Virus record (IMG/VR): IMGVR_UViG_3300045988_065712
From: a virus
Taxonomy: Duplodnaviria; Heunggongvirae; Uroviricota; Caudoviricetes
Direction: 5' to 3' (one strand)
Length of the DNA stretch: 21,739 nucleotides
The notes under the pieces: model-generated
Seen by the model: the letters and a program-made list of their open reading frames with translations, nothing else
What the model was told of the DNA's origin: nothing
The model's database searches: none
Position numbers and translations under genes: made by a program
Part shown: piece by piece, positions 1 through 21,739 of the stretch
Layout: the number at the start of each line of letters is the position of its first letter
Position numbering within the stretch: position 1 is the first letter of the stretch

Positions 1-1
1 A

Positions 2-217
2 CATCCACATAATTTGCTGCCCTGACGGCAACGGGTGCGGCCTTACGGCGTGGACTTCTCCCGGCTTCACGATGTATCGCTGTACAGACTCATAAGTGAT
101 GAACGTGGCGCTGCAATTCACGTTCTGGCACTGGTGATAACGCTCTTTTGTCGTGTCAGTGATATAGCGACTTGTACGCGCATGTGCGGCATGCTGGCAT
201 AAAGGACAATGAAACAT
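2..217 (-). CDS. ogr: Ogr-type late-gene transcriptional activator (zinc-finger), 72 codons; stop codon lies just beyond the window start
   Basis: Manual reverse-complement translation from ATG at 217-215 gives MFHCPLCQHAAHARTSRYITDTTKERYHQCQNVNCSATFITYESVQRYIVKPGEVHAVRPHPLPSGQQIMWM, with CxxC...CxxxxC cysteine pairs. GAGG Shine-Dalgarno 8 nt upstream. Not in ORF track because no stop codon falls inside the window. Position downstream of D matches P2. Confidence 0.75.
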   Translation of the reverse strand, partial: MFHCPLCQHAAHARTSRYITDTTKERYHQCQNVNCSATFITYESVQRYIVKPGEVHAVRPHPLPSGQQIMWM

Positions 218-251
218 CGCGAGCACCTCTTCCGGTTTTGTTGATGGTGCC

Positions 252-280
252 ATTTTAGTTAATTTATCCTTATAAAACAA
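252..280 (-). promoter_or_regulatory. Candidate sigma70-type promoter for ogr (-35 TTGTTT, 17-bp spacer, -10 TAAAAT on minus strand)
   Basis: AT-rich D-ogr intergenic region. Hexamers read by eye on the minus strand with correct spacing about 30 nt upstream of the ogr start. No experimental support. Confidence 0.3.
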
Positions 281-298
281 ACAGATAAAATAAAAACA

Positions 299-1462
299 TC
301 ACTCATCATCTTCTGTTTCGTACTCCACATCAGAAAGCCTGACCTCAAGCTCCAAGGACGTCGTGAAGCCGCTATTATTCAGAAAATGTGTCACCTTAGT
401 GATTGTCCAGTCCTGCTCGTCTATGACGCGCTTAAAGCCTGATACCTTGACCGGCGTTTCCGTGTAAATATCTGCCCGACCGGTAGCCAGGCTGATGGAG
501 AACTCCGCCACACCCCGTTGCAGTTTATCCCACTTCGCCTGAGCGGCGCGCATGGCCTGCGCTTTCGTGGCATATACCGTAGTCAGGGCAAAAACGTTGT
601 CAGCCTCACCGGCCATGTATTCACCTTCGCGCGCTTCCGGTACTTTTGGCGCTTTCTTCTGCGTGACCGGTTTTGCTTTCGGGTGCTCCAGTGCGCGCAG
701 GTGTTTCTCTTTCTTTTTGCGCTTCAGTTTTACCTTCTGCTTTTGTGGCTTCGGGTCTTTGGTGTGTAACCACTTTGCCGTTACGCCGGTATAGGCTCCA
801 CGGTCAGCAATCGCAAAATGATGGCGGTCGCCGTCGCTGCGGGTGATGGTAATCTGCGGGATTTTTTTACCGCTGGCCGTCACCCCCTGCCCCGCTTTGA
901 GAAACAACAGTTTTCCCATTTTTACCGACACCTCACCGCCGTTGCGTTCTGCAAGACGGGTCATGAATTTCGCATCAGACTCCTGCGACTGGTCGATGTG
1001 CGGGATTTTAATTCCGGCCAGTGACGGAGCGACACTGGCTTCCAGCTTATTACGGGAGGCTATCGCCTCAACAATCGCACCGAGCGTGGTGTCATGCCAT
1101 GAGCCTTCACGGCGGGAATTGAGCGTCCCGCGAAAATCTGCACTCCGGGCGCGGATGGTGACCACATCCGGTGCGCCCCGGTGTTCAACCTCATCAACGG
1201 TAAATTTCCCTTTGCATACCAGGGCAAAACCTTTCCAGCCGATATACACCGTCAGGACAGCGCCACGAACCGGCAGCCCGACCTGCCCGTCGGCATCGTT
1301 CAGTTCAATATCAAGCTGGTCAGCCTCAAAGCCCCGGTTATCCGTCAGGGTCATGCTCATCAGACGGTCGCTGATATTGCCGGTAATATCCCTGCTGTCG
1401 AGCATCAGCATGTAATCCGGCGTCAGCGTACTGCCTGCATCAAATGTCAGTGCATCCAGCAT
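299..1462 (-). CDS. D: Tail protein D (P2 gpD-like), 387 aa
   Basis: 387-aa ORF, same length as P2 gpD as recalled. Sits at the end of the FI-FII-E-T-U-D tail operon. Has a lysine-rich linker (KDPKPQKQKVKLKRKKKEKH). Confidence 0.88.
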   Translation of the reverse strand: MLDALTFDAGSTLTPDYMLMLDSRDITGNISDRLMSMTLTDNRGFEADQLDIELNDADGQVGLPVRGAVLTVYIGWKGFALVCKGKFTVDEVEHRGAPDVVTIRARSADFRGTLNSRREGSWHDTTLGAIVEAIASRNKLEASVAPSLAGIKIPHIDQSQESDAKFMTRLAERNGGEVSVKMGKLLFLKAGQGVTASGKKIPQITITRSDGDRHHFAIADRGAYTGVTAKWLHTKDPKPQKQKVKLKRKKKEKHLRALEHPKAKPVTQKKAPKVPEAREGEYMAGEADNVFALTTVYATKAQAMRAAQAKWDKLQRGVAEFSISLATGRADIYTETPVKVSGFKRVIDEQDWTITKVTHFLNNSGFTTSLELEVRLSDVEYETEDDE

Positions 1463-1941
1463 TATCCCGCCCCCGTCATACCCGTGAATTTAGTCGCCAT
1501 ACTGCCAGCCTTACCGATGAGCGATTCCGCCTGTTTACCGATATCGCCATAAAGCGCGGCCAGTGATTCATCAACGCGGGTGAGCGACAGCGTAAAATCA
1601 ATTTTCCGGGGTGTGCCGTCTGCAAAGAAAATACTCCCTGTTTCACTCACCTTGCTGATGACATACATGCCGTAAATCATGCCGGTGCCATCCAGCAACG
1701 GCCACGCCCGCCCCTCCTCTGCCATCAGCCTGAGCGTGGTCATCGTCAGCTTGCCGCCGGTCAGTTCGGGATAAAGCACACCGGCAAGCGTGATGTTTTC
1801 CTCACCCACACCGAGAAACTGAAAAGCGTCCCGTTTACCGATACGGGAATTTGACGGCCAGCGATAATCTGATTCACGCTGCATGGTCTGGTGTGGCAGC
1901 GTCTGGCGCATAAAAACAAACATACCTAACGCGAGCATCAT
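1462..1941 (-). CDS. U: Tail protein U (P2 gpU-like), 159 aa
   Basis: 159-aa ORF between T and D. Length and position match P2 gpU. Confidence 0.88.
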   Translation of the reverse strand: MMLALGMFVFMRQTLPHQTMQRESDYRWPSNSRIGKRDAFQFLGVGEENITLAGVLYPELTGGKLTMTTLRLMAEEGRAWPLLDGTGMIYGMYVISKVSETGSIFFADGTPRKIDFTLSLTRVDESLAALYGDIGKQAESLIGKAGSMATKFTGMTGAG

Positions 1942-1955
1942 TTTTCGTCACCTCC

Positions 1956-4403
1956 TTAACCGTCATGCATCATGCTGGCACGGGCGCGCGCACGTTTATC
2001 CCGCTCGTATTTTTCGAGCGCATCCTGTAACTGGCGGTCGAGCTGTGTCCCCGGCGCAGTACCACCCGTCAGGCTGATGTGATATTCGTTTTTACTCTGG
2101 TCTACATAAGAGCGGCCAGCCGGTGCCGTGACTGGCTGATAAGCCTGATAACCTGCATAAGAGCTGGTCGCCGGAATATAACCACCGCTGCCATACGTGG
2201 CGGCTTGAGTTCTGGCGGCGGTCTGGTCAAGTGTGTCTGACTCTTTGTTGATAACACCGAGTTTTTCCAGTACCCAGTCAATACCACTGCGCAGTTTGTT
2301 GAACGCATTAAGCGGCAGCATCAGCGCGTCAGCCAGTGCCTGCCCGAACATGACGCCCGTGTCACGGCAACGGTTCAGGGTGTCCTGGGTGGCTTTGACC
2401 GGGGCAATCAGGTTTTTAAACCACTGCCACGCGGCCTGTAACTTTTCACCCAGCCAGTCAAACACCGGTTTAAGTGGCGCGAACAGTTCCCCCACCGGCG
2501 CAAATGCCGCTTTCAGCCCTTCCACCACACCGCCAAAGAATGCGCTGACAGGCTCCCAGTATTTACGGATAAGCAACGCCCCGGCGACAATGGCGGCCAC
2601 CACGGCCACAACCGGCCAGCTAATCGCCCCGATGGCGGTTATAACAGCACTGCCAACCGTCGTGAAGATTGCCCCCATTGCGCCTGCTGCCGCGATGATG
2701 GCATTGATGCCGGTGATAACCGGCCAGGCTACGAGGCCAATGGCACCGATGACACCAATCAGTGCCAGTGCACCACCGACAATGATGCCGATGGTTGACG
2801 CCAGTGATTTGTTTTTCTGGATCCAGCCGTCGAGTTTTAACACATACTTTGTGGCCGTCTGCGTGAGATTACGCAGTGCGCCTTCCTGCTGGTCAAACAG
2901 GTCAGTCCCCACCGCCTCATAAGCGGACTGAAACTCCTTAAAGTCACCGCCGAGGTTGTCCTGCATGATATTTACCAGCTCTGCGGTCTTCCCGTCTGAG
3001 GCTTTAAACGCAGCGGTCAGTTTGTCCAGCTTTCCGGTTGAGGCGGCAGTCATCAGCACAGCGGCGGCTGAGCTGGCCTCCTCCCCGAAAATGGTTTTCA
3101 TGTATTCAGCCTGCTGGGCAGTACCGAGCCGGTTTTTCTCAAAACTGGCCTGCATTTCTTTCAGAATGGTAAATATTGGCCGGGTGTTTCCCTTGCTGTC
3201 TGAGGTTTTCACTCCAAGCTCTTTGAGTGCATCCCATGCTTTTCCCGTCGGTGCCTGCAGGCGGCTTAACACGGCACGGCTTCCCGTCCCCGCCATTGAG
3301 CCTGTGATTTTTGCATCATGCAGCGCCCCGACCATTGCGGCGGTTTCTTCAATGCTGACACCGGCATTTTTTGCCACAGGTGCGGCATAGGTCAGCGCAT
3401 CGCTCATGCCGTCAAAATCGGCGGCGGTTTTGTTCATCGTCATGGAGAGAACATCCCCGATATGAGCGACCTTATCGTTTGAAAGCTGAAAGGCGGATTT
3501 CATCCCCATCAGCAGGGCGGCGTTTTCTTCCATCGTGCGGCGGTTCGCCAGCGCCATATTCAGCGTGACCGGCGTTGCCGCCTGAATGGCATCAACATCC
3601 CCACCGGCTTTCGCAATGATAATCTGTGCACCGGCTGCATCATCTGCCGAGGCTGCGGTATTGTCGCCGAGCTGGCGCGCCTGCTTGCGGAGTGCGGTCA
3701 TTTCGGCGGAGTCTTTTGCCACTCCCAGCACAGCCTGCAATTCTGAGTTTTTCTGCGCAAACTCATAACCGGGCATCAGCAGCTTAACTCCGGCCATCGT
3801 TCCCGCAGCAGCAATCCCCACACCGGCAGCGCCCACCGAGACCATATTTCCGGCCAGCTCCTTTCCGGCCTGATAACGCTGTTTGACTGCGTTAAGTTTT
3901 GCCTGTTGCGCACTGACACGCGCCAGCGCGTCGCGCTGACGGTTAAGCTGTGCGGTGGTTTCACTGATACGGTTTTTCAGTCCCTGCTCATCATGTGCAA
4001 GATTGCGGGTATTAATTCCCACAGCGGCCAGTTCCCGCTGCTGGCGTTTAACGGAATCCGTCAGGCGGTTATATTTCGCCTGTAAGTCCTCCGCCGCACG
4101 CTTTGCGGATTCCAGCACTTTCGCCTGAGCACGGGTCGGACGTTCGGTGTTTTTAAACTGTGTGGCAAGGGCTTCGGCTTCCTGCCGAGCCTTTTCAAGT
4201 GCATGACCAGTCACGGCGAGCTGTGCACTGGTCTTGCGGAATCCCTCAATACGGGATGCCTGACCGTTCAGCTCGCGCAGTGATTTTTGTGTTTCCCGGA
4301 TATCCCCCGACAGCGACTTGCTCGCTGTGCGGATGGATTTAAACGGGCGGGATGCCTGGTCAACAGCCCTGAGCAATACCTGTAATTTTACATTGTTACT
4401 CAT
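1956..4403 (-). CDS. T: Tail tape-measure protein (P2 gpT-like), 815 aa
   Basis: 815-aa ORF with coiled-coil-like N-terminal half (many Q/R/E/A/L) and a Gly/Ala/Ile-rich hydrophobic segment (GGALALIGVIGAIGLVAWPVITGINAIIAAAGAMGAIF). Located directly after E/E'. Confidence 0.9.
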   Translation of the reverse strand: MSNNVKLQVLLRAVDQASRPFKSIRTASKSLSGDIRETQKSLRELNGQASRIEGFRKTSAQLAVTGHALEKARQEAEALATQFKNTERPTRAQAKVLESAKRAAEDLQAKYNRLTDSVKRQQRELAAVGINTRNLAHDEQGLKNRISETTAQLNRQRDALARVSAQQAKLNAVKQRYQAGKELAGNMVSVGAAGVGIAAAGTMAGVKLLMPGYEFAQKNSELQAVLGVAKDSAEMTALRKQARQLGDNTAASADDAAGAQIIIAKAGGDVDAIQAATPVTLNMALANRRTMEENAALLMGMKSAFQLSNDKVAHIGDVLSMTMNKTAADFDGMSDALTYAAPVAKNAGVSIEETAAMVGALHDAKITGSMAGTGSRAVLSRLQAPTGKAWDALKELGVKTSDSKGNTRPIFTILKEMQASFEKNRLGTAQQAEYMKTIFGEEASSAAAVLMTAASTGKLDKLTAAFKASDGKTAELVNIMQDNLGGDFKEFQSAYEAVGTDLFDQQEGALRNLTQTATKYVLKLDGWIQKNKSLASTIGIIVGGALALIGVIGAIGLVAWPVITGINAIIAAAGAMGAIFTTVGSAVITAIGAISWPVVAVVAAIVAGALLIRKYWEPVSAFFGGVVEGLKAAFAPVGELFAPLKPVFDWLGEKLQAAWQWFKNLIAPVKATQDTLNRCRDTGVMFGQALADALMLPLNAFNKLRSGIDWVLEKLGVINKESDTLDQTAARTQAATYGSGGYIPATSSYAGYQAYQPVTAPAGRSYVDQSKNEYHISLTGGTAPGTQLDRQLQDALEKYERDKRARARASMMHDG

Positions 4404-4823
4404 TCGTGTTTCCGCTTCGCCGGAGCGCCTTTTCGCGCCATGTGATGAGTTCGGTCAGGCTCATGGGATACAGTTCTGATGGCGGCCAGTGAAATATCAC
4501 TGCCACATCCGCCATCAGGTCATCGACCGAGAGATTTTTCGGAAACGTCACTGCACCGAGTTCGGCGACAAAAAACCGACCACCTTACCGGCCAGCGCCA
4601 CAAGGTCAGGCAGTTCCAGCGCGGCGATCTCCTGCTCGGTCAGCATCGGTGCCGTCATGCGCGGCAGCACTTTAATCAGTGCATCGACTTCGGAGTTTGC
4701 GACCGCAGCCAGACTGACACCGCGCAGCGTCCCGGCATTGGGTTTCATCAGCGTGACCTGTTCGATAACCTGTTCACCACGTTTAACCGGATTATCCAGG
4801 GTAATGACGTTTTCTTTGTTCAT
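4396..4823 (-). CDS. E+E': E+E' frameshift-extended tail chaperone (about 142 aa) made by -1 programmed ribosomal frameshift
   Basis: Slippery heptamer T TTT TTG in the zero frame on the minus strand (plus 4575..4569). I traced the -1 frame by hand from 4569 down to the first stop (TAA at 4398..4396) with no intervening stop, giving about 57 extra codons and a few bases of overlap with the T start. Total about 142 aa, matching P2 E+E' as recalled. Confidence 0.8.
4548..4823 (-). CDS. E: Tail assembly chaperone E (P2 gpE-like), 91 aa
   Basis: 91-aa ORF immediately upstream of the tape-measure gene. Ends ...GKVVGFLSPNSVQ and contains the slippery heptamer. Confidence 0.9.
   Translation of the reverse strand: MNKENVITLDNPVKRGEQVIEQVTLMKPNAGTLRGVSLAAVANSEVDALIKVLPRMTAPMLTEQEIAALELPDLVALAGKVVGFLSPNSVQ
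4569..4575 (-). other. Programmed -1 ribosomal frameshift slippery site (T TTT TTG)
   Basis: Minus-strand codons GGT TTT TTG read directly from the sequence near the 3' end of E. Conserved position for the tail-chaperone frameshift upstream of tape-measure genes. Confidence 0.8.
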
Positions 4824-4879
4824 GGTTTTCTCACTTCTGAATCGGGGTTAACCGGTCAGCCAGGCTGACCGGATGAAAA

Positions 4880-5398
4880 TCACAGGCCGATATTGCGGCG
4901 GTGTTGCTCCAGCCGGTCGACGCCGTTCACCTTCTCAATCATGTTGATGGTGTCGATTTCGACCAGCTCCTTACCGTCCATCGTCAGCCGGAAATAGGTG
5001 CAGACCACGGAGATTTTCGACTCGGTGTCTTCTCCCTGTTTACCCTCGCCGGTGTCGATTTCTTTCTGACGGCCACGCATGACCACCTCGACGGCCACCG
5101 TTTCGCCGGTATCGTCGCGCTGGTAAGAGCCTGCAAAACGAATCGGTACGGCATCCACACCGGTTGCGGCGTAAAGCTCCCAGATAACCGAATCCGGGAA
5201 GCCCCCGAGCGACCACTCCATTGACAGCGCATCGTCATCAAGGCCGAGGTCTACCGGTGCGCTGCCGTTCATCCCCGCACCGCGATAGTTTTCGAGCTTA
5301 CGGGTCAGTTTTGGCAGCGTGACGGACTTCGCGACGCCCTGATAGCTGTAGCCGTTCAGAAAGACGTTCATTAACTTGAGTTTGCGCGGCATTGCCAT
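4880..5398 (-). CDS. FII: Tail tube protein (P2 gpFII-like), 172 aa
   Basis: 172-aa ORF directly downstream of the sheath gene. Length and order match P2 FII. Confidence 0.9.
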   Translation of the reverse strand: MAMPRKLKLMNVFLNGYSYQGVAKSVTLPKLTRKLENYRGAGMNGSAPVDLGLDDDALSMEWSLGGFPDSVIWELYAATGVDAVPIRFAGSYQRDDTGETVAVEVVMRGRQKEIDTGEGKQGEDTESKISVVCTYFRLTMDGKELVEIDTINMIEKVNGVDRLEQHRRNIGL

Positions 5399-5410
5399 CG
5401 GTCAGGCTCC

Positions 5411-6601
5411 TTAATTGCTGTTAACCGAGGTGACCAGATTTGCCAGGTATTTATCGGTAATACGCTGGCGCAGGGTCAGGTTTTCAAGAGGAGGCACCGG
5501 TGTATAGTCGTAGTCGATATACAGTTTTCCGGCCTTGAGGGTTTCCGCATCGTTGGATTCTTCGCTGAACCAGCAGGTCGCATCCACGATATAGCCGTTT
5601 GTTTTCAGCTCACGGAATTTGGCATTGATGCCGTCAACGATGTCGCGAATCAGCGTTGCGGTGATGGGCTTGTCCACCGCCCACATGTGCGCCTCAGCCA
5701 TCGTGTCGGCCAGCACCTGCGCGGTGCGGGTGTAGTTTTCAAAGAGGAACAGCGGGTCATCAGAGCAGGTACGGTTACCCCAGAAGCGGAAACCGTCGCG
5801 GCGAATCAGCGTAGTGACGCCTGACTCGTTAAGCAGGTCAGCATCGGTGCCGGACTCCTGCAAATCCCAGAATACAGATGCGCTGATGCCGGTAACACCG
5901 TTCACCCCGACGTTGGACAGCGTTTTATGCCAGCCCTGCTCCTGGTCGATTTTAGCGCGCAGCCCCAGCGCACGAGCGGTGGCATACGCGGTGGCGGTGG
6001 TACTGGTGACCGTATCCCATGCGAGGAAATCCGGCCAGATGACCATCAGCTCACGCTGGCTGAAATTCTGGCGGTAGGCTTTCACCTCGGAAATGGTCTT
6101 ACAGCCCCATGCGCTGATATACCCGAAAGCGCGCAGCTTCTGACAGACTGATGCCAGTGCTACAGCCACCTCTTTGGTATCCAGTCCCGGCACACCAAGA
6201 ATACGCGGTTTAACACCGGTTACCGACTCTGCCGCCAGCAGGGCTTTCAGTCCGGTGTACTGACCGTTTTCGTCAGTGGTGCCGATGATATTGGAAACGG
6301 TCTGCGCAAGTTTCGTTTCTTCGTCGTCGCCGGTGCCGTCCTCCACGCGCACAACAACGGTGACCGGTTTTGACTGGTCGGCGATAGCCTGCAACGATGC
6401 CGCCAGCGTGCCTTTTTTACCGGCCTTTGCAATTGCGCTCTGCACATTGGTAATCAGCACCGGTTTATTGAGGGGGAAGGTTTCCGCATCCGCATCGCTG
6501 GCCGTGCAGACCATGCCAACAATGGCAGTGGATACGGTGGAAATGACACGGGTGCCGTCGTTAATCTCCAGCACCTGCACGCCGTGATGATAGTCACTCA
6601 T
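5411..6601 (-). CDS. FI: Contractile tail sheath protein (P2 gpFI-like), 396 aa
   Basis: 396-aa ORF, first gene of the sheath-tube-chaperone-tape-measure block. Length matches P2 FI. Confidence 0.9.
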   Translation of the reverse strand: MSDYHHGVQVLEINDGTRVISTVSTAIVGMVCTASDADAETFPLNKPVLITNVQSAIAKAGKKGTLAASLQAIADQSKPVTVVVRVEDGTGDDEETKLAQTVSNIIGTTDENGQYTGLKALLAAESVTGVKPRILGVPGLDTKEVAVALASVCQKLRAFGYISAWGCKTISEVKAYRQNFSQRELMVIWPDFLAWDTVTSTTATAYATARALGLRAKIDQEQGWHKTLSNVGVNGVTGISASVFWDLQESGTDADLLNESGVTTLIRRDGFRFWGNRTCSDDPLFLFENYTRTAQVLADTMAEAHMWAVDKPITATLIRDIVDGINAKFRELKTNGYIVDATCWFSEESNDAETLKAGKLYIDYDYTPVPPLENLTLRQRITDKYLANLVTSVNSN

Positions 6602-6660
6602 CCGTTTAACTCCGTGGTTAATGGGTGAGTGATATTTTCAGTTGTGCCGGAGATGTCAGG

Positions 6661-7254
6661 CTATTTGTCCCGGTTGGCTAAGGGATGACACAATTTATTC
6701 TTTGTCGCTGATGAGGGGAATTTTTTATAGAGCGTGGACAGGCCAATATCAAAAATCAGCGCCACGCGTTGACGTGATTCACCCGCAGCCAGCAACCGTC
6801 CTGCCTGTTCCCACTCACTCGCGGTGAGCTTCGGACGTCTGCCACCAATACGACCTTTAGCTCTGGTCGCTTCCAGTCCGGCGCGTGTCCGCTCGACAAT
6901 GAGTTCTCGTTCCATTTCAGCCAGGGCACCCATCACATGAAAGAAAAAACGCCCCATCGGCGTGCTGGTATCAATAGCATCCGTCAGGCTGCGAAAATTA
7001 ACGCCGCGTTCGCGCAGCTCCTCAACCAGAATGACCAGATGCCGCATACTACGCCCCAGCCTGTCCAGCTTCCAGACCACCAGTGTATCCCCCTCCGATA
7101 ATGTCCTGAGCAGTTTTTTCAGTCCCGGTCGGTCGGACTTAGTGCCGCTGATTTTATCCTCAAAAATCAGCTCACATCCTGCGCACTCCAGCGCGTTACG
7201 CTGCAATTCCGTGTTCTGGTCATTTGTTGACACGCGTACATAGCCAATAAGCAT
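6661..7254 (-). CDS. Site-specific DNA invertase, small serine recombinase of the Hin/Gin/Cin/Pin family
   Basis: N-terminus MLIGYVRVSTNDQNTELQRNALE... carries the catalytic-serine motif (VRVSTNDQ). Also GDTLVVWKLDRLGRS, FFHVMGALAEMERELIVERT and a C-terminal HTH-like segment (LSTLYKK). Start set at the third Met of the ORF-track ORF (7254), which has an AGGGGG Shine-Dalgarno about 6 nt upstream. The track start at 7260 is the alternative. Confidence 0.9.
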   Translation of the reverse strand: MLIGYVRVSTNDQNTELQRNALECAGCELIFEDKISGTKSDRPGLKKLLRTLSEGDTLVVWKLDRLGRSMRHLVILVEELRERGVNFRSLTDAIDTSTPMGRFFFHVMGALAEMERELIVERTRAGLEATRAKGRIGGRRPKLTASEWEQAGRLLAAGESRQRVALIFDIGLSTLYKKFPSSATKNKLCHPLANRDK

Positions 7255-7309
7255 GAGCATCCCCCTGAATAAAAACCGGAGATGATGCCAGTTACCCGTT
7301 GTCTCTGCA

Positions 7310-7335
7310 TTTTCATAAACGTTGGTTTGGGGGAA
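7310..7335. other. Candidate invertase crossover site (ttttcatAAACG-TT-GGTTTgggggaa)
   Basis: Contains the AAACx-NN-xGTTT core typical of Hin/Gin-family recombination sites. Lies about 55-80 bp upstream of the invertase start, where hix/gix-type sites sit, and at the 5' boundary of the promoterless fibre-tip cassette. Overall match to hix/gix is only partial. Confidence 0.4.
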
Positions 7336-7755
7336 GGCTCTGCACTGCCTGTTGGTGTGCCCGTTCCGTGGCCCTTAGAAACACCACCAACGGGCTGGCT
7401 AAAATGCAATGGTGCAGCATTTTCTTCTGAAATGTATCCCAAACTGGCAAAAGCCTACCCCACCAATAAATTACCGGATTTACGCGGTGAATTTATCCGT
7501 GGCTGGGATGATGGGCGCGGGATTGATGCGGGACGTACCCTGCTTTCAGGGCAGGATGGTACAAGTTTTTCTCATTACGGAGGTAATTTCGACATTGGGT
7601 CTGGTCATTCAATCAATAACTATGACCAAATTGTTTCTAACCAACCAGGATTTTCCCGTTTTTCATTTGCAGGGCCTTCACGAGGTGATGGGGTTAATTA
7701 TGTAACCATTCGTCCTCGTAACATTGCGTTTAATTATATCGTAAGGGCGGCATGA
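7322..7755 (+). CDS. Promoterless alternative tail-fibre C-terminal (receptor-binding tip) cassette, about 145 codons, opposite orientation to H
   Basis: ORF 7282..7755 encodes ...GEGSALPVGVPVPWPLETPPTGWLKCNGAAFSSEMYPKLAKAYPTNKLPDLRGEFIRGWDDGRGIDAGR..., a tail-collar-type fibre tip like the variable tip segments of Mu/P1-type invertible tail-fibre systems. No Shine-Dalgarno or promoter. The N-terminal 13 codons of the track ORF are read-through of the invertase promoter region. Confidence 0.7.
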
Positions 7756-7774
7756 AAACGTTCGTTTCGAACAG
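7749..7774. other. Second crossover-like site (ggcatgAAAACG-TT-CGTTTcgaacag) overlapping the cassette stop codon
   Basis: 12-mer aaacgttcgttt (7756..7767) is an 11/12 match to aaacgttggttt (7317..7328), with the same TT core on the same strand, so a direct repeat. Perfect 5-bp dyad AAACG/CGTTT around the core. Confidence 0.3.
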
Positions 7775-7803
7775 GAGGAGTAGCGGAGGGCTATGTTGCT
7801 TAG

Positions 7804-7851
7804 TTTGAAAATAGCTGGTCTTGCTGATGCGCATTGATGTAGCAAGACCAG
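7804..7851 (-). terminator. Probable rho-independent terminator of the V-W-J-I-H-G tail operon (11-bp stem, U-rich tail on minus strand)
   Basis: Perfect inverted repeat ctggtcttgct (7815..7825) and agcaagaccag (7841..7851) with a 15-nt loop. On the minus strand it lies 7 nt downstream of the G stop codon and is followed by CUAUUUUC. Confidence 0.5.
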
Positions 7852-7857
7852 TATGGT

Positions 7858-8226
7858 CTAAAGTTCCGGGATGACAGGCCAGTTAACATGCTCAGGGTCG
7901 GTTGTTACATCAACAGCCTTAACCTGATTCTTATATAAAAGCCACGCCGAAAGTTTAGCTCTGTTGGCATCGCTGATTTCACCCAGCATCAGCTCTGTGC
8001 GCCAGTCGAGCATAATTGCATCAGCGGCGGACAGTAATCGCTGTCGCTCATTTTCAGCAGCCTGGATGAGTTGTTCATGAGTCGGTGGGGGATTAATAAT
8101 TGCCATAGCCTCACTTCTGGTGATTGGCACAAGCCCTTCTTTGATAAAAGCATCCTGTGTGCCATACGCATCGTAGGCATATACGACGTTATTTTCATCT
8201 TTGTAATACTTCATCATTGTTATCAT
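7858..8226 (-). CDS. G: Tail fibre assembly chaperone (P2 gpG/Tfa-like function), 122 aa
   Basis: 122-aa ORF immediately downstream of the tail-fibre gene, with ATGA start/stop overlap with H. C-terminal ...HVNWPVIPEL is typical of Tfa chaperones. Shorter than, and unlike, P2 G as recalled. Confidence 0.8.
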   Translation of the reverse strand: MITMMKYYKDENNVVYAYDAYGTQDAFIKEGLVPITRSEAMAIINPPPTHEQLIQAAENERQRLLSAADAIMLDWRTELMLGEISDANRAKLSAWLLYKNQVKAVDVTTDPEHVNWPVIPEL

Positions 8227-9740
8227 TTTTTATCCACCTCTACCCAGGTAACATCTGACACTGTTCCTGAAAACTGCTGCACAATATAGGTCGCACCGGC
8301 AGGAACCATGAATGCGATAGTTGCTCTTTGCCCTGCAAGATTTGTTGTCTGAGAGCCGCGAAAATTAGCCGAATTACCATCCACATTAACGTTGGCGCTC
8401 AGAAATGAACTACCGTCAGACAGCACCGCATTGACGCTTACAAATATGGCGAAAGACTGGCTGTTGGTGTATACGACACCGAGATTTCTAGATTTCATTC
8501 CGCATTGACCAAACAACCCTTTCATATCTGAATAGTTTTGTGATGCAGCAAGTGATGATGCAGCAACACCAGATTCTGTTGATGTTCTGGAATCAGATAC
8601 GCGGATAATTCCCTTGTTTGTAGTGGTTGCATCATTAGTCTTGCCTTGCAGAGCTACAATATCCGCATAATTCATCGCTGCCGCTTTTGCTGTTGCAGCA
8701 AGCGTTTCAGATTCGGATACCCTTGATGATGTAAGTTGAACAATTCCTTTCTGTGTCGTAGTTGAATCCTGAGTTTTGTTTTGCAAAGATTTTATGTCCG
8801 TATAGTTTTGCGCGACAGCATTAGCTGTGGCTGCAATATCCTCTGCACCCGATACCCGCGATGAGGTTAACCGGACTAAACCCACCTGTGTTGTTGATGC
8901 GTCTTTAATACCAAGGTATGCAAGAAGACCGGCAACATCCTTCCCACTCAAATGAGTCAGCGTCTCATCCAGTGGCTGCTTACCTGACAGCGCATTGTTA
9001 ATGGTGGTACTGAATTTCGGGTCATTGTTAATGGCTGCGGCAATTTCTTTCAGTGTGTCCAGCGTGGCTGGCGCACCGTTAATCAGAGCGGTAATAGCGG
9101 CCTGAACAAACTCAGTGGTCGCAATCCGCGTGGTGTTATTTCCTGCGGCAGGCGTCGGCGCTTTTGGTTCTCCGGTAAATGTCGGATTATGTTTCTGTGC
9201 ATACTGGGTATGAGGATCCTGTGCGGCAATGTGGTTTCTCATCTGGTCATCCACATACAGCCTTAATTCCAGGACTTCATCATCCACGTATTTACGGGTC
9301 GCCAGTACCACCGACGGGTCGATTTTCAGCGTGATAGCTTCGGTATTCGTGACAACCAGAATCATGCGGATAGTCTGGGTACGACCGCTGCCTTCCTGCA
9401 ACTGCGGTTTGTACGTTTCCGGGCAGTTCGCCACCGCAATGAGTACGCCTTCATCATCATAAAGCCCAATCTCACGGATCCAGAATCCGCCCTCGTTCTC
9501 AGGGATGATTTGCTCCGCAATAATCTGGCTCTGGTTGTTCGGGTCAACACTCAGAAGATTCAGCGGCGCGATGCGTTTCTGGTTAATCAGTTTTGTCTGT
9601 GCCGGGTCTGGTGTCGGCAAGACACCATTCGCATCACCAACTGCCATTTGCGTCAGATTCAGCTTACTGCCGAGCATCGTCGCGTTAGCCAGCCGTGCTG
9701 CGCCCTGATTAGTCAGAATGGCGTAGTATTTCACTGTCAT
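8223..9740 (-). CDS. H: Tail fibre protein (P2 gpH-like N-terminus, divergent C-terminal half), 505 aa
   Basis: N-terminal region (AVGDANGVLPTP..., GGFWIREIGLYDDEGVLIAVANCPETYKPQLQEGSGRTQTIRMILVV) resembles the conserved baseplate-attachment domain of P2 H. Central triple repeat and a distinct C-terminal domain. Positioned between I and G. Confidence 0.88.
   Translation of the reverse strand: MTVKYYAILTNQGAARLANATMLGSKLNLTQMAVGDANGVLPTPDPAQTKLINQKRIAPLNLLSVDPNNQSQIIAEQIIPENEGGFWIREIGLYDDEGVLIAVANCPETYKPQLQEGSGRTQTIRMILVVTNTEAITLKIDPSVVLATRKYVDDEVLELRLYVDDQMRNHIAAQDPHTQYAQKHNPTFTGEPKAPTPAAGNNTTRIATTEFVQAAITALINGAPATLDTLKEIAAAINNDPKFSTTINNALSGKQPLDETLTHLSGKDVAGLLAYLGIKDASTTQVGLVRLTSSRVSGAEDIAATANAVAQNYTDIKSLQNKTQDSTTTQKGIVQLTSSRVSESETLAATAKAAAMNYADIVALQGKTNDATTTNKGIIRVSDSRTSTESGVAASSLAASQNYSDMKGLFGQCGMKSRNLGVVYTNSQSFAIFVSVNAVLSDGSSFLSANVNVDGNSANFRGSQTTNLAGQRATIAFMVPAGATYIVQQFSGTVSDVTWVEVDKK
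8511..8900 (-). repeat. Three tandem copies of a roughly 45-codon (135-bp) repeat inside the tail-fibre shaft of H
   Basis: Protein residues about 281-410: ASTTQVGLVRLTSSRVSGAEDIAATANAVAQNYTDIKSLQNKTQD / STTTQKGIVQLTSSRVSESETLAATAKAAAMNYADIVALQGKTND / ATTTNKGIIRVSDSRTSTESGVAASSLAASQNYSDMKGLFGQ. The DNA-level periodicity is visible. Confidence 0.65.
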
Positions 9741-10348
9741 GCGTTTACTCTCAGGTTATCAATTAAATGAATGGCCGAGGCCGGGAAATAATCCCCTCCG
9801 ACAATAATGGCCTCCGGGGTGTAGGGATAAACCGTCAGGGCGTCGCCGTGATAGCATCCTGCACCGGCAAAAATGTTGCCGGTTGTACTTAAACTGATAG
9901 CCAGTCCCGTCAGATGGCGGCTTGCAGGTTTTGCATCAGCAACGAGACGCTCCAGCTCCTGATACATTTCCTCGGTAATACCCTGCTCAAGCACGCCAAC
10001 AACGATGCGGAACGTCCCCGGCTCCTCGTTGAGCTGCCACCACTCCCTCACCTCAATCAGATAGCCGAGCGGCTCCACCACACGGCGAATCGCACCAATA
10101 GTGCCCTTATGGCAGTGAATGAAATACGCATCGCGGATAACAGCGCGTTTTGTCGCTTCCGGCCACTTATCATCCCAGCGGTCAACCGAAAATGACCACG
10201 CCAGCCACGGCAGCAGATTTGCCGGACAGGTATCCGGGTTCCACAGCTCACGAATACTGACCGGCGTTTTTTCAATTTCCGCACAGGCTCTTGCGGCGGC
10301 GACTTCAAGCGGTGATGAGCCGGTCGGCAGCAGTCGCGAATCACTCAT
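9737..10348 (-). CDS. I: Baseplate protein (P2 gpI-like), 203 aa
   Basis: ORF between J and H with 4-nt overlap with H. Resembles the P2 gpI N-terminus as recalled. Longer than the 176 aa of P2 I. Confidence 0.85.
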   Translation of the reverse strand: MSDSRLLPTGSSPLEVAAARACAEIEKTPVSIRELWNPDTCPANLLPWLAWSFSVDRWDDKWPEATKRAVIRDAYFIHCHKGTIGAIRRVVEPLGYLIEVREWWQLNEEPGTFRIVVGVLEQGITEEMYQELERLVADAKPASRHLTGLAISLSTTGNIFAGAGCYHGDALTVYPYTPEAIIVGGDYFPASAIHLIDNLRVNA

Positions 10349-11249
10349 CCGAGCCTCCGGTCACAACGCGGTATTCGGTACAGAAAGACGCCTGCGTATT
10401 GTTGAGCACGATGTCGGCCAGTGGTGCAGCCAGTTCGACACGCTGCACACCTTCCACATGCAAAGCGGCATAAATGGCAGACAGACGGATGTCGCGCCCC
10501 AGCCGGTGCTGTGCCGTGATATACGTTTCCAGTTTTTTCACGGCGGCAGCGCGAATGGGTTCGCTTTCGGGACCAGGGTAAAGGTAAAGCGTGGCGTTTA
10601 TCTGGTATTCAACAATGGCGGCAGACTGCACGGTCACGCGGTCGGCCACCGGCCTGACGTCCTCACCATTAAGGGCGTTACGCACCACGGCCAGCAGGTC
10701 TTCGGATGCGACGCCGTTATTTTCACGTGACAGCACGGAGATGGTGACGCAGGCCGGAGACGGACTGGTGACAGAGATATCCGCGACACGCCCGTCGGCA
10801 CTGCGACCATGATACTGATAGGCTCCCACCGACCCGGCGACGCTTAAGCCCTCAAAAGCCTGCTGAATACGCAGACGATAATCTGTGTCAGATTCCATCA
10901 CTGCCGGTGTCGGCGGAATGGTCGAATCATCTGCCGGGGTGATAATCAGGCGCGTGGTGTTGTAATTGGCACCAATTACATCAAGGTCATTACCGGCAGC
11001 ACAGGCCAGCATCACCGCCCGTGCGGCCTCATTCACACGCTGACGCCAGATAAGCTCACGATAAGCATTTTCCTCCAGCAGTTTGACAAGAGGCTCAGAT
11101 TCCAGCGTCAGGGTACGGGCGACCGCCTCCTGCTGGTCTTCCGGGTAAAGGGAAATCAGTGTCGCCTTGCGTTCGGCAAGAATGGTTTCAAAGTCCAGCT
11201 CCTCGACCACATCCGGTGCGGGTAGCTGGTTCAGGTCGATAATCTGCAT
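10341..11249 (-). CDS. J: Baseplate protein (P2 gpJ-like, gp6-like wedge), 302 aa
   Basis: 302-aa ORF, same length as P2 gpJ, between W and I with overlapping stop/start. Confidence 0.9.
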   Translation of the reverse strand: MQIIDLNQLPAPDVVEELDFETILAERKATLISLYPEDQQEAVARTLTLESEPLVKLLEENAYRELIWRQRVNEAARAVMLACAAGNDLDVIGANYNTTRLIITPADDSTIPPTPAVMESDTDYRLRIQQAFEGLSVAGSVGAYQYHGRSADGRVADISVTSPSPACVTISVLSRENNGVASEDLLAVVRNALNGEDVRPVADRVTVQSAAIVEYQINATLYLYPGPESEPIRAAAVKKLETYITAQHRLGRDIRLSAIYAALHVEGVQRVELAAPLADIVLNNTQASFCTEYRVVTGGSDE

Positions 11250-11253
11250 GGTT

Positions 11254-11601
11254 TCAACTCACAGGGATGGTTAACGAAAGTGGCTGGCCGGTCTCGTTGT
11301 GCTGGCCGGTTAACGTGACCGTCATTCGCCCGTCAAAACTGCGCTCAGTGGTGACGGATGACAGGGTGACGCGGGGTTCCCATTTCAGCACCGCCATGTA
11401 ACAGGCGACCTTAATCTGCAACTCAAGCGCCGGGGTCTGCGGCTGGTCAATCATTGACGCCAGCAACGAGCCGTAATCACGACGCATCACCCGTGAGCCG
11501 ACCGGTGTGCGCAGGATATCGCCGATACTCTGGCTGATATGCTCAAGGTCAGTGACAGTCAGGCCATCACTGCGATTCATTCCGAGATAACGCGCTGTCA
11601 T
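11254..11601 (-). CDS. W: Baseplate wedge protein (P2 gpW-like, gp25-like), 115 aa
   Basis: 115-aa ORF, same length as P2 gpW, between V and J. Confidence 0.9.
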   Translation of the reverse strand: MTARYLGMNRSDGLTVTDLEHISQSIGDILRTPVGSRVMRRDYGSLLASMIDQPQTPALELQIKVACYMAVLKWEPRVTLSSVTTERSFDGRMTVTLTGQHNETGQPLSLTIPVS

Positions 11602-12233
11602 AGAGGGCTCCCGGTTGTGCCGCCGCTGTCGCCGGGGTGTTTATGGGTATGCAGTACCTTACCGTTTGATGAGAGTTCACCGCCGGTGTGTTCAATGTTG
11701 CCGCGCATCGTCCCGCCCTTCTGTACTTCCAGCGTGCCGGTAATCAGCCTGTTGGTGCAGACCACCTCCGGTGTGTCCAGGGTGACGCGGGTTGATGCTT
11801 TCACCATGACCACCGGCACCGTGGCGGTAACAGAATCAGAAGCCGTCACGCTGGCCGTTTTAATTCCGCTTACCGTGAGTGCACTGGTTTCGGGTTCATA
11901 CTCAATCACCGCCCCGTCAGGGAAACGGATATGCAGGGCATCCGCCGACGCAGACGGCGCGGGGTTATCGCCGGAATAAATCCCCGGCAGAACAAACGCC
12001 GTGTCAAGTTCACCGCCCACGGCCAGAATCAGCACCTGCTCCCCCACGGAAGGTGCCCACCATGTGCGCGAACGCCCGGCACGACAGGTCAGCCACTGAA
12101 GCCAGTCGGTGCACATGCCGCCGGTCTGCACACGGCAGCGACCGGCTTTAAGGTTGGTTTCGACGACAAGGCCGGTGCGGATCATGTTGCGCAGTGCGCG
12201 CGCGAGTTCCTGGATATTTGCGAGAGTGTTCAT
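11598..12233 (-). CDS. V: Baseplate spike / central plug protein (P2 gpV-like), 211 aa
   Basis: 211-aa ORF, same length as P2 gpV, first gene of the V-W-J-I-H-G block. C-terminal Gly/His-rich tip (HTHKHPGDSGGTTGSPL). Confidence 0.9.
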   Translation of the reverse strand: MNTLANIQELARALRNMIRTGLVVETNLKAGRCRVQTGGMCTDWLQWLTCRAGRSRTWWAPSVGEQVLILAVGGELDTAFVLPGIYSGDNPAPSASADALHIRFPDGAVIEYEPETSALTVSGIKTASVTASDSVTATVPVVMVKASTRVTLDTPEVVCTNRLITGTLEVQKGGTMRGNIEHTGGELSSNGKVLHTHKHPGDSGGTTGSPL

Positions 12234-12244
12234 AACGGGAAGGA

Positions 12245-12266
12245 TGCCGCCGGGTCATACCGGCGG
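12245..12266 (-). other. GC-rich hairpin in the S-V intergenic region (8-bp stem gccgccgg/ccggcggc, 6-nt loop); possible operon boundary element
   Basis: Inverted repeat read directly from the sequence between the S stop (12300) and V start (12233). No U-tract follows on the minus strand, so an intrinsic terminator is not supported. The P2 late promoter for V would be expected in this interval. Confidence 0.3.
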
Positions 12267-12299
12267 CAATGTAACGATGAGGTGTCGGGAATGGCACAA

Positions 12300-12752
12300 C
12301 TAACGGTCGAGGTGAGCCAGGATAATCTCTTCAATCATCTGCACATCCTCACCGGTAAAGCCGAGCAGAGGACGCGCCGGATAATCAATTTTCTTACCGT
12401 CTTTCCGGGTTTCTTCCGACAGACCGAACTGATGCACACTGGCTATTTTCGGTGACTTCCCGCCGTAAAACTCCATTGATGCCTGTTCAGGGCTGGCGCG
12501 GATATGCAAAAAACGACTGGTGATAAGTTTCGCAAACATTTTTCGCTTAACGCGACCGGTCTTTTTTCTGGCGCTCTGCTGCTGGCGTGGTGCGTAGGGT
12601 GTGCCGTCCGGGGCTTTCTGTGCCATCACCCGGCGCTGCTGACTCTGCCGCAGACGTTTCGCCAGTTCGGCGCTCAGTCGCCGACGCCCTGACGGTGACA
12701 GCGATTCAATAAGTCCGGTCAGCCGGTCTTCAAAACGCTTAAACTCATTCAT
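12300..12752 (-). CDS. S: Tail completion protein (P2 gpS-like), 150 aa
   Basis: 150-aa ORF, same length as P2 gpS, after R. Confidence 0.9.
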   Translation of the reverse strand: MNEFKRFEDRLTGLIESLSPSGRRRLSAELAKRLRQSQQRRVMAQKAPDGTPYAPRQQQSARKKTGRVKRKMFAKLITSRFLHIRASPEQASMEFYGGKSPKIASVHQFGLSEETRKDGKKIDYPARPLLGFTGEDVQMIEEIILAHLDR

Positions 12753-13212
12753 CCCACTTGCTCACCAGTTCGCCATTGATATAAAGCTCCACCGGGCGGG
12801 TGACCGGCTCCGGCGGCGGAGGTTCCGGGATATTCTTCACATGCAGTGCGCCGTCCACCTCACTGACCAGCGTTCGCTCGGTCAGCATCAGGCTGATGCT
12901 GATATCAAAGCTGCTGTCATTGTTGATGTCTGCATAAAACGTGAAGCCCTTTTTCTGACCTGCGTCGGTGGTCATGATGTCGGGCTGATTTTCCCGCAGC
13001 CACGCCAGCACCGGCACGATGAGCAGGTCAAAATCACCGGTAAAGTCGGTCACAATGACATTGAGCGTGTAACGCTTTTCAAATGACAGCGACGTCGCCA
13101 GTGTGGAGGCAATACTCCCGTTATCCACGAATATCCGCAGCATCTCGGGACTGGTTTTCAGCACCGTGACGGCATCAGTCAGCGCCCTGCGCAGGCTGTC
13201 GGGTTTGAGCAT
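12745..13212 (-). CDS. R: Tail completion protein (P2 gpR-like), 155 aa
   Basis: 155-aa ORF, same length as P2 gpR, between the lysis genes and S. Confidence 0.9.
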   Translation of the reverse strand: MLKPDSLRRALTDAVTVLKTSPEMLRIFVDNGSIASTLATSLSFEKRYTLNVIVTDFTGDFDLLIVPVLAWLRENQPDIMTTDAGQKKGFTFYADINNDSSFDISISLMLTERTLVSEVDGALHVKNIPEPPPPEPVTRPVELYINGELVSKWDE

Positions 13213-13465
13213 CGTTTTCGTCCTGACAGTGTTTAATCATTTTTACCTGGCTGGCACAGCGTGCCAGCGCGTTCTCAAGCTGCCGGATATCGGCACTTAA
13301 ATCACCGTTCGTCTCCGGGTCACTGCCCGGCATCGGGCAAAGGCTCACTTTCGGGCAGGCGTTGTGGACAATCACTGGCGTCAGTGCAGGCCGGGCGCTG
13401 GTGCAACCGGCGCACAGCATCAGGCAGGTCAGCGCCGTACCAGCGGCGAAAATCTTCGTTTTCAT
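13175..13465 (-). CDS. lysC: Outer-membrane lipoprotein spanin (Rz1-like; P2 LysC-like), 96 aa, embedded out of frame in the lysB/R overlap
   Basis: 96-aa ORF with signal peptide and lipobox (LMLCAGC-T), then a Pro-rich periplasmic segment. Lies within the 3' half of lysB in another frame and extends into the 5' end of R, the classic Rz/Rz1 architecture. Confidence 0.75.
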   Translation of the reverse strand: MKTKIFAAGTALTCLMLCAGCTSARPALTPVIVHNACPKVSLCPMPGSDPETNGDLSADIRQLENALARCASQVKMIKHCQDENDAQTRQPAQGAD

Positions 13466-13745
13466 TCAGTAACCTCGTGATGGTTTTCTCGCGCTGTGCT
13501 TCACGCTTCGCGGCGTTCTCCAGCTCCTGACGCAGTTCCACCTGCGCCAGCTCGTTTTTGTCTGCCCTGGTAAGGGCAACATGAAGCTGGTTTTTCAGCA
13601 TGGTGATGGTCGTCTGCTGCCCGCTGGCGACATTGTTTGCCCTGTCCAGCGAGACGCGCAGGCTGGCGTTTTCATGCTTCACCAGAAACAGTCCCGCCAC
13701 CGCCAGCGATAACAACACGACCAGCACAATCATCAGCTTTGACAT
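13320..13745 (-). CDS. lysB: Inner-membrane spanin (Rz-like; P2 LysB-like), 141 aa
   Basis: 141-aa ORF with N-terminal transmembrane segment (LMIVLVVLLSLAVAGLFLV) followed by a coiled-coil-like periplasmic domain. Position after lysA. Confidence 0.85.
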   Translation of the reverse strand: MSKLMIVLVVLLSLAVAGLFLVKHENASLRVSLDRANNVASGQQTTITMLKNQLHVALTRADKNELAQVELRQELENAAKREAQREKTITRLLNENEDFRRWYGADLPDAVRRLHQRPACTDASDCPQRLPESEPLPDAGQ

Positions 13746-14158
13746 GGTTCCCGCCCCTCAAAACGCTGACGACAGGCCGTACGTATCAGCCGGAATAACA
13801 GCGCCGCCACGAGATAAATCAGCGCGGTAAAAATCCACCCGGCAGCGACCAGCGAGATAAACGTCGCCACCATCACCACCAGACCCATCGCCCGTCTGCA
13901 CCACGGCACCGGCTGCAAATACAGCGACGTGACAATCTTCACGGCCAGCGATTCCGGCGGAAGCTCCCGCCCGTAGCGTTCAAGTACATACTCAGTGGCA
14001 TACACGCCGACACCACCGGCAACCACACAGATAACTGTCGCCAGAATCGCCCAGGCGGCGACAAAATTGACGGCCACGCTCTGCGGGTAAATCAGGGACA
14101 GTGCCAGCATCAGCGCCAGCGACACGTTCAGCATCAGTGAAAGGGATAATTTCTTCAT
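13733..14158 (-). CDS. lysA: Lysis timing / antiholin-like membrane protein (P2 LysA-like), 141 aa
   Basis: 141-aa ORF with multiple hydrophobic transmembrane segments, between K and lysB. Length matches P2 LysA. Confidence 0.8.
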   Translation of the reverse strand: MKKLSLSLMLNVSLALMLALSLIYPQSVAVNFVAAWAILATVICVVAGGVGVYATEYVLERYGRELPPESLAVKIVTSLYLQPVPWCRRAMGLVVMVATFISLVAAGWIFTALIYLVAALLFRLIRTACRQRFEGREPCQS

Positions 14159-14172
14159 GGTGTTTACTCCAT

Positions 14173-14670
14173 TTAAGCCGGTACGCCGCCAGCGGTACGC
14201 CAGACGGTGACCAGTTTTTCCAGTGAATGCTCACGCTGACCGTAACCGGCTCCTGGCAGGGACGCCCAGATATTGCGACAGCGTGAAATGGCGCGCTCAA
14301 TGCGTCCCGCCCGGATGTCATCCAGTGCACCGCGTTCGCGGATCAACTGAATGGCAAGTCTGTCCTGTGACAACGGACTGAAATCCGGCAGGGCAAGCTG
14401 TTTGCGGTAGTGCGGCCAGAACAGGTAAAGCTGCTGATAGCGACCGGAAGCCGTGGATTTTTCACCGCGACGGTTAAACACCTTCGCCGGTCGGCCATGC
14501 GCGAACGGGTGGTCACTGTAGTCGGTGAATATTTCCGGCTTTCCGTCCAGTCCGGTGACTATCACGTCATAGCCCCGGTTTTTCGTCAGCGGGTGATTCG
14601 CCGTCCCTTCGGACACCGCCAGCATGTCGAGAAAGGCGGCGATATTCTGATGCGTGTTAATTACCGGCAT
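14173..14670 (-). CDS. K: Endolysin (P2 gpK-like lysozyme/transglycosylase), 165 aa
   Basis: 165-aa ORF directly downstream of the holin. Length and position match P2 gpK. Confidence 0.88.
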   Translation of the reverse strand: MPVINTHQNIAAFLDMLAVSEGTANHPLTKNRGYDVIVTGLDGKPEIFTDYSDHPFAHGRPAKVFNRRGEKSTASGRYQQLYLFWPHYRKQLALPDFSPLSQDRLAIQLIRERGALDDIRAGRIERAISRCRNIWASLPGAGYGQREHSLEKLVTVWRTAGGVPA

Positions 14671-14951
14671 TACGGTTTCCCCCTGCCCTTAAAGCGGCGC
14701 TGAATGGCAATCTCAATCACCTGATAACCGGCGATACCCAGCATGGAGCCGATGCCGCACACCGCAGGCAGTGACAGGTCAGGAAACTGCACCAGAACAA
14801 CACCGGCAACCATCGAAACAAAACCACCGAGCAACATGCGCCCGATAAACAGACGCGGGGTGATGGGTTCACCACCGGCAAGCACCTTGCCGACAACAAT
14901 CAGCACCCCAATCATGAAAAGCGACAGGACGCTTTTTTCTTCTGCTGTCAT
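14670..14951 (-). CDS. Y: Holin (P2 gpY-like), 93 aa
   Basis: 93-aa ORF with hydrophobic transmembrane segments and a charged C-terminus (RRFKGRGKP), immediately upstream of the endolysin. Confidence 0.85.
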   Translation of the reverse strand: MTAEEKSVLSLFMIGVLIVVGKVLAGGEPITPRLFIGRMLLGGFVSMVAGVVLVQFPDLSLPAVCGIGSMLGIAGYQVIEIAIQRRFKGRGKP

Positions 14952-14954
14952 GCG

Positions 14955-15158
14955 TTACTCCCACAGATTGACAGTTTCAGCCACGGGCGCGGTCTGAACG
15001 TCGGGCAGTTCGACGGCGGTGCCGTGTGGCAGCACCGCACCCAGTTCAGCCAGTCCCGGATTTGCGGCGAGCACGGTCTCAACCACGCCCTCAGTGCGCC
15101 CGTAATACCGGACACAAATGGCGTCGAGCGTGTCGCCCTGTAGCGCAAAGGTCTTCAT
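14955..15158 (-). CDS. X: Tail protein X (P2 gpX-like, LysM-like), 67 aa
   Basis: Track ORF 14955..15227 trimmed to the internal Met (MKTFALQGDTLDAICVRYYGRT...) giving 67 aa, the P2 gpX length. Start overlaps the L stop by 1 nt (TGATG on minus strand), checked on the sequence. Confidence 0.82.
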   Translation of the reverse strand: MKTFALQGDTLDAICVRYYGRTEGVVETVLAANPGLAELGAVLPHGTAVELPDVQTAPVAETVNLWE

Positions 15159-15667
15159 CAGATTTGACTCACGATGCAGCGCGGCTTGTCCTGGATACGC
15201 GCCACCGCCCAGCGCATATCCCGCCACAGTTCATCAATGGTGCTGTCAATGCTGTCAGCCTTCTTGTCGCCTTTCGCACTGGCATCCACGCCGCGATAAC
15301 GCTCATAAAGCGACGCGGTCGCCATCGCGCACACGGCGCGCTCGTAGTAAAAAACTCTGATGCTTTCACCGTCGATGTCGTCCGCCGGGACGTCCGCCAG
15401 ACGCGTAAAACCGGCGGCAATTTTCTGTTCGCGGTACTCGTACAGCTCCGCATTCGTCTCCGCCATGCCTGACTTGATGGCCTCACGCAGACGGGCGGGG
15501 GCGACGGTCTGCTCAAGGCGCATACGTTCCCGGACGCGCTTCGGGTCGATATCGGGAAAAAAGAACGTGTTTTTAATCACCGGCTCGTCGCCTGCCGGTT
15601 GCGGGATGACCACCGTACCCTCACCGGACACGGGAGCCTCCTTTCGCGGAATAATCAGCGTCATCAT
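15158..15667 (-). CDS. L: Capsid completion / head completion protein (P2 gpL-like), 169 aa
   Basis: Track ORF 15158..15727 trimmed to MMTLIIPRKEAPVSGEG... (169 aa, the P2 gpL length). Purine-rich Shine-Dalgarno region upstream of 15667. Confidence 0.85.
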   Translation of the reverse strand: MMTLIIPRKEAPVSGEGTVVIPQPAGDEPVIKNTFFFPDIDPKRVRERMRLEQTVAPARLREAIKSGMAETNAELYEYREQKIAAGFTRLADVPADDIDGESIRVFYYERAVCAMATASLYERYRGVDASAKGDKKADSIDSTIDELWRDMRWAVARIQDKPRCIVSQI

Positions 15668-15766
15668 GACTACCTCTGAAAAGTCGGGCGGTGGACGCCG
15701 GTACAGCGTCAGGTGATTCACCCTCACTGACCGGCGTGCCGCCCTGGCGCGGGGCGCATTCGGTTG

Positions 15767-16510
15767 TTAACTGGCTTTCTTTTTCGGGCGTCCACGTTTT
15801 GCCGGTGTCACGCTCCGGCTCTTACGCGGGGTACGGGTGGCCGCTTTGGGCTGCGGCTCCGGCTTCGGTTTCAGCTCCCGCTCCAGTCGTTCAATCTCTT
15901 TTTTGACACCTGCCTGACAGTCGAGCTGTGTCGCACGTTGCAGGTGAGCCAGCGCACCGGCGGCATCACCACCATCACGCAGAAACAGACCTGTGATTTT
16001 GTGCAGCTTTGCGCGCACTTCATCAGGCATGTCAGCCGTGGCGGTCAGTTCAAGGGTCTCCGTCAGCAGGCGGGTATCCACAGACTCACCGGCAGCGTGA
16101 GCACGCATGGCCGCGAGCGCCACCTCCTCGGTGAACATGTACGGCGGGGTGCGGCGGTGTTTACCCGGCATGGTCAGACCGTACTTCAGGGCATAACGGG
16201 CAATCTCCAGCGCACCGGCAATATCGCCGGTATCCAGACGCCACAGCATGACCGTCATCAGAATGTCATCCTGTGCGCCTTTGCCCTGCTCCAGCACGCC
16301 GTTCACCCACGGCAACCAGAACGGCAGCAGTTCGCGTTTTTTCGCGGCCTTAAGCTCTTTTGAATAAATCGCTTTCAGTGTGCGCTGGTCTGCGGCCAGC
16401 TTGACCAGCATCTGCTCATAGACAGTTGCATGTCGCAGCGGGGCGGCTTCCCGCTGCGCGGTCATCGCTGCCGAGACCCGCATCATGTGGCGCTGTGCGG
16501 GACTCGTCAT
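15767..16510 (-). CDS. M: Terminase small subunit (P2 gpM-like), 247 aa
   Basis: 247-aa ORF, same length as P2 gpM, with basic C-terminal tail (RTPRKSRSVTPAKRGRPKKKAS). Follows the major capsid gene. Confidence 0.9.
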   Translation of the reverse strand: MTSPAQRHMMRVSAAMTAQREAAPLRHATVYEQMLVKLAADQRTLKAIYSKELKAAKKRELLPFWLPWVNGVLEQGKGAQDDILMTVMLWRLDTGDIAGALEIARYALKYGLTMPGKHRRTPPYMFTEEVALAAMRAHAAGESVDTRLLTETLELTATADMPDEVRAKLHKITGLFLRDGGDAAGALAHLQRATQLDCQAGVKKEIERLERELKPKPEPQPKAATRTPRKSRSVTPAKRGRPKKKAS

Positions 16511-16513
16511 CGG

Positions 16514-17587
16514 TTACGCTCCCGGCTCTGCGGTCACTTTGGCCGGTGTGGAAAAATCACCGACCTTAATTTTTTCCACCAGACAACCGGCGGCGTAGTC
16601 TTCCACCACGTAATCAATGTTCATTGACTCGTAGTTCTCCACGCGGTCGAGTTTCGGGTTTTCCTCAATCACGCGGCGATGGCTGTCATCCATGTAGTAG
16701 ATGGACAGGTTTTCCAGCTTCGTGATGAGCATCGCATCCGCCGGGAAGTACGGGACGCGTACCGCCGGCAGGTTACCGATGCGTTTCTGGCTGATGATGA
16801 CGTCAGCGGCCAGCATTTCGCTGTTGTCCTGCTCCTTGTTAACGATGGGGAAATACTTGTCCGCCAGTAGCTGACGTCCCACAATCACCACAAGGTCAGG
16901 GTCTTCCTGATACCACGGCTCAATCAGGTTGTTGGTCGCATCCATCACCAGTGCATCGAGGCTGGCATAATCACCGCCCTTACCCACGCGGATGACCTCA
17001 GAGGTCGTGTGACCTTCCTCGTCAGTAACCTTGCTCATCACGCGCGCCGGGGCTTCATTGCGGTATTTCTGCAGCCAGCCGACCGCCACATCCTGCAGCA
17101 TCGGGTTACTGCTGCGGTCAGAGGTTTCGGCACGCCTCACGCCGTTAAAACCGGCCATGATTAAATCAAGGGACTGGCGTTTGATAATGGCGTTACGGAC
17201 ACGGAGCTGGAAATCCTGATAACGCGCCCACAGGTCCAGCGTTTTGTAGCGGATATAAAAATCGAAGTTAATCTGGTCGCATTCGTACTTGTTTGACGCC
17301 AGCTTCGAGAAGTCCTTCGGCTGACGCTCGGTGCCACCGGCGGTGTCGGTGGTGCTGGCGATGGAGCCGGTGACACCGATACCAATTTTTTCCCCTTTCA
17401 TTTCGCTGACCGGCACAATGTTGATGCGGGTCAGAAAGTCAGAGGACTCCTGCATGGTGTTCATCAGGGTCTGGGTGACCGACGGTTCAACGGTGAATTT
17501 TTTCGACACATCACCGGCGTCGATGCCGTTCAGTTCGGCAACACGGGACAGGTAAGCATTAAATTTAAAGCGGGTTTCCTGGCGCAT
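16514..17587 (-). CDS. N: Major capsid protein (P2 gpN-like), 357 aa
   Basis: 357-aa ORF, same length as P2 gpN, between scaffold O and M. Confidence 0.9.
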   Translation of the reverse strand: MRQETRFKFNAYLSRVAELNGIDAGDVSKKFTVEPSVTQTLMNTMQESSDFLTRINIVPVSEMKGEKIGIGVTGSIASTTDTAGGTERQPKDFSKLASNKYECDQINFDFYIRYKTLDLWARYQDFQLRVRNAIIKRQSLDLIMAGFNGVRRAETSDRSSNPMLQDVAVGWLQKYRNEAPARVMSKVTDEEGHTTSEVIRVGKGGDYASLDALVMDATNNLIEPWYQEDPDLVVIVGRQLLADKYFPIVNKEQDNSEMLAADVIISQKRIGNLPAVRVPYFPADAMLITKLENLSIYYMDDSHRRVIEENPKLDRVENYESMNIDYVVEDYAAGCLVEKIKVGDFSTPAKVTAEPGA

Positions 17588-17645
17588 AGTTTTTCCTGAA
17601 ATTAAGAGTTAATCGTGAAGGTTTTCCCGGACTGACTGACGCCGG

Positions 17646-18500
17646 TCAGCAGTTCGTCATCAGGGCGTCACCGCCACCACCGGTGGCCTTGCTGCGGCGC
17701 TGCTGGGTCAGACTTTCGGTGTGGTCGAGACTGTTTTTCAGGCGGGTGAATGCCTGGCTGGTTTCATCCGCCCTGTCAGTCACCTCCTGCTTAAGTGCAG
17801 AAAAGGCGGTTTCCATCTCAGAGAGGCGCTGCTCAGTGGCGCTCAGTTTTTCCTGCACATGTTCAGCAACAGCGGTCACCGCTTCATGCACGTCATTCAG
17901 ACGGGCGTCATCGCTGGCCTGTTTGCGGCCAAAAATGGATTTCACCTTTTCGGTCAGGGCGGTGAACACGGTTTCAGGCAGGTCTTCAAATTCCAGCTCA
18001 ACAGGCGTTGCCACTGAAATCAGGTTTTCAGGGCTTAATTTGAAGCGGTTCAGGGGGTTGTGTTTTGCCGTGCGGCAGAATTCCAGGTATTCCGTGCCGA
18101 GGCTTGCCGGGTCATCGGTGACGGCCAGACCCACCAGATAACATTTGCCGGTGTTGGCAAAGTTCGGCTGAATTTCCATTGAGGTGTAGACCTTCTGCGC
18201 GGCCTTGTTCATCGCGATAAGGTCATCGGTCGGGGTGATTTTCGCAAACAGCGCCCATTTGCCTTTCAGCGCCGAATCATCGTCAATCTTTTCGGCCTTC
18301 AGTTCGGCCACATCGCCATAACGCTTAAAAATACCGTCAGGCAGGATGCCGCGCAGATGTTCCAGGTTAATGCGGCAACCATAGACTCGCGGGTCAAAGG
18401 TTTCGGCCATTTCCTGAATATCCTGCGCACTGATGACACGCCCGTCACAGGTGTCACCCTCAACGCCGATACGAAAGAATTTTGAGACTTTTTTTGCCAT
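17646..18500 (-). CDS. O: Capsid scaffolding protein (P2 gpO-like), 284 aa
   Basis: Track ORF 17646..18566 trimmed to the internal Met (MAKKVSKFFRIGVEGDT...) giving 284 aa, the P2 gpO length. CAT at 18498..18500 checked. Confidence 0.85.
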   Translation of the reverse strand: MAKKVSKFFRIGVEGDTCDGRVISAQDIQEMAETFDPRVYGCRINLEHLRGILPDGIFKRYGDVAELKAEKIDDDSALKGKWALFAKITPTDDLIAMNKAAQKVYTSMEIQPNFANTGKCYLVGLAVTDDPASLGTEYLEFCRTAKHNPLNRFKLSPENLISVATPVELEFEDLPETVFTALTEKVKSIFGRKQASDDARLNDVHEAVTAVAEHVQEKLSATEQRLSEMETAFSALKQEVTDRADETSQAFTRLKNSLDHTESLTQQRRSKATGGGGDALMTNC

Positions 18501-18673
18501 TGTCAGGAGTCCTGAATAGTGATTAGAGGAGTCACATGTCGGCATCAGTTTCCCGACGATGCGCATCCTCCGCCATCAGTCCCGGATGGCTTATCACTGA
18601 CACAACAGCACCTTAGCGAATCGCGGGGCGCGACTCAGTAGCCTTGCCGTGTATTCATCACGGCGAGGTATTC
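18501..18673. promoter_or_regulatory. Divergent late-promoter region between O (minus) and P (plus); candidate Ogr-type element TGG-N12-ACA at 18587..18604
   Basis: 173-bp intergenic region between divergently transcribed late operons, as in P2 where Ogr-dependent promoters sit here. One near-consensus TGT-N12-ACA-like dyad (TGG cttatcactgac ACA) and a repeated motif catcagt(t)(t)cccg at 18543..18556 and 18574..18586. Exact -10 elements not resolved. Confidence 0.4.
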
Positions 18674-20475
18674 ATGACCATCACCACAGACACCACTCTT
18701 TTACACGACCCGCGTCGTCAGGCGGCGCTGCTGTACTGGCAGGGGTTTTCCGTGCCGCAGATTGCCGCCATGTTGCAGATGAAACGTCCGACGGTGCAGA
18801 GCTGGAAACAGCGCGACGGCTGGGACAGCGTTGCCCCCATCAGCCGTGTCGAAATGAGTCTGGAAGCGCGACTGACCCAGCTCATCATCAAACCGCAGAA
18901 AACCGGCGGTGACTTCAAGGAAATTGACCTGCTGGGACGCCAGATTGAACGACTGGCACGGGTAAACCGCTACAGTCAGACCGGCAACGAGGCAGACCTT
19001 AATCCGAACGTCGCTAACCGCAACAAAGGCGGGCGTCGCAAACCGAAAAAGAATTTTTTCAGTGACGAGGCCATCGAAAAGCTGGAGCAGATTTTCTTTG
19101 AGCAGTCTTTCGAATATCAGTTGCACTGGTATCGCGCCGGGCTTGAGCACCGCATCCGCGATATCCTGAAATCCCGCCAGATTGGCGCGACGTTTTATTT
19201 TTCCCGCGAGGCGCTGCTGCGCGCCCTGAAAACCGGTCATAACCAGATTTTTCTGTCGGCCAGTAAAACGCAGGCGTATGTGTTCCGCGAATACATCATC
19301 GCCTTTGCCCGGCTGGTTGACGTTGACCTGACCGGTGACCCGATTGTCCTGGGCAATAACGGCGCAAAACTGATTTTTCTCGGCACCAACTCCAACACCG
19401 CACAGAGCCATAACGGCGACCTGTACGTCGACGAGATTTTCTGGATCCCGAATTTTCAGGTACTGCGTAAGGTGGCATCAGGTATGGCCTCACAGAGTCA
19501 CCTGCGCTCGACCTATTTCTCCACCCCGTCCACGCTGGCGCACGACGCCTACCCGTTCTGGTCGGGTGAACTGTTCAACCGGGGACGCGCCAGCGCCGCC
19601 GAACGCGTGGAAATCGACGTCAGTCATAACGCCCTTGCCGGAGGTCTTCTCTGTGCGGACGGCCAGTGGCGGCAGATTGTCACCATTGAGGACGCCCTGA
19701 AAGGCGGCTGCACGCTGTTCGACATTGAGCAGCTCAAACGTGAAAACAGCGCCGACGATTTTAAAAACCTGTTCATGTGTGAATTTGTTGACGACAAGGC
19801 GTCGGTGTTCCCGTTCGAGGAGCTGCAACGCTGCATGGTCGACACGCTGGAAGAATGGGAAGACTATGCGCCGTTTGCCGCGAATCCGTTCGGCTCCCGC
19901 CCGGTCTGGATTGGTTACGACCCGTCACACCGTGGCGACAGCGCCGGATGCGTGGTGCTGGCACCGCCGGGGCCGGATGCGTGGTGCTGGCACCGCCGGT
20001 GGTGGCCGGTGGCAAATTCAGAATACTTGAGCGTCACCAGTGGAAAGGCATGGACTTTGCCACCCAGGCTGAATCCATCCGCAAACTCACCGAAAAATAT
20101 AACGTCGAATACATCGGTATTGATGCCACCGGCCTCGGTGTCGGCGTGTTCCAGCTCGTGCGCTCGTTCTATCCCGCCGCGCGCGACATCCGCTACACGC
20201 CGGAAATGAAAACCGCAATGGTGCTCAAGGCAAAAGACGTCATCCGCCGTGGCTGTCTGGAATATGACGTCAGCGCCACCGACATCACCAGCTCGTTTAT
20301 GGCTATCCGCAAGACCATGACCAGCAGCGGACGCAGCGCCACCTATGAGGCCAGCCGCAGCGAGGAAGCCAGCCACGCCGACCTCGCCTGGGCGACCATG
20401 CACGCCCTGTTAAATGAGCCACTCACCGCGGGTATCAGCACTCCGCTGACATCCACCATTCTGGAGTTTTACTGA
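18674..20475 (+). pseudogene. P: Terminase large subunit (P2 gpP-like), frame disrupted by a 29-bp tandem duplication at 19942..19999
   Basis: Track shows two overlapping fragments: 18644..20209 (N-terminal part, then a W/R/C-rich nonsense tail) and 19855..20475 (C-terminal part in another frame). Start set at MTITTDTTLL (ATG 18674, GAGGT Shine-Dalgarno). Span minus 29 bp is 1773 nt, i.e. 590 codons plus stop, the P2 gpP length. Confidence 0.85.
19942..19999 (+). repeat. Imperfect 29-bp tandem duplication inside P (28/29 identical)
   Basis: 19942..19970 cgccggatgcgtggtgctggcaccgccgg and 19971..19999 ggccggatgcgtggtgctggcaccgccgg, compared base by base. The peptide GCVVLAPP is encoded twice. 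Confidence 0.92.
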
Positions 20476-21538
20476 TGAGCAAGAAAAAAGGGAAAACACC
20501 GCAACCTGCGGCAAAAACAATGACCGCCAGCGCCCCGAAAATGGAGACATTCACCTTTGGTGAGCCGGTGCCGGTACTCGACCGCCGTGACATTCTGGAT
20601 TACATCGAGTGCATCAGTAACGGCAGATGGTATGAGCCGCCGGTCAGCTTTACCGATGGTATGAGCCACCGGTCAGCTTTACCGGTCTGGCAAAAAGCCT
20701 GCGTGCTGCCGTGCATCACAGTTCACCGATTTACGTCAAACGTAATATTCTGGCTTCAACGTTTATTCCGCACCCGTGGCTTTCGCAACAGGATTTCAGC
20801 CGCTTTGTGCTGGATTTTCTGGTGTTCGGTAATGCGTTTCTGGAAAAGCGTTACAGCACCACCGGTAAGGTCATCAGACTGGAAACCTCACCGGCAAAAT
20901 ATACCCGCCGTGGCGTGGAGGAGGATGTTTACTGGTGGGTGCCGTCCTTCAACGAACCGACAGCCTTCACGCCCGGCTCCGTGTTTCACCTGCTGGAGCC
21001 GGATATTAATCAGGAGCTGTACGGCCTGCCGGAATATCTCAGCGCCCTTAACTCTGCCTGGCTGAATGAGTCGGCCACACTGTTCCGCCGCAAGTATTAC
21101 GAAAACGGCGCGCATGCCGGATACATCATGTACGTTACCGATGCCGTGCAGGATCGCAACGATATCGAAATGCTTCGCGAAAACATGGTTAAGTCGAAAG
21201 GCCGCAACAACTTTAAAAACCTGTTTCTCTATGCCCCACAGGGGAAAGCCGACGGCATTAAAATTATCCCGCTCAGTGAAGTGGCAACGAAGGACGATTT
21301 TTTTAATATCAAAAAAGCCAGCGCCGCTGACCTGCTGGACGCGCACCGCATCCCCTTTCAGTTGATGGGAGGCAAGCCGGAGAACGTCGGGTCGCTGGGT
21401 GATATTGAGAAAGTGGCAAAGGTCTTTGTCCGCAATGAGCTTATCCCGTTACAGGACAGGATTCGGGAAATAAACGGCTGGCTCGGTCAGGAGGTCATCC
21501 GCTTTAAAAACTACTCACTGGACACAGACAACGGCTGA
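20475..21538 (+). pseudogene. Q: Portal protein (P2 gpQ-like), frame disrupted by a 29-bp tandem duplication at 20627..20684
   Basis: Track shows 20475..21065 (N-terminal 62 aa, then nonsense) and 20711..21538 (rest of portal in another frame). Span minus 29 bp is 1035 nt, i.e. 344 codons plus stop, the P2 gpQ length. ATG overlaps the P stop (TGATG). Confidence 0.85.
20627..20684 (+). repeat. Imperfect 29-bp tandem duplication inside Q (28/29 identical)
   Basis: 20627..20655 atggtatgagccgccggtcagctttaccg and 20656..20684 atggtatgagccaccggtcagctttaccg. Single G/A difference at 20639 vs 20668. Confidence 0.92.
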
Positions 21539-21542
21539 ACAT

Positions 21543-21566
21543 CGCCGCCTGCGGGCGGCTTTTTTA
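21543..21566 (+). terminator. Rho-independent terminator downstream of Q
   Basis: Stem gccgcc (21544..21549) / ggcggc (21554..21559), loop tgcg, followed by T-tract tttttt (21560..21565). Starts 5 nt after the Q stop codon. Confidence 0.7.
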
Positions 21567-21707
21567 CACCCCGTCATCACGCCCTCACACACTCACCACC
21601 GCACAAAACAGCCCGCAGACACACCAGCGCCCCGGCGCACAATCTAAACGCCATTACGACGCGCTGAGACGCTGAAAAAATAAAATCAGCACCACCGCCA
21701 GCGCGCA

Positions 21708-21726
21708 GTGCTTTCCCCGCCTCGCC
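21708..21726. other. cos: cos site: 19-nt cohesive-end sequence of P2-type phages (reverse complement of GGCGAGGCGGGGAAAGCAC)
   Basis: Plus strand reads gtgctttccccgcctcgcc, the exact reverse complement of the 19-nt P2 cohesive end as I recall it. Lies about 170 bp beyond Q, the expected position. Confidence 0.65.
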
Positions 21727-21739
21727 CGCCCGCTTCATG

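Follow-up and report, generated by a model that had tools for sequence, protein, structure and literature searches.

The window, namely the whole 21,739-nt stretch of DNA analysed here (IMG/VR virus record IMGVR_UViG_3300045988_065712), includes the tail-fibre locus of a P2-like E. coli prophage. An invertase gene is located between the tail-fibre chaperone gene and FI, and the flanking genes are in P2 order. In the P2 record, pF and FI adjoin fun(Z), which immediately precedes the FI promoter; this agrees with the placement of this locus in the P2 Z/fun slot by the initial annotation. DNA invertases in the Z/fun hotspot were noted earlier (bioRxiv 10.1101/2024.10.15.618418). The features of the locus are as follows.

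6661..7254, minus strand: serine DNA invertase of the Din family (Gin/Cin/Hin/Pin), 197 aa, assigned from its Pfam domains and its identity to Gin and Cin
7165..7236, minus strand: candidate Fis-dependent recombinational enhancer, nt 19-90 of the invertase gene, aligned with the P1 enhancer
7310..7335, plus strand: crossover site A (invertase-proximal), TTTTCATAAACG TT GGTTTGGGGGAA, centre 7322-7323, from comparison with relatives
7323..8913, both strands: invertible segment of 1,591 bp exchanged by A x C; its in-silico inversion matches contig L011
7323..7761, plus strand: silent tail-collar tip cassette (coding part 7324-7755), bounded by the centres of A and B, with a Pfam Collar domain
7749..7774, plus strand: crossover-type site B, GGCATGAAAACG TT CGTTTCGAACAG, centre 7761-7762, from half-site comparison
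7811..7854, minus strand: hairpin directly 3' of the chaperone gene, followed by AGCUAUUUUC, from RNA folding
7858..8226, minus strand: tail-fibre assembly chaperone (G-like), 122 aa, with Pfam Caudo_TAP at residues 45-121
8223..8912, minus strand: variable part of H, tip 1 (IKDASTTQ to the end), currently expressed, defined by the homology break
8901..8926, plus strand: crossover site C within H, GTCTTTAATACC AA GGTATGCAAGAA, centre 8913-8914, from comparison with relatives
8915..9740, minus strand: constant N-terminal part of H, residues 1 to about 276, with the Pfam Phage_tail_fib N-terminal domain

The invertase ORF (6661-7260, minus strand) contains the Pfam domains Resolvase (E = 1e-51) and HTH_7 (E = 1e-12). 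The start in public gene calls is the ATG at 7254 (197 aa); with the other candidate start, the ATG just upstream at 7260, the protein would have 199 aa. The protein shares 80% identity with Mu Gin, 78% with P1 Cin, and 80% with the invertase of a P1-like plasmid, which confirms the Pin/Gin/Hin-type assignment made initially. Alignment to the Gin structures (3UJ3 and 4M6F) showed that the catalytic Ser9 is present within the motif VRVSTNDQ. Recombinases of the Din family have an N-terminal catalytic domain with the serine near residue 9-10 and a C-terminal helix-turn-helix, and the same organization was found here. With both domains, the catalytic serine, and 78-80% identity to Gin and Cin, the invertase is intact; moreover, the exact protein is encoded by public contigs with the segment in either orientation. 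The product called ‘recombinase family protein’ at this position is a tail-fibre invertase, and is neither an integrase nor a defence gene. In the P1 record, nt 19-90 of cin are marked as the enhancer used in Cin-mediated inversion. The invertase gene is 81% identical to cin in nt 19-90 and 68% in nt 91-300, which suggests that nt 19-90 might be the enhancer; the assignment is suggestive only, because this interval also encodes conserved residues.

Site A matches the invertase-proximal inverted-repeat arm of the E. coli relatives, and site C is inverted relative to A and B. The central dinucleotide (TT/AA) is common to A and C. Two inverted 26-bp sites with 12-bp half-sites and the same 2-bp core are typical of the Din family, and A and C have this arrangement; they also compare well with gix and cix taken from the Mu and P1 records. 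In two P2-like relatives from E. coli (L001 and L002), the same invertase-proximal site and H-site occur as inverted repeats. Compared with the H-site of the relatives, the outer half of site C is kept; whereas the inner half has diverged (7/12 bases matching), and this poor conservation counts against a working switch. ATACC-type half-sites, which may be compared with the weak inner half of C, are also found in P1 cixR. The partner site in H was located only through comparison with relatives. A generic repeat search of 6600-9800 found no convincing inverted repeat, because A and C are alike in only 14/26 bases, with a longest identical run of 5 bp. Site B is direct to A and inverted to C, and has a dyad-symmetric core with the same central dinucleotide as both. 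Its left half is that of an inter-cassette site of the P1-like shufflon, and its right half is the invertase-proximal half-site of two cassette-less relatives (L008 and L003). The core pattern AWACSWWSGTWT, which was derived after the sites had been seen, has three matches only in the 21.7-kb window (A, B, and C), against 0.11 expected by chance.

Gene H (8223-9740, minus strand) is composed of a constant part and a variable tip. The constant part shares 98-99% identity with H of the E. coli P2-like relatives, and the homology stops at 8910, at the site centre. Tip 1 was also found attached to other fibre constant parts at an identical junction (...NLG/IKDAS, the slash marking the joint). The cassette ORF (7282-7755, plus strand, 157 aa) has a phage tail Collar domain (Pfam, E = 1e-14) on the strand opposite to H, as expected for the silent collar-type tip that had been proposed. 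This ORF had been described as start-less; in-frame ATGs do exist at 7282 and 7285, though they fall in the spacer that separates the invertase gene from site A and do not belong to the invertible segment. Coding sequence for the tip starts at 7324, right after the crossover centre. In-silico inversion between A and C (7323-8913) brought the collar tip in frame with the H constant part, giving a protein of 419 aa.

The 419-aa H has an exact counterpart in the public protein P0002 from two E. coli records, and in both of them the accession of the exact invertase is three loci from that of P0002. Over 13,260 bp, contig L011 (GCA_034326785.1) follows the computed inverted form of the window colinearly, without a gap and with 3 mismatches (99.977% identity), and contig L006 is identical to the un-inverted window (100%). 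The flipped form is also present in SRR30325256, and the un-flipped form in GCA_027227605.1. The breakpoints of this natural inverted isomer are sites A and C, and the sites of L011 are exact reciprocal hybrids (C-outer + A-inner, and C-inner + A-outer). The window form was found in 18 contigs and the flipped form in three, from different assemblies. Both orientations with a conservative exchange at the core, as is typical of Din-family inversion, were thus observed across different isolates and assemblies; heterogeneity within a culture was not seen, which counts against an active switch. Scans with the flipped-state junction AAACSTTGGTATTAAAGAC gave only chance matches from unrelated taxa in the species-representative genomes, and none in IMG/VR. 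Four metagenome contigs with a longer junction pattern were not inversion products; in these, other fibre genes are joined to tip 1.

We consider that the locus is an active Din-family (Gin/Cin/Pin-type) tail-fibre tip inversion switch in the Z/fun slot of a P2-like E. coli prophage, with a probability of about 85%. The Din-type invertible switch postulated in the initial annotation is upheld by the intact invertase, the partner site C, the in-frame fusion, and the two orientations with reciprocal hybrid sites. In the proposed mechanism, the invertase (6661-7254) would pair site A (7310-7335) with the inverted site C in H (8901-8926), and cutting at the common TT/AA dinucleotide would invert the 1,591-bp segment 7323-8913. 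The window orientation would provide the H constant part with tip 1, followed by the 122-aa chaperone gene; after the flip, the constant part would be joined to the collar tip in a 419-aa fibre with a different receptor-binding end. The flip is probably catalysed by the resident invertase, presumably in a Fis- and enhancer-dependent manner like its relatives, and the two tips may give different host ranges. Another Din invertase of the host could have flipped the segment in trans, which counts against this reading. The switch region had been placed at 6661-7857, which does hold the invertase and the cassette; this extent is too short, as the segment reaches 8913. The 7.3-8.5 kb suggested for testing should likewise be 7.32-8.91 kb, the second site being in H at 8901-8926. 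The locus is better annotated as one invertible unit (7323-8913) plus the invertase, with H products of 505 and 419 aa.

In the window, a frame-shifting 29-bp tandem duplication is present in each of two genes, terminase gene P and portal gene Q, within the intervals 19943-19999 and 20626-20684. Ten related contigs have intact P (590 aa) and Q (344 aa), and the best complete-genome matches have single copies. Exact look-ups of the frameshifted P and Q products in public data found nothing. If the duplications are genuine and not artefacts of contig joining, this copy could not package DNA, and therefore the switch would have no phage-level consequence here.

The 122-aa chaperone gene is inside the invertible segment and is the sole chaperone gene in the locus. 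As the only Caudo_TAP gene is the one at 7858-8226, the statement that the cassette has no chaperone of its own was correct. The 122-aa product weakly resembles Mu U in the C-terminal domain of the latter (PDB 5YVQ), and accompanies tip 1 in other prophage types. The hairpin directly downstream (7811-7854; -20.5 kcal/mol, z = -3.98 against shuffles) is likely a terminator. It was missed by a consensus terminator scan, probably as its loop is longer than the scan allows. The 14-codon ORF at 7793-7837 (plus strand) exists as reported initially; its reading as a chaperone remnant was rejected, because it overlaps this hairpin and the spacer is conserved in relatives without the cassette. The spacer 7755-7857 is 95.5% (L003) and 99.6% (L008) identical to the sequence 3' of the same chaperone gene in these two.

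Tail-fibre chaperones have a conserved C-terminal domain in common, and cross-complementation has been reported. In the P2-like relatives, the collar-type cassette is followed, directly or after a second cassette, by a same-strand chaperone gene of about 200 aa (Caudo_TAP_N + Caudo_TAP). This TfaE-type chaperone is the usual partner of the collar tip in related loci, and is absent from the window prophage. The segment might thus flip and yet be half functional: the collar-tipped H could not fold without the TfaE-type chaperone, the 122-aa gene would be antisense, and the particles would be fibre-defective unless a chaperone is supplied in trans from another prophage or a P1-like plasmid. This is a serious possibility, to which we give slightly less than even odds; of the two options in the initial annotation, a streamlined system and a partly degenerate one, either may apply. 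It is favoured by the pairing of the collar cassettes with a same-strand chaperone gene of about 200 aa in the relatives; in the P1-like phage-plasmid p50579417_1 (L004), a single gene of this kind serves a shufflon of six tips. Moreover, the C-terminal motif RPRNIAFNYIVRAA is present on all the collar cassettes, where it could plausibly act as a shared docking element. The flipped isomer that was observed has its only chaperone gene antisense to H and behind the hairpin, so that this state may give defective fibres, which counts against a fully working switch; the commoner occurrence of the window orientation (18 contigs versus 3) points in the same direction. However, the very same tip is expressed in L004 while the sole chaperone gene there is antisense, and therefore the arrangement is not unique to a degenerate locus. 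The 122-aa protein also has the Caudo_TAP domain, the conserved C-terminal domain of tail-fibre chaperones.

Site B might also be used, in which case the locus would be a three-site mini-shufflon with four isomers rather than a two-state switch. The first two isomers would have tip 1 with the chaperone gene in cis, and the collar tip with the chaperone gene antisense; the other two would have a truncated, tipless H of 282 aa, and the collar tip with the chaperone gene in cis. A second inversion via site B would thereby bring the sole chaperone gene to a position 3' of the collar-tipped H. All four isomers were confirmed in silico. The dyad-symmetric core of B, its central dinucleotide, and the origin of its halves (a functional-looking P1-like inter-cassette site on the left, and the L008 invertase-proximal half-site on the right) are consistent with such use, and experiments in EPEC revealed a P2-like prophage shufflon with three repeats whose four variants coexist (PMC4272514). 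The predicted junctions that mark the use of site B are GGCATGAAAACGTTGGTATTAAAGAC and CTGTTCGAAACGAAGGTATGCAAGAA. However, B x C junctions were absent from 5,426 complete E. coli genomes (synthetic junction query) and from IMG/VR (pattern scan), although these negatives are weak because site C in its un-inverted form occurs only three times in IMG/VR. The protein collection also had no exact match to the 282-aa H, and all three contigs with the 419-aa H (3/3) have the simple A x C isomer. No inversion using site B, as would be seen in a Min-type system with more than two isomers, was found in the data searched, in which few copies of this prophage are sampled; the use of a third site is a tentative reading with the balance tilted against it.

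A fossil cassette, with no partner site left in H and a segment fixed in its present orientation, had been offered as the alternative to a switch. The diverged inner half of site C, the absent second chaperone, and the relative L008, which lacks the cassette and has a frameshifted invertase, would all suit such a locus. That reading presupposes no partner site in H; however, site C was found, the window invertase is intact, and near-identical prophages contain the exact predicted inversion product, both as protein and as DNA with reciprocal hybrid sites. Since this product occurs among public assemblies of E. coli, the switch flipped in the recent past, and a fossil is very improbable. An origin of the two orientations from homologous or illegitimate recombination or from assembly error can hardly be credited: the sites are alike in only 14/26 bases with a longest run of 5 bp, which disfavours homologous recombination; strands were exchanged conservatively and reciprocally at the central dinucleotide; the repeats are far below the assembler k-mer length, and the flipped form is in three independent records.

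The inversion switch resembles the classical Din systems Mu G/Gin, P1 C/Cin, and e14 P/Pin, which also have inverted 26-bp sites with a 2-bp core, one of them in the tail-fibre gene, and alternative 3' ends fused in frame. The gene order is that of Mu (constant fibre part, segment, and an invertase transcribed away from the segment). In contrast, each of the two tips in the Mu and P1 segments is paired with a chaperone gene (Sv-U and U'-S'v); whereas the window has two tips and one Caudo_TAP gene in the segment. A chaperone for each tip is usual in the classical phage segments, though it does not define the recombination system. The window also differs from the classical segments in its third site, which bounds the silent tip, and in its location in the Z/fun slot of a P2-like prophage. 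The loci of EPEC E2348/69, phage pro483, and the E. coli prophages L001 and L002 belong to the same P2-like family and occupy the same place, with the tail-fibre genes on one side and FI on the other. In the invertase and site A, these P2-like invertible loci share about 95% DNA identity with the window. Two chaperone genes are present in L001, L002, and pro483; whereas the window has only one. Inversion of the tail-fibre genes at P2-like prophage loci of EPEC E2348/69, among them a three-repeat version with four coexisting variants, was established by sequencing and PCR (Goldberg et al. 2014, PMC4272514). Experimental evidence for invertible fibres in P2-like prophages, three-site versions among them, thus already exists.

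The L004 shufflon has tip-only collar cassettes between crossover sites, as in the window, and is of the p15B Min type, which is characterized by more than two crossover sites bounding tip-only cassettes; sites A, B, and C correspond to this pattern. The ‘Min-type’ label for the P1-like plasmid shufflon is, we presume, that of Sandmeier et al. 1992. The window cassette resembles one of the six units: window 7319-7767 is 98.9% identical to L004 4820-5268, and conserved N- and C-terminal flanks are common to the cassettes of both. The N-terminal motif LGEGSALPVGVPVPWP and the C-terminal motif are shared by the window cassette and ten other collar cassettes. L004 differs in having six tips and at least six sites, against one such cassette and three sites in the window, and in having the chaperone of about 200 aa. 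Tip 1 with the 122-aa chaperone is a module unrelated to the L004 shufflon, and none of the 5,426 complete E. coli genomes has tip 1, the 122-aa chaperone, and a P1-type collar cassette together. In L008, the cassette is absent exactly from the centre of A to the centre of B, and the remaining hybrid site is composed of A-left and B-right; by sequence, this is consistent with either an A x B deletion or a cassette insertion.

The collar cassette may be regarded as a tip-only unit like those of the p15B/Min shufflons, with A and B as its boundaries; it might have been gained here, or lost in the relatives, via recombination at the A/B sites, with P1-like phage-plasmids as a possible cassette pool. 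In an integron-like version, a Din invertase would have excised the unit from a multi-tip shufflon on a P1-like phage-plasmid and inserted it into a P2-like prophage that had one tip and a single crossover site, with this site as the target; this version is rather unlikely. The breakpoints of module homology between P2-like prophages and P1-like phage-plasmids are within a few bases of the site centres.

The general picture of invertible tail fibres, which dates back to the work on Mu, P1, p15B, and the P2-like prophages of EPEC, is unchanged. The locus is a natural example in which inversion is able to work with a rather degenerate partner site. A tip-only cassette in a locus without its usual chaperone also raises a testable question on the specificity of tail-fibre chaperones. 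If the integron-like reading is true, serine invertases would move receptor-binding modules between unrelated phages besides flipping them, and the leftover third site would permit a second inversion that brings the sole chaperone gene in cis with the new tip.

The window comprises a P2-like prophage late region that runs in reverse. The minus-strand order is D, U, T, E, FII, FI, the switch locus, H, I, J, W, V, S, R, the lysis genes, L, M, N and O; P and Q are on the plus strand of the window. Besides the sheath gene FI, four features were found between FI and the tail-fibre genes, H included:

5411-6601, minus strand: sheath gene FI
6661-7260, minus strand: invertase ORF (Pfam Resolvase and HTH_7)
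7282-7755, plus strand: collar-tip ORF (phage tail Collar domain)
7858-8226, minus strand: chaperone gene, 122 aa (Caudo_TAP)
8223-9740, minus strand: tail-fibre gene H, 505 aa

The P2 record places fun(Z) directly upstream of the FI promoter; therefore the initial annotation, which had put a serine invertase and a silent collar tip in the Z/fun slot of P2, named that slot correctly, and the features are present where it had placed them. The gene-finder call of the cassette ORF (156-157 aa) begins at ATGs within 7282-7323, in the spacer that separates the invertase gene from site A and outside the invertible segment, and therefore the silent tip is listed publicly as a free-standing 'phage tail protein'. 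Separately, relative to P2, 29-bp tandem duplications cause frameshifts in the terminase large-subunit gene P (19943-19999, perfect) and the portal gene Q (20626-20684, 96% match). At both spots a single copy is present in related contigs and in complete E. coli genomes, where P and Q are intact, and exact look-ups of the frameshifted products gave no record. An origin of the duplications as contig-join artefacts seems likelier than a biological one, because their length is identical in two adjacent genes; if genuine, they would make this prophage copy packaging-defective.

The invertase has 197 aa counted from the ATG at 7254, and shares 80% identity with Mu Gin, 78% with P1 Cin and 80% with the invertase of a P1-like phage-plasmid. 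Its alignment with the Gin crystal-structure sequences covers the full length, and the catalytic serine is present (within VRVSTNDQ); this residue together with the two domains bears out the assignment to the Pin/Gin/Hin type. The stretch annotated in the P1 record as enhancer of Cin-mediated inversion aligns with nucleotides 19-90 of the gene. Identity to P1 cin is 81% over this stretch and 68% over the following 210 nt, which fits a candidate conserved enhancer, inseparable from the coding constraint on the same stretch.

A generic repeat search of the locus revealed no convincing repeat. The E. coli relatives L001 and L002 contain a complete segment with two tips and two chaperones, bounded by a 27-nt inverted repeat with one arm adjoining the invertase and the other within H. 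Three crossover sites were placed in the window:

7310-7335: site A, TTTTCATAAACG TT GGTTTGGGGGAA, the relatives' invertase-proximal arm, kept in the window
7749-7774: site B, GGCATGAAAACG TT CGTTTCGAACAG, directly 3' of the cassette stop codon, in direct orientation to A
8901-8926: site C, plus strand GTCTTTAATACC AA GGTATGCAAGAA, inside H

Homology between the H of the window and that of the relatives ends at 8910, inside the 26-bp site C. Only the inner half of C has diverged from the H-site of the relatives, which the outer half matches; C shares its central dinucleotide with A and is inverted with respect to it. The core pattern AWACSWWSGTWT, written post hoc, has only three matches in 21.7 kb (A, B and C), against 0.11 expected. 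The same layout is seen in gix and cix of the Mu and P1 records, and an ATACC-type half-site is also present in P1 cixR.

In silico inversion of 7323-8913 gave a reading frame that runs from the constant part of H (...LLAYLG) into the collar cassette (LGEGSALPVG...). The resulting product of 419 aa is exactly the public protein P0002, found in two E. coli records, both with the exact invertase accession three loci away. The P0002 contig L011 (GCA_034326785.1) follows the computed inverted window for 13,260 bp without a gap and with 3 mismatches; L006 matched the un-inverted window at 100%. The outer sites of L011 are exact reciprocal hybrids (TTCTTGCATACC TT GGTTTGGGGGAA and GTCTTTAATACC AA CGTTTATGAAAA). 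The 505-aa form was found on 18 contigs and the 419-aa form on 3. On the sequence of these junctions, conservative site-specific exchange is the explanation of the two orientations. The flipping would be the work of the resident invertase, or possibly of another Din enzyme of the host. Homologous recombination or misassembly is not credible as the origin of the flip, since A and C are identical at only 14 of 26 positions and their longest uninterrupted match, around the core, is 5 bp. The occurrence of both orientations in separate assemblies demonstrates that the switch inverts in nature. The proposed invertible host-range switch is supported by the partner site C in H and by the natural flipped isomer, and the alternative of a fossil cassette lacking such a site is rejected.

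If site B is also used, four isomers were enumerated in silico. The first, seen in the window, has the chaperone gene in cis to tip 1 (the variable end of H, 8223-8912); the second has the collar tip with the chaperone gene antisense, as in L011; the third has a tipless H of 282 aa; the fourth has the collar tip followed by a silent tip 1, with the chaperone gene in cis. The third and fourth were not found in the public protein collection, the 5,426 complete E. coli genomes or IMG/VR, where this prophage is sparsely sampled.

Sequence comparison resolves the locus into parts from at least three sources. P2-like E. coli prophages and phage pro483 share about 95% identity with the invertase, with site A and with the first ~220 nt of the cassette. 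The stretch 7319-7767, which takes in the whole cassette from the centre of A to that of B, is 98.9% identical to one unit of the shufflon of a P1-like phage-plasmid (L004), which has six tips and one chaperone. L003, another P2-like prophage, matches the region 7755-9075 at 95.5% identity; this region covers tip 1, the gene for the 122-aa chaperone, and the spacer as far as the right half of B. In L003 a recombinase gene directly follows the chaperone gene. Another relative, L008 (GCA_050022875.1), is 99.6% identical over 7756-9900 and only 95.5% in the invertase region; it is without the collar cassette, which is missing exactly between the A and B centres. Its sole invertase-proximal site (6967-6992) consists of A-left and B-right, TTTTCATAAACG TT CGTTTCGAACAG, and its invertase gene (7048-7700) is frameshifted by a 1-nt deletion. 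The hybrid site would be the expected A/B deletion scar, and equally a target for an excised cassette circle; L008 is either a locked single-tip derivative or a precursor. Tip 1 is also found on other fibre scaffolds, always with the junction ...NLG|IKDAS at the crossover site. Because every module breakpoint lies within a few bases of a crossover core, the pattern points to putative module exchange by the invertase, while recombination by other means at these short conserved motifs might also have produced it.

Several related loci show further arrangements. In L003 (E. coli 23AR0998, 987-4460), tip 1 and the 122-aa chaperone are followed by a 183-aa recombinase gene without an alternative tip, and then by DinI-like genes, a hemerythrin-domain gene, a second recombinase and the sheath gene; an invertible segment with a single tip would yield no more than an on/off fibre. 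Tip 1 with its chaperone also occurs on unrelated scaffolds with non-P2-like baseplate genes, in metagenome contigs (L031-L034) and E2348/69 (L005, 4001-5069); in L005 and L033 the module adjoins a truncated invertase remnant. A different P2-like lineage in Klebsiella pneumoniae and other Enterobacteriaceae (L013-L018, 5001-8783) has a 419-aa H 99% identical to the flipped product of the window; behind this H come a second collar cassette, a pair of convergent chaperone genes, a Gp53-like tip and an invertase. This type of locus, a three-site shufflon with three tips, was found on 14 contigs.

Eleven cassettes of the collar type were compared, taken from the window, from the P1-like shufflon, from the E. 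coli relatives and from one Klebsiella/Enterobacteriaceae locus. They share an N-terminal flank (LGEGSALPVGVPVPWP...GR.LLS) and a C-terminal flank (RPRNIAFNYIVRAA) with the same final 14 residues (window 7711-7755; ends in L004, L001, L002 and L013), and variability is confined to the middle 40-70 residues. The conserved C-terminus might serve all of them for chaperone docking or for trimerisation. In P2-like relatives, the collar cassette is followed, directly or past a second cassette, by a same-strand TfaE-type chaperone of ~200 aa, which is missing from the window; the initial annotation had noted that the cassette lacks a chaperone gene of its own. A reading of the 14-codon ORF (7793-7837), which it called a stub, as a chaperone remnant was rejected, because the ORF overlaps a hairpin (7811-7854; -20.5 kcal/mol, z = -4.0) and the chaperone-side spacer is also present in L003 and L008, both without the cassette. 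The hairpin lies directly downstream of the chaperone gene and is followed by a U-rich tract; the spacer is most readily interpreted as a terminator region that adjoins the right half of site B. The 122-aa chaperone gene is antisense to H in the flipped isomer, and the P1-like phage-plasmid has the same tip in the expressed position with its sole chaperone gene antisense. The collar-tipped fibre might fold unaided, might need the 122-aa protein, or might fold only if a TfaE-type protein is supplied in trans, and the odds that the flipped state is productive in this prophage by itself are roughly even.

The mechanism is the same as in the Din-family inversion systems of the Mu G, P1 C and e14 P segments, and the cassette organisation resembles a Min-type multi-inversion region. 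Phage pro483 has the same arrangement by annotation. Sequencing and PCR have shown invertible tail-fibre loci in the P2-like prophages of EPEC E2348/69; one of these loci combines three inverted repeats with three alternative C-termini, and four variants of it coexist (PMC4272514). The Z/fun hotspot was also noted earlier as a place of DNA invertases and fibre swaps (bioRxiv 10.1101/2024.10.15.618418). Draft assemblies and metagenomes contain the particular combination seen in the window, which was absent from the 5,426 complete E. coli genomes. The novelty is limited to the layout of one chaperone, three sites and a borrowed cassette.

Follow-up and report, generated by a model that had tools for sequence, protein, structure and literature searches.

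The DNA analysed here, a stretch of 21,739 bp that we call the window, carries tail genes of a P2-like (Peduovirus-type) prophage, which are encoded on the minus strand (Table 1). Its tail fibre protein H is composed of a constant N-terminal part and a variable C-terminal part, and a chaperone gene matching the current tip follows. Between these genes and that of a serine DNA invertase, a silent cassette encoding an alternative fibre tip occupies the plus strand; it lacks a tail-fibre assembly gene. ORF 7282-7755, which takes in this cassette, should be annotated as an alternative 3' segment of H and not as a gene in its own right. A stub of six codons lies beyond the cassette, and a hairpin next to the chaperone gene is likely the terminator of the H-tfa operon.

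Table 1. Features of the fibre and invertase region, in window coordinates
Feature	Position	Strand	Description
Serine DNA invertase (Din family, Pin/Min/Cin-like)	6661-7254	-	197 aa from ATG 7254; Pfam Resolvase 9.8e-52, HTH_7 1.1e-12
Predicted Fis-dependent recombinational enhancer	7165-7236	-	Invertase gene nt 19-90; homology to P1 cin
Crossover site 1 (invertase-proximal, pixR-like)	7310-7335	+	TTTTCATAAACG TT GGTTTGGGGGAA; core 7322-7323; rank 1, 25.0 bits
Silent alternative fibre-tip cassette	7324-7755	+	143 aa, GLGEGSALPVG…NIAFNYIVRAA and stop; Pfam Collar 7e-15
Crossover site 2 (probable hybrid or scar)	7749-7774	+	GGCATGAAAACG TT CGTTTCGAACAG; core 7761-7762; rank 3, 10.5 bits
Six-codon stub RFEQEE and stop	7763-7783	+	Would join the H constant part upon recombination of the H site with site 2
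Hairpin	7815-7851	-	11-bp stem, 15-nt loop, then UAUUUUC; fold of 7745-7862 (-): -24.9 kcal/mol, z = -3.2
Tail-fibre assembly chaperone, cognate to current H tip	7858-8226	-	122 aa; Pfam Caudo_TAP 1.4e-18
Tail fibre H	8223-9740	-	505 aa; Phage_tail_fib N-terminal domain and fibre repeats
H variable C-terminal part, currently expressed	8223-8912	-	Residues 277-505; three ~45-aa fibre repeats and tip; Phage_fiber_2 repeat
Crossover site H, inside the H gene	8901-8926	-	Sense TTCTTGCATACC TT GGTATTAAAGAC; + strand GTCTTTAATACC AA GGTATGCAAGAA; core 8913-8914; rank 2, 20.9 bits
H constant N-terminal part (P2 H-like)	8915-9740	-	Residues 1-276; Pfam Phage_tail_fib 1.4e-62

The invertase combines a resolvase domain, an active-site serine (within YVRVSTNDQ) and a C-terminal HTH_7 domain, as expected of a Din-family recombinase. 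Its reading frame reaches an upstream ATG at 7260, and it matches the Gin invertase structures 3uj3 and 4m6f with an E value of 6e-94. Sequence identity is 97.5% to the invertase of phage pro483, 80% to the Min-like invertase of pMS6198C and 79% to P1 Cin. Close to the 5' end of the gene, 58 of 72 nt agree with the stretch that is annotated at the equal position in P1 cin as 'enhancer of Cin-mediated C-segment inversion'. By this homology the segment is a putative recombinational enhancer; coding constraint also contributes to the similarity and could account for much of it.

The original prediction for this locus concerned two 12-mers that flank the cassette, AAACGTTGGTTT (7317-7328) and AAACGTTCGTTT (7756-7767), proposed to be direct repeats with the layout of Hin/Gin-family crossover sites. 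At these coordinates, both on the plus strand, the two do agree at 11 of 12 positions, and each has its TT centre on that strand, confirming the direct orientation. The shared pattern AAACNTTNGTTT is matched only at these two places when both strands of the window are considered. In dinucleotide-preserving shuffles it occurred 0.08 times on average, and twice in just one of 100 shuffles. On the strength of these shuffles and of the homology breakpoints described below, we reject a chance origin of the pair. The first 12-mer lies upstream of the invertase start, as had been proposed. The second was thought to overlap the cassette stop codon; the 12-mer itself begins right after that stop (TGA, 7753-7755), and the overlap holds for the full site around it. 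Din-family sites are 26 bp long, with a 2-bp core flanked by two 12-bp half-sites (PMC3241671, Table 3). The 12-mers are the centres of such sites, the functional unit being the 26-bp sequence.

Published sites resemble both sequences. Site 1 is the reverse complement of the e14 pixR site at 25 of 26 positions (PMC3241671), and its central 19 nt are identical to the 3' site of EC958 Phi2 (PMC4134206, Table 3), for which inversion has been shown by PacBio long-read assembly (PMC4134206). The left half of site 2, GGCATGAAAACG, is the 3' end of a mix-type cassette, the published p15B mix sites reading …CGTTTTTATGCC (PMC3241671). The centre of site 2, AAACG TT CGTTT, is identical to the published family consensus (PMC4134206). 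The assignment of the 12-mers to the Hin/Gin family in the original prediction is supported.

We scanned the whole window (~21,700 positions) with a half-site matrix derived from 13 published enteric Din sites. The three sites in Table 1 took the first three ranks, and the next best position scored 6.5 bits. Among 100 shuffled windows, the maximum score had a median of 9.5 bits and a 95th percentile of 13.7 bits, and it reached 15.9 bits overall. None of the shuffled windows reached the score of site 1 or that of the H site, whereas site 2 lies within their maxima. Removing the pix and mix sites from the matrix left site 1 (20.8 bits) at rank 1 and the H site (18.4 bits) at rank 2, and site 2 dropped to rank 35. 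The published sites themselves, scored leave-one-out, range from 12.3 to 30.6 bits, and every one has a half-site of at least 11 bits. Site 1 and the H site fall within this range of proven sites. In the H site, the half on the variable side (GGTATTAAAGAC) is a moderate match only. The half-sites of site 2 score 5.6 and 4.8 bits, and its total is below that of every published site. Judged by these scores, site 1 and the H site look competent and site 2 looks weak; the latter is probably a low-frequency quasi-site at best. The matrix scan put forward as a check on the original prediction is clearly passed by site 1. Site 2 does not rise above background in the scan and is validated instead by homology breakpoints that fall exactly at its core.

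The H site changes the picture of the locus, since the original prediction had found no convincing inverted partner inside H. The second-ranked position of the window lies within H and is in frame. Its core reads AA on the plus strand, against TT at sites 1 and 2, and it is inverted relative to both; in site 1 as in the H site, the core falls on the second and third positions of a codon. This site was overlooked earlier because its centre reads ATACC AA GGTAT and not AAAC..GTTT. A generic inverted-repeat search of positions 7200-9800 did not reveal it either, because only ~12 nt are shared, and the top pairs from that search were chance matches. We located the H site via the inverted repeat of pro483. 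Two other candidate partners had already been doubted, and rightly so: the matrix rank of 8503-8525 is at least 592 and this sequence is out of frame, while the rank of 8386-8399 is at least 51.

Homology to other genomes switches exactly at the core dinucleotide of each of the three sites. We counted identity over 40 nt on each side of every core. The left flank of site 1 matches pro483 at 39/40 positions, and its right flank matches the pMS6198C cassette at 40/40. Compared with the end of the pMS6198C cassette, site 2 is identical on the left (40/40) and agrees at 13/40 positions on the right; compared with loci L001 and L006, the pattern is reversed (13-16/40 on the left, 40/40 on the right). 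At the H site, homology to E2348/69 and EcPF16 ends at the core itself (39/40 on the left, 12-14/40 on the right), and pro483 matches at 20/40 on the left and 36/40 on the right. The segment 7762-8913, which contains the H tip and its chaperone, forms a module that ends at both cores and is found at 97-99% identity in L001, L005, L006, L020 and L023. It occurs with three different constant parts, which all end in a consensus half-site (GGTATGTGAGAA, GGTTTTCGAGAG or TGTTTTTGAGAA).

The cassette has close relatives on plasmids. Positions 7317-7767 match cassettes of P1-like E. coli plasmids (~97 kb) at 99-99.8% identity, and the match ends at both 12-mers. As a unit, the cassette is 99-100% identical to one member of the head-to-tail array of P1-like plasmids (p15B Min type), and it measures 439 bp from core to core in the window and in the plasmid array alike. 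On pMS6198C the cassette is silent, being one of four arranged head to tail beside the Min-like invertase; each is bounded by GGCAT(A/G)AAAACG TT GGTTTGG(G/A)GGAA, and the expressed strand has an inverted copy. On p10_578_3, this cassette is found in the expressed position, fused as …SVLDYL/GLGEG… (a slash marks the junction), and it recurs with the same boundaries in arrays of 5 to 8 sites (L002, L019). P1-like plasmid arrays are found in different permutations. The idea that the repeats are a remnant of a multi-site system was essentially right, the cassette being a near-perfect copy of one link in such a chain.

The right half of site 2 can be traced to a different group of relatives. In P2-like prophages without an alternative cassette, CGTTTCGAACAGGAGGAGTAG… directly adjoins the invertase gene, and this stub stands beside the invertase in L001, L006, L020, L021, L023 and L025. 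The stub junction reads TTTTCCAAAACG TT CGTTTCGAACAG in L006, TTTTAAAAAAGG TT CGTTTCGAACAG in L001 and TTTTCTTAAACG TT CGTTTCGAACAG in L025. The left flank of L025 resembles that of the window (51/60), whereas the left flanks of L006, L001 and three viral contigs with the same stub-invertase arrangement have diverged. When viral contigs were searched for the exact deletion junction with the window-type left half, there was no match; a relaxed BLAST search then gave L025. In effect, the window is an L025-type locus with one cassette unit added at the TT core and, equally, L025 is the window minus its cassette. The strong divergence of the left flanks suggests that the stub-invertase junction is old, and the near identity of the cassette to its plasmid copies suggests that it was acquired recently. 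Insertion is the more parsimonious direction of the event, although deletion may occur as a rare one. Most likely, the direct repeats are not an excision device but mark the two points at which site-specific recombination joined a captured cassette to the prophage. Their direct orientation would then be a result of this capture, and it is also normal in Min-type arrays.

We simulated recombination between site 1 and the H site. Inversion of 7324-8912 is predicted to yield an in-frame fusion of 419 aa that joins H residues 1-276 to the cassette, …DVAGLLAYL/GLGEGSALPVGVPVPWP…NYIVRAA followed by the stop, with …LLAYL/GLGEGSALPVG… at the junction. The predicted DNA junctions are TTTTCATAAACGTTGGTATTAAAGAC and TTCTTGCATACCTTGGTTTGGGGGAA. 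The intact 432-aa H protein of E. coli LR-24 is identical to this predicted fusion over its first 312 residues, junction included, and H residues 1-276 of the window are identical to the LR-24 protein. Many complete E. coli genomes align continuously across the simulated cassette-H junction, with other cassette variants. The locus has two inverted sites with identical core dinucleotides, site 1 and the H site, and a constant 5' part that can be joined in frame to alternative 3' parts, both of which are hallmarks of the Din family.

The related tip of LR-24 does have a downstream tail-fibre assembly gene; the cassette in the window, after simple inversion, would not.

Given the matrix scores, the breakpoints and the predicted fusion, we consider it quite probable that 7310-8926 is an invertible tail-fibre segment of a P2-like prophage, in which site 1 and the H site are the working pair and site 2 is a hybrid that arose when a Min-type cassette was captured. 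The segment would be driven by the Pin/Min/Cin-type invertase encoded next to it. By analogy with Hin, Gin and Cin, we infer that this enzyme, host Fis and the enhancer in the 5' end of the invertase gene would bring site 1 together with the H site. Staggered 2-bp cuts at the cores would then allow 7324-8912 to invert in this prophage, replacing the C-terminal 229 residues of H and the chaperone with the 143-residue tail-collar tip. The resulting 419-aa fibre may have a different receptor specificity. As for the origin of the arrangement, we infer an insertion: a 439-bp unit from the mix-bounded array of a P1-like (p15B Min-type) plasmid would have been spliced into the invertase-proximal site at its TT core. 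Site 2 would accordingly be made up of the conserved 3' end of the cassette on its left and, on its right, the invertase-adjacent half-site of the cassette-less relatives.

This organization has much in common with known inversion systems. As in e14 Pin (pixL/pixR), pro483 and EC958 Phi2, the invertase gene points away from the segment and a site lies just upstream of its start; the fusion junction, …AYL/GLGE…, is also the same as in this group. The arms of the longest inverted repeat in the pro483 fibre region are the invertase-proximal site and an H site, TTCTCGCATACC TT GGTTTGGGAGAA, to which the H site of the window corresponds. However, pro483-type segments consist of two mirror-image pairs of tip and chaperone with two sites only, whereas the window has one arm that lacks a chaperone, apparently imported from a Min-type array, and an extra internal site. 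P1 Cin/cix and Mu Gin/gix share with the window the recombinase family, the 26-bp sites with a 2-bp core and the in-frame fusion of a constant fibre part to alternative tips, but they differ from it in the number of sites. The putative enhancer homologue of the window lies, as they would lead one to expect, in the 5' end of the recombinase gene. The core of Mu gix is GA, unlike the TT/AA of the window, cix, pix and mix. P1 cin faces its segment, with cixL at the cin 3' end, whereas the window shares with Mu and e14 a site that lies upstream of the gene.

The Min multiple-inversion system of p15B, reportedly described by Sandmeier and colleagues in 1990 and 1992, is said to have six mix sites. 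There, tip cassettes are bounded by sites in direct orientation and the stop codon falls inside the next site; the cassette and boundary sites in the window are of this Min type, and the window invertase is 80% identical to the Min-like one. In contrast to p15B, the window has a single cassette and three sites, and it belongs to a P2-like chromosomal prophage and not to a P1-like plasmid. Its third site is a weak hybrid, the outer half of which is a six-codon stub rather than the 5' end of another cassette.

This resemblance raises the question of whether all three sites are active, which would make the locus a small Min-type multiple-inversion (shufflon-like) system. Four isomers would then be expected: one with the H tip and its chaperone; one with only the collar tip; one in which the silent H tip and the chaperone come after the collar tip on the same strand; and a tipless H ending in RFEQEE and a stop. 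We think this unlikely. The layout is that of a Min-type array to the extent that there are more than two sites and the cassette is bounded by two in direct orientation, and site 2 has the exact consensus centre, shares the core of the other sites and is inverted relative to the H site. Min-type arrays also use sites with equally weak cassette-end halves (the mix1 and mix2 halves score 1.2-1.6 bits), and in one isomer the collar tip would again be followed by a chaperone gene, as on the minus strand of pMS6198C. However, published mix sites each have a strong half-site, as do all other published sites at the 11-bit level, and neither half of site 2 reaches it; nor does its total exceed the shuffled-window maxima. 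Recombination between the H site and site 2 is predicted to produce a protein of 282 aa ending in …LLAYLRFEQEE. DNA junctions formed by an active site 2 would read GGCATGAAAACGTTGGTATTAAAGAC or TTCTTGCATACCTTCGTTTCGAACAG. The stub was joined to the H constant part in none of 8 independent stub-carrying loci and in none of 5,426 complete E. coli genomes. A scan of GTDB genomes gave no match to a site 2 junction or flipped form, and a second GTDB scan with the 19-nt stub returned chance matches in unrelated MAGs only. Because site 2 scores below every published site, we have classed the region as a two-site switch with a hybrid scar and not as a full Min-type shufflon.

The original prediction allowed for a different outcome, a cassette prone to deletion because recombination between the direct repeats would excise it. 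On this view the invertase has no usable inverted partner and would release the cassette as a circle. Such an event would leave the deletion junction TTTTCATAAACGTTCGTTTCGAACAG and a 439-bp circle with the junction GGCATGAAAACGTTGGTTTGGGGGAA. The repeats do have identical cores, relatives such as L025 and L006 carry exactly the junction that deletion would create, and Gin and Cin reportedly cause deletions at low frequency, as attributed to Plasterk and colleagues in 1983. Nevertheless, excision is very improbable as the expected behaviour. Invertases that depend on Fis and an enhancer strongly favour inversion over deletion, and the natural partner of site 1 is the in-frame H site, which scores far above site 2 with its two weak half-sites. 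The relatives with the stub appear to have an old junction, given their very divergent left flanks, and the cassette appears to be the recent element. In addition, two independent samples, distinguished by 9 differences over 11 kb, both still have the cassette.

These two samples are the only ones in which we found the window arrangement, and both have it in the same orientation. A metagenome scan returned only the window's own contig, OAZV01000014.1 (100% identical), and the other sample is an IMG/VR contig (99.92% over 11 kb). A search for the simulated product, with the H tip flipped beside the invertase, found none among 5,426 complete E. coli genomes. The flipped orientation of the segment was likewise absent from viral and metagenome contigs, a weak negative because assemblies report the majority state. 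One could take this absence, the rarity of the arrangement (1 metagenome contig, 1 viral contig, 0 complete E. coli genomes) and the missing chaperone gene to mean that the locus is a frozen relic, with recognisable sites, no further inversion and the cassette as dead cargo, but this reading is very improbable: the invertase is full length with its catalytic serine and HTH and 97.5% identical to its counterpart in pro483, which has a standard switch, the scores of site 1 and the H site lie in the range of proven sites, the cassette frame is intact and the fusion in frame, and the failure to see an isomer in majority-state assemblies is weak evidence.

A further and more tentative possibility is that Din-type sites dock mobile fibre-tip cassettes, much as integrons do. 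A 439-bp circle might be excised from a P1-like array via two direct mix sites, and the invertase might then insert it at the invertase-proximal site of a P2-like prophage whose only alternative was the six-codon stub, restoring a second receptor-binding tip. Were this so, stub-only prophages of the L001, L006 and L025 type would be empty acceptors, in which inversion otherwise gives a tipless fibre.

For the prophage, the segment offers a likely route to a change of host range, and the correct partners in it would be site 1 and the H site, not the direct repeats that bound the cassette. Exchange at crossover sites is a long-proposed route of tail-fibre evolution. The window would provide a case, resolved to the base pair, in which a P1-like phage-plasmid and a P2-like prophage have exchanged a receptor-binding module precisely at crossover cores. 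The current understanding of inversion systems is unchanged by it: the switch itself appears to be an ordinary host-range switch of the Pin/Cin type.

In the window, the open reading frame of the serine DNA invertase contains a pair of in-frame ATG codons, at 7260 and 7254. The homologous Cin, pro483 and Min-like invertases begin at the equivalent of the second, with MLIGYVRVS. On the fibre side, the expressed tip of H carries three back-to-back repeats of ~45 aa, N-terminal to its C-terminal domain, that follow the pattern …TTTQ/NKGI/LV/IRL/VTSSRVS…NY.DI..LQ.K. Only one of the three is picked up by the Pfam model Phage_fiber_2. Of two minus-strand hairpins, the larger is located 7 nt beyond the stop codon of the assembly gene, where it probably serves to terminate the operon. 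A terminator scan flagged a small potential fold within crossover site 2.

Features of the window and of related loci
Feature	Locus	Position	Strand	Detail
Expressed H tip	window	8223-8912		repeats in H residues ~277-420
Hairpin	window	7815-7851	-	11-bp stem, then UAUUUUC
Small hairpin within site 2	window	7759-7773	-	5-6-bp, then UUUUCAU
Three-site prophage locus	L003 (E. coli 47-1826 chromosome)	4053-6400
IS-interrupted relative	L007 (E. coli Res13-Lact-PEB08-01)	2324-4939
Cassette copy in expressed position of long fibre gene	L019 (plasmid p10_578_3)	4501-4948
Invertase-proximal site and stub	L001	2995-3030
Invertase-proximal site and stub	L006	2495-2530
Invertase-proximal site and stub	L025	3048-3085

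The nearest complete-genome relative of the window prophage, L007, is 100% identical in the invertase segment and 99.8% in the constant part of H; an IS66-family element sits in the variable part, within its invertible segment. The L003 prophage has three sites, like the window, but a different baseplate type (YmfQ, gp53-like). It carries a tandem pair of directly oriented collar cassettes, a pixL-like site within the expressed gene and a truncated invertase gene. In p10_578_3, a 1-nt deletion after …YPKLAK shifts the frame of the cassette copy, which makes this copy a pseudogene unless the deletion is a sequencing error.

Three further loci (L001, L006 and L025) and the viral contigs L020, L021 and L023 share another arrangement, in which the invertase-proximal site is followed by a six-codon stub, RFEQEE, and a stop. 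The invertible segment of these P2-like prophages holds a single H tip and its chaperone, and nothing else. Inversion would give a tipless fibre; because of this predicted product, the stub-only loci may be on/off switches, relics or empty cassette acceptors.

What the first reader, a model, noticed from the sequence alone, without database searches (positions are those of the whole stretch)
19942..19999. Terminase large-subunit gene P is split by an imperfect 29-bp tandem duplication
Positions 19942..19970 and 19971..19999 are tandem copies, identical at 28 of 29 positions. Equivalently, a perfect 28-bp repeat (19943..19970 and 19972..19999) separated by a single G at 19971. The insertion shifts the frame: the upstream ORF runs into a Trp/Arg/Cys-rich nonsense tail, while the rest of the terminase is in a separate 206-codon ORF, and the peptide GCVVLAPP is encoded twice. 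Deleting one copy in silico gives a single ORF 18674..20475 of exactly 590 codons. As it stands the packaging ATPase/nuclease cannot be made as one polypeptide.
Basis: seen in the sequence. Interest (0 to 1): 0.8.

Follow-up and report, generated by a model that had tools for sequence, protein, structure and literature searches.

The report
Likely assembly-join duplications in prophage genes
The 29-base duplication that splits the phage terminase gene is really in the sequence, but it has an unreported twin in the next gene, and the two bracket a stretch carrying alleles of another P2-like phage, so both are most likely leftover overlaps from stitching sequence pieces together, not a biological mutation.

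Summary
Positions 19942-19970 and 19971-19999 are a 28/29 tandem repeat that frameshifts the P2-type large terminase gene P. Deleting one copy restores a 590-aa protein identical to Yersinia phage L-413C gpP.

It splits the adjacent portal gene Q.

Against the nearest relatives, the repaired window shows:
- 0 mismatches in the 1268 nt left of duplication 1;
- 0 mismatches in the 624 nt right of duplication 2;
- 11 mismatches in between, in two tracts that each abut a duplication.

The base that distinguishes the two copies in Q is exactly the difference between the foreign and the kin allele. The only bases private to this window (20547A, 20604A) and the odd G19971 also lie in this interval.

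Neither junction occurs in any genome, viral or metagenome collection searched. All intact relatives have single copies.

The best reading (about 0.75) is two unmerged 29-nt overlaps left by contig joining or gap closing, probably with reads from a second P2-like prophage. A real complex recombination event is not excluded (about 0.12). Only reads or PCR can decide. Interest is low.

The parts
18674..20475 (+). Large terminase gene P (P2 gpP type), 1802 nt as written, 29 nt too long. It is frameshifted after codon 432 and stops prematurely at 20209.
   Evidence: The repaired product is 590 aa, identical (591/591 with stop) to L-413C gpP. Pfam: Terminase_5, Terminase_6N (164-386), Terminase_6C (413-571).
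19942..19970 (+). Duplication 1, left copy (C + 28-mer). Its first base, C19942, already differs from the kin allele (T).
19971..19999 (+). Duplication 1, right copy (G + the same 28-mer). G19971 matches no allele seen at either equivalent position (C/T at 19942, T at 20000), so it looks like an error at the tip of a sequence piece.
19942..20100 (+). Tract 1: non-kin alleles at 19942, 20064, 20070 and 20100. All are synonymous third-position changes. 19972-20130, which holds three of the four sites, matches many E. coli prophages exactly.
20101..20502 (+). Centre of the interval: identical to the kin lineage, including the markers 20430G and 20442T that only L040 carries together.
20503..20654 (+). 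Tract 2: non-kin alleles at 20503, 20507, 20518, 20564 and 20639, plus 20547A and 20604A, the only two bases in the whole window seen in no relative.
20626..20654 (+). Duplication 2, left copy, carrying the foreign allele G at 20639.
20655..20683 (+). Duplication 2, right copy, carrying A at 20668, the base that the kin sequence has at this position. From here on the window is identical to kin L040 as far as L040 reaches (21307).
20475..21538 (+). Portal gene Q (P2 gpQ type), 1064 nt as written, 29 nt too long. It is split into ORFs 20475..21065 (196 aa) and 20711..21538 (275 aa).
   Evidence: The repaired product is 344 aa, as in all relatives. Pfam Phage_portal.

Best explanation
The two 29-nt tandem duplications are most likely not mutations. 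They look like unmerged overlaps at two joints where separately built pieces of sequence were abutted during assembly, scaffolding or gap closing.

As written, the window reads: lineage-A prophage up to about 19941; then a roughly 130-nt fill carrying another P2-like allele; then a lineage-A centre (about 20101-20502); then a roughly 150-nt fill carrying another allele; then lineage A again from 20655.

At each joint the two pieces overlap by 29 nt with one mismatch. At joint 1 the mismatch is an erroneous tip base. At joint 2 it is an A/G allele difference. An exact-overlap merge would therefore fail, and both copies were kept.

The foreign alleles most plausibly come from reads of a second P2-like prophage in the same sample. 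A candidate source for the number 29 is k-mer gap filling with a 29-nt overlap, which is GapFiller's default.

Shown: the anatomy, the allele pattern and the absence elsewhere. Inferred: the software origin and the second prophage.

On this reading the real prophage has intact P (590 aa) and Q (344 aa).
For: 1. Two tandem duplications have the same period (29), each 28/29, lie 683 nt apart, and are the only ones in the window. In 730 kb of related DNA there is only one other short near-perfect tandem duplication.

2. Against nearest kin L040 and L041, the repaired window has 0/1268 mismatches in 18674-19941. Against L040, the only one of the two that reaches this far, it has 0/624 in 20684-21307. 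There are 11 mismatches in 19942-20639. The first is the first base of duplication 1, and the last is the base that distinguishes the copies of duplication 2. That is 11 of the 16 differences in 20.9 kb falling within about 700 nt.

3. In duplication 2 the left copy has the foreign allele (G) and the right copy the kin allele (A). Both are natural alleles.

4. The interval is a mosaic, with a lineage-A centre and other alleles only in the tracts abutting the duplications. No complete E. coli genome matches the 683-nt piece better than 99.1%.

5. The only window-private bases in 21.7 kb (20547A, 20604A) and the odd G19971 are in these tracts or at a joint.

6. The differences in P are all synonymous, so the fills are real alleles and not noise.

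7. Apart from the duplications, P encodes a protein 100% identical to L-413C gpP, with no decay.

8. Both junction strings are absent from genome contigs, viral contigs and metagenome contigs. The 511-aa, 196-aa and 206-aa frameshift products are not on record. The listed best matches in E. coli genomes and phages span the single-copy length, and nearly all fetched relatives have P = 590 aa and Q = 344 aa.

9. GapFiller extends both gap edges one base at a time with 30-mers, using a default overlap of 29, and removes used k-mers (PMC3446322).

10. Unmerged contig-end overlaps are a documented cause of artificial duplications with frameshifts (PMC5400248).
Against: - No reads, quality values or assembly metadata are available, so the artefact is inferred from anatomy only.
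- The window contains no N, although an unclosed GapFiller gap would normally keep at least some Ns.
- I could not reproduce the exact registers. At joint 2, allele-specific k-mers should allow more than 29 nt of interpenetration in the toy logic.
- At joint 1 the switch from lineage A to the other allele lies up to 35 nt left of the joint (between 19907 and 19942), not at it.
- The source assembly, its assembler and a second prophage in it were not identified.
- The toy model is my own simplification, not the program.
Confidence: 0.75

Rival explanations
1. A real, single, complex recombination event. DNA from a co-resident or superinfecting P2-like phage was copied into the prophage during break or gap repair. 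This left two short conversion tracts, a few polymerase errors, and a 29-nt duplication at the outer end of each tract. It inactivated both packaging genes at once.
For: - The foreign bases are genuine, selection-filtered alleles, and tract 1 matches many prophages exactly.
- E. coli genomes often hold 2-3 P2-like prophages (up to 3 places per genome), so a donor is plausible.
- Clustered private substitutions (20547, 20604) could reflect error-prone repair synthesis.
- Other degraded prophages have rearrangement endpoints within 5 nt of the right edge of duplication 2 (L045/L046 at 20678, L047 at 20679).
Against: - No known E. coli repair or recombination pathway predicts two joints with the same 29-nt overlap. 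Template switching and microhomology-mediated events give variable lengths, and microhomology at the boundaries here is only 0-1 nt.
- The event is not seen in any other assembly, including the many assemblies of the same prophage lineage (L040 alone stands for 11 similar places).
- The deletion endpoints were pre-selected by my query to fall within a 142-nt interval.
Confidence: 0.12
2. Two independent spontaneous tandem duplications (replication slippage) that separately turned P and Q into pseudogenes in a decaying prophage. This is essentially the first reader's view, extended to Q.
For: Tandem duplications are a common class of spontaneous frameshift mutation. Prophage packaging genes are dispensable to the host. 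Other relatives show unrelated decay, for example L020 with P in three ORFs and L044 with a 1-nt deletion in Q.
Against: This view requires several coincidences:
- two events of identical length within 700 nt, against a background of about one per 700 kb;
- each event acquiring one mismatch, while the rest of the 21.7 kb has no private base;
- both events falling exactly at the borders of the only non-kin stretch.

There is also no other decay: P is 100% identical in protein to a functional phage.
Confidence: 0.03
3. Footprints of an integrase-type reaction with a fixed stagger. One candidate is off-target Cas1-Cas2 (type I-E) integration, which duplicates about 28 bp of target. Another is excision of an element that makes 29-bp target-site duplications.
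For: A fixed duplication length is what a staggered-cut enzyme would give. Duplication 1 has the form 28-mer + G + 28-mer. From my own knowledge, not tested here, this resembles the type I-E arrangement of a 28-bp repeat followed by a spacer whose first base is a PAM-derived G.
Against: - There is no spacer or element between the copies; only 0-1 nt is inserted.
- Duplication 2 does not have the 28+G form.
- The model does not explain the allele switch at the joints.
- The only motif shared by the two units is CCGCCGGT, the Pro-Pro-Val codons of both proteins.
Confidence: 0.02

Closest known systems
Artificial duplication from unmerged overlapping contig ends or gap-closure extensions (described in PMC5400248; GapFiller k-mer extension with a default 29-nt overlap, PMC3446322)
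   Same: Successive joints have the same overlap length. The sequence source changes at the joints. Errors sit at piece tips. The genes are frameshifted but otherwise perfect. The junctions occur in no other assembly. The length equals GapFiller's default overlap and the interpenetration predicted by a toy model.
   Different: There are no Ns or other scaffold marks in the window. The assembler is unknown, the exact registers were not reproduced, and there is no read-level proof.
Large terminase gpP and portal gpQ of P2-like phages (Peduovirus; e.g. Yersinia phage L-413C, vB_YpM_50, Escherichia phage pro483)
   Same: Gene order O / P-Q, lengths of 590 and 344 aa after repair, domain architecture, and 98-99% nucleotide identity. 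The repaired P protein is identical to L-413C gpP.
   Different: As written, each gene carries a 29-nt insertion that shifts the frame. No relative carries either one.
Frameshift pseudogenes in decaying (cryptic) P2-like prophages
   Same: Packaging genes are broken in a chromosomal prophage. Examples among relatives are L020 (P in three ORFs), L044 (1-nt deletion in Q) and L045-L049 (large deletions).
   Different: Those show ordinary decay: point indels or deletions with microhomology. Here the rest of the prophage is pristine, and the lesions are two equal-length duplications bordering a foreign-allele patch.
Off-target spacer integration by Cas1-Cas2 (about 28-bp target duplication)
   Same: The duplication length is 28-29 bp and identical at both sites.
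   Different: No roughly 33-bp insert lies between the copies, and this model does not explain the allele mosaic. Rejected.

Membership tests
P2-type large terminase (gpP) | Domain architecture: Terminase_5 (HTH) + Terminase_6N (ATPase) + Terminase_6C (RNaseH-like nuclease) | tested here: met
   In the repaired 590-aa product, all three domains score above the Pfam cut-offs.
P2-type large terminase (gpP) | Near-identity and equal length to characterised Peduovirus gpP, and synteny O / P-Q | tested here: met
   591/591 (with stop) identical to L-413C gpP. The 1773-nt length matches L001-L003. The neighbours are gpO and gpQ.
P2-type large terminase (gpP) | One uninterrupted reading frame | tested here: not met
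   As written, the frame shifts after codon 432 and stops at 20209. The nuclease domain is cut after its first strand.
Stitching artefact (unmerged overlap at a contig join or gap closure) | The same overlap length at independent joints | tested here: met
   Both duplications have period 29.
Stitching artefact (unmerged overlap at a contig join or gap closure) | The sequence source changes at or next to the joints, and a mismatch within the overlap explains the failed merge | tested here: met
   Joint 2 has the foreign allele G in the left copy and the kin allele A in the right copy. Joint 1 has the odd tip base G19971. The non-kin tracts abut both joints.
Stitching artefact (unmerged overlap at a contig join or gap closure) | The junction is absent from all independent assemblies | tested here: met
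   Zero hits in genome, viral and metagenome collections. None of the listed E. coli genome or phage matches carries the extra 58 bases.
Stitching artefact (unmerged overlap at a contig join or gap closure) | No or few reads span the junctions; other joints in the same assembly show the same defect | not testable with these tools
   The source assembly and its reads were not identified.
Genuine slippage-type tandem duplication | Copies identical when recent, microhomology at the boundaries, and interior and flanks from one lineage | tested here: not met
   Each pair has one mismatch, although the window has no other private base. Microhomology is 0-1 nt. The interior carries other alleles.
Cas1-Cas2 off-target integration | About 28-bp target duplication flanking a spacer of about 33 bp | tested here: not met
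   Only 0-1 nt lies between the copies.

The most novel reading that the evidence does not exclude
Both duplications are real and arose in vivo in one event. In that event a prophage's packaging genes were patched from a second P2-like phage by a process that leaves a fixed 29-nt staggered duplication at each end of the patch. This would point to an undescribed enzyme-defined recombination or anti-phage mechanism acting on P-Q, perhaps at a fragile site that also marks deletion endpoints in other prophages (20678/20679).
Probability: 0.08. Interest if true: 0.6.

Novelty: not a real feature. Interest (0 to 1): 0.12.

Why it matters
If the duplications are artefacts, this prophage is not defective. 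It carries intact terminase and portal genes and should be scored as potentially inducible and able to package. Any pseudogene call, "cryptic prophage" label or gene-loss inference based on this record would be wrong.

The case also gives a practical diagnostic for such errors:
- equal-length tandem duplications in neighbouring genes;
- the duplications bracket a patch of foreign alleles;
- the length matches a tool's default parameter.

If the duplications were real, they would be an unusual one-step inactivation of both packaging genes, with a fixed-length signature worth chasing. The evidence does not favour that.

Tried and rejected
- **Junctions in public data.** I searched both junction strings in genome contigs, viral contigs and metagenome contigs. 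All returned 0 hits.
- **Source assembly by exact protein look-up.** The 511-aa, 196-aa and 206-aa frameshift products are not on record. The 275-aa Q fragment is on record, but only in unrelated deletion or point-frameshift remnants, and none has the duplication.
- **gpM as a lineage-specific anchor.** It turned out to be widespread. gpJ worked instead.
- **A single donor allele for the whole 683-nt piece.** The best match in 5,426 complete genomes is 99.1%, and the piece is a mosaic.
- **The tract-2 allele with the two private bases, searched in viral contigs.** 0 hits.
- **A shared recognition motif or restriction-type site at the boundaries.** Only CCGCCGGT (Pro-Pro-Val codons) is shared, at different offsets within the units. 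Rejected as a cause.
- **A Cas1-Cas2 or target-site-duplication footprint.** Rejected, because there is no insert.
- **A functional split terminase.** Rejected. The downstream ORF lacks the first strand of the nuclease domain (profile positions 1-13) and begins with out-of-frame residues.
- **Literature on 29-nt gap-closing artefacts.** The searches found only general statements.
- **Inverted repeats flanking the invertible tail-fibre segment.** None was found at the settings used.

Full report
**What the window is.** The 21.7-kb window is the late (structural) half of a P2-like (Peduovirus) prophage of the kind common in E. coli. It runs from gene D through the tail, lysis and head genes to O on the minus strand, followed by P (large terminase) and Q (portal) on the plus strand. 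It is 97-98% identical to many E. coli prophages and to phages such as Yersinia phage vB_YpM_50, L-413C and Escherichia phage pro483. Relatives annotate P as 1773 nt (590 aa) and Q as 1035 nt (344 aa), with the P stop overlapping the Q start.

**Checking the observation.**
- 19942-19970 and 19971-19999 match at 28 of 29 positions. Equivalently, a perfect 28-mer occurs twice around G19971.
- The native ATG at 18674 opens a frame that shifts after codon 432 and stops at 20209.
- The rest of the gene lies in the 206-codon ORF 19855..20475, and GCVVLAPP is encoded twice.
- Removing one copy gives 1773 nt. The product is identical at all 590 residues to L-413C gpP.
- The duplication falls at the start of the RNaseH-like nuclease domain (Pfam Terminase_6C, residues 413-571). 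As written, the upstream product keeps the ATPase domain but has no nuclease, and the downstream ORF lacks the first strand of the nuclease domain.

TRF and the repeat finder report a second tandem duplication with the same 29-nt period, also 28/29, at 20626-20654 / 20655-20683, inside Q. It splits Q into ORFs of 196 and 275 aa, and removing one copy restores the 344-aa portal protein. These are the only two such repeats in the window. Two duplications of identical length 683 nt apart are therefore not independent chance events.

**The decisive comparison.** Exact-protein look-ups with the tape-measure, tail-fibre and gpJ proteins retrieved the same prophage lineage from other assemblies. L016, L017, L018/L041 and L040 differ from the window by 3-12 bases over 12-20 kb. 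With one copy of each duplication removed, the window compares with L040 and L041 as follows:
- 0/1268 mismatches in 18674-19941 against both. Counting back, there is no mismatch after 17381.
- 0/624 mismatches in 20684-21307 against L040. L041 ends at window position 20405.
- 11 mismatches to L040 in between, at 19942, 20064, 20070, 20100, 20503, 20507, 20518, 20547, 20564, 20604 and 20639. L041 shows the first four.

The first of these is the first base of duplication 1. The last is the very base that distinguishes the two copies of duplication 2.

In duplication 2, the left copy carries G, a natural allele found in E308 and L-413C. The right copy carries A, the base of the kin lineage.

The interval is itself a mosaic. 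The centre (20187-20442) carries markers that only L040 combines (20430G with 20442T), so it is lineage A. The departures from lineage A lie only in two tracts of about 130-150 nt, each abutting a duplication.

The four differences in P are synonymous third-position changes. Those in Q are synonymous or conservative. The tracts therefore carry real alleles, not noise. The stretch 19972-20130, which holds three of the four tract-1 sites, matches many E. coli prophages exactly. Tract 2 matches a common allele except for two G-to-A changes, 20547 and 20604, found in none of about 1,550 E. coli genomes that carry the gene. Those two bases are the only bases in the whole 21.7-kb window seen in no relative. 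G19971 likewise corresponds to no known allele at either equivalent position.

**Uniqueness.** Both junction strings are absent from one genome per species of GTDB, from IMG/VR and from JGI metagenomes. The listed best matches in complete E. coli genomes and phage records span the single-copy length. The frameshift products are not on record. The 275-aa Q fragment is on record, but only in prophage remnants with large deletions or a 1-nt deletion, none with the duplication.

**Interpretation.** Each joint is best described as two sequences abutted with a 29-nt overlap that contains one mismatch.
- Joint 1: ...GCCGG..CCGGG | GCCGG..CCGGT, where the mismatch is a tip base.
- Joint 2: ...GAGCCGCC..TACC | ..GAGCCACC..TACC, where the mismatch is an allele difference.

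Five features point the same way: equal overlap lengths, a change of sequence source at or beside the joints, anomalies concentrated at piece ends, otherwise pristine genes, and absence from every other assembly. They are what one expects from contig joining or gap closing that failed to merge overlaps. The fills would come from reads of a second P2-like prophage; E. coli genomes hold up to three. Unmerged overlapping contig ends are a documented source of artificial duplications with frameshifted ORFs (PMC5400248).

**A candidate origin for the number 29.** GapFiller extends both gap edges one base at a time with 30-mers, using a default overlap of m = 29. It removes used k-mers, and it closes a gap only if the extensions merge and the insert size fits (PMC3446322). 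A toy re-implementation gave 20, 29 and 32 nt for m = 20, 29 and 32.

This link is a lead, not proof:
- the window has no Ns;
- the toy logic does not reproduce joint 2 once allele-specific k-mers are considered;
- the assembler of the source is unknown.

**Rivals.**
- A real, single, complex repair event copying from a second phage would explain the alleles and perhaps the private substitutions. No known pathway predicts two equal 29-nt overlaps with 0-1 nt of microhomology, and the event is unseen elsewhere. I give it about 0.12.
- A staggered-cut footprint such as Cas1-Cas2 fails because nothing lies between the copies, and it does not explain the mosaic (about 0.02).
- One point in favour of real fragility is that deletion endpoints in L045/L046 (20678) and L047 (20679) lie within 5 nt of the edge of duplication 2. 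My query restricted such endpoints to a 142-nt interval, and the junctions are ordinary microhomology deletions.

**Verdict.** The biological interpretation of a split terminase is probably an artefact of sequence stitching. On that reading the prophage has intact P and Q. If the duplications are real after all, this is still only a prophage pseudogenisation, though one with an odd fixed-length signature. Reads or PCR across 19850-20750 would settle it.

Noticed in passing
window 20626-20683: A second 29-nt tandem duplication (28/29) splits the portal gene Q. It was not in the finding and became central to the interpretation.
   Followed up: yes
window 7319-8914 (beside the resolvase/invertase-type gene 6661-7260): In the near-identical relative L010, this 1.6-kb segment, which carries tail-fibre C-terminal and assembly cassettes, is inverted at 99.9% identity. 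The window therefore appears to hold a Gin/Cin-like invertible host-range switch. No long inverted repeats were found at its borders with the settings used.
   Followed up: partly
L045/L046 (junction at window 18749 to 20678) and L047 (window ~16190 to 20679): Two independent deletion remnants of P2-like prophages have their Q-side endpoints 1 nt apart and within 5 nt of the right edge of duplication 2. L048 and L049 share another endpoint near 20571-20575. This may be a local rearrangement hotspot or an effect of how the loci were selected.
   Followed up: partly
L007 2827-2862 (gpW homologue): An 18-nt near-perfect in-frame tandem duplication makes gpW 121 aa instead of 115 aa. It was the only other short tandem duplication in 730 kb of related DNA.
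   Followed up: no
L044 about 9960-9975 (Q): A 1-nt deletion in the A5 run (GGCAAAAAGCC to GGCAAAAGCC) frameshifts Q in another assembly and gives the same 275-aa ORF call.
   Followed up: no
L020 4055-5827 (GCA_900449385.1): The P gene is called as three ORFs (157, 91 and 320 aa), and this locus shows 191 mismatches in an ungapped comparison of the left part of P, probably because indels shift the register. It is another disrupted or error-rich terminase in a public assembly.
   Followed up: no
window 1 and 21726-21739: The window begins 2 nt inside the ogr stop codon at the prophage end. It stops 13 nt beyond the position matching base 1 (the left cohesive end) of the linear L-413C genome. 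It therefore spans almost exactly the ogr-to-cos half of the prophage, which may reflect contig breaks at repeat boundaries.
   Followed up: partly

Follow-up and report, generated by a model that had tools for sequence, protein, structure and literature searches.

Why should two adjacent genes of an otherwise intact prophage module each be interrupted by a tandem duplication of exactly the same length? The locus that raises this question lies in a single stretch of DNA of 21,739 nt, hereafter the window, and the genes concerned, P and Q, are the two that package the viral DNA. The original prediction, made from the sequence alone, held that random decay would not be expected to give this pattern, read the duplications as not very recent, and listed as possible explanations a reversible switch, a prophage maintained as a head-tail producer, and an artefact of assembly or engineering. 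Our analysis agrees that random decay is a poor fit and that an artefact belongs on the list, and parts company with the original prediction over switching, over a maintained producer and over old duplications. The artefact proposal itself is best divided, in that assembly is the best-supported source of the duplications while engineering is hard to reconcile with scattered alleles of a second phage type elsewhere in the window.

The late region of a P2-like prophage

The prophage is P2-like (Peduovirus), of the E. coli type, and the window covers its late region from ogr to Q. Its open reading frames and their translations place ogr and the genes from D to O on the minus strand, with P and then Q running divergently on the plus strand. 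The genes are collinear with the P2-like late region (ogr-D-U-T-E-FII-FI ... V-S-R-lys-K-Y-X-L-M-N-O, with P-Q divergent), and the order is identical in over 60 related, Pfam-assigned loci from public assemblies and matches that of P2-like phage records. Likewise, a Pfam scan of the window fragments assigns Terminase_5, Terminase_6N and Terminase_6C to P and Phage_portal to Q. From ogr to Q the window has the gene content and gene order of the late region of bacteriophage P2 and other Peduovirus members, in which P is the large terminase, Q is the portal and the two form the P-Q operon; it differs from them in that P and Q are each split by a 29-nt duplication. With a 29-nt gap scored as mismatch, the window P-Q sequence is 94.6–95.2% identical to those of the P2-like phages pro483, P24B2, L-413C and P2. 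The tail-fibre region departs from that of P2 and contains an invertase module, as is common among P2-like prophages of E. coli; a search of the invertase region for inverted repeats of 16 nt or longer gave none.

The coordinates of the features discussed here are collected in Table 1. All of the other late genes from D to O (25 of 25) are full-length and free of internal stops, and ogr has 72 of its 72 codons, only its stop being lost to the window edge, in agreement with the claim that the late genes from ogr to O are full-length.

Table 1. Coordinates of the late genes, the repeat copies and the segment between the duplication junctions
Feature	Coordinates	Strand	Content or basis
Intact late genes	299..18500	(-)	D, U, T, E, FII, FI, invertase/tail-fibre module, H, I, J, W, V, S, R, lysB, lysA, K, Y, X, L, M, N, O
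P, large terminase subunit, interrupted	18674..20475	(+)	Translation, Pfam, relatives
P repeat copy 1	19941..19969	(+)	GCGCCGGATGCGTGGTGCTGGCACCGCCG; part of the left-hand piece; C19942 is a natural C/T SNP
P repeat copy 2	19970..19998	(+)	GGGCCGG...; G19971 is the sole window base found in neither parental type
Middle segment between duplication junctions, 685 nt	19970..20654	(+)	Type B 20064-20100, type A 20187-20442, type B 20503-20639
Q, portal, interrupted	20475..21538	(+)	Pfam, relatives
Q repeat copy 1	20626..20654	(+)	Type-B allele G20639, phased with type-B sites 20503-20604 to its left
Q repeat copy 2	20655..20683	(+)	Type-A allele A20668, phased with 27 type-A sites to its right, 20668-21271

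P begins at the ATG at 18674 and keeps its native frame to 19969, giving about 432 native residues before an out-of-frame stop at 20209; its C-terminal nuclease domain lies in another frame, which extends up to the TGA at 20473–20475. Pfam recognizes Terminase_5 and Terminase_6N in the 511-aa P product and Terminase_6C in the 19855–20475 frame, and the break falls between Terminase_6N (residues 164–386), on the ATPase side, and Terminase_6C, the nuclease, which is now in a different frame. In relatives P has 590 aa, and the record for phage L-413C names the homologue as P, terminase large subunit. Q begins at the ATG at 20475 and yields about 60 native residues before it passes out of frame and stops at 21065, and the portal domain (PF04860) is detected on a 275-aa Q fragment in the 20711–21538 frame, compared with a Q of 344 aa in relatives; phage records name the homologue as the portal.

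Structure of the two duplications

Tandem Repeats Finder reports only two strong tandem arrays in the whole window, both of period 29, one in P (19943–19999, score 114) and one in Q (20626–20684, score 111); the remaining five arrays have periods of 6–11 nt and scores of at most 37. Each duplication lengthens its gene by 29 nt, which amounts to a frame shift of +2. The program and a direct reading of the sequence bear out the description given from the sequence alone, namely two near-perfect 29-bp tandem duplications in P and Q, each with a +2 shift and one difference between its copies, and the coordinates that went with it were accurate. In P the sole difference between the copies is C19942/G19971, and the repeat can be written in the equivalent form of an exact 28-mer (19943–19970 = 19972–19999) on both sides of the single G19971. 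In Q the sole difference is G20639/A20668, a synonymous CCG/CCA change at the third codon position. Both sites can be written as a 28-mer, a G and the 28-mer again, and both point differences fall on natural polymorphic sites; at 19942 the relatives carry C in 27 cases and T in 6. Strings that mark the two junctions are GGCACCGCCGGGGCCGGATGCGTGG and GTCAGCTTTACCGATGGTATGAGCC.

It is informative to ask what kind of junction this is. Microhomology at either junction amounts to 1 nt or less, and the natural direct repeats that do lie nearby (GCCGG copies 23 nt apart and CCGGTC copies 13 nt apart) predict slippage units of 23 and 13 nt, not 29. Slippage between flanking direct repeats can be rejected on these grounds, there being no microhomology to support it and the GCCGG and CCGGTC repeats predicting other unit lengths.

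A mosaic of two parental types

The copies of the repeats become easier to understand when the window is compared with two types of related prophage, which we refer to as type A (loci L009 and L031) and type B (loci L005 and L037). In this three-way comparison, 105 sites separate A from B, and the window has the A allele at 90 of them, the B allele at 15 and neither at 0, distributed over 13 alternating runs. Along P and Q the window is type A as far as 19906, B at 19942–20100, A at 20187–20442, B at 20503–20639 and A from 20668 on. The two largest type-B patches in the window fall within P-Q, and the duplications bound the mosaic segment. Random decay, as the original prediction had already judged, does not account for the pattern. 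From 299 to 18500 the window is type A except for isolated type-B alleles at 353, 16277, 16790–16877 and 17381. Wherever a base of the window departs from that of its own clade, it is always the type-B allele, including the rare alleles 20547A and 20604A that are confined to L037 and L041.

Of the type-A loci, L009 differs from the window at 1 base in 14.4 kb, and L031 differs by 16 substitutions in approximately 20.9 kb with no indels besides the two 29-nt insertions, which are also the only P-Q indels relative to all of the relatives examined. Of the 16 differences from L031, 11 lie between the two duplication sites; the intervening 627 nt have 9 mismatches, as against 0 in the flanks (18600–19940 and 20685–21307). 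For the middle segment, the closest sequence in any complete E. coli genome is no more than 99.0% identical. Furthermore, G19971 apart, there is no private substitution (that is, a base absent from both parental types) anywhere in the approximately 21 kb of the window. By a rough, post-hoc estimate, two 29-nt units placed at random would coincide with both of the outermost switch intervals with a probability of about 0.001.

Each copy of the Q repeat carries the parental allele of its own flank, which indicates that the copies come from different templates and that the junction is a staggered join of two haplotypes. The point differences had been read as a sign of age, arguing against very recent duplication; with the Q copies carrying two natural SNP alleles in phase with their flanks, and no other private substitutions present, that reading is mistaken. 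Point mutation after duplication can be set aside as the source of the mismatches for the same reasons, as the approximately 21 kb hold no other private substitution and each mismatch coincides with a natural SNP. Two further candidates, suggested by the form of 28-mer, G and 28-mer, can be rejected, as they leave the phasing of the alleles unaccounted for: the target-site duplication or excision footprint of a transposon, there being no element between the copies, and a repeat duplication by CRISPR Cas1-Cas2 (28 nt plus G), there being no spacer between them. No E. coli IS is known to make duplications of 28–29 nt.

Search for the duplications in relatives and public collections

A megablast search with the doubled segments found neither duplication in approximately 1,500 complete E. 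coli genomes with this gene pair; the top-ranked matches among these genomes all had the single-copy span, 72 nt against the 101 nt of the window, and none was full-length. Neither duplication is present in P2-like phage records. Exact scans of the GTDB species-representative genomes and of IMG/VR found neither junction string, and a scan of JGI metagenomes for the one in Q was likewise negative. At the protein level, exact look-up of the frameshift-containing products (P 511/521 aa, P 206/175 aa and Q 196 aa) among approximately 15 billion predicted proteins, with alternative start codons included, returned zero records, and the gene-position index had none either.

The comparison with the same prophage in related strains had been proposed as a check. 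The closest relatives, 0.007–0.08% divergent from the window, have an intact 590-aa P and an intact 344-aa Q. All of the close relatives fetched are single-copy at both sites, and no intermediate with only one of the duplications was seen among them. Judged by these relatives, the lesions would appear to be unique to the window. The second proposed check, for similar duplications in related prophages, turned up neither of the two, and the lesions that the relatives do carry are of other kinds (nonsense codons, a 1-nt deletion, an IS21 insertion and large deletions). The relatives occupy two integration sites, fieF-pfkA and pflB-focA.

It is in light of these results that the proposal of reversible switching has to be weighed. 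It would make the repeats a programmed on/off switch, in which loss of a copy restores P and Q and packaging competence becomes phase-variable. Tandem repeats can be lost through slippage, the loss of one copy would restore the frame exactly at both lesions, and the window shares with slipped-strand duplications and contingency loci a frame-shifting tandem duplicate that is revertible in principle. However, it differs from those loci in having no flanking microhomology, non-identical copies and a tract that is not simple-sequence. A contingency locus should also show both states in the population, whereas the repeat state is present in no relative or public sequence scanned, the approximately 1,500 complete E. 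coli genomes included, and among relatives neither site varies in length. Two independent reversions would moreover be required to recover packaging, and the copies, which share 1 nt per border and differ at SNP sites, hold the alleles of two parental phages, an arrangement that slippage cannot yield. We give a programmed switch next to no credence.

The proposal of a maintained head-tail producer supposes that the host keeps the element for the empty particles or the free, tailocin-like contractile tails that it makes, packaging having been lost under selection. The selectivity of the damage is what such a history would leave behind, with the tail, baseplate, lysis genes and ogr all intact and only the portal and terminase broken. 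Yet these other genes are equally intact in relatives with 99.9% identity and no lesion of their own, which leaves no time for selection to have acted. A tailocin or domesticated tail element is also a poor description of a locus in which the head genes N, O, M and L are kept and in which the lesions, unique among the relatives compared, are conserved in no other genome examined. Selection for a tail producer is unsupported and, in our view, highly improbable.

A probable origin in chimeric assembly

The comparisons above suggest that the duplications are overlaps left un-collapsed when two haplotypes entered a chimeric assembly or consensus, and that they are probably absent from the DNA of the organism. 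A sample with two very similar P2-like prophages, whether in one strain or in two, would have been merged into one consensus, and the reconstruction would have switched between the variants within the conserved P-Q genes, such that a piece of approximately 685 nt (19970–20654) was set between two type-A pieces. The 28–29 nt common to neighbouring pieces would then have been left unmerged, with a tandem duplicate at each join as the result. The equal length of the duplications would reflect a fixed overlap parameter (k-1 = 28 for k = 29, plus one filler base), and the point differences would arise because the copies come from different haplotypes or because of a contig-end base. We infer that software and not the cell made the joins from what is observed directly: a two-parent mosaic with alleles in phase, duplications of one length at junctions that lack microhomology, and relatives free of the lesions.

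Several details of the joins are consistent with this. At the P site the left piece stops 28 nt past the SNP and the right 28-mer starts 1 nt past it, an arrangement that an untrimmed k-1 overlap would give at k = 29 with a single filler base added. The three-way comparison puts the duplications at switches between haplotype blocks, their length is parameter-like, and they bear no biological junction signature. At Q the adjacent copies carry the alternative alleles; at P the odd base falls on a C/T SNP but is a G, which is neither allele.

Among the documented kinds of assembly error is the false duplication in which the two alleles are retained next to each other (PMC9516828). The window resembles such heterotype false duplications, or un-collapsed contig overlaps, in its adjacent copies with different alleles, in their position at a haplotype-block junction and in the false disruption of genes that would follow (PMC9516828). 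It differs from them in scale, with copies of 28–29 nt, about one k-mer, in place of the kilobase-to-megabase haplotigs of vertebrates (PMC9516828), and in the presumed source of its haplotypes, a pair of prophages or strains as opposed to the two parental chromosomes. The literature on false duplications and strain-chimeric contigs lends support of a general kind only.

A pure exact de Bruijn overlap fits the P site and fails at the Q site, which has an internal mismatch. Since the Q overlap holds a G/A mismatch, an assembly origin needs either an overlap-tolerant joiner or read-based polishing that re-phased each copy. Other observations also count against an artefact: the single filler G is not accounted for, the inner A/B switches at 20100–20187 and 20442–20503 have no duplication, and the absence of any other indel relative to L031 in approximately 20.9 kb indicates that the assembly is not generally poor. 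P2-like phages also recombine naturally, and a fine mosaic is on its own no proof of a chimeric assembly.

Deliberate engineering or editing would be a different kind of artefact, for example a 685-nt P-Q fragment cloned in with duplicated ends, or a synthetic change to the record. The structure does amount to a replacement of 627 nt by a homologous 685-nt fragment, extended by 29 nt on each side. Still, vector, scar and restriction-site features are missing from the junctions, the fragment that would have been inserted is a natural mosaic of the A/B/A type in its own right, and the isolated type-B alleles 3–19 kb away are beyond the reach of a local construct, all of which leaves engineering only a very small chance of being correct.

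Real lesions as a possible alternative to an assembly error

It is also worth considering that the lesions may be real and the product of plain decay. Two real 29-nt duplications in one type-A lineage would have inactivated P and Q, and a short-patch homologous exchange with a co-resident or infecting type-B phage would have followed; the insertion heterologies would have stopped extension of the heteroduplex, such that the conversion tract ended at the duplications with the inner Q copy converted, and the outcome would be a freshly defective prophage. This account explains the alleles of the first and second Q copies with no recourse to software, and it draws on processes that are visible in the data, in that P2-like prophages are natural mosaics and single type-B alleles occur elsewhere in the window. 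The rest of the window also gives no sign of sequencing error. Against it, two independent duplications of equal length are needed 685 nt apart with no usable microhomology, the position of G19971 on a SNP site becomes an extra coincidence, and neither lesion, nor an intermediate with one of them, occurs in any relative. Duplications of this sort would require illegitimate blunt-type joining, for which E. coli is not known to have an efficient pathway. We regard real lesions followed by exchange as the main rival to an assembly origin, possible but doubtful.

The natural record of damage to these genes is relevant here, as P and Q are often broken by other lesions. Among the related loci, P has nonsense codons in L055, L059 and L060, Q has a 1-nt deletion in an A-run in L045, and P/Q are affected by an IS21 insertion in L035 and by large deletions in L046–L052 and L054. 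A lesion-agnostic look at C-termini on record found a 275-aa Q and a 141-aa P, and the contigs behind them bear unrelated lesions. The window is thus like the cryptic P2-like remnants of E. coli and Shigella in having broken packaging genes within a recognisable prophage, and many broken P and Q genes are present in public contigs. In contrast, the natural cases of prophage pseudogenisation among these loci are nonsense codons, 1-nt homopolymer indels, IS insertions and large deletions, and none is a k-mer-sized tandem duplicate with two alleles.

A variant in which the junctions are real would have a P-Q segment of about 0.7 kb swapped between two near-identical prophages in one cell, with a fixed stagger of 28–29 nt at both ends. 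Two staggered breaks repaired by fill-in and end joining may be a candidate process. Were it true, a single event would have disabled both packaging genes and left an inducible lysis-plus-tail producer, although we see only a slim chance that it is.

The biological importance of the locus is small, and its value is methodological. If the lesions are real, the window is one freshly broken copy of a prophage undergoing ordinary decay; if they are artefacts of assembly, it is an ordinary and probably functional P2-like phage. More generally, k-mer-sized tandem duplicates that carry two SNP alleles at haplotype-block switches are a fingerprint of chimeric joins in samples with multiple prophages or strains. 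Such joins give conserved phage genes, those for the terminase and portal among them, the false look of pseudogenes, and would thereby distort calls of prophage intactness or "domestication".

Public assemblies contain other anomalies at the same place, which also speak for an assembly origin. One metagenome scaffold (L053) has a 10-N scaffold gap in Q exactly at the Q SNP, two further sequences (L062 and L064) have N-runs of 17 and 10 N, respectively, at or near the P site, and another metagenome scaffold (L058) has a 28-nt fold-back duplication approximately 20 nt from the position of the window P repeat. As far as these sequences go, the P-Q stretch is a recurrent point of breakage or mis-joining when related P2-like sequences are co-assembled.

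Allele mixing and possible assembly breaks

Isolated alleles of the type-B prophages (L005/L037) are found at window positions 353, 16277, 16790-16877 and 17381, amid sequence of type A, and each isolated type-B allele has type-A alleles on both sides within about 70-470 nt. The A/B mixing seen in P (large terminase) and Q (portal) thus reaches across the entire window. At P-Q, runs of N in three independent assemblies of related P2-like loci (Table) suggest that contigs in these conserved genes repeatedly break at strain SNPs. Another related locus, L058, a metagenome scaffold (ENA ERZ28620419), carries a 28-nt insertion in P that creates an inverted repeat, perfect over 19 nt, in which GTGGTGCTGGCACCACCGG is paired with its reverse complement. 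This fold-back duplication lies ~20 nt downstream of the position of the window's P repeat. Either the assembly introduced it as a hairpin artefact, or it arose as a quasi-palindrome mutation by template switching.

Decay and integration sites among relatives

Genuine prophage decay is present in four relatives, in the form of an IS21-family insertion or of internal deletions (Table). Prophages inserted at fieF-pfkA and others at pflB-focA, two different places in the chromosome, share one tape-measure allele, and it is therefore plausible that single strains carry two such P2-like prophages.

Tail-fibre module and the region beyond Q

In L007, a near-identical prophage, a 1,596-nt block of the tail-fibre module (7319-8914) is reversed relative to the window, and a search of the invertase region found no inverted repeat of at least 16 nt at its borders. 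By its gene content and this comparison, the module looks like a Gin/Cin-like host-range switch, with both states apparently captured, one in the window and the other in L007.

Immediately 3′ of the Q stop codon, a GC-rich hairpin (CGCCGCC ... GGCGGC) is followed by TTTTTT and resembles an intrinsic terminator of the P-Q operon. The window extends only 200 nt past Q, leaving its own cargo outside view; in related prophages, for example L011, L016, L040 and L043 (Table), the slot downstream of Q carries varying genes with a likely defence role, namely SIR2, reverse transcriptases or retron Ec48-type genes, AAA_15/AAA_21 ATPases and GmrSD.

Table. Features of the window and of related P2-like loci
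Locus	Position	Feature	Detail
Window	6661-9740	Tail-fibre module	Invertase, alternative fibre C-terminus, chaperone
Window	6661-7254	Serine invertase	Resolvase + HTH_7 domains
Window	7282-7755	Alternative fibre C-terminus	Opposite strand; Collar domain
Window	within 6661-9740	Chaperone gene	
Window	about 7319-8914	Invertible part of module	
Window	21543-21565	Putative terminator	
L053	~2500-2520	Run of 10 N	Exactly at Q SNP
L062	~3890-3910	Run of 17 N	Exactly at window's P-repeat site
L064	~2380-2400	Run of 10 N	Near window's P-repeat site
L058	3900-3990	Fold-back insertion	In P
L035	91-3713	IS21-family insertion	Splits Q
L008	8621-9856	Internal deletion	Distant late genes fused
L001	8531-9524	Internal deletion	Distant late genes fused
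L020	11074-11517	Internal deletion	Distant late genes fused
L011	3015-5609	Slot beyond Q	
L016	4183-5730	Slot beyond Q	
L040	721-2651	Slot beyond Q	
L043	576-2276	Slot beyond Q

Follow-up and report, generated by a model that had tools for sequence, protein, structure and literature searches.

The late region of phage P2 offers the closest described counterpart of the portal gene considered here. Two kinds of known event bear on the way in which such a gene may come to be written in two frames. Slipped-strand and template-switch duplications in decaying prophages are short tandem duplications that frameshift phage structural genes in lysogen-type contexts. Untrimmed contig-end overlaps and gap-closing duplications leave fixed-length head-to-tail repeats at successive seams, with no conservation or evolutionary signal. 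The locus resembles the former in frameshift and setting, and the latter in its pair of equal repeats, with a source change at one seam and an odd base at the other. It differs from slippage products in that its units lack flanking repeats, are equal in length, and are imperfect yet of about zero age, while it differs from untrimmed overlaps in that the repeated segments are inexact and their 29 nt do not cleanly fit the k-1 of a known assembler.

The stretch of DNA that was analysed, hereafter the window, is 21,739 nt long and contains the complete late region of a P2-like (Peduovirus) prophage. It runs from the ogr end to cos, as is indicated by the cos 19-mer found at 21708-21726. The minus strand encodes D, U, T, E/E', FII, FI, an invertase together with a tail-fibre segment, H, I, J, W, V, S, R, the lysis genes, X, L, M, N and O. 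The plus strand encodes P, for the terminase large subunit (18674-20475), and Q, for the portal (20475-21538). From ogr to cos the genes follow the P2 order, and the window as a whole is 97-98% identical to numerous prophages of E. coli, as well as to phages such as pro483. As with Q of P2, the window's Q lies downstream of P, overlaps it (the Q ATG overlaps the P stop codon, ATGA), and adjoins cos, with a tQ-like terminator and the cos 19-mer downstream. The window differs from the P2 operon in that its Q, as written, has a 29-nt insertion after codon 60 and is unable to encode gpQ, and in that its P bears a matching insertion. The features that frame the two lesions are as follows.

18674..20475, plus strand: gene P for the terminase large subunit, interrupted by the companion 29-nt insertion; 590 aa after repair
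20475..20655, plus strand: 5' part of Q in its native frame, codons 1-60 (...RWYEPPVSFT), including copy 1; from translation and alignment to P2 gpQ
20627..20655, plus strand: copy 1, with the G allele at 20639 (CCG, Pro), the last variant site of a divergent tract covering 20503-20639
20656..20684, plus strand: copy 2, with the A allele at 20668 (CCA, Pro), the allele of relatives L094 and L099 and of P2
20685..21538, plus strand: 3' part of Q, codons 61-344, shifted by +2 relative to the start codon
21544..21569, plus strand: terminator-like hairpin and T-run after Q, the counterpart of P2 tQ
21708..21726, minus strand: cos 19-mer, identical to P2 cosL

Within Q, positions 20627-20655 (ATGGTATGAGCCGCCGGTCAGCTTTACCG) and 20656-20684 (ATGGTATGAGCCACCGGTCAGCTTTACCG) are head-to-tail copies of 29 nt that meet at CTTTACCG-ATGGTATG. 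Each copy is preceded by G, and they differ by a single mismatch, G at 20639 against A at 20668. The first-pass annotation had described this tandem duplication, and it is borne out by the sequence itself, by TRF (20626-20684, period 29, 2.0 copies, score 111) and by a period scan, in which the period-29 self-match covers 20626-20655. Translation confirms the consequence that it had proposed for the portal: the frame continues as ...NGRWYEPPVSFT and then enters nonsense (DGMSHRSALPV...) up to a stop at 21063-21065, and the rest of the portal, HHSSPIYVKRNILAST..., lies within the ORF at 20711-21538. As written, the gene has no uninterrupted frame of about 344 aa, the frame being lost after codon 60. 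When either copy is deleted in silico, a gene of 1035 nt (344 codons and a stop) spanning 20475-21538 is restored, just as had been predicted. The repaired protein aligns without gaps to P2 gpQ (NP_046757.1), with 339 of 343 residues identical (99%), and it scores 53.4 bits against the Pfam Phage_portal family PF04860, above the cut-off of 39.1, so the assignment to the P2 gpQ-type portals also stands. The ORF at 20711-21538, which opens with GTG and encodes 275 aa, holds the entire Pfam domain and scores 54.3 bits. A PDB sequence search with Q returned no solved homologue.

The second lesion lies in P, 684 nt upstream of that in Q, and two further features are needed to describe it.

19943..20000, plus strand: P lesion, consisting of the 28-mer GCCGGATGCGTGGTGCTGGCACCGCCGG, a G (19971), the same 28-mer and a T; net gain 29 nt
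19972..20655, plus strand: stretch of 684 nt between the two junctions, a candidate "middle piece" holding 10 of the 16 differences from L094

The P junction reads CCGCCGG-G-GCCGGATG, and its period-29 repeat site is at 19941-20000. As in Q, the self-match covers 30 positions with one mismatch, located at the edge of the unit in P and at unit position 13 in Q. Neither of the two possible alignments makes the G at 19971 a natural allele: in the relatives the 28-mer is followed by T and preceded by C or T. Once repaired, P (590 aa) is an exact and very common allele, present on at least 1,000 contigs. The split terminase of KC618326 was considered as another instance of this lesion and set aside, its split being near the N-terminus and unrelated.

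Both insertions are unique in everything that was searched. A scan of the window for tandem repeats (periods 15-60, at most one mismatch) recovers the Q and P sites and nothing else, and none appears in 30 dinucleotide shuffles. A similar scan at periods 15-150 finds none in 674,750 nt from 99 related loci. BLAST was run against 5,426 complete E. coli genomes with a 191-nt query for the Q region and a 181-nt query for the P region; about 1,520 of these genomes carry the region, and a duplicated copy would have ranked first. None of the E. coli matches listed has either duplication: they span 162 nt for Q and 152 nt for P, that is, the query minus 29, and the same shortened spans, again with neither duplication, are found in 75 phage records. 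Among 598 IMG/VR relatives confirmed by tblastn, the 80 that were inspected all have an uninterrupted portal of 343-344 aa with no duplication. The interruption thus has no carrier among the relatives listed or inspected, and an intact homologous portal with the duplicated segment in frame, which would have told against the first-pass reading, was sought among them and not found. The Q junction string is absent from collections of genome representatives, metagenomes and viral contigs. The only match of the P junction string in such searches is a chance one, in a GC-rich Alicyclobacillus contig that is not a carrier. Exact look-up in a collection of 15 billion proteins finds neither the N-terminal fragment proteins that the window encodes from P and Q nor the repaired Q protein, and the repaired P is very common there. 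The literature on 29-bp duplications and on P2 portal frameshifts yielded nothing relevant.

Near-isogenic relatives show how little else separates the window from intact prophages. One of them, L094 (Logan ERR14952747), was retrieved through the window's exact J protein and has both P (590 aa) and Q (344 aa) intact. Across 20.3 kb, 16 SNPs and the two 29-nt insertions are all that separates it from the window, with no other indels, and L095-L097 behave in the same way. Over about 19 kb of E. coli W12-1, the two 29-nt insertions are again the sole indels. After repair, the P-Q segment (2,807 nt) has no base that is private with respect to 97 relatives.

The same comparison locates the mismatch in Q. 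It is a natural synonymous polymorphism, CCG against CCA, with G in 17 of 81 relatives and A in the remaining 64. Apart from the P insertion, the IMG/VR relative L099 is identical to the window over 18857-20502; differences follow at 20503, 20507, 20518, 20547, 20564 and 20639, and identity resumes from copy 2 to 20955. L098 has the window's haplotype over 20503-20564. Copy 1, with its G, extends the divergent tract 20503-20639, and copy 2, with its A, is identical to L099 and L094 together with the next 290-650 nt. Since copy 1 has the allele of the upstream tract and copy 2 that of the downstream background, the window switches parental haplotype at the Q junction itself. L099 matches the window exactly on either side of the P seam, where no haplotype change is evident. 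The clustering between the seams of 10 of the 16 SNPs relative to L094 suggested a foreign patch of 684 nt bounded by both duplications. This was rejected: comparison with L099 shows the SNPs clustered at the left to belong to an ordinary background haplotype, and only the Q seam coincides with a haplotype change.

The N-terminal coding part of Q (20503-20604) also combines two rare alleles, each found in one other lineage among about 100 relatives: A at 20547 (Thr25), common to L098, and A at 20604 (Ile44), common to L099.

Because the repaired P-Q segment has no private substitutions, both lesions are essentially age-zero, and yet, on their sequence, both are imperfect. That both units drifted after a perfect duplication can be rejected, the probability being about 0.004 or less and private substitutions being absent. 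Slippage accounts poorly for this pair. It should produce copies that are identical at birth, whereas each unit here has one mismatch despite a background free of private substitutions. It should also leave direct repeats of about 3-4 nt or more at the unit ends, one unit length apart, and these are absent. The Q unit ends share a 1-nt G microhomology only, and those of P contain GCCGG repeats 23 nt apart, which predict a period of 23 and not 29; at neither seam is there microhomology predicting a 29-nt slip. Templating by a hairpin or quasi-palindrome was likewise rejected, with a folding z of about -1 and no fitting inverted repeats in the flanks.

The first-pass annotation had called the Q duplication independent of that in P. 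This part of its account is unsupported: the two insertions have the same 29-nt length and one mismatch each, lie 684 nt apart, have no repeats that would explain slippage, and are the sole indels relative to near-isogenic relatives in a sequence otherwise devoid of private changes. Taken together, these features point to a single process for both insertions rather than to two independent ones.

The single process that best fits is an error of joining. We infer that the two 29-nt quasi-duplications are overlaps left untrimmed during sequence assembly or joining, a reading to which we give about an even chance, and that a pipeline would be responsible for them. Three pieces (up to 19971, 19972-20655, and from 20656 onward) would have been abutted with their terminal overlaps of about 29-30 nt left in place. 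This could have happened during contig joining, scaffolding, gap closing or another finishing stage, possibly in a sample with more than one P2-like prophage, and the phage behind the record would then have intact P and Q. Overlap joining predicts equal lengths at successive seams, and 29 nt is found at both. A fixed software parameter would explain this equality, which two independent mutations leave unexplained. The artefact would also account for the zero age, for the odd base at the P seam and for the haplotype change at the Q seam. In particular, a G at 19971 that is no natural allele is what would be expected of an erroneous base at a contig tip or of a filled gap base. A public metagenome scaffold, L092 (ENA ERZ28642905 scaffold_5743), has a run of 10 N inside the 29-nt Q unit, at about 2515-2525. 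The run corresponds approximately to window positions 20666-20670 and replaces the bases around the polymorphic CCA/CCG codon. This gap indicates that assemblers do break at the Q unit when P2-like variants are mixed.

Several observations weigh against joining. No assembler or finishing tool can be named that leaves mismatched overlaps of 29 nt, no haplotype change like that in Q is evident at the P seam, and elsewhere the window is high-quality sequence, free of homopolymer errors relative to L094. Moreover, the switch at the Q seam could also be explained by a real duplication and a conversion tract stopped at the heterology. Two explicit assembly schemes were considered. Overlaps in De Bruijn graphs should be exact and k-1 long, and overlaps of this kind were rejected, as they leave the mismatches unexplained. 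A linearised SNP bubble in a k=15 graph, which would have branches of 2k-1 = 29 nt, was also rejected, the mismatch being off-centre in Q and at the edge in P.

The principal alternative is that P and Q have undergone real and very recent mutations, giving a packaging-dead prophage; we consider this possible, though we hold it tentatively. The lesions would have arisen through two template-switch or slippage duplications, or through one replication-repair event with two backward switches. The terminase would lose its nuclease domain and the portal would be truncated after residue 60. Tails, capsid and lysis proteins would still be made, but there would be no portal-containing procapsids and no DNA packaging, and a P4-type satellite could not be supported. 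The mismatch in Q would stem from a later recombination tract from another P2-like donor ending at the insertion, which is plausible since P2-like phages recombine heavily and a conversion tract may stop at a 29-nt heterology. Prophage decay by frameshift is common, the remainder of the window is clean, high-quality sequence, and public assemblies contain further split Q genes (a 1-nt deletion in L084 and several deletion remnants). A fragile spot is even hinted at: in independent remnants the deletion joints cluster at ACCGGT, within 3-7 nt of the unit's 3' edge in Q, and each duplication has its donor-side end in an RCCGGY site. Against real mutations stand the identical 29-nt length on two occasions, for which the rough chance is a few percent, the absence of flanking direct repeats for slippage (with the 23 nt predicted by the P GCCGG repeats), and the imperfection of both units on an unmutated background. 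The G at 19971 would further require an untemplated or misincorporated base, and neither lesion is found in any other genome searched. E. coli is not known to have a classical end-joining pathway. On balance, a construction artefact is at least as likely as real mutation, and a joining error or a very recent lesion is more likely than any interesting biology.

Deliberate or in-silico alteration appears improbable. Here a 29-nt segment would have been copied beside itself with one substitution, either in engineered P and Q knock-outs or through edits made while the record or window was being prepared. Such a procedure would readily give equal lengths, one substitution per unit at unrelated positions, a background without private substitutions, and absence from everywhere searched. 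However, as the unit has five polymorphic sites, a substitution placed at random in Q would meet a natural alternative allele only about 6% of the time, and the window contains no vector, scar or marker sequence. No laboratory method is known to leave duplications of 29 nt.

It is very doubtful that both lesions are real products of one length-measuring process. Examples would be cuts staggered by 28-29 nt that an enzyme makes and that are then filled in and rejoined, giving 28-mer, G, 28-mer, or restriction-type breakage at RCCGGY with repair from a second P2-like template. Type I-E CRISPR adaptation in E. coli duplicates a repeat of 28 bp, and G is the first base of the new spacer. Both window lesions formally read as a 28-mer, G and the same 28-mer, but the resemblance to the CRISPR duplicon is numerical only. 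Off-target integration by Cas1-Cas2 was rejected, since a single G separates the 28-mers in place of a 32-33-nt spacer, and there is no leader, no repeat-like sequence and no CRISPR context.

A functional split, in which the portal is made by programmed frameshifting or the 275-aa C-terminal product is a separate protein, would suit an ORF that holds the whole Pfam portal domain and is called in 16 public contigs, but it is effectively refuted by the lack of conservation (no relative listed or inspected has the duplication) and has next to no likelihood, as neither a slippery site nor a Shine-Dalgarno-like sequence is seen upstream of the GTG at 20711, the 16 contigs are deletion remnants or carry other lesions, and the terminase has a matching lesion.

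Biologically, the pair of insertions is either an artefact or an ordinary and very young pair of pseudogenes, and its significance differs accordingly. If it is an artefact, two essential phage genes would be misannotated as pseudogenes and an intact, probably inducible P2-like prophage would be scored as defective, and the practical value then lies in correction of the record. The case would also provide a signature by which such artefacts may be recognised: quasi-duplications of equal length, no divergence of the background, and a haplotype change at a seam. If the insertions are real, the window represents an ordinary packaging-dead prophage that retains its tail and lysis genes and arose through an unusual matched pair of mutations. 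This would be of modest interest, unless the equality at 29 nt reflects a defined mechanism. Were a length-measuring process true, it would be a previously undescribed route for knocking out prophage packaging genes in E. coli.

Elsewhere in the window, a serine recombinase (invertase) gene lies at 6661-7260 on the minus strand. Beside it, the ORFs at 7282-7755 (plus strand) and 7858-8226 (minus strand) encode a tail-fibre C-terminal part and a chaperone in opposite orientations, and the region 6661-8226 looks like an invertible host-range segment of the Gin/Cin type. Positions 7537-8909 do not align to E. coli W12-1. The scaffold gene O (17646-18566) is read mechanically as an ORF of 306 aa through an in-frame upstream ATG, and is annotated at 284 aa in relatives. 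The left end of the window is within 1-2 nt of the ogr stop codon, and the right end equally near the start of an ORF of 53 aa that lies immediately beyond cos (21577-21738, minus strand). The closeness of both ends to CDS ends suggests that the window was cut at annotated gene boundaries.

Other P2-like loci have breaks of their own in Q. In L084 (Logan SRR31599539_39), P is intact and the loss of 1 nt from the A5 run GGCAAAAAGCC, equivalent to window positions 20690-20694, splits Q; the gene caller gives the same 275-aa C-terminal product. In degraded P2-like prophages (L085-L091 and L093), the deletion joints in Q are at 20678-20681 or at 20575. To the left of the 20678-20681 joints are found P at nt 18749, T at nt 3796 with 151 nt of M, or unrelated DNA. 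Both joint spots (window 20570-20575 and 20678-20686) are RCCGGY sites, ACCGGT and GCCGGT, and these sites in Q may mark a rearrangement hot spot, or else the remnants may share ancestry at the same chromosomal locus.
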